A stretch of 64,000 nucleotides of DNA from Octopus sinensis (lineage: Eukaryota), in the NCBI RefSeq assembly GCF_006345805.1, contig NC_043001.1:50468001-50532000 (forward strand), read 5' to 3'. The notes below the pieces were generated by a model. That model worked only from the letters and a program-made list of their open reading frames with translations. It ran no database searches and had not been told where the DNA came from. A program made the translations under genes and the position numbers. This document shows, piece after piece, positions 1-64,000 of this stretch (positions are counted from its first letter, which is position 1; every line of letters begins with the position of its first letter).

Positions 1-659
1 CCCGATTCTCCTTCGGTGGGTGTGCCGCTGGAGGATGAATTTGTGGTCCTCTTCTACAAGGGAGGAACTGTGCAGAATGAAATTTAAAAAATTAAAAGGA
101 AGGGCCGGTGGGAGGGGCTTCTGTCCTGCACGGAGGACCCTGAGTGGCTTTCGCAGGTGGCTGCGGAGGTCTTATGTGCAGGATCATGAATTCCTTCCCA
201 GCGGACTCCTATAGATATATGGCTGTGTAGCCCGGCCTGGAACCAGGTAGATGCTTCGATGAAGCAAGGAACCTGGTCGGGCGGAAAACTTGAAGTATTG
301 GACGTTTGGACTCAAAAAGAGTCTACAAAATGTAAAAAAAAATGAGAGGTTTATTGCCTCGTGTATGTGACATTTTTTTTAATATTGTGCTCTAAAAAGA
401 AAAAAAGAAAGAATTCTGAACTATGTAAGAGGTTTATTGCCTCCTTGTGTTTTATAGAAAATAAAAGAAAAAAGAAAAAGAACAATGTTTTAGAGAAGCG
501 AAAGTCGGCGGGCGCTTTTCGTCTTCCCTCATCCTTATCATCCTTGCATCATTATCATTCATCCCATAAATGTCTGTGTCCAACCCGCAAGCTTCTATCT
601 GTGTGCTGCCCTTGTGGCAAATTAAATGAAATAAAGAAGCTTGTTTCCCGCGCATGCGT

Positions 660-1837
660 CGGTCTATGGACAATGGACAATGGCAAAAATTTTGTCAAGG
701 CATTTATGCAGGTTGGTACAAAAATTGAATTCTTGCCAGACATTCCTGAGGCTACTGCCTATCCGGACATAGAGGGCGCCGAGGATATGGACCTGGACGT
801 GGATCCCGAGGCTGGGGATGTGGATGAAGTTGATTACACCTCTGTTCATGCCGTCCTTGACGAGTCCAGAGGCCTGACATGAAATGCGCTGTCCATACCT
901 TCAACTAAGTAGCTAGCATGGATGCCGACAAGGCTCTTGACAGCGGTTCATTCAAGTCGGCCGACAGGCAGGCCATGTCCAAGACACAGCGACTGTGGAA
1001 TCTGCAGAGCCGCGACTCGGTGGTGCCAGATAGCATTCTGGACGCGTTGAAAAGGAGGGTAGTGATCCCCAACGGTACCAGATTGAACTCTACTTATGAC
1101 TCTGTTTTCCTCAACAGCCTGCTGGAGAAGAATAGGGGAGCTGTCCACAGAGTGATAATACAGCTGAATCTGCGGACCTTCTCTGATTCTGATGTCGGCT
1201 TCCTGAGAGAGTACGCCCAGGTGACGTCTAATGTTGCCAAGGCCTTGGATAAAATCCAGCGGAAGGACCAGACCTATCTCGGGAGCCTTCTGCCAACTGT
1301 AGCGGCTACCATCATGAAGTTGAAGGAGGTCAAGTTCAAACATCTATACTGCAGCCCTCTGGTAGACGTGATACTGGCAGGCATCACGAAAAGGTTTGGG
1401 CTCCTCCTAGAAGATCTGGAGTGCTAACTGGCCGCTGCCTTTCACCCCAAGTTTCACCTGTTCTGGTTGGAGCAGTATAACAGCCAGGTTAGCAGAGTAA
1501 CGAACGCCATAGAGACCCTAATGGAGACCAATGAGGGCAGCAGCACCACCAACAATGAGGATGAAGAAGATGATTTCTTCAGCAACATTACTCGGTTCCG
1601 GGAGATTAGGAGCCAGAGGTCACTGAAGTCCAAGGCGCAGAACTTGGCGAAGACCTGGCTGGAAGCTTGTCTCGAAGGAAGTCCTTACTGAAGTCGCCTT
1701 TTTGGGTGAACAGGTCTTGATCGACCTGTTCACCAAGTATAACACCGCCATCCCATCCAGTGCTGCAGCTGAGCGCCTATTCTCTATAGTCAAAGATATT
1801 TTTAGGGCCAAGCGAGCCACCTTGTCAGATGGTAACT
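660..1837 (+). pseudogene. Degraded hAT-family transposase, 5' part (interrupted by an insertion at ~1838)
   Basis: Motifs across several frames: TMDNGKNFVKAF, PNGTRLNSTYDS (hAT TRWNS-like), AAAFHPKF, and the dimerisation motif [14 protein letters not shown]...RATLSDGN. Stops and frameshifts present. Confidence 0.85.
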
Positions 1838-2331
1838 GTTATATCCTTATAGATAAATGAATACACTGCAACAGTGCTATAACAATATAATTGAAATAAA
1901 TAGCAGTAACCACACGGAACGTAACAATAATTTTTAAGAACCAACAATCCAACAGACTAACACGAACTGTGAACTTTGAACTCCAACTTTAAACTATCAA
2001 CACACGAACTGTGAAACTAGCACGATGATTTTATTCAAACCACAAGGGTTAAACAAAGAGGGAACAATACATGGGACAAATAGGTGTCGGGGATTTTTCG
2101 GATGAGATTTCATATAGTGAATAACTTACATTATAATTTTGGATGAAAATAAAAGAAAGAATGGACGCGGAATGGGTTTCACCCCACCAACATTCCTGTG
2201 TTGAACCGTTTACTTCGCCCCCCACCCCGCTAAATTAGGCATTTACATACCCAACATTCGGGCTACTTACTTCCGTCTTTCTCCATACCTTTTTGATGTC
2301 AGGCTTTTCTTCTCCAGACATGCATTCTTTC

Positions 2332-5300
2332 TTAGGTGATATAAAAAGAGGTTAACCAAAGCATTCCCGGAGACGAAGGTACTGATACGACACCTCTTCC
2401 ACGCGTCTTCCATATCATCTCTTTCGCTATACCTATTACGGCTAGAAAGCAGAATTTCTCTTCTCCTTTTAGAGAAGACGGCGGAACGATCTTAATAATC
2501 GATTCAGCTGACGGTTGAAACCTGCAGGTCCGAGAGATTCGGACACTGTACGATTGCATGCAGAACAGTTTCGTTGCTCTGCCCCAAACGTGGGCACGTA
2601 GGCGAAACCGTGACGTTGTGCCTCGCGAGTTTATCCCGAATTGACAAGGTATTTCGGAAGCACAGCCAAGCCAGGGACTTCTGGAAGTTGTTCATAGGTC
2701 CCGGACCGAAAGTCCCTTGATGCAGGTTGGCAAGATGACTTTCATCGAAACCCAGAGTCTCCGCCAGGACGTCATCGCACTTGCCCTCTACCAGCCCTCT
2801 ATTGTAAACCGAGGTGATACCCCCTCCACAGGCATTGCTCGTTCGGGAAAGAAGCACAAGCGCCTGTCGACACTCTGCTTCTCAAGCTCCCAACCTTGGT
2901 CTACGCCTGATTCAGCATTGTAGTTCACCAAAAGAGGTGAACCTGGGAAATATCTCATCAACAAACGTAGACCACCATCCAGGTAGAGCCAGAGATGCCG
3001 CAACCTCAGTACATGCCTGCGCATCTTTAACTACGGCATCCCTAATCCAGATCTGGGTTATGGATGCCACTCTGCTCGTAACCTCACTCCAATTCTTCTC
3101 TATCTGGCGGTCTGGACCAAACCAGACCCCAAGCATTTTTCACCAGATTGTCTGTCCAGTATCCGACGACGCAGTTGGACGGCATCGACTTGCCTCTCCA
3201 GGTGCCGAGCTGCAAGCCTACCGACTTATCCCGGTTAATTATTGCTCCTGCCACCGCTTCGTAATCGTTTGGGACCTCACCTACCCTCTGTAGGTCCTGG
3301 TCCCTGGATACGATGACAGTGACATCGTCTGCATACGCTGTGACTGACTTTCCATACCCTAAATCTTGCGGGTCTCGACTCGACTCCAATCTTCGTAGAG
3401 CCAATGCATACAGCAGAAGCAAGAGTAGACAACCTTGACGAACCGAGCGTTCGATATTGAACGGCGCCGAAAAGAAACCGTTCATTTGAATTACCGACTA
3501 GATGTTGCTATATAAAGCGTTGATCCAGCCAAAACCAGCTGCCTCGAGGACCGCCGCCAGATACAGATGGTCTACCCTATCAAAGGCCTTGGATTGGTCT
3601 AAATGGACCAACACCCCAACCTTGCCAGGAATCTTATTTACCCTTTCTAAGGTATAGAGTATAAGGTAGAGATTATCGTGTATAGTCCTGTCGGGAACGG
3701 CGCAGGTTTGCGCCTCCCTAACGATACCATCTACGACTTTCACCAACCTTTTTGCTAATACCTTGGCCAGAATCTTTAACTCTGCGTTAAGCAGGGTGAT
3801 GGGCCTAAAGTTGTCAACTGCGTTCCCCTTGTTTGTGTCCTTCCTGGTCAGTACCTCCACTTCCTGGCTCACAGACGCAGGAATACTCCCGTTCTGCTAC
3901 CAGTTATTGAAGACACAGACCAGCAGGTGCCCAAACAAGTCTGGTATAGTATAATACAATTAATAAGGGAGAGCATCACGACCTGGTAATCTGTCCCCAC
4001 CGCACTCCCACAATGCCTCCCCCACTTCTGCAGTTGTGATCGGCCCTTCACAGCACGGTAGACCGGCGAGGAAGTCCGTGAGATCCTAACTACGCTCCGG
4101 CCCATCGCCCCCTTCCCCCCGAAACAATCTGGCGAAATTCTCGTGTAAGGCCGTACACATTTCCTCGAGTTCAGTTACCGCTTACCCCTGTTGGTTCGTC
4201 AAAAGCCTTAACGTGGCATTATTGCCACGCTGAGACTCTACAGCATGAGCCCATCCGGCGGAGTTGATACCCTCTTGACCCATAACATATCTTCGCTCTG
4301 ACTTTGCAACCCTCGTGTATAGCCTCGAGGTGATGGTTGAGCGCCATTCTCGCAGCCAACACTCGAGAAGCAGAGCCAGATTTCATTGCCTCCTTTGATT
4401 TCATTGCCTCTAATGTGTTCACTAAGTCCCTCTCTACACTATTTCTATTCTTAGTTAACTCTCTACTAAATCTAATCGACTCTTTTTTTATGACTTTTTT
4501 AAGGGCATACGATCATTTGTTATTAATAATGGTCCCTGTCAATATCCTCATCACTAACTATCTAATCCGACTCCACTAGGCTTCACAGGTCAGTAGCTAC
4601 TTATTTAACTTACAGTAGCCATATCCATGTGTAGTCTTTCTATCCACATCTAGCTTACAGATCACCAGTTTGTGATCACTGTAGCTGACAATGGTTAACT
4701 GTGGACACCTAGCTATATTCTTGTCCTTAATCTTAATTAGTATTCTGTCTAGGTAAGATCTAGATGGCCCATCGTTTCTTGACCCCGTCCACTATGGAAC
4801 ATCCAGGTGATCTAGTCTGTATCAATCTGCCAGCTGGAAGCGTCTGAGCAGATCGTTGAAAGCAAGAGCTTACCTTTCTATAACGATTCGAACCAGCGTA
4901 ATCTACGTGTGCGTCGCAGATTGTATTGAAGTCGCCTAACACCACTAGCGTGTGTGACTCGCCCAGAAAGTTTTCCAGGTTCTTGAAGAAGTCAGGGTAT
5001 CCTGTCCCTCCCCCTCCCGGGGGAGGGCATAGATAGCAACTAACCTGAAGACCCTACCATGACTGAGTGTCACAATTTGGACGACCAGCCTGCTTTCTGG
5101 ATCAACAAAGATTGTCCTAGTTTCTAGTTTGAGCACCTTCCTGAGTAGAACTACGACTACCCTCGCATCTCCCGGTTGACATGGAGAAATGACTTTCTCG
5201 TAGTCGTTTAGGAGCGACGCAAGGTCCTGCAGTCCCCTCAGTCTGGTCTCAGTAAGAACTATCACATCTAACCGATGTGACCTGAGATTGTTTAGGAAAC

Positions 5301-5364
5301 AAGCTTGCTTCCAATCCGATTTCAAGCCACTCACATTTACTCGTCCTAAATTAAGTGAGTACAT
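2332..5364 (-). pseudogene. LINE ORF2 remnant (AP endonuclease, reverse transcriptase, C-terminal zinc-binding region)
   Basis: APE: RVNVSGLK, LDVIVLTETRL, VLGDFN. RT: NFRPITLLNAELKILAKVLA, LDQSKAFDRVDH, SVRQGC, YADDV. C-terminal CPRLGQSNETVLHAIVQC. Multiple frameshifts. Confidence 0.9.
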
Positions 5365-5451
5365 GAATGGGGCTTACGTTTAAAGTTGTTCCAGCTGGGA
5401 AGTAGGTCCTTCCTCGACCGTTTCAGCTGTGGCTGGTGGATTATTTATCAG

Positions 5452-6974
5452 TTATTTGTATACTGATTCAGAGAAACTTCTTCTCGGGTAAGCTTTTTTT
5501 ATATAATCATAATTTTCTCTGTGTGAAATGAGAAGCTCAACGTTTTCCGGGGTGTCTGTGTTACCTGGTAGTTTGAATGCTTTTGTCATTTTCTGTTTTG
5601 ATATAACTCTTTTTAATTTTTTGTTTTTGCTATTAATAGCCGTTATAGCCATACGGGGTGGGCGGGTTGGGATCTGTGTATCCTGTGGCTGTGTTTGTGG
5701 GGGGGGGGGGGGGGTGAGTGACTGTGTGTGTTTGCGAAGTTGTGTGTGTCTGTATGAGTGTTTGTGTGGATGTTTGATTAGGTTGTGCATGTGCTGGTGT
5801 TTTTGTGGGGGTGGGGTTTGAGCCTTTTCTTTTTCTCTTTTTCCTTCTCATGCGCTCCATCTCAATGTCTTCTGTCTCTGTCTCTATAGTGTCTTGTATG
5901 GGTATATCCTCCTCTTTCCCTGGTTTTGGTTGGATTTTCGCCGGCATTGTAAGTGCTCCTAGTTTTGTCGGCACTGGTAGGGGTGCTGCTGGTTTTGTCG
6001 GCGGTGTAGTTGTTGCTGGTTTCTCCTTCGGTGGTTGGGGGGGGGCTTTTTTCCTGCCGCCGGAAGTGGCTCACATTCAGCCCTAATGTGCTCTTTCTGT
6101 CTGCATTTATGATACCTGGGATTCCTGTCTTCCACGTTCACTCTCAGCTTCGTCTCACCCACCGAAATTATATCTATAATTTTCTCTAAATATTCTGGGG
6201 CGGCCTCAATTATTAATTCTAAAGCCTGTCCTACCCAGTTCTGCTGTTGATACTTATAGGCTTGAAGGATAGTTATTTTATCCTTCAAGCCCATTAAGAT
6301 TGCATTAATAAGCGAGGCGACCTCAATTTCCGGTGTTATTTCCACTACACTTGCCTTGGAGGTACGTCTACCAAGGTATGTGTACAGGAGAGCCACCTTA
6401 ACTGTTTTCAACGTGTTCGTTGACTGTTGCCTGGCTTTTTCCTCGGTACGGAAACGCACCTCCACCGTGCCGTATCGCTTTTCCATGGTTAGGTATGTTA
6501 AATCCATCTAAGTGGGGCGAAGACATTTCTCCACTGCTTCTTTGATCACCGGTTCTATCCTTATAGATTTCATTGCCACTGTTTTGTAAATAACAGTTTC
6601 CTTGCTGCGTCTTGTATAATTTCTCCGGGAGGTGAAACTTTCACCTCGTTTCCTTCTATTCGTAGTATATTTTTATATCTGCCCGGTTCGAAGCAGGCAT
6701 TTTCCTTCGCCACGCTAACAGACGATGCAAAGTTTACGCTTTTATCCGCGTTGTCTTCTACTTTCTTCTGTCTATCCATTTCCTTTTGCCCGCGTGCCAT
6801 GCAGTCCTCTTCCAGACACTTCGCCATTAGTGTCTCCTCGTCGCTCGACAAGCTGTTCATTTTGCACTCAAACAAAAAAATTTTACGTTTAAATTCTACC
6901 TTCCCCCTTCCAGGAGGGAGGAATGTGTCGCTTGTCTGCGACACTTGCAGAAATACAATTTTAAAGGAAAACAT
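5452..6974 (-). pseudogene. LINE ORF1 (gag-like) remnant
   Basis: YGTVEVRF...GRR..., degenerate knuckle HKCRQKEHIRAEC and a P/K-rich low-complexity tail. Homologous to 26537-27331. Confidence 0.7.
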
Positions 6975-7187
6975 TCAACCAGAATCAATTCTAGAACATT
7001 AACAGCGTAGTCTTGCTTCAAAAAATTTTTCACACCGCCATTGACGAGCGCGTGGCGTTATCTAACACGTGTTCGGTCAAGCCTTCCAGTACAAACGAGT
7101 GGCACCTTACTTACTCAGACTGCTACTATTTGTATGTAGTGGTCCAGTCCATTCTTACCCGGGAGCGTCGTACTCTCGCAGAATAGC

Positions 7188-7555
7188 AACTTTGAGAGGC
7201 TGATGTTTATGAAGGGCAACCAGCATCACGTCGAGGCGATGGAGAAGGCCCCAACAAGAGTAGTATACCTTGATTATCATCTGATCTTGGCATGCTAGAA
7301 CTTTCTGGAAAGCTCTATGTCTAAGCTACAACAGGAAAATTTCAGCTCTCTATGTCTGTTTTTAAGGGTTTTAGAGGCCAAAAACCAACAAACCGAAACT
7401 AAATTCATATGATAAAAGTTCACGATTATTAGTTAGTGTTAGCTTCCGTTAATTTCTTTTCCGGTTTAGCGGTTTAGCGTTTGCGAAGCTAACTTTTTAG
7501 CTAGCGGATTAGCGGTTAGCGAAGCTAACTTTTTGGTTAGCTGTACCCACTACTG
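7188..7555 (+). mobile_element. 3' end of the same hAT element, with subterminal repeats and right TIR
   Basis: Reading resumes as N-F-E-R-L-M-F-M-K-G-N, continuing SDGN from 1836. Repeated agcgaagctaactttt and ggtt(t)agc motifs. End gctgtacccactactg (revcomp cagtagtgggtacagc, hAT-like CAG start). Confidence 0.75.
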
Positions 7556-7572
7556 AATATATATATATATAT

Positions 7573-7764
7573 ATCAATAATAAGGGTGAAATTAATTAAT
7601 TTAGAAATAATCATTAATTCCACCAAGTAGAGTTCGGCATGTAAAAGCCCCATTCAAGAAAGGTTTAAGTAATACTAAGTAATTAAGGGTTTAGCAACGA
7701 TTTGCCTCACCACACACCGAATTTAGAAATAGCAGTCAAAACGCTTTGGCTATTCTTTCTACTT
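7573..7764. repeat. Diverged copy of the repeat module that heads the 600-bp unit at 9263 and 9863
   Basis: aagggtgaaattaattaattt...ttcggcatgtaaaagcc...gaatttagaaatagcagtcaaa is shared with 9263-9455, 9863-10055 and partly with 10245-10317. Confidence 0.8.
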
Positions 7765-7766
7765 GC

Positions 7767-8462
7767 GAAAGACGGAAGATGGAAGTTATAAGAATATTTA
7801 ATAATCACTAAAATTGTTTGACCCACTCTAGCATCGATCCCTGTATTGACCAGACTATCGGATGTTGTTATACACTGTTGGCCATGTAGGTGTATTACCC
7901 CCCTTGACAGGGATAACAAGCTGGCTATACAGAGAGAGGGCACCACACAAAATTGAGGTTCAGATACGTGACCTCATCTCTTCTTCTTTTCTGCAGGGAC
8001 AAGGAAACTGTGAGGACGCAATTTGACTGGCTCTACCTTAGACCTCAGGCCCGCTAGCAGATAGAAGCAAAGCACAGAAGACCATGGCCCTTACACACCA
8101 ACCATTCTGTTTGTCATTCCTTTGGACGTGTATGTGTGGCTATAAATAAAAGTGTTTTAAGACAACCTTGTTCGTACGTGTTTTCCGTCCGGGATTACTG
8201 CCAACCAAATTACAGCCTTTTTGGGAGTCTTATTAGATGGTTCAATACCGGCCTACAACCCATCTAAAGCCACAATGCGTTTCTCGAATCGTCGTATCTT
8301 TCGAATGATGTCACCCCACTGGCTTGGGGCGGTCGCAGGGTTACTCATTTACAGCCGAGTTGACTGGAGCAATGTAAATTAAAGTGTTTTACTCAAGACC
8401 ACAACACGCCGCCGGTCTGGAAATAGAAATCACGAACTTGCTGCGGTCGTGAGTGCAACACC
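7767..8462. repeat. 696-bp direct duplication, copy 1 (includes a reverse-oriented tRNA-like SINE portion)
   Basis: Matches 11558-12254 almost exactly; one 1-bp indel seen (ggataacaag vs ggataaacaag). Confidence 0.9.
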
Positions 8463-8779
8463 AAGCCAATTAACCACTGTACTAATTATGGCAATTTGTT
8501 ATGAATATGGAGTGTGATAGAAACACCCCCAAAATAAAGCGGTTGTAGTTTTTTGCTACTTCAATATTAGAGTAGACTCAAAAATGAATGAATCAGTCAT
8601 TACTTACACATGTCTCATATTTTGATTTTTGTTTAAGAAAAATCGTTATCCTATCGGGCCATGTGTTCATTGTCAATAAAACACAACCTACATTATCGTC
8701 TGTGCACAGCTGTCATCTGTTAGTGTAGTATTGCACAACGCAGGAAGGTAAGTAAATGTGTATAAGCTTTCCTAATAAA

Positions 8780-8823
<44 letters not shown>

Positions 8824-8841
8824 ATATATATTATATATATA

Positions 8842-9237
8842 CTCTTTTACTTGTTTCAGTCATTTGACTGCGGACATGCTGGAGCACCGCCTTTAATCGA
8901 GCAAATCGACCCCGGGACTTATTCTTTTGTAAGCCCAGTACTTATTCTATCGGTCTCTTTTGCCGAACCGCTAAGTAACGGGGACATAAACACACCAGCA
9001 TCGGTTGTCAAGCAATGCTAGGGGGACAAACACAGACACACAAACACACACACGCATATATATATACATATATACGACGGGCTTCTTTCAGTTTCGGTCT
9101 ACCAAATCCACTCACAAGGCTTTGGTCGGCCCGAGTCTATAGTAGAAGACACTTGCCCAAGGTGCCACGCAGTGAGACTGAAGCTGGAACCATGTGGTTG
9201 GTAAACAAGCTACTAACGACACAGCCACTTCTGCGCC
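8842..9237 (-). mobile_element. tRNA-derived SINE with an internal microsatellite (abundant family in this window)
   Basis: Head (revcomp) ggcgcag..gtggctgtg...ttggtttccagcttcagtctcactgcgtggcacc; tail ctcttttacttgtttcagtcatttgactgcgg. Family recurs many times. Confidence 0.75.
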
Positions 9238-9262
9238 TATATATATATATATATATATATAT

Positions 9263-10222
9263 ATGGTTATCCGTAATAATGAAGGGTGAAATTAATTAAT
9301 TTGGAATAATTATCAATTACACCAAGTAGTCTTCGGCATGTAAAAGCCTCATTCGAGGAAAATTTAAGTAATACTAAGCAATAAAGGGTTTAGCAACGAA
9401 TTGCCTTACCACATACCGAATTTAGAAATAGCAGTCAAAGGGTTATAGCTATTTCTTCTACTAAAAAGGGAGATCTCAGTAAAAACAGCATTTGGAAGGC
9501 AGATACAAACAGGTAAGAGAGAATGAATTGACTGCAATCTATCATACATTTTTAAGTTATCTACGGACGTACGTTTCGAAATCAAGTTTTTAGGAAAGCA
9601 TAAGAATTAAATATTAAATATTAAATAATTCTATCTTACCGAAACTTCTTTTCTCTTCAGCGTAGAATACTATAATCATAAATGATTATATATTGAATTT
9701 TGAGATACCAGAAGGCAACAACTCAACTCAGTATCAGAGCGAGCTAGAATCCGCAACTGGTATCACCGAATTCAATTTGTGAATGAAACGATTGTGTCAA
9801 CAGCCCCTTCCCACCCGCGTGTAGCCAAAACAAGATGCTGTGGTCATCTACTGAGATAAAATATGGTTATCCGTAATAATTAAGGGTGAAATTAATTAAT
9901 TTGGAATAATTATCAATTACACCAAGTAGTCTTCGGCATGTAAAAGCCTCATTCGAGGAAAATTTAAGTAATACTAAGCAATAAAGGGTTTAGCAACGAA
10001 TTGCCTTACCACATACCGAATTTAGAAATAGCAGTCAAAGGGTTATAGCTATTTCTTCTACTAAAAAGGGAGATCTCAGTAAAAACAGCATTTGGAAGGC
10101 AGACACAAACAGGTAAGAGAGAATGAATTGACTGCAATCTATCATACATTTTTAAGTTATCTACGGACGTACGTTTCGAAATCAAGTTTTTAGGAAAGCA
10201 TAAGAATTAAATATTAAATATT
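9263..10222 (-). mobile_element. 1.6 tandem copies of a 600-bp non-coding unit with a hammerhead ribozyme (retrozyme-like or PLE pseudo-LTR-like)
   Basis: 9261-9622 repeats at 9861-10222 with an offset of exactly 600 and 2 mismatches. (TA)n on both sides. Confidence 0.75.
9561..9665 (-). ncRNA. Type I hammerhead ribozyme motif
   Basis: CTACG-CTGAAGA-GAAA(AG)AAGTTT...AAACTT(GA)TTTC-GAAA-CGTACG-TC^CGTAG. 5-bp stem I, intact core, G10.1-C11.1 pair, palindromic minimal stem III, GUC triplet. Confidence 0.85.
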
Positions 10223-10449
10223 TATATATATATATATATATATATAGCAACGATTTGCCTCACCACACACCGAATTTATAAATAGCAGTCAAAAAGTTTT
10301 GGCTATTCTTTCTACTTAAAACACAACCTACATTATCGTCTGTGCACAGCTGATAACTATTGATGTAATTGAAACACTATACATTTCAGACACATATTGA
10401 ATAGAAATAATTTTGGAATTCCAGGACTTTACGTATACGTTGTAAATGT

Positions 10450-10488
<39 letters not shown>

Positions 10489-10833
10489 GGCTCAGTCCTG
10501 GCCCTATGCTGAGAAGCTTGCTTCTCAACCACATTTTTCCGGGTTCAGTCTCACTGTGTGGCACCTTGGGCCAGTGTCTTCTACTATAACGTTGGGCCGA
10601 CCAAAGCCCTGTGAGTGGATTTGGTAGACGGAAACTGAAAAAAAGGCCGTTAGAGCTTTACGTACATCAGGGCTTAAGTCGCCAGTTATTTCAGTTTAGT
10701 TCATTCAGATTCGTTTAACACTCACTGCTGACATTCTTTTGTTCTTCTTTTCCCACCGGAAGTCTCTTCCTAGCTAGCCCGCAGCGAAGTTCCTGTCTAC
10801 AGTTCGTCTGTCATGTATCCTGTCCTACACCGT

Positions 10834-10913
<80 letters not shown>

Positions 10914-11160
10914 CAAATATATATATACACACACGTGTGTGTGCGTGCGCACTCGTCTGTGTGTATTTGTGTGCTTGTATCCATGTTTGTCACCCCCACC
11001 ATCGCTTGACAACTGATGTCGGTGTGTTTATGTCTCTGTAACTTAACGGATCGGTAAAAGAGACAGAATAAGCACCAGGCTTACAAAAAATAAGTCTAAG
11101 GGTTGATTTATTTGACTAAAGGCATGGCCACAGTCAAAATGACTGAAACAAATAAAAGAA
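10489..11160 (+). mobile_element. SINE (same family as 8842) with an expanded internal (TA)n/(GT)n tract
   Basis: Head at 10489-10646, tail at 10987-11160. Confidence 0.65.
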
Positions 11161-11169
11161 TGGGGGGGG

Positions 11170-11500
11170 GGTCTCAGTGGTTAGAGCGTCGGGCTCACAA
11201 TCGTTAGGTAATGAGTTCGATTCCTGGACGAGGCTGGTGTTGTGTTCTTGAGCAAGTCACTTTATTTCACCTTATTCCAGTTCACTCATCTATAGAAATG
11301 AGATGCAACGTCACTGGTGTCAAGCTTTATTGACCTTTGCCTTTCTCTTGAATAACAATGGTGGTGTGGAGAAGGGAGGCTGGTATGTATGGGTGACTAC
11401 TAGTCTCCCATAAACAACCTTGCCCGGACTTGTGCCGCGGAGAGGATCTTTCTAGGTGCGATCTCATGGTCATTCATGGCCGAAGGGGGTCTTTACCCTT
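11170..11500 (+). mobile_element. Second tRNA-derived SINE family (A/B-box head plus CORE-like body)
   Basis: ctcagtggttagagcg (A box), gagttcgattcc (B box), gtgttgtgttcttgagcaag. Its tail is also seen at 30350-30478. Confidence 0.7.
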
Positions 11501-11557
11501 TTATATATATATATATATAAAGAACATTCACTTAGTCGTTCGGTATTTGGTTAATGA

Positions 11558-12254
11558 GAAAGACGGAAGATGGAAGTTATAAGAATATTTAATAATCACT
11601 AAAATTGTTTGACCCACTCTAGCATCGATCCCTGTATTGACCAGACTATCGGATGTTGTTATACACTGTTGGCCATGTAGGTGTATTACCCCCCTTGACA
11701 GGGATAAACAAGCTGGCTATACAGAGAGAGGGCACCACACAAAATTGAGGTTCAGATACGTGACCTCATCTCTTCTTCTTTTCTGCAGGGACAAGGAAAC
11801 TGTGAGGACGCAATTTGACTGGCTCTACCTTAGACCTCAGGCCCGCTAGCAGATAGAAGCAAAGCACAGAAGACCATGGCCCTTACACACCAACCATTCT
11901 GTTTGTCATTCCTTTGGACGTGTATGTGTGGCTATAAATAAAAGTGTTTTAAGACAACCTTGTTCGTACGTGTTTTCCGTCCGGGATTACTGCCAACCAA
12001 ATTACAGCCTTTTTGGGAGTCTTATTAGATGGTTCAATACCGGCCTACAACCCATCTAAAGCCACAATGCGTTTCTCGAATCGTCGTATCTTTCGAATGA
12101 TGTCACCCCACTGGCTTGGGGCGGTCGCAGGGTTACTCATTTACAGCCGAGTTGACTGGAGCAATGTAAATTAAAGTGTTTTACTCAAGACCACAACACG
12201 CCGCCGGTCTGGAAATAGAAATCACGAACTTGCTGCGGTCGTGAGTGCAACACC
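11558..12254. repeat. 697-bp direct duplication, copy 2
   Basis: Near-identical to 7767-8462. Confidence 0.9.
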
Positions 12255-12482
12255 CTAAGCACTAAGTCACACGTCTTCGCGCGCACGCACGCACACACAC
12301 ACAAATATAGCAATGGGGTGGTTACCTCCTCTGTCGGTGTATGGAACTATGCTTTCTTGCGGCTAAGTTTTTTCAACCCTTATTTCTAGCAATGTAGGTG
12401 CTATTGTGTACCGTCAGTCACAATTAGTGACAACTGAATTTTTCCTGTTTGGTTTTATTGTGCGTATAGCCACTTTCGTTAA

Positions 12483-12526
12483 GATGGATGGATGGATGGA
12501 TGGATGGATGGATGGATGGATGGATG
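12483..12526. repeat. (GGAT)n microsatellite
   Basis: Direct reading. Confidence 0.95.
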
Positions 12527-13665
12527 TGAGCAGCTGAGTGCAATATAGGCAAAATACTGAGTGCAGTATAGGCAAAATTTTGTCGTCACTAATTGTGACT
12601 GTGTGTGCTACAAGCACATATATTACTAGAAATAAGAGTAAAACTACTTATAGCTGCGTAAAATCACATTTATATATACTGACGGGGTAGATAACTGCCA
12701 AAAGAGCGAAGCAAAGCTAGGAGACTGGACTGCACAGTTTCATCCTAATGGAAACTGTCAATAATGTGCCTCTATTGAGTCCATAGAACAGCCAATTCTC
12801 TCTGTCAGTATACATATTTGCCATATATATTTATGGGTGATTCAGCGAAATGCCAAATTGTATAGCATAACATTAATGTGGGCAGCTGGGCGCAATATAA
12901 ACCGTATAGGTAAAATTTAGTCAGTATAGGTTTTTTACGTGGTTTTTTTTTTCTTTCTTTCATGTTTTCTCATAGTCCACCGTCCTGGATTTTAAATACA
13001 TCTAACGTATGAACTGAGCCTGCAAGATTGTTTGGAGATACATGGCATGCTATATATAAATCTGCCAGTTTAGTGTATCTTAAAAGCATGAAACATATAT
13101 AAGTGAATTTTTTCTGTTTTATAAAGGAGAAAACAGAATGAGGTTTGTATCCATATAAATTCTTCTTTCTTCGCGATTGTGTTTGACAAATTTGCAAAAT
13201 TCAAAACTATTTTTATTAAACAGTGTAATTTGCCTTCTCCTTTTCCGTCATCGCACCTCCTCCCTACGCACCTACAACCGCTGATTATGAGAAATATTTG
13301 ATTATATGACGCATATATTACTCATGATCTTAATAAGAATGAGATTTAATTTATTGAAATATCAAAATTCAGATGAGTTTTAATCCCGTTTATTGTATTT
13401 CAAACCAATGTTTTAGAAGTGTTATCCCCTCTGTAATGTTGTAACATTGTACGTTGTGATCAATAAGTATGGAAACGGTTAATTGACATCTGTTACACAA
13501 TCATAATGATTAAACAGAAACATGGAGGTATTTTCTTTTTTTTTTCTTTTTTTTTTCGCGTTTATCAATTACAATAAGGTTCTCGGCAAAACTAGACGTG
13601 AACAGATGTTGTTTACAATAAAAATAAATGTCATTGATTTTTTTCTGAGAAAGAGAAATATACAC

Positions 13666-13749
13666 CTGCTGTTGTAGCTACTGCTGTTGCTGCTGCTGCT
13701 ACTTCTGTTGCTGCTGCTGCTGTTGTTGTCTTCTTCTTCTTCTTCTTCT
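13666..13749. repeat. Compound (CTG/GTT/CTT)n trinucleotide repeat
   Basis: Direct reading. Confidence 0.9.
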
Positions 13750-15107
13750 AATCGGGACTCACGCCATTAGCCACAAAGAATAATCTCTAATTTGAGCCTA
13801 CTCTAAGTTACTAAGAGTGCGTGAGGCAACCACAAGCAATAGACTGGCGGTTGCACAGGCACGAAAGCTACGTTGTTATCCACATTCCGTAAACGGCGGC
13901 TTTTAACGGATGGAGAGCTGAACCGTCCTGAGGTACAGAGGATTTGCAATCTAGACTAGGGTTTGAAGGTTTACCACACCATAGTGGGTAACATCATGGG
14001 CTCTGCTTTGTGACAGAAGTAGGAAGAAAGAGTGAGAGAAAATTGCGGTGAAAGAGTACAGCGGTGTTCACCACCGCCCCCCACCGGAGCCTCGTGGAGC
14101 TTAGATGTTTTTCTCAATAAACATGTACAATGCTCGGTCTGGGAATCGAAACCACGTTCTTACGACCGCGAGTCCGCTGCCCTAACCACTGGGTCATTGC
14201 ACCTCCACTGCTGCTGCTGCTGCTGTTGTTGTCACTGTTGCTGATGCTATATTTACAAAGGCAAGTAGGAAGGTAATGGTAATGCTGATATACAGAATGC
14301 CCCAGGCAACCGACAACAAAACCAAACGCAAAAAAAGCAACTAAGGCACCAAAATTAAGACAATATACACCCAGATAAAAATCCGGAGATGCATATTCAC
14401 CTAAATACATCGAAGAAAGGCGCAATTCAACAAATACCTCTAGCCACAATAATGGCCCCGATTCCGCCACGGAAGAGATTACATGCAATGATTAGGTGAC
14501 CCCTAACCAATCCACAACAGCAATCCCCAACAAGCCCTAGGCACTATAGAGATGCCAGCCGCTACCTCTCCCATTTGCAGCACCACTGATCCAGTAGTCC
14601 AACAGATTCGAATCAAGCGAGCCGGAGTGTCACATGATTTTATGACCACATGATTACCTTGTTCTCCCGGTTCTTGCCGGACATGAACTGCCGTCTCATC
14701 GACCCATAGAACTTGTTTCTGGCGTTTAACAGTGATCTCATAAACCTTGAGCTGCTCGATGATGGACCTCATAAAATCGTTAAGGTTGCTGATGATGATG
14801 TCAAGTACTAGGTGGATGAACGCAGCTGTCCTGATGACATCTGGCCACTGAGAATGTTTCTTACACTTGGTCATGTTCCTGGCTCCGGACACGAAGGACA
14901 CTGCCACATTTAAAATTGGCGATTTCTGAGGGTTATGGTTGATGGCTAGAGCCATGAACACAACGTGCCTTTTCATTTCTTGTGTCAAATTAGAAGGTGC
15001 TATGTTGTTACTGATGATATTTTTGGAAGATAAATGAGAATGTTAATATTTGGCGCAAGCAGCGTAACCTTACATAAAATCATTTTCTATTTATGGCCTG
15101 CTAAAGA

Positions 15108-15900
15108 ATGTTCATAATTCCTCTTCGTTCCCTGTATATCCATAGATATATTCGGAAATTTAGCACTAAAATCTACGGCATTGAAGCTCACGGATGGCAC
15201 GAAAAGGATGTCCTTATCCTTAGAGATAACATGAACTCGCTACAATACCAGTTTACTCTGGAAACGAAAAGACATCACCAATTGCCAGTCCTTGATATAC
15301 TTACAAAAAGAACAGAAGCAGAAGTCAGTGTGGTAAAAACCAAATATCACTTGATTTTAAAATTACCTCTCAATTGCCTCACGATGTATAGTTAAAAAAA
15401 TAAAAGAATTGTCAAAACTTCATCATGTAAAATTAACTTACACAGAAGATATGAGAGGTCTCAAAACTAAATTTCTCGATAACAAATAACCAATCCATCA
15501 TATAAGAATCCCAGGCATTCTTAGATCAAAACTAAATAGCAAGTCAAATTTCTTTGTATCGTTCATAAAATGTTATTAAGTTGAATTTCCATGTTAAAGA
15601 ACAACAGTGGCAAGTTATAAAATATCAGAGAAACACATACAAAGCTTGCTGAAAATCCAGTCAATAAGTTTTGCACTGATATTAATTTGGTATGGTTGCC
15701 TTTATTGAAAAATAAGTATTAAACAATGAATCTCTGATTTTCAATGACGCGTATTCAATTGTTCGATCAAATGAATTGCCTACACGTTGATTTATTGCGT
15801 AAGTGGCTGAACATTTTACAGAAAATTTCCACGCTTGACTGAGGCCTATGCAATAATAAATTATCTGCATAAATCTCCTTTCCATAAATTTCTACCGATC
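15108..15900 (+). pseudogene. Highly decayed Penelope-like RT C-terminal fragment
   Basis: NSLQYQFTLETKRHHQLPVLDIL resembles the PLE RT thumb-region motif (N...FT.E.E....LPFLDV). Confidence 0.5.
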
Positions 15901-16714
15901 TACACTCTACAAACACATACTTTCCTCATTTATCCCCCTTCCTACATAATTAGTTTCCCAGTTTACCAACACCACACTTAATTATCATTTACATTGCTTC
16001 ACCTACCCCAAAACACAACTCACTAAAGATTATATAAAGCCAAGAACAACCCAAGAACAATTAATAAATATGTTTTCTCCAAAGGGGAATTCCGACATGA
16101 GTACTTATCAAACATTGGTTTAAAAAAAAAGAAGAGAGGTAACAGCATCCAGTACACTTCTCCATGAAGAATATATTAACACCACCAAGAAACATTACCT
16201 AAAAATACTACTACAAAAAAAATCAAAAGACTTAAGATGGAAAATTTATCACTACGGAAAAGACAAACATTGTGAATATCGCAAAAAGAGTTGAAGCAGA
16301 AAATTGACCATATCAAAACCAGGGTAAATGTGTGTAAAGTCAGACAAAATCAGCAATCTCTACCACATAAGTCAAATTTCGCACAGTCGTCTATTTTTTA
16401 TTAGTCTCTACCATATAAACAAAAATGAAAATATGCATCTTTAACCAACATAAACTCCACATCCATGAAAAGTAATCAACAACCAAAAACTTGAAGGTAA
16501 GAGTTGATATCTTATTACCCAAGGGACCAAATATCACTATGATGGATCACAAACCCAATTTCAATAACAACTCATTCAACCCTTCACAATCAAACTTAGG
16601 CATTATCAGAAAGAATGTCATCGATATATTCATACCAAAAATAGAAGCGCACTCGATATTATTCCCCCTTGAGTAACAATTACACAGTAATCAAATGGTT
16701 TAAGGTCCCAAGCA

Positions 16715-16838
16715 AAAATAAGTTCCCTTTTTTCTTTCTTTTTTTTCAGTTCCACATCAATGACTCTCACGTTACAATAACAAAACCAACTTTTACGGCC
16801 GCTTTGAACTTTTCAAAAGATATAACATTAATTAACTA
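16715..16838. repeat. Dispersed repeat, second copy at ~25378-25505
   Basis: Shared cacgttacaataacaaaaccaacttttacggccgc...ttttcaaaa.atata.cattaattaact. Confidence 0.7.
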
Positions 16839-16879
16839 CACTGTAATAGAAAGGATACTACAAGGCAAGAAATCCATCC

Positions 16880-17395
16880 CGGATCTTTTCCCTTTGACCA
16901 GCAGATTTAAAAAATGATTTTTCGTAACTAAACACTTTTAAACTTCGTATACTGGTAAAATGTGTCACATAAAACATCTTTTTCTCTTGGCGTTCTTGAG
17001 AAACTTCTGTAGTTTGTAAGCTATTTGTTGTTAAATTTCTCGTATTTCGGCAATTTCAACCAATCAATGACGTCTATTGGGGTGAATACAATTATTGCTG
17101 CTGTTTGTACACAAGAAGTTCCGGCGGTGTATATTTCATTTGTCACTGTTTACAGAATTTTCTCAAGAACGCCAAGGGAAAAAGATGTTTTCACCTCAAT
17201 AAACGTCATTGATTGGTTGAAATTGCCGAAATACGAGAAATTTAACAACAAATAACTTACAAACTACAGAATTTTCTCAAGAACGCCAAGAGAAAAAGAT
17301 GTTTTATGTGACACGTTTTACCAGTATACGAAGTTTAAAGTGTTTAGTTACAAAAAGTTATCTTTTAAATCTGTCGGTCAAAGTGAAAAGATCCG
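16880..17395. mobile_element. Foldback/MITE with ~206-bp inverted arms
   Basis: 16880-17086 is the near-perfect reverse complement of 17190-17395. The ~100-bp spacer contains a partial extra arm copy. Confidence 0.85.
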
Positions 17396-17678
17396 AAATC
17401 CCTTCTATTTCACAACAAAGTATACTGCATTTAGAAAAACAATTCAGAATCATTTAATATTTGAATGAAACTAAAGGACTCAGCAGAGGTAAACATATAT
17501 TATGGTGACTGCTCGAGACGGTCATGGAGCGGTTACCTCCCCTGTCAGCATATGTATACATTTACATTCTTCCTACTGCATTAAGAGTATTTTAACTCTT
17601 ATTTCTAGCAATGTATGTATTTCCGCACCCTTAGTGACGATTGCATTTATCCTTTATGGTATCACATTGAGCCTGGAT

Positions 17679-17737
<59 letters not shown>

Positions 17738-17739
<2 letters not shown>

Positions 17740-17857
17740 TGCAGGAGTTCCAGGTTCAGTCCCACTGCGTGGTATCTTGGGCAAGTGTCTTTTGCTATAG
17801 CCTCGGACCGACCAATGCCTTGTGAGTAGACGGAAACTGAAAGAAGCCTGTCGTATT

Positions 17858-17899
<42 letters not shown>

Positions 17900-18116
17900 T
17901 GTGTGTGTATGTGTTTGTGTGTATGTGATTGTCCCCCCACCATCGCTTGACAACCGATGCTGGTGTGTTTACGTCCCCGTCACTTAGCGGTTCGGCAAAA
18001 AGCGACCGATAGAATAAGTACTGGGCTTACAAAGAATAAGTCCCGGGGTCGATTTGCTCGACTAAAGTTGGTGCTCCAGCATGGTCGCAGTCAAATGACT
18101 GAAACAAGTAAAAGAG
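17738..18116 (+). mobile_element. SINE (same family as 8842)
   Basis: Head, (TA)n/(GT)n tract and tail in order. Confidence 0.7.
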
Positions 18117-18122
18117 TAAAGA

Positions 18123-18167
<45 letters not shown>

Positions 18168-18541
18168 ATGAGAAAGGGAGAGAAAATTGTATTGGCTACA
18201 ATTATACTTAAGGGCACAGAAGCTACCCTGAGTATATGCTGAAAATAGACGCCAAATACGTCAAACCACTGTATATATTCACTCCACATATATACATAGG
18301 TTGAAAGTGGGAAAGCAGACTGACAAAAAGTTCATAAAATATTTCAGGTAGTTTTCGATTGATCAATTTCTAGATTAGTTTGATGCCCTTTAGTATAGTC
18401 GTACCCTATGCAGTTATATATCTCTATATATGTATTTTACCGAAGTTTTTTTTTTTATTTGCTAGCCACTGATAAAATTCAATAATTTTAATGATTTATC
18501 CCTTAATTATACACACGCACACACACACACACACATATATA

Positions 18542-19810
18542 CAGGGGTTAGACAAAATCATGGAAACACATAGCATCATAGTAACCTAATTTTGAAATAT
18601 CTATAAAACCGTCAAAAGCTTGTTTATTTTTATGTTTTTTTGATTTATTATTAGTGTTGCTTAACATGTTTTATAAAATTGCTGTTTCTTTTCAGATATC
18701 ATCAGAAAAAGGTAATAAAAATTTAGTAAAATGACAGACCTATCAGGCTGTCAAAGGTCAAATTATTGGTGCTCATATGGCAGGCGCCAGCGTAACGAAA
18801 ACAGCCGAAACGTTCGGTGTATCAAGAAGTACTGTCTGGAAAGTAATGAAAGCCTTTGAGAAAGAGTGAAAAACCTCCCCATCGAAACCAAACTCCGGAA
18901 GAAAACCAAAACTTTCAGATAGGGACCGCCAGACTCTTACGCAAGTTGTTAGGAAGGATCACAAAAGTACAGCTCCCAAAATTACTACAAAGCTTAATGA
19001 CCTCCTCGAGAGCCCAGTTTCCACAAAACTGTTCGCCGGGAGCTGCACAAAGTCTGATTTCACGGGAGGCTGCAATCAGAAAACCACTTCTTCCAAGAAC
19101 AAACGTTGCAAAGCATTTAGAACGGAGTAAAACCTACAGAATTAGTCCCTAGAGCAGTGGAAGAATGTTATTTTCTTGCACGGGTCATCCTTTACCCTAT
19201 TTCCGACCACCGGCTGAGTATACGTGTAGAGACAGCCAAAAGAAGAATTTGACCCAGACTACCTTCTTCCAACTGTTAAACATGGAGGAAGATTTGTGAT
19301 GATCTGGAGGGGTTTTATCTTGGAAATCCGCCAGCCCAATGGTTTCCCTTCATGGCAGAATTAATAGTCAAGACTATTTAAGCATTTTATCTGATAAAAT
19401 TCATCCTATGGTTGTGGAACTGTTTCCGGAGGGAAATGCAATCTTTCAGGATGATAATGCACCAATTCACACAGCTAAAGTTGTTACTGAATGGCACAAA
19501 GAACATTCTAATGAAGTTGAACATCTTATCTGGACAGCACAGTCCCCAGATCTCAATACTATTGAACATTTATGGTGCATTTTAGAAAAACAAATAAAGA
19601 GTCGATATCCTCCACCATTATCACTACAAGAATTGGAGACTGTTTTAGCTGAAGAATGGACAAAAATTCCTTTGGAAACAATTCAAATTTTGTACGAGTC
19701 CATACGTCGTAGAATTCAAGTTGTAATTACTGCCAAAGGCGGTCCTGCCCCATATTAAAATATATTTGTTTGAAATTTTAAGGCGTTTCCATTATTTTGT
19801 CCAACCCCTG
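18542..19810 (+). mobile_element. Full-length Tc1 (DD34E) transposon, transposase disrupted (ATG 18731 to stop 19758)
   Basis: TIRs caggggtt(a/g)gacaaaat(c/a)atggaaac, TA TSD on both sides. Motifs FQDDNAPIH and SPDLNTIEHLW. Frameshifts and stops. Confidence 0.93.
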
Positions 19811-19821
19811 TATACACAGAC

Positions 19822-19856
<35 letters not shown>

Positions 19857-19898
19857 GTATATATATATATATATATATAAACATGATGCCAAGGATCA

Positions 19899-19975
19899 GC
19901 GGTACATATGGTTCGGGCCTTTATTAGACAGATTTATAACATGCATAATGTATGTCTGTGGCCTTCTTCAGCCGC
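19899..19975 (-). ncRNA. Hammerhead motif in the inverted pseudo-LTR, core mutated (GAAA to GAAC)
   Basis: Revcomp reads gcggctgaagaaggcc...ggcccGAACcatatgtaccgc. Confidence 0.55.
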
Positions 19976-20671
19976 GCACCACAGCTTCCACAAGGACATG
20001 TGTTACATCAAAAAGTATTGGTTGGGGATGCAAATCCTCTCATTCGCGTACGACATAATGCGGCAACAGCATAGAATTGAAGCGTCCATCTCTTTCTTCT
20101 CTCAATGTAGAATGAGGAAATTTGGATGTTGAAGTATGTAAATAAATTAATAAATAAATACATATATAGACGTGAACGAACCTGGTAATAAGAGTAAATA
20201 GGGGTAAAGATGGAGGGGCGAGAATTCGGACGAAGGATAAAAAATATATAAAAAAATATATAAAAAGTGTAGTATAGAAAAAAATATAGAGTATAAAGAT
20301 ATAAAGAGATATAGGAGATATAAAGGGGATATAAAGAATATAAAAAAATATAAATGAATATAAGGCATAAGGTTATAAAGTAAAAATAGAAATAGAAATA
20401 AAAGTAAAGAAATAAAAATAGGAATAAAAATGATAAAAATGTAAAAAAATGTAAAAAATATAAAGATAAGGGATGTATAGAGGTTACGGACCAAACATGG
20501 TGGTCAGGAAATTGACAAAATTTAGTTGTAGAAGCTTTGGGTGTCAATAAATCAACAGGGTCGTCTGGGGACTTAGTGTATTGTAAATCAGAGCTGTTGA
20601 GCGGTTAATCTATATATAAAACTACTTCTACGGATAACCTTAAGGAAATTAACTACAAAATCAAGGAAGTT

Positions 20672-22668
20672 ATGAGCAAATTAGACCTCCTGGACAGAAC
20701 GGAACCGATCAAACCACAGGTACCCAAAATTACTATTAAAGACCATAAGAAAAACTTCCCGGATAATGTAGGAGTACGATTAATCTGTCCGACTAAATCG
20801 GATATCGGCAGACTTAGCAAGACTATCCTGGACACAGGTGATCCCACATCAAACCCCACATCCCACTCCAACTATGGATTAACACCAACGATGTGCTAGA
20901 ATGGTTTAACACAATCACCAACAGACCCAACTACTCATTCATCCAGTTCGACATAGCTAACTACTACGCCAGTATATCCCCCATCTTACTAACAAATCCC
21001 TTATATATGCCCGCAGCCTTTCGCTCATAGAAAGAGAAAAAAATTGACATAATACTATTAGCAGAAAAACTATAATAGAATTCGTCGGTAGACTTTGGAC
21101 CAGATCCGATACCCCCGAAAATTTTGATGTGGCTATGGGCTCGAGCGATTCAGCTCAGGTGACTGACTTGGTCGGGGCCTACCTGCTCAAGAAGCTTTTC
21201 TCCGAGGTACCGGATCTTCAGGGGGGTCTATACAGAGATGACGCTCTCTTCGTATACCCCACCAACAATAGGAGTAAACTAGAAAGAATTAGGAAAAAGA
21301 TCAGGCTTTTTTTCAAATCCTTCAATCTTAAACTAGAATTTATGACCAATACTAAAATAGTAAACTTCTTAGATGTTACGTTGGACTTGAATAAGCACCT
21401 TCACCACCCGTATAGGAAACCCGAAGAAACTACCAAATACATCCACACCTCTTCCAACCATCCACCCTGTATAATTAGCACCACGGTCCAAGCCATCTCA
21501 GACAGACTTACAAAACTATCCTCTAATAGAGAAATTTTCAATAATCACGTACAGCACTACAACCAGGCTCTCTATAGTGCTGGGTATAACCAGAGAATAT
21601 CATATATAGACCACCCAGGAACGTCCGTCGGCCGTAAAACTCCAAATTATAATCGAACTCCGTACTCAACTCATGCTAACGATAATTCTAATTTAAATTC
21701 TAAACAGCGTATAGGAAATAGGCGAACTAATAGAATAGCACACAATAGTAACCCTCCCGACGAGAGCAATATAGATCCTATTAGGAAAAATAGAAGGGAT
21801 AATAGTAGATTACGCAAATATATATGGTTCAACATACCATACAACTTAGCAGTTAGGGGTAAATTATGTAAGAGAATATTCTCTCTCATTTCAAACACTT
21901 CCCACCCACCCATAAGTATAGAAGTATCTTCTCCAACAAAACATTAGGATTTCCTACTTACCTGCCCAACATGAGCTGCCTCATAGCTAAACATAACTAT
22001 ATTAATATTAGAACAGCTAGATCAAGAGCAAGCTATAGCGACCAACCGAACCCCCTCATCCAGATAGTAGACAAATTAATCAGACCGGCAGCCATATTAC
22101 CCAAACAGTTAGTAATAACACCCACCAACACAACAGAGGCAATACCACACCCATCAACAACCAGGAGGATATCAACGCCCCCACACGTAATGCAACACCT
22201 CCGCCTGGGATTAACAGCACACGACCGAGTAATGCAATGCACTGCAACTGCATATGTGCATCCGAGTGTCCGCTACAGGGCGCATGTAGGGCGAAAAACG
22301 TAATATATTCATGTGAGGTGAGTACCCAGTTTAACACACTCACCTACATAGGTTGCTCAACCTCCTGGAAATCCAGATACTACAACCACCGGTCCTCGCT
22401 GAAACACAGACATAAGGCTAACAGCACCTCCCTTTCTAAAAAAAATTGGGAATTAAAAGACAAATGCATAGGCTTCAAACTCAGGTGGTCCATCATCGGA
22501 TCAGCTGTACCTTATTTAAATAATAGAGCAGGATGCCAACTATGTTGTGTAGAACTCCTGAACATCTTGAAATTCAAAGACAAACACAATCTTATTAACA
22601 AAAGGTCAGAGTTCAAACCATCCTGTATACACAAACTTATTAATACTTTCAAATACTACAAAGCTTAG
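20672..22668 (+). pseudogene. PLE reverse transcriptase plus C-terminal GIY-YIG endonuclease (frameshifted)
   Basis: TIKDHKKNF...RLICPTKSDIG, AMGSSDS, GLYRDDAL, NFLDVTLD, KYIHTSSNHPP, IWFNIPY; CNC...CPLQGAC, VIYSC...YIG, CQLC. Confidence 0.9.
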
Positions 22669-22811
22669 GCTATTATACCAACTCCCCCATGCAATTTCCT
22701 CCCACCCGGTGCAACATGTCGGCTCCAGCGCATCCCGCTTTCCTATATGTGCGCGTATATGTGTATATGTGTGTGTATATATATGTATATACATATATGT
22801 GTATGTATATG

Positions 22812-22850
<39 letters not shown>

Positions 22851-24730
22851 CTGTGTGTGTGTATGTGCATATATATTTCCCTGCATTTTCCTCCTATATA
22901 TACACATCTTGTCTCCCATATATGTTTTTTTCCCTACATATTTCTCCTACACCTATATCCTTCCTATCTAGTCTCTTTATTTCCCTATATCTATACCTTT
23001 TCACATTTCTAACTCGGATGTTGAACGCACACCGCCAAACTCCACTTCCCACCCTTCCAATTTTCAGTTCCCCCCGCCCGCTCCTACGTGGGCACCTTTA
23101 GCACACACCTTTAACTTTCAACTACCTTCATCTCATGTTAAACTTTACCAGATTATATTTTCATTTTACTTTATCCTATTTCACTTTACCTTTATTCTTA
23201 TTTTTATTTTCATCCCTTATTTTAATTCTTATGGCTCTTATAATTTTTATATTTCATTTCTAACTTTTATATTATATTTCTTATTTTATATTGTATTTCT
23301 TACTTTTATTTCTAATTTTTATTCTTACCCTCATTCTTACCCCTAACTTATCGCTTTATATCTCTATATATGTCTATCTTTTTACTTATCCCTTATTTAC
23401 TCATCTATGAATCCGCTTTATGATTATACGTGCGTCCGTGTACGTATGTATACGTACACATATGTGTACATATGTACGAGTAAACATCTACGTCTGGATG
23501 TGCTAACCCCGTTACTCATCTCTAATAATTTTCTTTAATAATTTTTTAAAATTTCTTACGTATTTCTTTTTTTTACATGTTTTCGCAGATTTCTTATATG
23601 CATATGTTTACACCTATTTGTATACATCTTTTAATATCTTATAGCTATACCTATACGCGCGTATGTCTCTGTGTGTGTATGTAAGTGTATATGTGCACGC
23701 ACATATGGACACACAACCGTGTGTGCGTGCACGTGTAGACGTGAGTGCGTGATTCTTTACATGCGTTCTTATATACATCCTTTAATATCTTATATCTAAA
23801 CCTGGACGTGTGGGCTGCTGTGTATGTGTATGTAAGGATGGACGTGCGTATGTATATATGGGTGTGTACACGTATAATGTCCGTGTATATATGCGCATAT
23901 TCTGTTGTATGTATGTATATATGCGCATGTGTGTGGGTGTATATGTGTTTATGTACATGTTTACACGTGAGTGCGTATGTATGCTTATATGCTTGGAGCC
24001 GTGTATGCGCGCGTATATGTGCGCGTGTATATGGGTGTATGTATCCATGCTGTATGTATGTACAAGATGACCACTTAACTCAAAGAACTAGATTAACCGC
24101 TCAACAGCTCTGATTTACAATACACTAAGTCCCCAGACGACCCTGTTGATTTATTGACACCCAAAGCTTCTACAACTAAATTTTGTCAATTTCCTGACCA
24201 CCATGTTTGGTCCGTAACCTCTATACATCCCTTATCTTTATATTTTTTTACATTTTTTTACATTTTTATCATTTTTATTCCTATTTTTATTTCTTTACTT
24301 TTATTTCTATTTCTATTTTTACTTTATAACCTTATGCCTTTATATTCGTTTATATTTTTTTATATTCTTTATATCCCCTTTATATCTCCTTATATCTCTT
24401 TATATCTTTATACTCTATATTTTTTTCTATACTTACACTTTTTATATATTTTTTATATATTTTTTATCCTTCGTCCTGAATTCTCGCCCCTCCATCTTTA
24501 CCCCTATTTACTCTTATTACCAGGTTCGTTCACGTCTATATATGTATTTATTTATTAATTTATTTACATTACTTCAACATCCAAATTTCCTCATTCTACA
24601 TTGAGAGAAGAAAGAGATGGACGCTTCAATTCTATGCTGTTGCCGCATTATGTCGTACGCGAATGAGAGGATTTGCATCCCCAACCAATACTTTTTGATG
24701 TAACACATGTCCTTGTGGAAGCTGTTGTGC

Positions 24731-24808
24731 GCGGCTGAAGAAGGCCACAGACATACATTATGCATTGTTATAAATCTGTCTAATAAAGGCCCGAAACATA
24801 TGTACCGC
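24731..24808 (+). ncRNA. Type I hammerhead ribozyme motif at the PLE 3' end
   Basis: GCGG-CTGAAGA-AGGCC...GGCCC-GAAA-CATATG-TA^CCGC, with a palindromic stem III. Confidence 0.7.
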
Positions 24809-24908
24809 TGAATCCTTGGCATCATGTTTTTTTTTTATCAATTTACTCCACCACCTACACCACCAAACAGTATACACAGTGCTTATAATTATCAAGTACT
24901 CACCCCGA

Positions 24909-24963
<55 letters not shown>

Positions 24964-26536
24964 CATGCACACACACACATATGTATAGATATTTGTGCTT
25001 TGCATCACTGCAAGTCGAATTCATAAAAATTTTTCATGCACCATATAGATGTAATTTGTGACGCTGCATACGAATTTGTTATTTATTCTAGAAAAATCTT
25101 GTTCAAAGTTTGATAATATTCAGAATTTTCAGCCAATCAGAAAACAGCGTGTTTGCTGTCTCTTCCCTCATCTATCACATGAGCGAGAAGGTGAGGGCGA
25201 AAACAAGCAATTATGGAACAGGTTGCGGTTATACTCCCTGTGTGCATGCGCAGCATCTTTGGTTACTATGGAAACAGAGTTCTTTGCTTACTATGCTAAC
25301 AGAACTTCACTCGCTTCTGATTGGCTAAAATACCCAAGTTTTGAAAACTTTAAAGGCTAATAACTTTTTAATTACAAGTTCCCTTTTTATCTTTTCTTTT
25401 CTTTTTTTTTTTTCAGTTCGACATCAAAGACTATCACGTTACAATAACAAAACCAACTTTTACGGCCGCCTTCAGCTTTTCAAAACATATAGCATTAATT
25501 AACTGAGGAATTGATTTTCATTTTCATAATTAGTATACAAAACTTAACCCATATGCCAAATTTGAAAACAATTGGAACAAAATCGGAGATATTGATTCAA
25601 ACCACAAAGATCCTATATATACACATACGTGCATATATTTATATATTATTTATATTATTATATGATCGAACACCACGCATCCTTTTCCAAGTTAGTTTTT
25701 ATCTTAATAATTATGATGTTCACTCCTCTATCTATCTCTCACCCTCTTTTGTTCTTCATCCTTTCTGTTTTTCTCTCCCACCTTTCCCTATTCTTCTCCT
25801 CCCCCCTTCACTGTTCCATCTCTCTTACTCCTCCTCCTTGACTCTCTCGTCACTGACACGGGACCAGAGGGAAGCCATCTTTCCTGTCTCTCTCATAATA
25901 AGCTGTCTCCTCAAGCGTACAAAATAATTTTTCCATCGTCTTGGCTGAACAGCCCTCATCGTTTGTTTTTACTGTGTTATTCTCTTTGTTCTGTCTTTTA
26001 CTGCTTTTACTTATATTGTTTTTACTGTCATGTTTTGTTCTTACTGTCCTGTTCTTGTTACCACTTTTACCAATCAGCAAAAATTCTCAAATCTTATTTA
26101 ATTTGCTTTGCGGGAAGGACTGTTTCAATGAAGTCGCGTCTTGTCCTTACCTTCGAAAACGCGGAGTAGACGAAACAAGGACAACTGAAGAAGGGGAATA
26201 TTCCTTGTGTTGTGTCTTGTACTCTGTTCTTTTGATGTTTGAAAAATAGTTCATTTCCATGTTTTTGTTTTTATGTTTTCGTTTCTCATTGTGTTCAACA
26301 TTTTTTTTTTATGTCCTGTACCCATATAGATGTAGGTATGTACATATATGTATGTATATATGCATATATTTATATATTATTTATATTATATATATATGTA
26401 ACAGGCAAAAATCTGACAGTGGGACTGCTGCAGATACGGGAGCTGGAGGTTAAAGATACAGATTATAAAGAGTTCAACAACCTATTAAAAAAAGGATGTT
26501 TGAGACTAACACCACCACCACCACCACCCCAAAGAA

Positions 26537-27331
26537 GTGGCAGAAAATTACGAACGAAAAATAATAACATATCGAACATTGAACATGACGATACGGAAAA
26601 TTGAAGTAGCATCCGTAGAAGAAATAGAGAAATGCTTAAAAGACGTCATGGAAGTGACGACTTTTTATAACAGAGGGAGAAAATTTGGCACGGTGGAGGT
26701 ATGCTTCGTTAATGAGAACGAAGCAAAGAAGTACTCCACCGTAGCCTTGAAAACGGCACAATGGGCACTATTGCCTACTTTCTGTGACAGACGCGCAACC
26801 AGAGTAAGAATAGGGAGTGTGCCACCAGAAATTAATGAGGACTTGTGGCAGCCATCCTCTATAACACGGAAGAGGAAGTAGAAATATCAAAAATGTCCAA
26901 GACAGCGGAGGTCAATTGGTGTGGGTATGGCCTTGAAGTGATGGCCTGGCCCTCACAAAATGACAGAGGGAATTATACTACCCGATGAGACCAGACTGAA
27001 AGTCATGGTGGAGGGTAAACCACCAATATGCTTCAATTGTGGAGTAAGGGGACACATGAAAGCAAAGTGTCCCCCAGAAACACGAACAAGAAGTGGTGGA
27101 AGAGAGAAATCAAATAGAAATGGAAACAAACCTGAGAGAGAAACAGAGACCACAATGGTGGAGAAGGGGGGAAATGGTGAATCTCCTCCGAAAAAGATAA
27201 AAGAAGAAAAAAAAAGAAATGAAGAAACAACAGAGATTAGAACTCTAGAACCCAGAAAGCTCCATACCAATTTCACCTTATGTGACATTCGTGGTTACTT
27301 TATGCGCAGGCTATGTGAGAAGACGGAATAA
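26537..27331 (+). pseudogene. LINE ORF1/gag-like fragment with a CCHC zinc knuckle
   Basis: RKFGTVEVCF, RRATRVRIG, CFNCGVRGHMKAKC. Frameshifted; homologous to 5959-6507. Confidence 0.75.
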
Positions 27332-27412
27332 AGGGGCTTTTGTTAGCTTATAATAGAATCAATAATCACTTGGCACACTAAAACCCATTTACCTTTTCCG
27401 GATAATACAAGC

Positions 27413-28245
27413 ATGCCACCTAAAAAGAGAGCACGCACTGGCAGAAAGTCTTCTGCAGCGCAGGCAGGCTAAGGAAACTGAGGACCAGAGATCTAGTAGA
27501 CTGTTGAAAAGAGCTGCTAATGCTAGAGTTGCAACTACTCCAGAGAACCGAAAACCTATCGAGTGCATGTTGCTGACGCAAGGACCGCAGAAACCCCACA
27601 AAAGAGTGCTATCCGCCAGGCATGCAACGCTGCATGCACTTCTGCCGCGAGGTTGGCAAATGACGATAACCATCGAATGATGAGACTTCAGTCTAAAGTT
27701 CATTGGAAGGTTCTTGCTCATGGCTATTGGAAGCCACCGAGCAAATGATGGGCATCAAAGGCACTCAACTGTGATCCTGCCGAGGATTACGCCACTCATT
27801 GAGAGACTGTCAAAGGGAATATGTCTGTAATATGTCCATTTCGCAAGGCCCTTTAGTGGGTTGGAGAATCCAGTGGCTTACGCTGCTCAAACGGAAAGGT
27901 TCGCTTGCCTGACCTGCAAAACACTCCTCAGCCTTTCCTCTCTTTACTCCTTGGTCAACACCCTGATTCGTAGCAATTTATACAGAAAATTCGTGCTTAT
28001 AACTCTGCCTTCCAGATTATAAGTTTCCGTCACAAAACCATTCATGAGGACTCTTATATGCCAACTTTCAAAATTCGGGGCCAACCTATTATCGGATAGG
28101 TTCTATTCTTCCTATCAACAACGCTGAACACCGATTCCTTCAAATTTACTTCATGGGAGATACCACTGAGCAAACGGCTCGCTGAGCTCAGGTGGCACCT
28201 GGAACAAAGTGAAAAAATACCACCAAAGCAACTTAAACCGTCCAA
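27413..28245 (+). pseudogene. Helitron Rep/Hel N-terminal fragment (decayed)
   Basis: MPPKKRAR; ETEDQRSSRL; NMSVICPF..AL*WVGE....CSNGKVRLP; IRAYNSAFQ; YMPTFKIRGQ/YRIGSILP...FLQIYF. Confidence 0.85.
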
Positions 28246-28873
28246 AGGACAGGTGCGTTTGCTAGTATATATATATGTGTGTATGGAGAGAGAAGTGTAT
28301 TCCCGCTCAGGAAAGAATATAGTAAAATTTGTTTGGAGATAGTAAAATTTTCAAACCACAAAACAAAGATGTGATTTTATATTTATTTCTCTTTCATTGT
28401 ATCTTATTTACTTTAGATCGTTTATTTTCATTTTATTTATCTTTGCTTTTAACGGCTCCTATTTCTAGTAGGTCATGCAACCATATAGAAGTACTCTCTC
28501 ATTGGCTCATCATTAAACATGCTTTGGCAACAATTACCTACCCTCTTCAATCTCTAACTCACAGAGACGCAAACTCACTGCCTTTTGTACTTACACCACT
28601 ACAATGACCTCGGAAGAATTAACTGTACATCTATCCTCTCCACCTGTGCCTACATGACACATCAGTCTCACCTTTTCTCATCACTGTAAATGTGCTTCAC
28701 ATTTCAATCTGTCGCCCAATACTAAACTTTTTTTTCTCCCAACCATTCTTTCCCTCGAGAATTCATTACCAGATTATGATTTTCCTGCAGTCGTTGATGG
28801 GCAGCTGTTCAAAATGAACATCAGAGCTATCCCAGTCTCAATACTTTCAGATGGCCAGTGACTAAATCTTTTA

Positions 28874-29245
28874 CTCTTTTACTTGTTTCAGTCACTTGAC
28901 TGCGGCCATACTGGAGCATCGCCTTTAGTCGAGCAAATCGACCCCACGACTTATTCTTTGTATGCCTAGTACCTATTCTATCGGCCTCTTTTGCCGAACC
29001 GCTAAGTTACGGGGACGTAAACACACCAGCATCGGTTGTCAAGTGATGTTGTGGAGACAAACACAGACACACAAACATATACACACACATGCATATATAT
29101 ATATACATATATACGACGGGCTTCTTTCAGTTTCCGTCTACCAAATCCACTCACAAGGCTTTGGTCGGTCCGAGGCTATAGTAGACGTGCCACGTAGTGG
29201 GACTGAACCCGTGACCATGTGGTTGGTAAGCAAGCTACTTACCAC
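28874..29245 (-). mobile_element. SINE (same family as 8842)
   Basis: Same head and tail blocks. Confidence 0.7.
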
Positions 29246-31197
29246 AAAAAAAGAATCCGGGTTTGATTCGTTTGACTAAAATTTCTAGAGGCGATGCCAT
29301 ACCATGGCCATAGTCTAATGACTGAAACAAGTGAAAGATAACGGATAAGTTCAATATATTCTGAACGCACGGTCACAGAAATTCAACATTTATACGAAGG
29401 GAAGTAACTCTGTATTTAACTGACGGGTGAGGGGGGACTGAAAACTTTGTATAAAGCTGCCAAGATTATTTTGTCATGTATCAATCCAATTTCACACCTG
29501 TATAAGTGGAAATGCTTAAGGAATTTTTCTCTCTCTCTTTTTTTCCTTTCTTTTTTTTACACTCTTTAATCAGAGAAGGGAGGAGTGAACATAACTTTAT
29601 ATTTTGGCACGAGGGGAGAAAGACTTCCAAGACTGGTGAGGGGCAAGGAGGAAGTTGTCCTTGAACTGGAAACCAGGCCCAAATGCTTGGAGCAAAGTGA
29701 ACTTTGTTAAAAGATATCCAAAGACCAGTGATGGTATTAAACCAGATAATGGATTGGATTGAGTTTATCAAAGAACACAGACTGCAAAAAGCTGGAAGTA
29801 AAACAAGAAAGCAACTTTACAATTTTACCAATCTACTTTCTTGCACTGGTATTTTGTTAACTCCCAAAGCATGAAATAATACTGACATTAATCAGATTTG
29901 ATCACAGAACCCAGAATATGGCAAAGTATTTTCTCCAATGTTCAAACTATTCCACCAATCCACTGATTTTATCTTATCAACCTCAAAAGATGAAAGACAA
30001 AGGTGACCTCATCAGGATTTGAACCAGAACAAATGCTATAAGTCTGTAGCATTCGGATTACTCTGTCAAATATAATGCATATGTATGCACATTGTTTTGA
30101 ATTCATCCTGCATTATCTTGTAACCTTGAGGTTTCAATTATGTGAATGTTTATGCTCAAAATGACACTCACACCTAGGGTAGGCAAGAGATGTCAGACAT
30201 AGCCAGTTTGAACATAAAGTAGAATATTTTGGCCGGATATTGCCAGTTTAAATGCTAATAGGGTAAGTAATTTTGTAAATATTGTAAATCAAGAATTTAT
30301 CTTGTATATTATTTAAGGCACATGGATAACACCAGTGGCATAGAGAGGGAAGGCTGATATGTATGGGCAACTGCTGGTCTTCCATAAACAACTTTGCCCA
30401 GACTTGTGCCTCTGAGAGGTATTTTCTAGGTGCAATCCAATGGTCATTCATGATCGAAGGGGATCTTTACCTTTACCCTATCCTTCATCTGGCCACTCTG
30501 AGTTACTAAATTACCTAATCAATAGGCTGGTACTTCATTCTATCAATCCCTGGAAGAATGACAAGCAAAGTTGACCATGATGGGTTTTGAATGCAAAGCA
30601 CAGAAGAAAATACAAGGTGTTCTGTGCTACTTCTAATGGCTCTCATCAATTCTCAAATCTATTGATACTTCAGCATTCAAATTGGCCATACCTGACCCAA
30701 AATGTTCTAGCAGTTTTATGTGCAAATTGACCAGATCTGGCCTCTCACACCTAGCTGATAATGTCATTCAAATCATAAACAATCACAGAAATCTCAAAGC
30801 TACAAGATAATACATGATTAATTCTGAAGCATGTGAATGAATGTGCAGCACAGCATTCAACAGAGTAATCTGATTGCTAAAGAGTTAAACTGTGTCTCTA
30901 GTTCAAATGTTTGATTTTAGGTCATTCAAGTCTCTAAACTATCAAATAAAAAAAAAAGATATATCTTATAATCAGAGAAGTATTACCTGCAACAAATTAT
31001 TAGTGTTGCTTAGACCCAGTACAACTTTAAGATTATTGTTTCAACCGTGACCATTTTGCCTCTTTAAGAGTATCTATGACAATGTTTACCACAAGATCCA
31101 GTTCTTGTTAGGCTGAGGAGGCTTGTATGCTTCAATGACCCTGAGAACTAAGCCAGCAGGGCACAAGCCTCTGATAGAGCCTCCTATAGTGGACAGA

Positions 31198-31403
31198 TTA
31201 ACCCTTTAGCATTCAGATTACTCTGTTGAATGTAATACTTATTTCTTCATATTGCTTTGAATTTTGAAATTTCAATAGTGTGTTTGTTTACTTTTAAAAT
31301 GATGTTGTAGAGTAGGTGTAAAGGACTAGATCATGCCAGTTTGAACATAAAACAGCTGGAACATTTGAGCTAGATATGGTCAGTTTAAGCACTAAAGGAT
31401 TAA
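31198..31403. mobile_element. ~200-240-bp piggyBac-type MITE; related copies at 30047-30266, ~30670-30890, ~38975-39300, 47463-47688 and 59923-60150
   Basis: TTAA-CCCTTTAGCATT ... GCACTAAAGG(A)-TTAA termini. Shared internal sequence in both orientations. Confidence 0.7.
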
Positions 31404-32574
31404 AAGACAGAGGTCAGACGAATATGGACCACCTCTTCCCAGAGGTAAAATGGATTTGTGTAGGGCCAACGTTCTAACCTAGGAGAAAGCAGAATTACAG
31501 AAGCATTGATGACAATTTAATATCGGTTTCAAATTTTGGCACAAGGCCAGCAAGTTCAGAGGAAGGGATAAGTTGACTACATCAAGCCCAGTGCTTTACT
31601 GGTACTTATTTTATTGACCCTGAAAGTATGAAAGGCAAAGTCAACCTTGGCAGAATTTGAACTCATAAAGACGGAAAAAATGCCACTAAGCTGACCACAC
31701 AGCTGCACAAGTATGCACAAACCTGAGCAATATTTCTGAGGTAGACTGACAGTTGCTCATGCATGTACATCTCCACTTCCCATACCATTGACGTTTATCC
31801 AAGGGAAAAGCCACCAACTAGGTGTGATACAGCCTAGCCCCAGTGTCATTGCAAGTATCACTGATAGAACACAAAGAGCTGGAGCAGATATTGTAAAGCA
31901 TCCCTCCCAACCTTCTAACATTCTCCAACCCCAAAAGAAAAAAGACAAAAGAAGAGTTACTTTCTCAAAAAAGTTATTCTATCAATACGTGCAATGTAAA
32001 CAACCGATGTCGGTTAATAAAACAACCTTTATACATCATATTCCAGATGAACAGAGAATATCATGCATTTGTTTGTTTGTTTTTTTTTTTCTCACATTTT
32101 TTTTTGGAGAGTTTCCAGAACATAGCTTTTGATTTATCCAATGAAAATCTTGGCACAAAATATTAGAAATTTCCTCTCATCAAATGAAAAATATTTTTAA
32201 CTTCTGATTTTTTTCTTTACGTGATAAAATTATAAATTTTATTGAGTCGAAATTCAGATTGATTCTTTGAATTGTTCAGAAAAAAATGTATTGTATACAT
32301 TTTTGAGTATTTTATTAGATGCAACAGTAAATATGAAAAATAAAATATAAATTTCAAAAAACTAACAGAAAACGTATATAATCTTTTCTACTCTAGGCAC
32401 AAGGCCTGAAATTTCTGGGGAGGGGGCCAGTCGATTAGATCGACCCCAGTACGCAACTGGTACTTAATTTATCGACCCCGATAGGATGAAAGGCAAAGTC
32501 AACCTCGGTGGAATTTGAACTCAGAATGTAAAGACAGATGAAGAAAATGTATATAATAAAGAAAGGACAGATAC

Positions 32575-32622
<48 letters not shown>

Positions 32623-33036
32623 CACATGCATATATATACATATACACATATATACATATACACATATATATATATACATATACATATACACATATGTATA
32701 TATATATACATACATACATACATATATACATGCATACATATATACATACATACATACATATATACATGCATACATATATACATACATACATATATATATA
32801 TATACGTCTGGCAGTTTTTCTCTCTACAAAATGGAAAGTTGCACTATGGAACAGTCATTTAACGAGATTTTTTATTTATTTATCACCCGACGAGATACGT
32901 CTTCACCACCGGATACTCCTGAATCCGTTTTCGTGTGTTCCACAATAGGAGTTGATGCTAGATGTGTTGAAACAATTGTTGTGATTAATAATATATTCTC
33001 GTATATTCCATCTTTTGTCTTTCATTTGTTATTTAC

Positions 33037-33069
<33 letters not shown>

Positions 33070-33118
33070 TATACACATATATGTGTGTGTGTGTGTGTAT
33101 GTATGTATGTGTATATAT

Positions 33119-33159
<41 letters not shown>

Positions 33160-33652
33160 TATGCTTATATGTATTGCAATTCCTGATATAATTCCTAAAT
33201 CTTTAATCTTGTCTTCAAACTCAGGATGAAGGAAGTAAATGACAAAGCAGTAGAGTTTAATAATAGAAATAGAAATGAGAAAATAAACTTTTAAAATATG
33301 CTAAATCATAAATCAGTGTTTTTGTTGTTTTCAAATATAATAAACTTATTTGTATTATTATTATTATCATAAGTAGTACTATTTACTGTTGTTGCTTTGT
33401 TTTATACAAGTTGTTCCAAACTTATCCAGAGATCTCAAGTAACAACAAGTTGAACATTTTACTATGGGTGTTATCTATGATTAGCAACGGTATATTGTAA
33501 GGTTATTTAAGGATGTTGAATAAAACACCCATGTTTCCAGAGGTGAATTATCCAAACCCCAAAGAATTCCACTCAACACATGGCTATGATGCTCCCCAAA
33601 TACTCCTGCTTGTGACCAGAGATGGACATATTGTCAGCCACTAAGGGACATG

Positions 33653-33690
<38 letters not shown>

Positions 33691-36460
33691 CATTATTACT
33701 ATTATTAAAAATAAAAGAAATTCTTCTTTGAAATAATTATTCCTCACGACAAACAAGAGCATTATGTTGTTGAGAAGTTTGGAAAGTTCTTTAGGTAATT
33801 CCTTGCAAAAATATGGGAAATGTATATATATATATATTTATTTTTGCAGTCAATTTTGTTTCTCTTCCTTTTAAAGTTATCATGATATTCAATGAGAATG
33901 CAATATCAAAAATACATCAGATGTAAACATCATGAGAAGATGAAAAAAAATATGACACCTTATGGTAATCAGAGTTTGTTAACCAGAATATTAAGATAAA
34001 AGATTTATATACACACAAATACACACACACACAGACACATTATGCACATACATAGACACACAAGCAAAGAAGCATGTTTTGTTTATTACTAGTGAAGATG
34101 AGAATACTGTGTGTATGTTTACCCAAGATGCACATAGCACCTAGATTGTTTTGTCTGATCACTTTGTTGTAGTTTAATCACCTGTTTAGTTATTGTGTCG
34201 TTCCAGATCAGCCTTTATCGATTTAGACCTATGATCAAAGATATTTCATCCATGATCAGCCCATATATTTTCACCCCATTTTTTTAAGAAAAAAATTGTA
34301 ATAAAAAGATGGTATGTATTTTGACATACTATAAAGTAAACTTTCAAAATAACGGTATCTATAATGGAAAGCTCAAACATAACAGCATTTTGAAAAAAAA
34401 AATTAAAATAAAATAATAATAATAATAATAATAATAATAAGGGTTTAAATTTTGGCACAAGACCTGCAATTTTAGTGGGGAGTGTTAGTTGATTACATCA
34501 ACCCCAGTACTTGACTGGTACTTTATTTTATTAATCCCAAAACGATGAAAGGCAAAGTCAACCTCAGCAGACTTTAATAATAATAATAATTGTCTCCATC
34601 ACCATCTGCTTTTCTATGCTGGCACGGGTTGTATTTATATTCTGAGGCAATATTTTACAGGTGGATAACCTCTCTGTTACAAACCCTTTCAGTGAAATCA
34701 TGTCTTGTTTCTTTAAATCTGAAAATGATTTGTTTTTTCCTTTAGTTAATTTCATACCATTTTTTTTGTTTCTTTGGTTTAAGTTACTTAATTTGTCATT
34801 TAGCAGCCAAATAAAAAGATGTTTACTACATAAACTGGTTTGGTTTTTAAATTGTCTCTATTTCTTATTTACTGTAATCCTTTAATTTAAATAATAAATA
34901 GATCTCAACAAAAGAAAAAAATTTTAAACAATGGAAAATTCCCAATAACAGTAAATCATATCCCTGAGGTTCCTGTTACTTGGGAAGCTGACTGCATATC
35001 TAAGAGTATGTCCTTCTTATTTTCAGATGATAGAGTGATTTGGGTAACATTTCTTACAGGTCAAACAATGGCATACAGGTACCCAAATTGACTTGTTACT
35101 CAAAAAGTTGCCATATCTGGTGAAGAGAAGGAGAGCTTAAAAAGGGAAGCCCAATAGTATACATTTATGTATCATCATCATCATCATCGTTTAACATCCA
35201 TGTTCCCATGTTGGCATGGGTTGGACGGTTTGACAGGAGTTGGCCAGGCAGAGGACTGCACCAGACTTCTGTGTATGTTTTGGCACAGTTTTTATGGCTG
35301 GATGCCCTGGATACACATTTACGTATATGTGTGTGTATATTGAGTGCATGAAGAGCTGAGATAGAAGAGAAAAGTGCAGTAAATGCAGGACCAATATCTA
35401 TAAGAGTATGTATGAATGTATGTACATATATGTAGTATCATTGTCATTTTACATGCACATTTCATGCCGGTATGAGCTGTACACATCGTCATGAGCAAAG
35501 CAATCCAATTCTTATTCACAGTTACTCCTCTCAGACAGGCCACAGGGCGACATCGGGCTCTTTCATTTCAATTTTAGCATGGCTTCTACAGCCTGATCTG
35601 CCCTTCCTGACACCACCCACTTTACAGAATGTAAATATAAATATGTGCATGTTTGTGTGTGCATGTGTATATCACCACAATCATCATCATTTAACAACCA
35701 TGTTCCATGATGGCATAGGTTGGACAGTTTGAAAGGATCTGATGGGCCCAAAGACTGCACCTTGCTTCAGTATATGTTTGGCTTGGTTTCTATAGCTGGT
35801 TGCCCATCCTAAAACCAACCACTTCCCAACATGTACTTGAAGCTTTTTGTGTGCCACCAGCATAGTGAGGTTACCATGTAGTTTAAAAGAGTATGAACCT
35901 CAAATAGCTAGGGAAATTTTATGTTAGGAGAATAAGAGGAGAGTAGCAAGGTATGAAAGGGCCAGAACAGAACAGGTTTCTTGCTGCAGAGCAGTGGTGA
36001 CATGACAACTCACCTTTTTTTTAGAAGAAAGAGAGAAGAGGGGTAGATTAGATTTAGAATGTAATGTAAGTGGTAATTAGATGTCAGAGGGTACTTTCAG
36101 GTACATGGTGGGTAGAAATAGGTAGGGCATGGGTGCCAGGAGTGGTGTAGGGTGTAAAGGATGTCTGATAGTGCAGGGTAGCAGAATAGAAATGATAGTA
36201 CAATAAATGGGGTGAGGAGGAAAGAGATGACATGCACTTGAGTAGGTTACAACACACACACATATATATGTATATATAGATATATATATATATATTCATG
36301 CATACAGACATACACACACATATATATATATATACATATATGCATGCATACATACACACACACAAATATATACATATATATGCATATATATTATATATAT
36401 AATATGTATACATATATATCATAAAAATTAATATAAACAGCCGTGACAATTATACTTTTC

Positions 36461-36510
<50 letters not shown>

Positions 36511-36516
<6 letters not shown>

Positions 36517-36714
36517 GAAAGAATGGAGTCGAACGACGATTTAACAAAATTCCTTTATTCTCGATATAAGACAAGGTTCCTTGTCTTTCCTGATTAGAAG
36601 GCGGCATAATGCACCCTTTATTCCTTCGGAATTAAGAATATGCAGTCTTTGAAACATATATCGAGAATAAAGGAATTTTGTTAAATCGTCGTTCGACTCC
36701 ATTCTTTCATTTAT
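36511..36714. mobile_element. 204-bp foldback element with perfect 58-bp inverted arms
   Basis: 36511-36568 is the exact reverse complement of 36657-36714. Adjacent to (TA)n. Confidence 0.9.
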
Positions 36715-37306
36715 CTATAGTAAAAAAAACACACAAATTTCCACACGAAAGCACATGATTTCTACCCTTGGCATGTAGCTTCAACCGTGCTTTCTGACGT
36801 AAATTTGCTACCCGGGTATCGGTTAACCGAATTATCCATACTAGGATAATTCATTCAACTACTTAAACATATATATATACACACATATACATATTTTGTA
36901 AAAGCTCAATGGCTGTTGCAGAGAAGAGAGTGCCTGTAAGTAGTACGATGCATGAGATCATCATTTTCTCACCTGGTGGTCATCTTTCAAATGTTTTGTT
37001 TTGTTTACAGTTAAATATTTCCCAGTTCATGACAGTGGGTGATTTCCTCAGAGTATTTTAGCCTGCAGGGAAGCAGCAAAACATCTTGTAAACCCCTAAG
37101 GGATTGCTAGATTACAGTGTGTGTGTGTGTGAGTGTGTTGTGTGTGTGTATAGGTGTTTTGTGCATGTACATAATTTTCAACATTAACAGTTTGATTGTT
37201 TAAAGATGCCAGTTATCATTTTGAATGATGTGTAATTTAGAAAAAGGAATTAAATTAAATAGGGTTGGGCTAAAATGTATTGGCTTTGAAACAAAAAAGA
37301 TGAAGT

Positions 37307-37408
37307 TCAGTGGTTTGTTGTATCATAGCTAGCATCTAAGTAGATACCAGTGACATCTTCAACAATAGAACGGTCTGGAATAGTCTGGGACATGCCATAG
37401 AGTGCACC
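37307..37408 (-). CDS. SGPL1: SGPL1 E13 (last coding exon), 102 nt: [33 protein letters not shown]
   Basis: tttag acceptor, TGA stop. Confidence 0.93.
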   Translation of the reverse strand, partial: GALYGMSQTIPDRSIVEDVTGIYLDASYDTTNH

Positions 37409-40400
37409 CTAAACAAAGAAGAAAAAAAAAGAAAATGTATTGTTAAACAAAAAACAAGAAGATTAAAATGTTAGACATCTCTGAAAAATAAATTGTAAAT
37501 TTAACCTTCCAGCATTTAAACAGGTCATATCCAGCCTCAATGTTATACTTGTTTTATGTTTAAACTGGCTGGATCTGGCTTCTTCCTTCCTTCCTACATA
37601 CATATATACATACGTATGTACGTACATAGGCGCATGCATGCATATAAGGAGTGGGCAAGGAACAATGAATAAAATTTACTGCATTTTTGACTATGATAAA
37701 AAGTATTATTTTACAAATGTTCACTATCTCTCAAAAACTATATTAGCTAAGCAAATAAACTTTTCTAGAACTGAGGCTCTCACAGAGTGAGTTAGTTTGG
37801 AAGTGAATGCTTAAATTTATATCAAATGTGAGGATAAAATTCTTTCGAAAAAAAAAAATATATGTCTCGAAAAAATTTCATCAATGGCCACATATTAAAA
37901 AATACCTTTAACGGTTAGATTTATAAACAATTCATAAATGAGGGCAAAGGCAAAAATTTCTAATGCCAAATATGCCCGAAAAATTGGACATATTGTCCAT
38001 TAACCATATAATTTTTCAAAATATGCATGCTACTCAAAAAAAGGCCGACAGAAATTCTAAAAGATTCCATTATTACCATATCGGACTGATTCAGAGTTAG
38101 CTACTAAGAGCCCTCTCTCTTCGTCAGTGATACATGTGGCAAAAGAATAACTGAGATACTTACTCATACCCATGGAAGAAGCAAATACTAAGTCATGGGC
38201 ACAACTAAGTACCCCAAATACATCCAAAATAGAAATACTCCAGCCCATTCGAGGCACGTGCGATTTGAACTGAGGCTCACAGAGTGAGTTAGTTTCGGAA
38301 GTGAATGCTTAATTTATATCAAATGTGAATTGTTTATAAAGATAACCGTTAAAGGTATTTTTTAATATGCTGGCCATTGATGAAATTTTTTTCGAGAATA
38401 TTTTTTTTTTTTTTTTTTTTCGAAAAGAATTTTATCCTCACATTTGATATAAATTTAAGCATTCACTTCCGAACTAATCACTCTGTGAGAGCCTCATTCA
38501 AATCGCATTGCTCGAATGGGCTGAGTATTTCTATTTTGGATTATTGGGGTCTTAGTTGTGCCCATGACTAGTATTTGCTTCTTCCATGGGTATGAGTAAG
38601 TATCTCATTTATTTCCTTTTGCCACATGTATCACTGACGAAGAGAGGGCTCTTAGTAGCTAACTCTGAATCGGTCCGATATGGTAATAATGGAACTTTTT
38701 AGCTGACATAGTTCTACGTCACCTCTAATTATTTCTACAGAAAACCAATACCATCCACATTCCCAAACCGAGTTATCTCCCTTAGCCTGAAATTCGGGAA
38801 AATAATAAACAATAGTAAATTTAAATAAGTAGAATGTTGACTCCAGTACTTAACTGGCATTTTATTTTCTCGATCCTGAGAGGATAAAAGACACATTGAC
38901 CTCGGCAGTATTTGAACTCAGAACATAAAGAACAAGAAGAAATACTGCAAGTCATCATAACAATTCTAAACCTGTAGCATTTAAACCAACTATATCTGGT
39001 CTAGAAATTCTAATTTTTTCTCTTTAAATATTCAAATTGGCCAGATCCAGTCTCTCATACATACCCTACAATGTCACTCTAAAAATAAATGATTACATTA
39101 TCGAAATCTCGAAGCTATGAGATAATGTATGATTAATTCCAAACAATGTGAATCACAACTACAATTTCCATTTGATTATAATTTGAAATGGAAATTGTAG
39201 TTGTGATTCACATTGTTTTGAATTAATCATACATTATCTCTTAGCTTCGAGATTTCAATGATAAGCCTTACATTTGACGGAATAATCTGAATGCTAGGGT
39301 TAAACATTGTTTAGAAAAGTAACAACAGAGTGACGATGGAAGAAGAAGAAGAAGAAGAAGAAGAAGAAGAAGGAGGAGGAGGAGGAGGTAATGCATTGAC
39401 TTACTGCGCCCTGACATTTTTCAGAGGGATTTTGTAGAATGACTTCAACTGACTCAGCAACGTCTTTCTCAAAGCGTTCTACAACCTCAGGCTTGGTGTG
39501 TGTCAAGGTGACACACATGTGAATACTGGAATATGGAACAGAAGAAAGAGAAAAGAAAAAGAAAATCTTTAAAATCCATTTATACCAACAGACAGTATTT
39601 CTCATATATTTTTTTCTTTACGTCATCATCATCATCATCTTCATCATTAGACATGGGTTAGATAGTCTGACTGGAACTGATAAGCTGGAGAGCTGCACCA
39701 GGTTCCAGTCTGATTTGACATGGTTTCTATGGCTGGATGCCCTTCCTAATGCCAACCACACTGAGAGTGAAATGAGTGCTTTTTACGTGACACCGGCACA
39801 GGTGCCATCTACATGACACTGGCAAAGGTCACGACTACAGTTTCACTTGGCTCAAAGAGTCTTCTTAAGCACAGCATATTGCCATGGTCTCAGTCACTTG
39901 TCATCGCCTCCTTGAGGCCCAACATTCAAAGAGCCAGACATAGAAGTGGTCATCACCCGGACCTCAAGTACTGGCTCTACAAGATTGACCGAGCCATAGA
40001 CAGAACCTGCAGAAAGTGCGGTTTGGGAGAGGAGACGGCGGAGCATGTCATCTACGACTGTCCACGGATCCATCGCCTGCCGCAAGTGCCAATCCCACCA
40101 GATGCTCTGGCCAATGACCCTCTCCTTGTCCTTTGGATCTGGCAAAAGTGGACTTCCGCTCCCGACCTGCCAGACATCTCCCAACCCACAGAACGGATGC
40201 AGTGAAATCACTCTTACCCGTCTTGTTGCTTAACAAAAAAAAAAAAAATCACCTCCGTAAGGCTCAAACATTCGAAGATCATTTCAAAAATCATGCTATC
40301 AGCAACTATCATGATTACAATTTCATGGATGCTATTTACATGACACCAGCAATGGCCATGGCTACAATTTCACTTGGTTTGATGAGTCATCTCAAGCACA

Positions 40401-43400
40401 GCATATTGTCAAAGGTCTCTGTCACTAGTCACCACCTATGTGAGGTCCATCAATTTTAAAACAAATGATATGGACGCCCATGTGTAACAAGATTTTCAGG
40501 AACATAGCCCTTCCGTAATCTGGGAATGACTGTTAGCTGTTTGAAATGTCAGCCTCAAAGAATTATATATATAGTATGTGGCTGTGTCACTGAGATGTTT
40601 TCTTCCAAACCACATGGTTTCAGGTTCATTCCCACTGCGAAGCACCTTGGAAAAGTGTCTTCTACTATAACCCTGGGCTGACCAATGCCTTGTGAGTGGA
40701 TTCTGCTGAGGTCGACTTTGCTGTTCATCCTGTCAGGGTTGATAACATAAGTACCACTCAAATACTGGGGTCAATACAACTGACTCACCCCTTCCCAGAA
40801 TCTGCTGGCCTTGTGTCAAAATTTGAAACCAATATTAGGTCAATGTAAATACTCAAACTAAGGCACCAAGCTGGTAGAATTGTTACTGCACTAGGCAAAA
40901 TGTTTAGTGGAATTTCACTTGCCATTACATTCAGAGTTCAAATGCCACTGGGGTCAACTTCGCCTTTCATCACTTCAAGGTCAATAAAATAAACACTAGT
41001 TGCTGGGTCGATGTAATCAACCAAACTTGCTGACCATGCACCAAAATTTGAAGCCAATACAAAAATATTCAAACTTACCTAGCAGGAAACTGCAGTGGAT
41101 TCAGAGTCCAACCTTTTGCAGTAAGTGCATCAGACAGACGATAGATATCAAACTCCTTTGAAGTAAAAGCAATAACAGACATCTTAGGATCACCTAGTAC
41201 CTCAATACTATGGATGTTTTTCAGACTGAAATAGAAATCAGTAAGGTTTTAGGTTAACTAAAGTTCTGGTAAGTTTCCATTTATAACTAGTTCATTTCTA
41301 TGATAGTTATAGAACTGGTTGATATAAGAACAATGCAGAGCAGAAACTCTGAAGAATAATAAAATGAAAAAGGAAAAAAAGAAGGAAAAACTGAAAGAAA
41401 ATGGTTAAGTGTCAAGAATAATAATTATTTGTGCTATTATTAGTAATTATTTAGAATCTCTGAACAGAAGGATCTTTCTGCTAAAGGGCAGTTTTATCCT
41501 TATCTTTCAGCCAAAGAAGCCATGCACCAACAGACAGTAGAGCTTGGTGCAGTCTTCTGACTTTCCAGCTCCTGATAAACCAGCCAACCTAAGCTAGCAT
41601 AAAAGTAAGATGTTAACTGATGATGATAATGATGATGATGACTTTCACCAATATGATTTTATATTCACCATCATCATTTAACATCCATGCTCCATGCTGG
41701 CAATAATTCTGAAAATTTAGTGTCAGGTTGCTCTCAAGCACAACTGGTAACATGTAACTCAGTACAACCTGTCACATGTTTGGATCATTGGTAACTAAGC
41801 CAGTAACCCCACCAGGCTTGCTTGGTGAGGAGTGTGATTTATTGGACATCCTGCAGGAACAATAAACAAAACCCATCAAAGGGCAGAGGAACACAAGAGA
41901 GTCAACAACTATCCAACAATGTGAGATGGCACATGGCCTAATGGTTGGGACATTGCATTCATGATCTCAAGATCATCATCATCATCGTTTAACGTCCGTT
42001 TACCATGCTAGCATAGGTTGGACAGTTCAACCGGGTCTGGAAAGCCAGGAGGCTGCACCAGGCTCCAGTCTGATCTGGCAGTGTTTCTACAGCTGGATGC
42101 CCTTCCTAACGCCAACCACTCCGTGAGTGTAGTGGGTGTTTTTTACGTGCCACCAGCACAGGGTCAGAAGAGGCTGGAAAACGGCCATGATCGGTTGGGG
42201 CTTTTATGTGTTACCGACACGGACACCAGTCAGGCGGCGCTGGCATCTGCCATGTTCGGACAGTGCTTTTTTACGTGTCACCAAGACGGGTATCTTAACT
42301 ATAATTTCCATTTGATTTTTATTTTGATGTTGGTGTTGACATACTTGACTCAGTAGGTCTCCTCAAGAACAGCGGGTCATGGTCTTAATTCCCAGATTGG
42401 CTGTTCATTGTGTTCTTGAGAAAAACACTTGATTTCATGATGCTCCAATCCACTGTGCTGTAAATGGGTAATCTTGTGAAAGACTGGCATACAAAGGTGA
42501 GATGGTGACTCTGATAAATCACCTGAATGGTCGTCTCACAAGTCATGTTTCGTATTCAGCCATCAAAGAGATGAATAGTACAACCCGTACTATGAATCCT
42601 AACTGGCTGGGATTGGTTGTTCAAACACATTGAAGGATAAATAAATGAAAGTAAATGCTGCTAAAGACATCCAAGGGTGACGATTATTAAACCTGGTGAT
42701 TGATTAAGTCTCACAACCCAATACTCATTGATACTCACTTTGAATTCAAATTTAAATGTAATTCAATTGAACCATTAAAGAAAATTAAAGCATAAAATAT
42801 AAATGTTGTAATTACACTTTAGCCATAGCTCGTGCTGTAGAGATGATTTTCCAGGCAGCATCAACGTAACCTTCCATTCCAGTAAACATCATAGTTGCCC
42901 AACAAGAAGCAATTTCTGAGCCTGCTCGGCTACCTAGAGAAAAATTCAATAAGAGATGTTAAGTAAAGCATTCTACATAATAGATGATGGCTATGGTATG
43001 CCTACCCTTACAATTTGCATCTCCAGTCTGGAACACCCATCTTGTCCAGAATATTGATCTATAAGAAGTTAGCCAGAGATGTGTAACCAAATGAACACCC
43101 TCCATCTGTTACTTCCCATTTTTTGATATTTTGCCTTTCTGGACATTGACCATAGTAAAGCTTTGACATCTAACAGCTGATATGATAGAAATCCACAAGA
43201 TTATCCACCACCTTTCTAACAACAATCTTAGCCACTTATTTTGAAATAAATATGTTAACCAGCCATGGATATCATCATTATCATCATTATTTAATGTGCA
43301 TGCACTAACATCCTCTTGAAACAGGATTAAATTATTTTGTCCAAAAGCTTCTCTGCTTTCACATCTAGTCACCTGATTGATTTGTTACCACCATCCCACC

Positions 43401-46400
43401 CATGCAAGCACGGGAAGCTGGATGTTAAACGATGGTGATGATGATGATGTGTCTATGTGTTCGAGAAGCTTTGTTTTTTCTAAACACTGTATGGTACTAT
43501 GGGCAAGTATTTTCTATTACAGACTTTGTGAGTGAACTTGGTAGGCAAGAACTGAAAGAAACTCGTTGTATACATACGTGTGTGTGTGTGCGTGTGTGTG
43601 TGTATCTGTGTCCCCTTGTGTAGACATCATGTGGTGCTTGTAAATGAACACCATCATTTCCAGTCTTCTGAGAAAAATATACTTAACTATGGAAAAATAT
43701 TACATTGTTTGGAAAACGAGTTAAGGTTGGTGACAGGACGATCATCCAGCACTAGAAAATCTGCCTCAACGCCAACAAACACTGTCCGACCCATGAAAGT
43801 ATGAAAAAGTGGATGATGATGATGATGATGATGACGACGACATCGATGATGATGATGATGAGGAAGAAGAGGAGGATCTCTCAAAATTGTGTTTCCATTT
43901 GCCAACGCACTCCTAATGAGGTAGACTCATTACACAGTTGTTCAAACTGCTGGATATGGTGGAGGTGCGGTGATGGTGGGAAATGGAAAACAAAAGAAAA
44001 AATAGAAAGAGACAAAAACATCACAATACCTGCAAATGTGGGAGTAGCATATATTCCACCGGGCCAATTTGTAATGCTAAACCACTGGAATTTACGATAG
44101 TTGGGGTCTTTGTACATCAAAACAGCAGAGCCTTTAGGTGCTTGACCATACTGGAAACAACATTAAAACAATGATTTAATAACAAAAACATTTCAAAACA
44201 TAAAAAAAGAACTGAAAGCAAAAAGCAACAAACTAAAATATTTATGAGACTCTCGAAGGCTCAATCTGAAAATTAATGACAGAACAAAAACAACATTAGC
44301 ATCTGTCACAGCCACAGCTGGTTGAAGCTGTCTAATTTATTAGTTCCCAATACTGAGAGATAAATATATATAGAAATGTTCGTTTAAATGATGCTTAATT
44401 TTATGAAAGAAAGATAAACAATAAAACTTTACCTTGTGTGTGTCTGCTGAAATACTTGTTACACCGGGGAGACGGAAATCAACTGGGTCCATATGGAAAC
44501 CAGCTTTCTCCAGAAATGGAACGAGGAAACCACCCAAACAACAATCACAGTGAACTGGAATGTTGTACTTTAAACCAAGCTGGAGGAATTATTTTGAAAA
44601 TAAAACAGAAGAGAAAACATATTTATTAAAAAATATAAACAAACATGTTAATTAGGAAAAGGTATTTAAGACTTTTAAATTTTATTAATAAATAATTTCC
44701 AACAGGGGCATAAGGCAACACATTTTTGGGGAGAGCACAACTGATTTAGTTGTCCTATGTGTGTCTTCTAGGATCTCGAGCATCCTCCATCTGATTGCGT
44801 TCAAATTTGATATGTAGATACCAATAGTATCAGGGCGTGTATAAGCCTTGAAAATGATACCAAGTAAATAGAAACTGTGTGGAAGACTGTCTAATGGACT
44901 TTACCTATAAACCAAAAGTTCACTTCTGTGATTTATGATATGCTGATTTGGCTGACAATTTATGTTTTGGATACACATGTAGTGGATCTTGCATGCATGA
45001 AGTGGATTCGATCCACCATAACCAAATTTAAATTAACACTGTAACAGAACTTTTCCCACGGTAGAACAATGGTTTTTCTCTGACAGCAGTTTTACATTTT
45101 CCAGATGCCTTTAGCTAGGGCAAAATAATGTCTTCACCACTTGACCCTTTCTAACCTCTTCTACTTCACCAATAGCTAGAATAGAGATAACAAAACCACC
45201 AACTAAATCTATTGTTCTCAATGATATATCTATCCTTCTGGATAGTTATAAAAGCAAGAACACCCCAAGCAAAAATCAGTCAGTGACAACTCAACGAGTC
45301 CAGTCACATGGTGACAACTTAACCAAGTAGTCACTTGGCAACAACTGAGCGAGGCAGCTCGTGACGACTCAATTAGTTAGGGAACAAACTGCTAGAATCA
45401 TGATAACAAGGAATGCAGCTACTAAAGACAATGGTCAGCAAGAGAAATGAAGTTTACTGTCAGCAACTGTGAGACAACACCCTACAACTCTCACTAGCTC
45501 TAATTCTGTTCTCTTACAACATCATTCTATCGCTATCTGTGGTTTACTACTAACAATTTGCGTACGCCAAACTATACAAAGAAAAATTCTACCACATCTA
45601 ACTTTCTTTCACATGCTCTCGGATGTTATAACCTGCCCGTCGAGGTAAGGTATTTTTCAACATAACGGTAAATAAATACTTTCTTAAAACTTCATGCATT
45701 GTTCATCTTTCACATCCTACAGTAAGCAATTATAACAACAAATTTTTATCATTACAACTGTTGACTCCGACATTTCATAATATTGTGTACCTAATCATAT
45801 TTATCGTTACACACATGTCTGTAGGATATCCAACCACTTGCATATTAATTTAATAAGTCAAATATTCAATTCATCAAACAACTGAAATTGTCAAAACCAA
45901 CAGACAACCCAATCCATCAATTCAAACTTAATAAAAGCCTTTATATTATGTAACTATGCCAAACACAAAACACAGCTCTCTTCAATCTACCTACTTAGCA
46001 AATAGGTTCTATGTCTACTCTACAGTTGAGTAAGATAACTATAACAGGTTAAGTAGCAGCTGTGAAAACAATTTCTCCATCAATATCTAAATATACACAA
46101 TTGCATAATTGTGTGTACAAGCATGATAAAATAAAAGTGTGTGTGCACACACACACACATGTGTTTTTGAGTAGACATGCTGACCAACTAATGAAATACT
46201 CATATCCTATTACAAGTGTTATGTCACATACCAGGATGGGACACTTAACTTTCAATGATTTCCATCATGAAAAATTGAAATAGCTGCACAGAATCAACAT
46301 ATTGGGTTGTCTGGAACGTTTGTGCCAGTTTACAGTAGCTTACCTTTCGACTTATTTTAGAACATGGTTGAGTCCATAAAATAGGATTTGACTACACCTC

Positions 46401-49400
46401 CATTTAGAGCACAGTTTAAGCTATCTTTTCAAGGAAGAAGGTTTATGTTCCAATAATCTGTGTTAATTCTGTAACCCTTTAAAATGGAAGATAAAGTTCA
46501 TTTTCAGCACTTGATGCTTTGGGAACCAGACAAAAATTGCTGTAGCTCAGCTGGGATGTGTTACCCCACCCTCCATATTCACCAGATATTGCTCCTTCGG
46601 ATTTCCACTTATTCAGGTCTCTACAGAATAGTCTTAATGGTAAAAATTTCAATTCCTTGGATGATGTAAAAAGATACCTTGATGAATTCTTTGCCATGAA
46701 ACTACCTCAATTCTGGGAAGAGGGTATTTTCAAGTTAAAGGAAAGATGGAGACGCATTGTGCAACAAAATGGTTCATATTTGGTTGATTAAAAATGTAAT
46801 AGCAAGTATTTATTGACTTTTTCTTTCCTTTAAAAATCGGCACGAACTTTCCAGACAACCCAATACATTTCAACACTGTAAACTAACCAAATGATAACTT
46901 ATTTTGTTTAGAAACAATATCTAATGCTTCTTGTAGCAAATCTTCAAATACATTTTAGCCTTCTTATTTAAGATAGCCTTAAGACAAGTTTATTTATTAA
47001 TTTTTAAATCACATAAATTACAGCAAAATATGATATCAGTCACACTTACCTCGGAAATTTCTGCTATTGGATCAATAATACCATGGGGAAACTGTGGGGC
47101 AGAACCAACTAACTGTAAAAGATAGAATTTTAAAATGAGGTTCATTTTCTAAAAACTTAACCTTAGTAAAAAAAGGGAACCTCTATGTGAGGCCCTAAGA
47201 ATTTTAAAATGAGATTCTTTTTCTAAAGACTTAACCTTAGTAAAAAATGAGAACCTCTATGTGAGGCCCTAAGAATTTTAAAATGAGATTCTTTTTCTAA
47301 AGACTTAACCTTAGTAAAAAAAAGGAACCTCTATGTGAGGCCCTAAGAATTTCAAAATGAAATTCTTTTTCTAAAGACTTAACCTTAGTAAAAAAAAAAA
47401 AAAAGGAACCTCTATGTGAGACCCTAAACCTGTAAGAAACAGCTAAATCCCTTTTACTCTTGTAACCCTTTCGCATTAGTATTACTCAGTCAAATGTAAT
47501 GCTTATTTATTCATACTATTTTGAATTAATCATGCACTACCTTGTAACATCAAGATTTTGATGATGTGATTGTTTATTTCAAGAATGACATTGTAGGGTT
47601 GGTGTGAGAAGCCAGATCTAGCTTGTTTGAAAGTAAAATGGTAGAATATTTGGGCTGGATAGGGCAGGTTAAAATACAAGTAGGTTCAATTGTACTATAT
47701 CATCATTAAAATGGAAGGACACATTCAATAACAATGTCTGAGAAACACTGACTAAAATCTAGAGAGAGAGGTTATGCTGTAATACTTTTGGTCATAGATC
47801 TGGTCAGTCAAAGCTTACCTATACAACAACAGCTATAGCTAAATGAAAGAACCTCTGTGTGGTCATCAAACCTACAAGAAAAATCAACTAAATCTCTTTC
47901 AAATCATACTCTACCATGTTAAAAAAATGAAGGATTGTATTATGTAGTCCAAGGTAGACTAAGACCAAAAGACTAGATGGTCATGGCTGGAATGCCTTGG
48001 GTCATAAGTTTGCTCATTTGAAGTCATCTGGAACTAAACATCAAGAATCTAAAATGTTATTATATGCACATCAGAGTAAAGAGATTGTTTTCACACATGA
48101 ACATTTATTTACAAACTGAATGGTGCTTGCCATTATTTAAGACAAAATTACAAGTGCTCAAAGGTTATGAGTAAAAAAAAGGGTTACTGGCAATTCATGT
48201 CTTTTTTTTAAACACTTTAATTCTGCATTTCTTAAGTAGGTCACAGAGAAGTCAGGAACAGGAGCCAAATGTCGCCTGTGAAAGACTGGAATCCTATCCA
48301 GAGTGGGAAGACTTATCCCTCACCCACTTCTTGCTCATTGAAACCGAAGCTAAGCACCAGACATTGAATGGTCTTCATGTTCTTATGAGGTATTTAGATA
48401 TTTACAGCTTATCTGACATTGCATAGATTCCTAAACGAAAAGCTAAATCACTTTAAATCCAATCTACAATTTCCAAAAGTCCTTCTATGACTTAGCTTTG
48501 AACATCTTTAGTGTTTTAGCAGCAACGTTTTGCACCACAGTGTACTGTTAATACAAAAGGGGAGACTTGTTTCAAAGCTAAGCTTTGTAAGCCTCCTTCT
48601 TTACTCAGATGGCATTTTTACCTTTGTGGTTAAACCAGGAAGTTCTTTTACCACTGACACTTTCATCCACAGCATTGTGCAGCTGAACAAGAAACTGTTG
48701 AACAAAACAATCTCCACTCTGATTCAACATCCTCAGTTTGTTCAGGAAGGTCTTTGGAGGAGATGCTTGAGGACTCTACAGCCATGAGACCTTCCCTGAA
48801 TAGTGAACAGAGACGATCGATGGATGAATATAAAAATGGAATGTTAGAATCATACTTACAAGGCATGTGTTTTTATTGATGGCGCGTTTCATAGCATTAA
48901 CATCAACTTTCTTTGTAACAGGGTCTACTGGAATATGAGTAAGCCTCATTCGTAACACCATAGCAGCCTGTGAATGTATAATTAAAAGCAGTAACAATAT
49001 GAATGCTAACATAAGCAGAAAGCTCCATGAAGAGAGGAAACAGTCAGTTCTATGAAACATAGTACCCAGTATCCTTGAAGGATACTTATTTTATCGACTT
49101 TGATAGGATGAGAGTCATGAGATTTAACAAAAACAACAAAAATAATATTTAAAAAAGAAAATATTTTTTTACTGATCAGGATATGTTTGTATTTCAGAAC
49201 TTTATTTCATGCACAATTTCAACGTTTTTTATCCAGTTCAAGGCTTGTATGTTTGATCCTAACCAAAATACATACATACAGAATTCTCTAATCAGTAATG
49301 AACTACTAAAGTTATTAAAATATCAGATGAAATGCCTTGTAGTATTTATTCTGATTCCTTTCATTCTGAGTTCAAATCCCATTAGGATCAACTTTGCTTT

Positions 49401-50353
49401 TAAACCTTCTGGTGTCTACACATTCGTACACTTTGTTGGATATGTGTGTGTGAGAGAGAGAAAGAGAGAGAGAGAACCCTTGTCTAGACATCATGTTATA
49501 TTAAAATTAAGTTAAATAAATTTGGAGATAATTTAATATTAATTTTACTTGATTTTGTATGATTTATTTTAAAGAATTTTTCACTTTCAGAATTGCTCCA
49601 AAGACTGTTCACGCTGCTTTTGAAAAGGTGAATGAATTTAGGGCAGTGAACTGGTAGAATCACCAGAATGACAAACAAGATGCTTCAAAGTGTTCCTTCC
49701 AGCTCTTTGTGTTGTGTTCAAATCCTACCATGATCAGCTTGGGTAGTAGACTCAGTCTATCAACCAATTGAACATCACTCCCTGATCCCCTGAGTAACTT
49801 TAGCAGAGTTCATTCAGCTGTATGCATTCAGGTTCTATCTCAGTCTTATTCCCTCACTCACTCACTCACATCACTCTCAGAGGTCCTGAAAATGATCAAA
49901 GGCACAGTTCTGCCTCCTGCTTAAACAATAAAATAAAAAATGGACCATGGTAGGAAATGAACTCAAAACATATAGAGTTACTAAGTCCAATGTTCTTCTA
50001 ATTCTGGTATCTCAGCATGTTATTTACTTATTCCAGCAATGCAGTCAGTTATTCCATCATACTCAGAAGTAACTAGAAATTAACTTCATTTATCCCAGTA
50101 ATAACTTCTATCATGTATATACTCAGGATAAGATTAGACATACAAGGTCGCTATGGATGATAAGAACATTTAAAACTGTGCATGAAACGTAAGTTCAAAA
50201 GGCTTGGGTACATGGTTCAGAAGCTTGCTTCCCAACCACATGGCCTTGGGTTCAGTCCCGCTACATGACACCTTGGGTAAGTATTTTCTACTATAGTCTA
50301 AGGCTGATCAAAGCCTTGTGAGTGGATTTGGTAGATGGAAACCTGAAAGAAGT

Positions 50354-50393
<40 letters not shown>

Positions 50394-50691
50394 AGTGGCA
50401 TGCTAAGTAGCTTGCTTACCAACAATATGGTACCAGGTTCAGACCAACTGTGTGGCACCTTGGGCAAGTTTTTTCTACTATAGCCTCGGGCCGACCAAAG
50501 CCTCGTTAGTGGATTTGGTAGACAGAAACTGAAAGATGCCCATCGTATATGTGTGTGTGTGTGTATGAATGTATGTATATGTGTGTGTGTGTATAAATAT
50601 ATACACATATATTTATATATATATGTGTGTGTGTGTGTGAATGTATGTATATATGTGTGTGTGTATAAATATATACACATATATTTATATA

Positions 50692-50738
<47 letters not shown>

Positions 50739-53700
50739 ATATAAATGTATGTATGTATATATATAAATATGGATGGATGGATGAATATGCCTGTGTATGT
50801 CTTTGTGCTTGAGTTGTGTTAATCTCTAAGTACCACCACTTGACAACCAGCGTTAGCTTGATTACATCTCTGTAACTTAACAGTTCAGCAAAACACACTG
50901 ATAGAATAAGCACCAAGCTTAAGAATAAATACTGGAGTCAGTTTGTTTGATTAACCCTTTCGTTACTATATTTCTGACCAAAATACACCCCTTATGTGTT
51001 TCAATTAAATTCTAACATAATCATAAATTTAGTCTGGTTTCATTAAACAACTATAACTTTTTTATTTATCAATATATTAATTTGATTTTTGGAAGATAAT
51101 TTAATGAAATGTTCTCAACTAATTCTATACTATAATTTTTGTCACAAAGTGACTCTAATTGCAGGTAGATACAGGTAAATTCAACAAAATATAAAATTAT
51201 TAAAATTTTGTTCAAACATCGCTATAGAAAATGGGTTATTAGCTAATATTCAATTGGGTATACAACAAAATTTTATGATAGAATTTGTTATTCTAGGTAA
51301 CTTTCTGATACCCATAATAATATTTATGGCAAAATAGTCTTAATTTCATTTAAGGTTGTGGGAAACCACTAACTATCCTTTCTTTCGCTTTGTTTACATT
51401 TAGCATAATGGTTCGTTTCCACCGTAATGATTTCAAATAGGCTCATTTGAAAAAGTAAAAAGAAATAGTCTAAGGCTTTACTCTCCTGGGAAAGTCTGTG
51501 GCTTGGTCCAGTTTCTTCAGAAAAATCACCGAAAGAAACAGTTTTTAAATTTTCACTCCATTCAAGTGCCAATTCATTTTCTTTATCGCTGTCGGAGCTC
51601 TCGGATTCACTGTTTTCACTTTCGGAAAATGAAACATCAGATTCATTATCAAATACCACGTGCTTTTTTTTTTCAGTCATAGAGTTAGATTTATCAAGGT
51701 TTTCAGTAGAAAATCCTTCGAATTCTGACTCGCTGCTTGATATAATGAAATTCGTATCCATTTTTTGTCAGAATTACAAATTTTGAAAACACAATAGGAA
51801 CAAATTTCGGAAAAAAATCTCCCAAAATTCACGGAATTAAAATTACACTTCGATTGTTGTACAAAACTGTAGATGAACTGTTTACGAAGTATAATACGTG
51901 TTTTCACGAATGTACTAAAGAGATTTGCTCTGATATTCACATTTAAATATGAAGAGGTAAATACGGGCGGGTTTGGGCAGTTTGGTCACATTAACCAAAA
52001 TTTTTTTCGGGCAGCTTTGGGCGGTTTGGTGACGAAAGGGTTAAACTCTTCGAGGTGGTGCCCCAACATGGCCACAGTCCAATGATTGAAACAAGTAAAG
52101 GTAAAAAGTAAACCTGAGTAGGTGCTTGCACATTCAACCTAATTATGCATGGACATTAAACCATCAAAAAATATTAGTAAACCTATTTTCATCTTTTCAA
52201 GGTCAATAAGGTAAGTACAGTGTAATATCTGGAGATGAGTGAAATCAATTCATTCAACCCAAGTACATCACTGGTACTAATTTAATCAACCAATGAGAAG
52301 TGGAAGACAGTCTTCCACAAGATTTTAATTCAAAATGTAAAGGGAGGTAACTAAAGTTTATTTTGAAAATCTAATGTCCTTATCTATTATAATAAAAGTG
52401 AAATTGCTTGTCTATCTGGGACCCCTGAATCTCAGTCTACGTTTGATCTACATAGACATATTATACCTTTTTGGAACCAGGGATGACGCCAGGATTGAAA
52501 ATCTGTCCTTCATTTGGTTATTGAACATCCAGTATTGGGCTCTAATTTAAAAGGATTTGGGTTGCTACTTCTAGCAGGTAAAGATTGGCTGATTCACACC
52601 ATTTTGGTGGCATTTGTCAGATGACATCACACATCAAGTGGGGGATAAATGACATTTGCCTCGTCAATTTTATGTTGGGATAAGAATTTGGGTCAAATAA
52701 GCCAACAGCTGGAATTCAATTCGGGACTGGAACAATAGAATGACTGTATTACAGAATTAATCATCCATCCTTAACCTCTGATCAGACATCACCAGGGCAT
52801 ATAGTACTTATAGATGTATTATAGTCATGCTACTTAGCTCCCTTTAGTTTGGGGCTGCAAGCCCAATAATCCCTCCACAGGAGCTAGCTTAAAAGTCCGC
52901 ATCTTTATTATAAAGTAGCTTTTAAGCTTTTTTATAATAATGGTACAGTCTGATTTATCTAGTTTTAGCAATTAATGAAATAAAATGAGTGGTGGAGAGG
53001 AAAAAGGCCTTTGTCATTCTGGACATTATGGTTAAAATAAAAAGATACTTTTTAAAATTCATTTTTGGCAATTAAAATCGCACTAAATAACAAAATCATT
53101 TTTGAAAAACATGTAAAATATAGAAAATAAAATTTAACTTTTTTTTTTCTAAAAGAATTAGAATAGTCTCAAAAGTTAATTAAATTTAGGGGCGTCCAGA
53201 AAATACAAAATTCTGTTGTAGTTATTAAACATCATAAAAATAATCTTTAGGTCAGTGGCACTCACCTTATCAAAAGCAGCATGAGCAGTCTTTGGAGCAA
53301 TTCTGAAATTGAAAAATTTTAAAACATTCTAAGTCATGCAAAGTAAAATAGACTTAATATTAAATTATCTCCAAATCTATTTGAATCAATTTTAGAATTG
53401 CAATTATTTTTTATAGAAAGAGGATACAAATTTAAAATAAAAATTCAAGAATTTAACACTTTAAATGTCTACCTCAAACCTACACACTCATGATGCCTGA
53501 TTATATCCAGAATTACAAATCTGAATGTACAAGCCTACCAGCTGAACAAGATACCAATCTGTTGCAAGGTTGAATTTACTCAAGCAATATGAAATAAAGT
53601 GCCTTGAACAAAAACAAATGTCACCAGGTCTGAAAATCAGACACACAACCTAATGATTTGCCTAACAATCTAACAGCAAGGTCACACACTTTCATAACAC

Positions 53701-56700
53701 AAAGTAACAATTTTCAAAAAAAAAATTTGTTTATTGTATTTTTTCAATTGTTTATCAATCCATTTTTTCCGCTGATCCCAAAAATGAAATTATTTTGTGT
53801 ATCATCAACAGTTAAAAAAATATGTCGACTTTCAACGTTATTATATATTCGGTATTGTCATAATGTTCCGCTACTAAATGTATGTCTAATTTTTTCTTTC
53901 AGACCAATTACTACGTTCTGCTACTTTCAGGATGGCTACTAGAGTATGTAAAAATTCTCCAGATACATTTTGCTATGTGTGTGGCTATTATATTGGAAAA
54001 AAACAGGTATTACATAAGATCATGAAATGTGCCAAATTGTGGATAGCGTACAGACTCTATTTTGAAATGCCCATGGGTGACCAGGACAAACCATGGGACC
54101 CACATGTGTTATGTAGAAGCTGTTGATCTACTCTAGAAGGATGGTTAAGAGGTACAGGAAGGTCAATGCCTTTTGCCATACCAAGGGTATGGAGAGAGCC
54201 AAAGAACCATCACGATGACTGTTACTTTTGTATGATTGATGTGACTAAGTACAGAAAAGTAAAAGGAAGACAAGCTCTTCAGTATCCAGACATACCATCA
54301 TCTAGAGCACCTGTACCACATGATGACAGTTTACGAATACCACTACCACCAGAAAATATTTCATCTGAAGAGTCAACAAGTAGCAGCAGCCAAGAAATGG
54401 AGGAAGCTTTCGTACCAAGAATGACTTCGGAGCCTCACTTTCCAAATCAGAGTGAGCTAGATGATTTAATAAGGGATCTGGGTCTTATTAAGTCAGGAGC
54501 TGAACTTCTTTCATCAAGGTTGAAGGAATGGAATCTACTGGGGGAAGACTGCAAGACATCTGTGTACTGGAAACGCCATGAAGAATTTGAAATTTACTAT
54601 GAAAATATTAACGATCTGTGTTATTGTAACAATGTGATAGGATTGTTTACTGCTGTTGAACTCATACATGATTCTCCAGAATGGTGACTGTTTGTAGATA
54701 GCTCAACATGAAGTCTCAAAGCAGTGTTGCTCCACAATGGAAATAAATATCCTTCTTTGCCTCTTGCACACTCCATACAGAAGAAAGAAAATTACGATAA
54801 TGTCAAAGAACTTCTCAACAAAATAAATTATGCTGAGTTCAAGTGGGATGTTTGTGGTGATTTCAAGATGCTTCCCTTCTTGCTTGGATTGCAAGGGGGA
54901 TACACAAAGTATTCATGTTTCCTTTGCTTATGGGACAGCAGAGCTGATGATGATCATTACAAGAGAGTACATTGGCCCCCACGAGTAGAACTGCAGTCAG
55001 GAATGTCAAATGTTCTCAAATAGCCCCTAGTAGATTCCAACAAAATCTTATTACCCCCACTTCATATCAAACTCAGATAGATAAAACAGTTTGTGAAGGC
55101 CTTAGATTTTAGAGGAGAAGCTTTTCAAGAAATTTGTCTTATGTTTCCAAAGCTATCTGAGAATAAGATCAAGGGTGGCATATTTGTTGGGCCCCAAGTA
55201 AATGCAATGTTAAAGTCAAAGAAACCGGAAAGAGCACTGACAAAAGTTGAAAAAGAAGCTTGGTGTGCATTTCATGATGTAGTTCGTGGATTCCTAGGAA
55301 ATCACAAAGATCCTAATTACAAAGAGCTGGTAGCAAAGCTTACTGAAAACTTCAAGAAAATGGGTAGTCGTATGTCCTTAAAGGTTCATTTTTTACACTC
55401 TCACCTAGATTTTTTCCCTGAAAATTTGGGTGATGTCAGTGAGGAGCATGGTGAAAGATTTCATCAGGATGTCGCAACTATGGAAAGAAGATACCAAGGA
55501 CGATGGGATACTGCTATGATGGGAGATTATATACGGTCTCTAGTCAGAAAAGATGAAGGTATACACTCCAGAAAATCTCGATCGTCAAAGCACTTCTCAT
55601 CTTAAGAAAAGAGTTATCAAGGCATTTACAGTGCAGAGTTTTATTGCTTCATTTTCTTCTAGCTAATATCATACTTCTTAAATATCTTTCAATATATGAA
55701 AAAGTACTAAATGTTGTGTAATTATCCTTACAATACTAGAATAGATTGAACCAACAAAGTGCTAGAGAGAAAAGTTACAAATATAACGAGCAAATATGAA
55801 ATTAGGAATAAATATATAACTATCAATGTTAGGTCAAAACGAATGCGATTTTTGAATTTAGTGGCAAAAAATGCATATATGAACATTAAAAAATATAAAT
55901 AAACAAAACATGTGTTACATTGTGTAATTTAACAATGGTTATTCTGAATATCTAAATTTTGCAGGTAAATAAGAGTATTAGTTACTGGTTCAAAGTAGTC
56001 CATATATTGTTACATTTATTACGCCCACTTGTCTATAAGTATGAGAGACGACATAGCTTCTCACTGTACAAAACTGATATGTGAGGAGGGACTCAGCTAA
56101 GATGACATGTTTATAAATATATATATCATCATCATTGATGTCTCCTTTGCCTTGCTTGCATAGGTGAAAAAGAATTTGTTGAAGCAGAATTACAACAGCT
56201 GAACGCCCTTTCTGATGGCAACCCTCACCTGATTCCAAGCAAGGTAATGTTTTCTATGGCCAGGAGACTGGAAACGAACAACACATATATTTGTGTTTAT
56301 GTAAAAAGCACCGACTACACTCATGGAGTGGTTGGCATTAGGAAGGACATCCAGCTGTAGAAACACTGCCAGATCAGACTGGAGCCTGGTGCAGCCTCCT
56401 GACCTCCCAGACACCAGTCAAACCGTCCAACCCATGCTAGCATGGAAAACAGACGTTAAACGATGATGATGATGATATATATATATTCACACACACACAC
56501 ACAACGTATAAGGGGCTGGTGAAAAGTTCCTGGTAAAAGAAATACAGGAGGATCAGTTAATCATTATTTTATTCAACATATTTCCCTCTCAGATTCATAC
56601 ACTTATTGCAGTGATCCTTAAGTTGTTCTAAGCCCTGTAAAAGAATTTGGAAGGTTGAGCCAGGTCTTTCACGATACCCTTAAAACCAGGAACTTTTCAG

Positions 56701-59700
56701 CACTCCCTCATGTGTGTGAATGTATAAATAGTTCTATGATATGCTTCAGAATTTCTAAAACAGTTTCTAAAGCTGAGAAAGTCCAAGCAATTTATCAATA
56801 TGTTATATCAATTAAACTACTGTAAGCCAGCAAAGCCTACCAGCCTCTATGCCAGGTGTTGCAATTTTAGTTTTGATCACGTGTTGAATTTGGGTTTATA
56901 ACACCAGGCATGGGCAACCCATGGTATTTATGCTGCATGCAGCCCTTTATGTCACTCATATCATGATTGTCTAACTTAATTTTTCAATCCAGCTATGGAA
57001 GTTTGAACAATTTAATTTCTTTCTCTCTTGTTAATTTTCCATGCTCTCTCAATCAATTTTTTTCTTCTTTTTTATTTAAGTAGAGATAGTATAATCTAGA
57101 AAAAATGATAAACTCTAAACTTTAATCTATAGAAAATAAGTGGGCAAATCCTTGTGAATAAAGAACCCCCTGGAGACATCGGTTTCACCTACGTGGGCAT
57201 CAATATTGCTACTGAGTGGAGTTCTGAGGTAGATGTCAACTCCAGAACTGAGCATGCAACAGCAGTGTTCATAGAAATGAAAAAGATCTGAACCTACACT
57301 TTGACTTGCAACCATATGAAGATTCTACTGTGCCAGAGCATTGTCCTGCCAATGGCAGTTTATAAGGGGAAAACATTTAGATTTAGGGTGAGTCATCTCA
57401 CCTGTCTATGACTTTCAGGTGTTTTAACACCCGGTGCTTTGATGGAGTCATTTCCACTGCACCAAATTGCAGCCTACCAGTGAACAAGCAATGCACATAG
57501 ATTGAGTATGTGTTCAATAATATTTACAACACTAGTGCTACTTTTAATACATATTTGAATATATATATAGCCAAAGCAACAAAGTGGCTTCTGTGCCGGT
57601 GGCACGTAAAACGCACCATTCGAGCATGGTCGTTACCTGCATCGCCTCACTGGCACCTGTGCTGGTGGCACGTGAAAAAACATTCGAGTGAGGTCATTGC
57701 CAGTGCCGTTGGACTGGCTCCTATGCTGGTGTTACATAAAAAGCACCATCTGAGCGTGGCTATTGCCAGTACCGCCTGACTGGCCCTCGTGCCGGTGGCA
57801 CGTAAAAGCACCCACTACACTCTCGGAGTGGTTGGCGTTAGGAAGGGCATCCAGCTGTAGAAACTCTGCCAGACCAGATTGGAGCCTGGTGCAGCCATCT
57901 GGTTCGCCAGACCTCAGTCAAATAATCCAAACCATGCTAGCATGGAAAGCGGACGTTAAACGATGCTGATGATGATATAGGATTAGCTTCTTTCAATTTT
58001 CATTTATCAAATCCACTCACAAGGCTTTGATCATCCCAGAGCTATCAAAGAAGGCGTTTGCCTTTTGTATGGTTCAGTTTAAGATGGCAATGTCTTTTAA
58101 GATTTGCTTACTGTAAAAAAGGATGCCAATATCTGCACTACATGCTAGAAATGGCAGCTATTTCTGCCCTCAGATTGCACCCTAAACATCCTAAAAGAAG
58201 AAAAACACAACAGACAAAAAGGGAGGATGGTCATGAGCTGGAACAGTTTTGCTCCATAACCTTGCTTGACTAGAATTGACAATGAACAAAAATAGAATGA
58301 CAGCAACATTAAATGACTACTTTTGCTGACTGATTTTCATTATTGATGCCAGAATGTAGAACAGGGGGCTGAGGGTTTTATACCTGTAAGCCAGCAAAGC
58401 CCACCAGCCTCTATGCCAGGGGTTGTGATTTTAGTTTTGATCACATGTCAAGTTTGGGTTCATAAAAACCAGGTATGGGCAAACAGTGGTACTTATGCTA
58501 CATGCAGCCCTTTATGTCACTCATAATATCATGATTGTCTAGCATAATCTTTCAATCCAGCTCTGGTTTATGAAAGAATAAAACTATTAGCAGCACATAA
58601 GCCAAACCTATTTCTTTACACAAATGTAATTGAATTTTTTAAAATTCATCTAAAAGATACAAATAAAACCCCATTATGTTCATGTATTTGTTTTGCAAGA
58701 TCCCTGATGTGAATTCATGTGTTGAAACAGATATTGTTGTATTTTGGGATGGTCACATATTGCCATTTAAATACACACTATTATTATTATTTTAGTATCT
58801 TTGTCTAAGCTCTTTTCTCAGACATCCTGTGACATCTTCAGCAACTCTCTATCCCAACTTGAAGTGATACGCAAAGTGTTTAATTGGCAAAATATGACCA
58901 TACCCAAGTGTAAAATTTATTTTCAAATGCCAGTTTACTTACATCTCAGGAATTTTTATGCCTTTGCTGTAGGCTCTGTTTCTGTAAGCTAGGCAGGCTA
59001 ACATTATACTTTCAGTACCACCAGTTGTAACCTGAGATGAAATATAAGATTTATGTCAATTGCAATACATTTGTACTGATTTTATGACAGTCTATATTCA
59101 CTTATCTCATTAAAATAATCTAAAATTATTGAGTAACCATAGGAAATGTACTTTAAAAGAAACAAAACCTTTTATTTATCTTATTTTACTTGATTTTATT
59201 TCATTTTTGTATTTGGTTAGCAAGATACTTTATGTGAATTCATCTGTTGAAACAAATTTTGTTGTGTCTTGGCCAATATTAATAACACATTACACCAATA
59301 TTAATAACACACACACACACACACTGGTAAATTGCAACATTGTAACATTTCAATGAAGTATAAATATATAACCAAGAGTATTAATGGAAAATATTTAGTT
59401 TCAATCTAATTAATTAATTAACAACACTAAATTACCATTAAAGAAAAAAAAATTATAAGAGAAGAAAATAGATGAACTTACAATGCCACAACTTGCTGAA
59501 CTTCCATTGAATAAATTACATGTCATGCGGACAATTTCTGCTTCCATCTTACGAATATCGGGAAATACTTCTGGATGTAAAGGGTTGCTGAAGGCAAATA
59601 TTTCATAAACCTGAAATAGAAAGTTCAATCAATCAATATTTTATCTTACTTACACATTTGTTGTGACACTTTGGTTAAGTAATTCCTGTCATGGCCTCAC

Positions 59701-61981
59701 AGCAATCCAACACTAATAAACGAAATTCGATAAATGAAATGTGTGTGGAAGCTTATAAGTTGAACTGTACCCAATTCTTAACCTAGTTTAACACCACAAC
59801 CTGAACCTTGGGTACTTTTAGCTTAGCCCAGTCTGCTGCAAGCATTCAGATCAGGTCTTCACTCTGAGGACAGTTCTATATTTTGACATGCTGCTTTCTA
59901 TTTCAGAATCCCTCATGATTGATTAATCCTTCAGCATTTAATCCGGCCATATCCAGCCCAAATACTCTACTTGTTTGATGTTAAAATTTAACAGATCCAA
60001 CCTATCACACCTTATCTACAACGTCATTCTAAAAATATACAAACACACCACTGAAATCTTGAAGCTACAAGATGATGCATAATTAAATTAAAACAATGTG
60101 AAAAAATAAGCAATACATTTGACAGAAGAATCTGAACGTTAAAGAGTTAAATACACAGATTTTGAGCACAGAGTGAAACCTTCAATTTTATATGTGATTG
60201 CATGATAAGAACAGGCCTGGGCTAAACAGCAACAACTACTACTTCTACTGCTACTACAACTACTTACTTTAGCCAGCAGTTTTGTAAGCTCCTCATTTGA
60301 TCCATAAATCATTCCTGAACACCAGCCTTTTTTCCAGTCAACAACACCATAGGCACGATACCTTTCCACTTCTTTCATGACATCTTCCTGAAACAGCAAC
60401 AAGCATATAAATATGTATTATTTTCTGCAGGTATAACAGTAAATATTGTATTACAGTCAACAAACTATTACTGTTCTAACATACATATTGCTCAGCTTAT
60501 ACCTTATAATGTTCAAATCTATGCATTATTGTATTAAAATAAAGTAAAATTAACAAAAACAAAAAAAAATAGAAAACAAAGGAAATCGATGTTCTTTTGT
60601 CATGTTTTTATAAAATACACTTTTTTTATGCTGGCATGGGTTGGACACGATTTTATGAAGCAGCTTTTCTTACAGCTAGATACTTTTCCTAACACTAACA
60701 CTTCTTATTTGTTTTCAAGTAAGGTATAGAACTAAATTAATCCTGAGTTTTTGGGACATGGTACCAGTTCAATAAAATTTTAATGGACTATTAAAAATGA
60801 CTATAAATGGTAGAATTTTGTATCAAGATGCTCACGTAAATTAGATTTTCTGTTTTGATGGGGATTTTTTGCAATTATTTTTTTCATCACAGCCTTGGAA
60901 ATGCTGGTGGGAAGCTTCTTATGCAAAAAAGTTTTGGAAAATTTGTGGGAGCTTTTTTCTTCCCCCAACTCTTCACCACCACCACTCCCTCCACACCGAT
61001 TGTGGCTTTTTAGTTTTTAGCACTACACACTTAAAAATGAATGAAGAAGCCTTTCCATTATAAAAGAAAATTGTATTTTCAGATGAAAAGGTGTGTAACT
61101 TAAGGGAGGTTTAGCTGTTGTTTCTAGCACATCCCACGACCACCTGGTCCCTTTCTCAGAATTGTGTGTAGACCTAGATTAAAAATCAAAATGTGAAAAC
61201 TAATTCCTTGCTTTAGCATTAAAAGCTATAAAAATTTAAGCTTACAGCAATCTTGTGAGTAGGAAAGACAGAAAAAAAATCAGCACAAACTGTGAAAATG
61301 TAAACACCACCACAAATTATTCAACTGTATTCAAAATTAGAAAAAAAAACCCCATCACACTGGACTTTAATAGTCTACAAAATAATATTCATTGGACAAA
61401 TATAATTTTTATTGGCTAAGTTTGACCAATATTTTTCAAAGAAAACATTTACAGGTACAAAAACATCCACTAGGTAAAATTCAGATGTTGTTCTCCACAC
61501 ATTGCTAAAACGGCAAGAGGGAATAAACAACATTCTTAAAACAATGATTCGATGCTAATTTTGGGCCCTAGAAGACTTATGTGGGGAGGGGGGGCAGGGA
61601 GTAAAGATAAGGGTTAAGGAGGGACGAGGAGTAAGAGATAAAGAAGTATGTGGGAGGAGGGAGGAAGAGGGAGGATGAGGATGAGGAAGGGGAAGAGAAG
61701 GTTGTAACAGAGTTGACCTCTGCAAACCTTAATTTAAAATTAAATAAGCTTTTTTTTTATTTTTTTAAACAGCCAAAAAATACTTCAAAACAAAACACTA
61801 CTCACTGAAGAAAATCCTTTCTCTGGCACAACCTGTACATATGGTTCTGAATTAATGGAATGTTTGATACTCTCATTGATCTGTTGGGCAGTTTCCTTCA
61901 GTGACTTGTCTATTTTCTGCTGCACAGCAGGTACTTTCCTCAATATTTTAAATAAAGTTCTCTTAATCCTCAAGGTTAAAT
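37307..61981 (-). CDS. SGPL1: Sphingosine-1-phosphate lyase (PLP-dependent, group II decarboxylase fold). 13 coding exons in the window (1478 nt); N-terminal exon(s) not found in the window
   Basis: Exons join in frame through GT-AG introns and give the family motifs [48 protein letters not shown] (PLP lysine), [22 protein letters not shown] and GALYGMSQ. Confidence 0.96.
37769..38702. repeat. Nested, overlapping inverted-repeat complex (A-B...C-A-B'-A'-C')
   Basis: 37769-37934 is the inverse of 38326-38497; 38058-38328 is the inverse of 38438-38702. Confidence 0.88.
39103..39256. repeat. Palindrome with 71-bp arms (2 mismatches) and a 12-bp loop, derived from the piggyBac-type MITE
   Basis: 39103-39173 versus 39186-39256. 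Confidence 0.9.
39339..39388. repeat. (GAA)n(GGA)n repeat ~16 nt into the intron after the E12 donor
   Basis: Direct reading. Confidence 0.9.
39405..39525 (-). CDS. SGPL1: SGPL1 E12, 121 nt: IHMCVTLTH...EKCQGA
   Basis: ccag / gtaagt. Confidence 0.93.
39930..40248 (+). mobile_element. 5'-truncated LINE 3' end (C-terminal CCHC region plus poly(A))
   Basis: [11 protein letters not shown]...[19 protein letters not shown], then a poly(A) tract at ~40235-40248. Confidence 0.75.
41079..41225 (-). CDS. SGPL1: SGPL1 E11, 147 nt: [20 protein letters not shown]...LNPLQFPA(S)
   Basis: tttcag / gtaagt. Confidence 0.95.
41972..42160 (+). repeat. Dispersed (CAT)n-headed repeat family. Same orientation at ~35170, ~35690 and ~39625; opposite orientation at ~43380, 56300-56475 and 57789-57975
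   Basis: catcatcgtttaacgtccg...gctgcaccaggctccagtctg...gctggatgcccttcctaacgccaaccac. Confidence 0.8.
42816..42933 (-). CDS. SGPL1: SGPL1 E10, 118 nt: [15 protein letters not shown]...TARAMAK(V)
   Basis: ctag / gtaatt; phase 2 fits E11. Confidence 0.92.
43001..43090 (+). pseudogene. Short CR1-like RT C-terminal remnant
   Basis: [14 protein letters not shown]...I resembles the CR1 motif RP.LEYAS.VW.P. Confidence 0.45.
44030..44150 (-). CDS. SGPL1: SGPL1 E9, 121 nt: [13 protein letters not shown]...YATPTFA(G)
   Basis: ccag / gtattg. Confidence 0.95.
44433..44579 (-). CDS. SGPL1: SGPL1 E8, 147 nt: [18 protein letters not shown]...SISADTHK
   Basis: ccag / gtaaag. Ends at the PLP-binding Lys. 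Confidence 0.95.
46302..46863 (+). mobile_element. Internally deleted mariner (DD34D-type) element
   Basis: TIRs ttgggttgtctggaa(c/a)gtt(t/c)gtgcc, TA TSD. N-terminal [14 protein letters not shown] is joined to C-terminal [16 protein letters not shown]. Confidence 0.9.
47050..47112 (-). CDS. SGPL1: SGPL1 E7, 63 nt: [21 protein letters not shown]
   Basis: tttacag / gtaagt. Confidence 0.95.
47123..47427. repeat. Minisatellite: 4 copies of a ~74-bp unit
   Basis: aacctctatgtgag at 47178, 47252, 47326 and 47407. Confidence 0.92.
48663..48800 (-). pseudogene. Decayed LINE (RTE/CR1-type) post-endonuclease linker fragment
   Basis: [23 protein letters not shown]. Confidence 0.55.
48860..48967 (-). 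CDS. SGPL1: SGPL1 E6, 108 nt: [15 protein letters not shown]...NKNTCL
   Basis: cag / gtaagt. Confidence 0.93.
49501..49633 (+). other. Inverted paralogous copy of SGPL1 E5 plus ~90 nt of its upstream intron (exon-like part 49591-49627)
   Basis: tttcag|AATTGCTCCAAAGACTGTTCACGCTGCTTTTGAAAAG|gtgaat, 34/37 identical to E5. The upstream 22-mer tttggagataatttaatattaa is identical. Confidence 0.92.
50391..52100 (+). mobile_element. SINE (same family as 8842) whose tail is split by a piggyBac derivative
   Basis: Tail stops at gtttgattaa (50954) and resumes at ttaaactcttcgaggtggtgcc (52041). Confidence 0.65.
50955..52040 (-). mobile_element. Non-autonomous piggyBac derivative retaining the transposase N-terminus (51369-51761)
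   Basis: TTAA TSDs at 50951-50954 and 52041-52044; TIRs CCCTTTCGT(T/C)AC; acidic N-terminus and DYFFLLF...[10 protein letters not shown]. Confidence 0.85.
53266..53302 (-). CDS. SGPL1: SGPL1 E5, 37 nt: [12 protein letters not shown]
   Basis: tttcag / gtgagt; phase fits E4 and E6. Confidence 0.93.
53698..55924 (+). mobile_element. Full-length Chapaev3-like (CMC superfamily) DNA transposon
   Basis: TIRs CACAA(A/T)GTAACA and 3-bp TAA TSD (53695-53697, 55925-55927). Confidence 0.8.
53932..55605 (+). pseudogene. Chapaev3-like transposase, 558 codons in one frame with 5 in-frame stops
   Basis: [59 protein letters not shown]...RYQG. Stops at 54124, 54685, 54709, 55021 and 55078. Confidence 0.88.
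56511..56709. mobile_element. Tc1/mariner-type MITE
   Basis: Imperfect TIRs agggg...tgaaaagttcctgg / ccaggaacttttca...ccct. Confidence 0.6.
56820..56994. repeat. ~175-bp diverged direct repeat, second copy at 58384-58562
   Basis: ctgtaagccagcaaagcc...gcagccctttatgtcactcata...ttcaatccagct. Confidence 0.85.
57140..57290 (+). pseudogene. Decayed RTE-like RT C-terminal fragment
   Basis: [10 protein letters not shown]...[15 protein letters not shown] resembles FTYLGS...EI..RI.KA..AF. Confidence 0.5.
58943..59031 (-). CDS. SGPL1: SGPL1 E4, 89 nt: [18 protein letters not shown]...KIPE(I)
   Basis: cag / gtaagt. Below the ORF-track cutoff. Confidence 0.95.
59482..59610 (-). CDS. SGPL1: SGPL1 E3, 129 nt: [17 protein letters not shown]...SCGI
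   Basis: cag / gtaagt. Confidence 0.95.
60268..60387 (-). CDS. SGPL1: SGPL1 E2, 120 nt: [10 protein letters not shown]...TKLLAK
   Basis: cag / gtaagt; [11 protein letters not shown] matches the family W..G..SG.VY motif. Confidence 0.92.
61806..61981 (-). CDS. SGPL1: SGPL1 exon E1 (in-window numbering), 176 nt: (D)[11 protein letters not shown]...VPEKGFSS
   Basis: tttcag acceptor, gtgagt donor. Lacks the upstream TM exon. Confidence 0.85.
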
Positions 61982-62235
61982 CTGAAATTACACCAGAAAG
62001 TATAAAACAAACTAATATACAAGGAATTCAGGATTAATGATTCAAATTATAAAGAAATATAAAACCAATACTTTCAAAAAGATATTTGTCATATAAATAT
62101 GTATGTGTGTGTGAATAGGTGCAGGCATGGCTGTGTGGTAAGAAGCTTGCTTCTTCTCATTCACATAGTTCCGGGCTGACCAAAGTCTTGTGAGTGGATT
62201 TGGTAGATGGAAACTGTAAGAAGCCTGTCGTGTGT

Positions 62236-62280
<45 letters not shown>

Positions 62281-62284
<4 letters not shown>

Positions 62285-62445
62285 AGAGTTCACGAAAAAG
62301 ACAAAAGACAAAGACAGGTGGTGTACAAAACAGGAATTGAAAAAGTCTTTTACGTTTCGAGCCTATGCTCTTCTACAGAAAGGGACACAGAAAAAAACAA
62401 GGAGAGAAAAAAAAATGTGTGTAGTGGCTACCGATCTATCATGGT

Positions 62446-62447
<2 letters not shown>
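62281..62447 (-). mobile_element. Short (TA)n-flanked element, probably derived from a PLE tail
   Basis: Bounded by (TA)n on both sides; carries a hammerhead-like motif. Confidence 0.55.
62347..62382 (-). ncRNA. Minimal hammerhead-like motif with a variant core (CUGUAGA)
   Basis: CTTT-CTGTAGA-A-GAGC-ATAG-GCTC-GAAA-CG-TA-AAAG. Confidence 0.45.
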
Positions 62448-62490
<43 letters not shown>

Positions 62491-62820
62491 GTATTAGTAT
62501 CCAGAAGACCCAAGGTGGCAGGTAACACTATGTAAGTGCTATGGAAAGACCGTAGTTAAACTCTCGGTTCGATAATGATACGAGTGAGAAGTATAATGTG
62601 GGTCTTGTATGAGCATATATATATATATATATACATATAAATTTGACATGGGCGATTCTTTCTTGTCTTAGGATTCTTGGTCAAACAGCTAAGTGGAATT
62701 GTGCAAAAAAGTATACAGAGGTGTAGAATGATCCGATGGTGATACTGGGTTTTGTATTCTTTTATAGCTCCCATGGTTACTGAGATAATCTACTATAATA
62801 ATACTCGTGTTTATGAATGA

Positions 62821-62888
62821 GAAAGGAAAGGGTGATAGATGAATAAAGAAGGAAGGGGTGATAGCTGAATAAGGAAGGAAGGGGTGAT
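62821..62888. repeat. ~26-bp tandem repeat x2.6
   Basis: gaaggaaggggtgatag(a/c)tgaataa. Confidence 0.8.
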
Positions 62889-63688
62889 GTCATACTTGGT
62901 AGTGTACACTGAAAAAGATAAATCAAATAACGTTTCAACTCTGTGTGAATATATATGTGTATGTTAAAGGAGGGTATGTGAATGTGTGTGTGTGCATGTG
63001 CAAGCAATGGAAATGGGATGGTTCATCCTTTGTTTGCTTAGTATTTGGGTTTATTTTTTGATTTGGTTGAGGCTTGGTTGTTTTTTTTTATTTTTTTGTC
63101 GGGTCAGTTATTTTTAGTGTTTTGACAGAAAAATGTCATTCTAAAATTGTTTTTTAACATAAGCATGCCCAAACAAGTTGAATGCTTACACAAAGCAGGT
63201 TTTACAGCCACATCATCCAAACCGACCGGGTGAAACCGGGCTTAGCTGCTAGTATATGTATATGTTTATGTGTGTGTCTGTGTTTGTTCCCCACCGCCAT
63301 CACTTTACAACTGATGCTGGTGAGTTTATGTCCCCAAAACTTTGCAGTTCAGCAACAGAGACCAATAAATTAAGTACTAGGCTTACAAACAATAAGTCCT
63401 GGGGATGATTTCTTCAACTGAAACCCTTTAAGGCGATGTTTCAGTATGACCATAGTCAAATGACTGAAGCAAATAAAAGGAATAAAAGAATATACACACA
63501 TGTATGTGCAACTATATATGTACACACACGAACACATTCATGCATGCATATATATACATACATATACATACCCAACCATAGAAACTATGCAAAAGCAGAC
63601 ATAGTACCGGGTAGAGTATGTATATACGATTCTGCCAGCTTGCTACCCTAATAATAATAATAATAATAATATAATAATAATAATAATA

Positions 63689-64000
63689 CTCTTTTACATG
63701 TTTCAGTCATTTGACTGTGGCCATGCTGGAGCACCACCTTTAATTGAGCAAATTGACCCCGGGACTTATTCTTTGTAAGTCCAGTACTTATTCTATCAGA
63801 CTCTTTTGCTGAACCGCTAAGTGACGGGGACGTAAACACACCAGCATCGGTTGTCAAGCAAGGCTAGGGGTACAAACACAGACACACAAACACATACATA
63901 CATATACATATATATACATATATACGACAGGCTTCTTTCAGTTTCCGTCTACCAAATCCACTCACAAGGCATTGGTCGGCCCAGGGCTATAGCAGAAGAC
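63689..64000 (-). mobile_element. SINE (same family as 8842), cut by the window end
   Basis: Tail and partial head blocks. Confidence 0.7.

What the first reader, a model, noticed from the sequence alone, without database searches (positions are those of the whole stretch)
49501..53394. Inverted duplicate of SGPL1 exon E5, with both splice sites, inside the following intron
Seen: 49591-49627 (+) is 34/37 identical to the 37-nt minus-strand exon E5 (53266-53302). It keeps tttcag and gtga(a)t, and ~90 nt of upstream intron also aligns but less well. It would encode [12 protein letters not shown] versus [12 protein letters not shown] (conservative changes). I found no other + strand SGPL1 exon copy. 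Inference: in the pre-mRNA this copy is antisense and ~3.6 kb downstream of E5, so it can pair with the exon and its 3' splice site as a ~130-bp duplex. That could act as an editing-complementary sequence for ADAR recoding (extensive in coleoid cephalopods), or as a splice silencer. Skipping 37 nt shifts the frame, giving a possible NMD switch on S1P lyase. Alternatives: a mutually exclusive exon pair with one member inverted (a real inversion or an assembly misorientation), or a relic of a local duplication.
Basis: partly seen in the sequence, partly recalled or inferred. Interest (0 to 1): 0.8.

Follow-up and report, generated by a model that had tools for sequence, protein, structure and literature searches.

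The report
Inverted exon copy in octopus SGPL1
An intron of the Octopus sinensis sphingosine-1-phosphate lyase gene holds a real, backwards-facing ~145-base copy of the preceding 37-base exon that could pair with that exon in the unspliced RNA, but its evolution looks like neutral decay of an old small duplication, not a maintained regulatory element.

Summary
Window + 49591-49627 matches the minus-strand 37-nt SGPL1 exon (53302-53266) at 34/37. The homology runs over about 145 nt: about 110 nt of upstream intron, the exon and 7 nt of the donor (83% over 138 nt, E 2e-34).

The window is Octopus sinensis. An independent O. vulgaris assembly has the same copy, at the same place and inverted. That rules out a misorientation and an ordinary alternative exon.

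Argonauta hians and Sepia pharaonis have one exon and no copy. O. bimaculoides lacks the 1.24-kb stretch that holds the copy, apparently through a deletion that also truncates a SINE.

Site patterns (17/3/3) place the duplication before the sinensis/bimaculoides split. The exon part of the copy has 3 changes against about 3.5 expected under neutrality. The changes since the sinensis/vulgaris split are not compensatory.

Thermodynamically the pre-mRNA can form a 118-bp duplex (-133.9 kcal/mol; shuffles -31.6±5.3). The duplex covers the exon and both its splice sites, and it persists in the fold of the 4.6-kb pre-mRNA segment that holds both arms.

Best reading: a neutral relic of a small inverted duplication. 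As a by-product it is a candidate ADAR or splicing substrate. No RNA evidence could be reached.

The parts
53266..53302 (-). Functional 37-nt SGPL1 exon ('E5' of the window). It encodes (I)[12 protein letters not shown] and starts in phase 2.
   Evidence: The exon model translates to a protein 100% identical to O. sinensis SGPL1. The peptide aligns with human SGPL1 VAPQSAHAAFNK in PDB entries 8AYF and 4Q6R. The exon is identical in O. vulgaris and O. bimaculoides.
53259..53408 (-). Arm A of the inverted repeat: about 106 nt of the 3' end of the upstream intron (polypyrimidine tract and AG), the exon, and the first 7 nt of the donor (GTGAGTG).
   Evidence: blastn. Alignment. Duplex prediction.
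49490..49634 (+). Arm B: the inverted duplicate of arm A. The exon-like part is 49591-49627, with acceptor tttcag and donor gtgaatg. It is antisense to SGPL1.
   Evidence: Present and inverted in O. vulgaris at L003 52250-52286 (-), with 1 difference in the 37 nt.
48968..53265 (-). The E5-E6 intron that holds the copy (4.3 kb). It also holds a tandem SINE pair (50219-50585), microsatellites, and an ORF that looks like a transposase fragment (51369-51761).
49017..50260 (.). A 1.24-kb stretch, containing the copy, that has no counterpart in the O. bimaculoides assembly.
   Evidence: In L002, 44772/44778 joins a truncated orthologous SINE directly to the sequence just upstream of E6.
48860..48967 (-). 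The next SGPL1 exon (E6).

Best explanation
This is a genuine small inverted duplication of about 145 nt: the 3' end of one intron, the 37-nt exon and 7 nt of its donor. It lies 3.6 kb downstream within the next intron.

It arose in the Octopus lineage after the split from Argonauta and before the O. sinensis/O. bimaculoides split. It survives in O. sinensis and O. vulgaris, was removed by a deletion in O. bimaculoides, and has been decaying at the neutral rate.

The copy still looks like an exon, with an open frame and both splice sites. The cause is that it has taken only about 3 hits in 37 nt, and that the real exon has not changed, which halves the divergence in the exon part. Selection on the copy is not needed.

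Because the copy is antisense in the pre-mRNA, it can form a long imperfect duplex with the exon, its 3' splice site and its 5' splice site. Any ADAR editing of the exon or interference with its splicing would be a by-product that the gene tolerates, not a selected switch.

Shown: presence, orientation, distribution among species, substitution pattern and thermodynamic pairing potential. Inferred: the timing, the loss in O. bimaculoides, neutrality, and any effect on the RNA.
For: Orientation is real:
- O. vulgaris has the copy inverted at the same position, within one 1752-nt alignment at 97.8% identity.
- The window contains no N.

Distribution among species:
- Argonauta hians has a single exon and a 712-nt intron.
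- Sepia pharaonis has a single exon.
- O. bimaculoides has no copy. A contiguous junction joins a truncated orthologous SINE to the sequence just upstream of E6.

Timing:
- The site patterns are sin=bim≠copy 17, sin=copy≠bim 3 and bim=copy≠sin 3.
- The copy is therefore no closer to the O. sinensis exon region than to the O. bimaculoides one, which makes it roughly 3 times older than that split.

Neutral rate:
- The exon part of the copy has 3 changes in 37 nt, against about 3.5 expected from the intron rates.
- Since the sinensis/vulgaris split there have been 2 changes in arm A and 1 in arm B, in different columns. One creates a mismatch, one falls in a column where the copy has a gap, and one turns an A-U pair into a G·U wobble.
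- The local rate is 15 mismatches in 1752 nt, which predicts about 1 change per arm.

Extent: only about 145 nt is duplicated, and the flanks are unique in the window.
Against: - Statistical power is low (about 140 columns). A twofold constraint on the copy cannot be excluded.
- The middle of the intron alignment contains indels.
- The O. bimaculoides assembly is built from short reads and has gaps (three runs of N in this intron), so the 'deletion' could be an assembly collapse.
- A 118-bp duplex with 29-bp and 23-bp perfect helices is the kind of substrate ADARs edit. Coleoids edit very heavily, so a real molecular effect is plausible and was not tested.
- The copy has persisted since before the split from O. 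bimaculoides, so it is at least tolerated.
Confidence: 0.65

Rival explanations
1. The copy is a selected cis element. It would act as an editing-site complementary sequence that directs ADAR recoding of the exon, or as a long-range splice silencer that hides the exon's splice sites and gives a frameshifted product degraded by NMD.
For: - The predicted duplex has 118 pairs at -133.9 kcal/mol, against -31.6±5.3 for shuffles. It is -130.1 kcal/mol in O. vulgaris.
- The duplex is retained in the minimum-energy fold of the 4.6-kb pre-mRNA segment, with 35 of 37 exon nucleotides paired.
- All 10 exon adenosines are A-U paired, and several sit in favourable contexts.
- Pairing of an exon with an intronic complement is the classic way editing sites are defined, and it is coupled to splicing (PMC1920255). 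Distant intronic duplexes can induce editing (PMC3479170).
- The pair meets a published criterion for potential dsRNA of at least 80% identity over at least 50 nt (bioRxiv 10.1101/2020.01.19.911685). It lies beyond the ±2-kb range that study searched.
Against: - The copy is absent from O. bimaculoides, Argonauta and Sepia.
- Its substitution rate is neutral and there are no compensatory changes.
- Recent changes weaken the pairing.
- No editing or skipping data were found.
- The arms are 3.6 kb apart. The upstream intron could therefore be removed, and the exon's donor recognised, before arm B is transcribed.
Confidence: 0.12
2. The copy is an ordinary alternative (mutually exclusive) exon that only appears inverted because of an assembly misorientation or a polymorphic inversion.
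For: The copy has an intact frame, an acceptor and a donor, and its two amino-acid changes are conservative.
Against: - Two independent assemblies, O. sinensis and O. vulgaris, agree on the orientation within gap-free collinear sequence.
- No sense-strand second copy exists in Argonauta, Sepia or O. bimaculoides.
- The annotated octopus proteins all carry the AHAAFDK form.
Confidence: 0.02
3. The copy is an exon of a + strand (antisense) transcript nested in the SGPL1 intron, using its intact + strand splice sites.
For: The acceptor and donor are intact on the + strand.
Against: - No + strand coding partner exons were recognised near it.
- No gene product covering it is on record.
- Its rate of change is neutral.
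Confidence: 0.04
4. Origin variant: the pair marks the ends of an ancient inversion of the intron segment 49635-53258, made by staggered breaks. Such breaks leave inverted duplications at the two breakpoints. The alternative origin is a stand-alone template-switch duplication.
For: - The two arms face each other, with their donor-side ends pointing inward.
- The homology ends abruptly 7 nt after the exon in both arms.
Against: - The intron order and orientation are the same in O. bimaculoides. This is uninformative if the event predates that split.
- Argonauta and Sepia introns are too diverged to polarise the event.
Confidence: 0.15

Closest known systems
Intronic editing-site complementary sequences (ECS), e.g. 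the GRIA2 (GluR-B) Q/R and R/G sites
   Same: An intronic stretch complementary to an exon pairs with it in the pre-mRNA. The duplex includes a splice site, so editing and splicing can interact (PMC1920255).
   Different: - Classical ECSs are short and close to the exon (tens to hundreds of nt). They are conserved among species, and editing has been demonstrated.
- Here the arm is a 145-nt copy of the exon 3.6 kb away. It is lineage-restricted, evolves neutrally, and has no editing data.
Distant intronic editing-inducer duplexes (Gabra-3 I/M site)
   Same: A long intronic double-stranded element in the same pre-mRNA could recruit ADAR to a coding exon (PMC3479170).
   Different: The Gabra-3 element is a self-contained hairpin 150 nt from an exonic hairpin, and it is conserved. 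Here the exon itself is one arm of the duplex.
Inverted repeat pairs (Alu or SINE) in introns
   Same: Two inverted copies a few kb apart in one pre-mRNA form long imperfect dsRNA. This is the main ADAR substrate in animals and mostly has no selected function (bioRxiv 10.1101/2020.01.19.911685).
   Different: The repeat unit here is not a transposon. It is a single-copy piece of the gene that includes a coding exon.
Small inverted duplications from replication template switching or staggered-break inversion
   Same: The copy is short and local, inverted, has abrupt ends, and carries no transposon hallmarks that could be detected.
   Different: The mechanism was not demonstrated here. This comparison rests on general knowledge, not on a test.
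Origin of plant MIRNA genes by inverted duplication of target-gene sequence
   Same: An inverted duplicate of a gene segment creates a fold-back RNA complementary to that gene (bioRxiv 10.1101/682591).
   Different: Those arms are adjacent and form a hairpin that is processed into small RNAs. Here the loop is 3.6 kb and lies inside the target's own intron, and there is no small-RNA evidence.

Membership tests
Editing-site complementary sequence (ECS) | Intronic sequence complementary to the exon, in the same transcript | tested here: met
   118 predicted pairs, with 35 of 37 exon nucleotides paired. The copy is antisense to the gene within the downstream intron.
Editing-site complementary sequence (ECS) | A-to-I editing observed in the paired exon | not testable with these tools
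   There is no read-level RNA data. The literature and supplement searches found nothing on SGPL1.
Editing-site complementary sequence (ECS) | Conservation or covariation of the pairing across species | tested here: not met
   The copy is present only in O. sinensis and O. vulgaris and is absent in O. bimaculoides, Argonauta and Sepia. The three changes since the sinensis/vulgaris split are not compensatory, and the rate is neutral.
Mutually exclusive exon pair | Both exon copies lie on the transcribed strand | tested here: not met
   The copy is inverted in two independent assemblies.
Mutually exclusive exon pair | Transcripts or proteins carry the variant exon | tested here: inconclusive
   The annotated proteins of O. 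sinensis and O. bimaculoides were confirmed to carry AHAAFDK. The protein searches returned no octopus transcript fragments at all.
Transposon-borne repeat (SINE or DNA element) | Multiple dispersed copies, or recognisable element features | tested here: not met
   Only two copies occur in the window and in 66 kb of the O. vulgaris locus. The flanks are unique. No tRNA or Rfam match reaches a gathering score.
Neutral relic of a local inverted duplication | Divergence of the copy equals the neutral rate, and it is lost in some lineages | tested here: met
   3 changes in 37 nt against about 3.5 expected. The intron part shows about 14% copy-specific differences. The stretch is deleted in O. bimaculoides. 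Statistical power is low.

The most novel reading that the evidence does not exclude
The inverted exon copy is a young, lineage-specific ECS born by duplication. In O. sinensis and O. vulgaris, but not in O. bimaculoides, it would drive ADAR recoding of a catalytic-site exon of S1P lyase, or frameshifting exon skipping. The exon includes the lysines and the His of AHAAFDK. That would make it a caught-in-the-act example of how cephalopod recoding sites, or an editing/NMD switch, originate.
Probability: 0.12. Interest if true: 0.65.

Novelty: new member of a known kind. Interest (0 to 1): 0.35.

Why it matters
If the duplex forms in vivo, this locus is a clean natural experiment on how an exon gains a double-stranded partner. 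Sister species carry the copy (O. sinensis, O. vulgaris) and a close relative lacks it (O. bimaculoides), with the exon identical in all three. Existing RNA-seq from those species could show directly whether a newly born inverted exon copy is enough to create editing or skipping of a coding exon. If it does nothing, this is simply a small decaying duplication. It would then be a reminder that intact splice sites and an open frame in a 37-nt copy are not evidence of function.

Tried and rejected
- Transcript evidence for the variant exon, for skipping or for recoding. A 99-aa query centred on the variant exon found no cephalopod protein. A 257-aa query returned no octopus fragments. Exact look-ups of the two ORFs that overlap the copy found nothing.
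- Literature. No paper links SGPL1 with cephalopod editing. The supplements of two cephalopod editing papers do not mention it. The Liscovitch-Brauer 2017 paper, tried as PMC5499236 (an id recalled from memory), is not held under that id.
- A transposon origin for the copy. The sequence just after the copy (49641-49760) looked tRNA-like by eye. ARAGORN found no tRNA and Rfam gave only sub-threshold microRNA hits on microsatellites. blastn found only weak scattered matches. The idea of a SINE or template-switch retrocopy was therefore dropped as unsupported.
- A larger duplication. The flanks of both arms have no other match in the window.
- A piggyBac identity for the ORF at 51369-51761. Pfam does not confirm it.
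- The O. vulgaris locus L003 never appeared in the script folder, so 5.2 kb of it was pasted in for the computations.
Full report
**1. The observation**

I read both sites. On the + strand, 49591-49627 is AATTGCTCCAAAGACTGTTCACGCTGCTTTTGAAAAG, preceded by ...ttttcactttcag and followed by gtgaatg. On the minus strand, 53302-53266 is AATTGCTCCAAAGACTGCTCATGCTGCTTTTGATAAG, preceded by ...ttttcaatttcag and followed by gtgagtg. That is 34 identities in 37.

A search allowing 3 mismatches finds exactly these two places. None turned up in 100 dinucleotide-preserving shuffles. A self-blastn of the window extends the inverted match to 49502-49634 against 53394-53259, at 83.3% over 138 columns and E 2e-34. 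In a multiple alignment the homology starts near 49490 / 53408 and stops abruptly 7 nt after the exon. The flanks of both arms have no other match in the window. The duplicated unit is therefore about 145 nt: about 106-110 nt of upstream intron, the exon, and 7 nt of the donor.

**2. The gene and the organism**

I used a human SGPL1 sequence recalled from memory only as a lead for tblastn, which placed exons on the minus strand. I then set the boundaries on canonical AG/GT sites.

The exons, from high to low coordinate, are:

| Exon | Window coordinates |
|---|---|
| 1 | 61981-61806 |
| 2 | 60387-60268 |
| 3 | 59610-59482 |
| 4 | 59031-58943 |
| 5 (the 37-nt exon) | 53302-53266 |
| 6 | 48967-48860 |
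| 7 | 47112-47050 |
| 8 | 44579-44433 |
| 9 | 44150-44030 |
| 10 | 42933-42816 |
| 11 | 41225-41079 |
| 12 | 39525-39405 |
| 13 (runs to the stop codon) | starts at 37408 |

The 491-residue translation is 100% identical to Octopus sinensis sphingosine-1-phosphate lyase 1 (XP_029636366.1, 552 aa). The window is therefore O. sinensis. About 61 N-terminal residues are encoded outside it, so 'E5' is a window-local name.

The exon peptide [12 protein letters not shown] aligns with VAPQSAHAAFNK of human SGPL1 in the solved structures 8AYF and 4Q6R. From general knowledge of this PLP-enzyme family, which I did not test here, the His in that motif stacks on the cofactor.

The copy lies in the E5-E6 intron (53265-48968). 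It is antisense to the gene, 3.64 kb downstream of E5 and about 620 nt upstream of E6. Skipping a 37-nt exon shifts the frame.

**3. Is the orientation real?**

The window has no N. The O. vulgaris locus comes from an independent chromosome-level assembly, GCA_951406725.2. It has the exon at L003 48092-48128 (+) and the copy at 52250-52286 (-), with one difference from the O. sinensis copy, CAT instead of CAC.

The whole region from the SINE pair through the copy to E6 aligns between the two species as one collinear block of 1752 nt at 97.8% identity. A misorientation is therefore excluded, and so is the idea that this is an ordinary alternative exon.

**4. Distribution among cephalopods**

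- Argonauta hians (L001) has a single exon and an E5-E6 intron of only 712 nt, with no copy on either strand.
- Sepia pharaonis (L004) has a single exon and a 4.3-kb intron without a copy.
- O. bimaculoides (L002) has the exon, identical in sequence, but no copy in the assembled sequence. Its intron contains three runs of N.

The key junction in O. bimaculoides lies in contiguous sequence. The ortholog of the second SINE of the tandem pair breaks off after ...GGTGTCATGTAG and is joined directly to the sequence just upstream of E6. In O. sinensis the SINE continues for about 60 more nt, a part shared with many other copies of the family, and is followed by 1.2 kb that includes the copy.

A truncated element next to missing sequence points to a deletion in O. 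bimaculoides (window 50260-49017 missing), not to an insertion in O. sinensis. An assembly collapse cannot be ruled out.

**5. Age and mode of evolution**

I counted site patterns over 137 gap-free aligned columns of the O. sinensis exon region, the O. bimaculoides exon region and the copy:

| Pattern | Columns |
|---|---|
| sinensis = bimaculoides ≠ copy | 17 |
| sinensis = copy ≠ bimaculoides | 3 |
| bimaculoides = copy ≠ sinensis | 3 |
| all three differ | 2 |

The copy is no closer to the O. sinensis exon region than to the O. bimaculoides one. The duplication therefore predates that split. A simple clock puts it at roughly three times that age. This fits the deletion reading for O. bimaculoides.

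From the intron columns, the rate on the copy lineage is about 0.09-0.10 per site. That predicts about 3.5 changes in the 37-nt exon part, and 3 are seen (2 in O. vulgaris).

The exon part is more similar (92%) than the intron part (about 80%). This is what one expects if only the real exon is constrained, since all three differences are derived in the copy. No selection on the copy is needed.

Since the sinensis/vulgaris split there have been two changes in arm A and one in arm B, in different columns. One turns a C-G pair into a mismatch, one falls in a column where the copy has a gap, and one turns an A-U pair into a G·U wobble. None is compensatory. The local substitution rate of 15 mismatches in 1752 nt predicts about one change per arm, as observed. 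Statistical power is low, and a modest constraint cannot be excluded.

**6. Pairing potential**

| Measure | Result |
|---|---|
| Duplex energy, O. sinensis | -133.9 kcal/mol |
| Energy with arm B shuffled | -31.6 ± 5.3 kcal/mol (lowest -49.5) |
| Gain over the two arms folded alone | about -87 kcal/mol |
| Pairs in the duplex | 118, of which 6 are G·U |
| Longest uninterrupted helices | 29, 23 and 15 bp |
| Region covered on arm A | 53395-53258: polypyrimidine tract, AG, whole exon, GUGAGU donor |
| Duplex energy, O. vulgaris | -130.1 kcal/mol |

In the minimum-energy fold of the 4.6-kb pre-mRNA segment from upstream of E5 to E6, the same duplex is kept, with 118 pairs and 35 of 37 exon nucleotides paired to the copy.

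All ten exon adenosines are A-U paired. Those in the two AAG lysine codons and the UAA context have the neighbours ADARs prefer (for the contexts; the preference itself is general knowledge). The three exon differences give a C·A mismatch, a U·U mismatch and a U·G wobble.

The pair satisfies a published operational criterion for potential dsRNA: a reverse-complement alignment of at least 80% identity over at least 50 nt. About 1% of random transcribed adenosines meet it. However, the pair lies outside the ±2-kb range used in that study (bioRxiv 10.1101/2020.01.19.911685).

Pairing of an exon with an intronic complement is how classical editing sites are defined, and it is coupled to splicing (PMC1920255). 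Distant intronic duplexes can induce editing (PMC3479170).

**7. What could not be tested**

I could reach no RNA-level evidence. The protein searches returned no octopus transcript fragments. Exact look-ups of ORFs overlapping the copy were empty. Neither the literature nor the supplements I could open mention SGPL1 editing in cephalopods.

**8. Verdict**

The functional interpretation is possible but has no support from comparative data. The copy is lineage-restricted, apparently dispensable in O. bimaculoides, and evolves as neutral sequence.

I read it as a relic of a small inverted duplication (confidence about 0.65). It incidentally gives the pre-mRNA a long exon-containing duplex. I put a selected editing or splicing role at about 0.12.

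The mechanism of origin is open. Template switching and a staggered-break inversion of the intervening segment are both possible. I found no transposon signature.

The locus is still a neat natural experiment, with copy-bearing and copy-lacking sister species and an identical exon, and existing RNA-seq could settle it.

Noticed in passing
window 50219-50585 (with relatives at about 9030-9265, 10506-10643, 29067-29244, 17687-17888, 40593-40702, 62174-62281 and 63882-63997): A tandem pair of SINE-like repeats of about 180 nt, each preceded by a (TA)n or (CA)n microsatellite. It belongs to a family with many copies in both orientations across the window and in the O. bimaculoides locus. These copies could form many other intronic inverted-repeat duplexes in the SGPL1 pre-mRNA.
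   Followed up: partly
window 51369-51761 (-): A 130-codon ORF in the E5-E6 intron ([16 protein letters not shown]...[15 protein letters not shown]). To my eye its end resembles the start of piggyBac-type transposases. Pfam gave no significant hit. The ORF is also present in O. vulgaris.
   Followed up: partly
window 53890-55602 (+): A chain of four long open frames (78, 186, 103 and 174 codons) on the + strand in the E4-E5 intron. Together they read like one gene of about 570 codons broken by a few stops or frameshifts. None has a Pfam match. It may be an uncharacterised transposon-derived gene.
   Followed up: partly
window 19303-19755 (+): A fragment of a Tc1/mariner-type transposase (Pfam DDE_3, E 3.4e-10). 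The first 37 kb of the window otherwise looks dominated by transposon-derived ORFs, for example frames that look like reverse transcriptase at about 3087-5373 (-).
   Followed up: partly
L002 (O. bimaculoides) 44464-44653: About 190 nt after an assembly gap in the O. bimaculoides E5-E6 intron have no counterpart in the O. sinensis intron. Together with the 1.24-kb missing stretch, this shows that the intron is being remodelled quickly between close species.
   Followed up: no
window 53291 (AAG lysine codon of the exon); L001 17340-17376; L004 23369-23404: The first lysine of the exon peptide (IAPKT) is Arg in Argonauta (AGG) and Ile in Sepia. An A-to-I change at the second A of the octopus AAG codon would mimic the Argonauta residue. 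This is only an observation.
   Followed up: no
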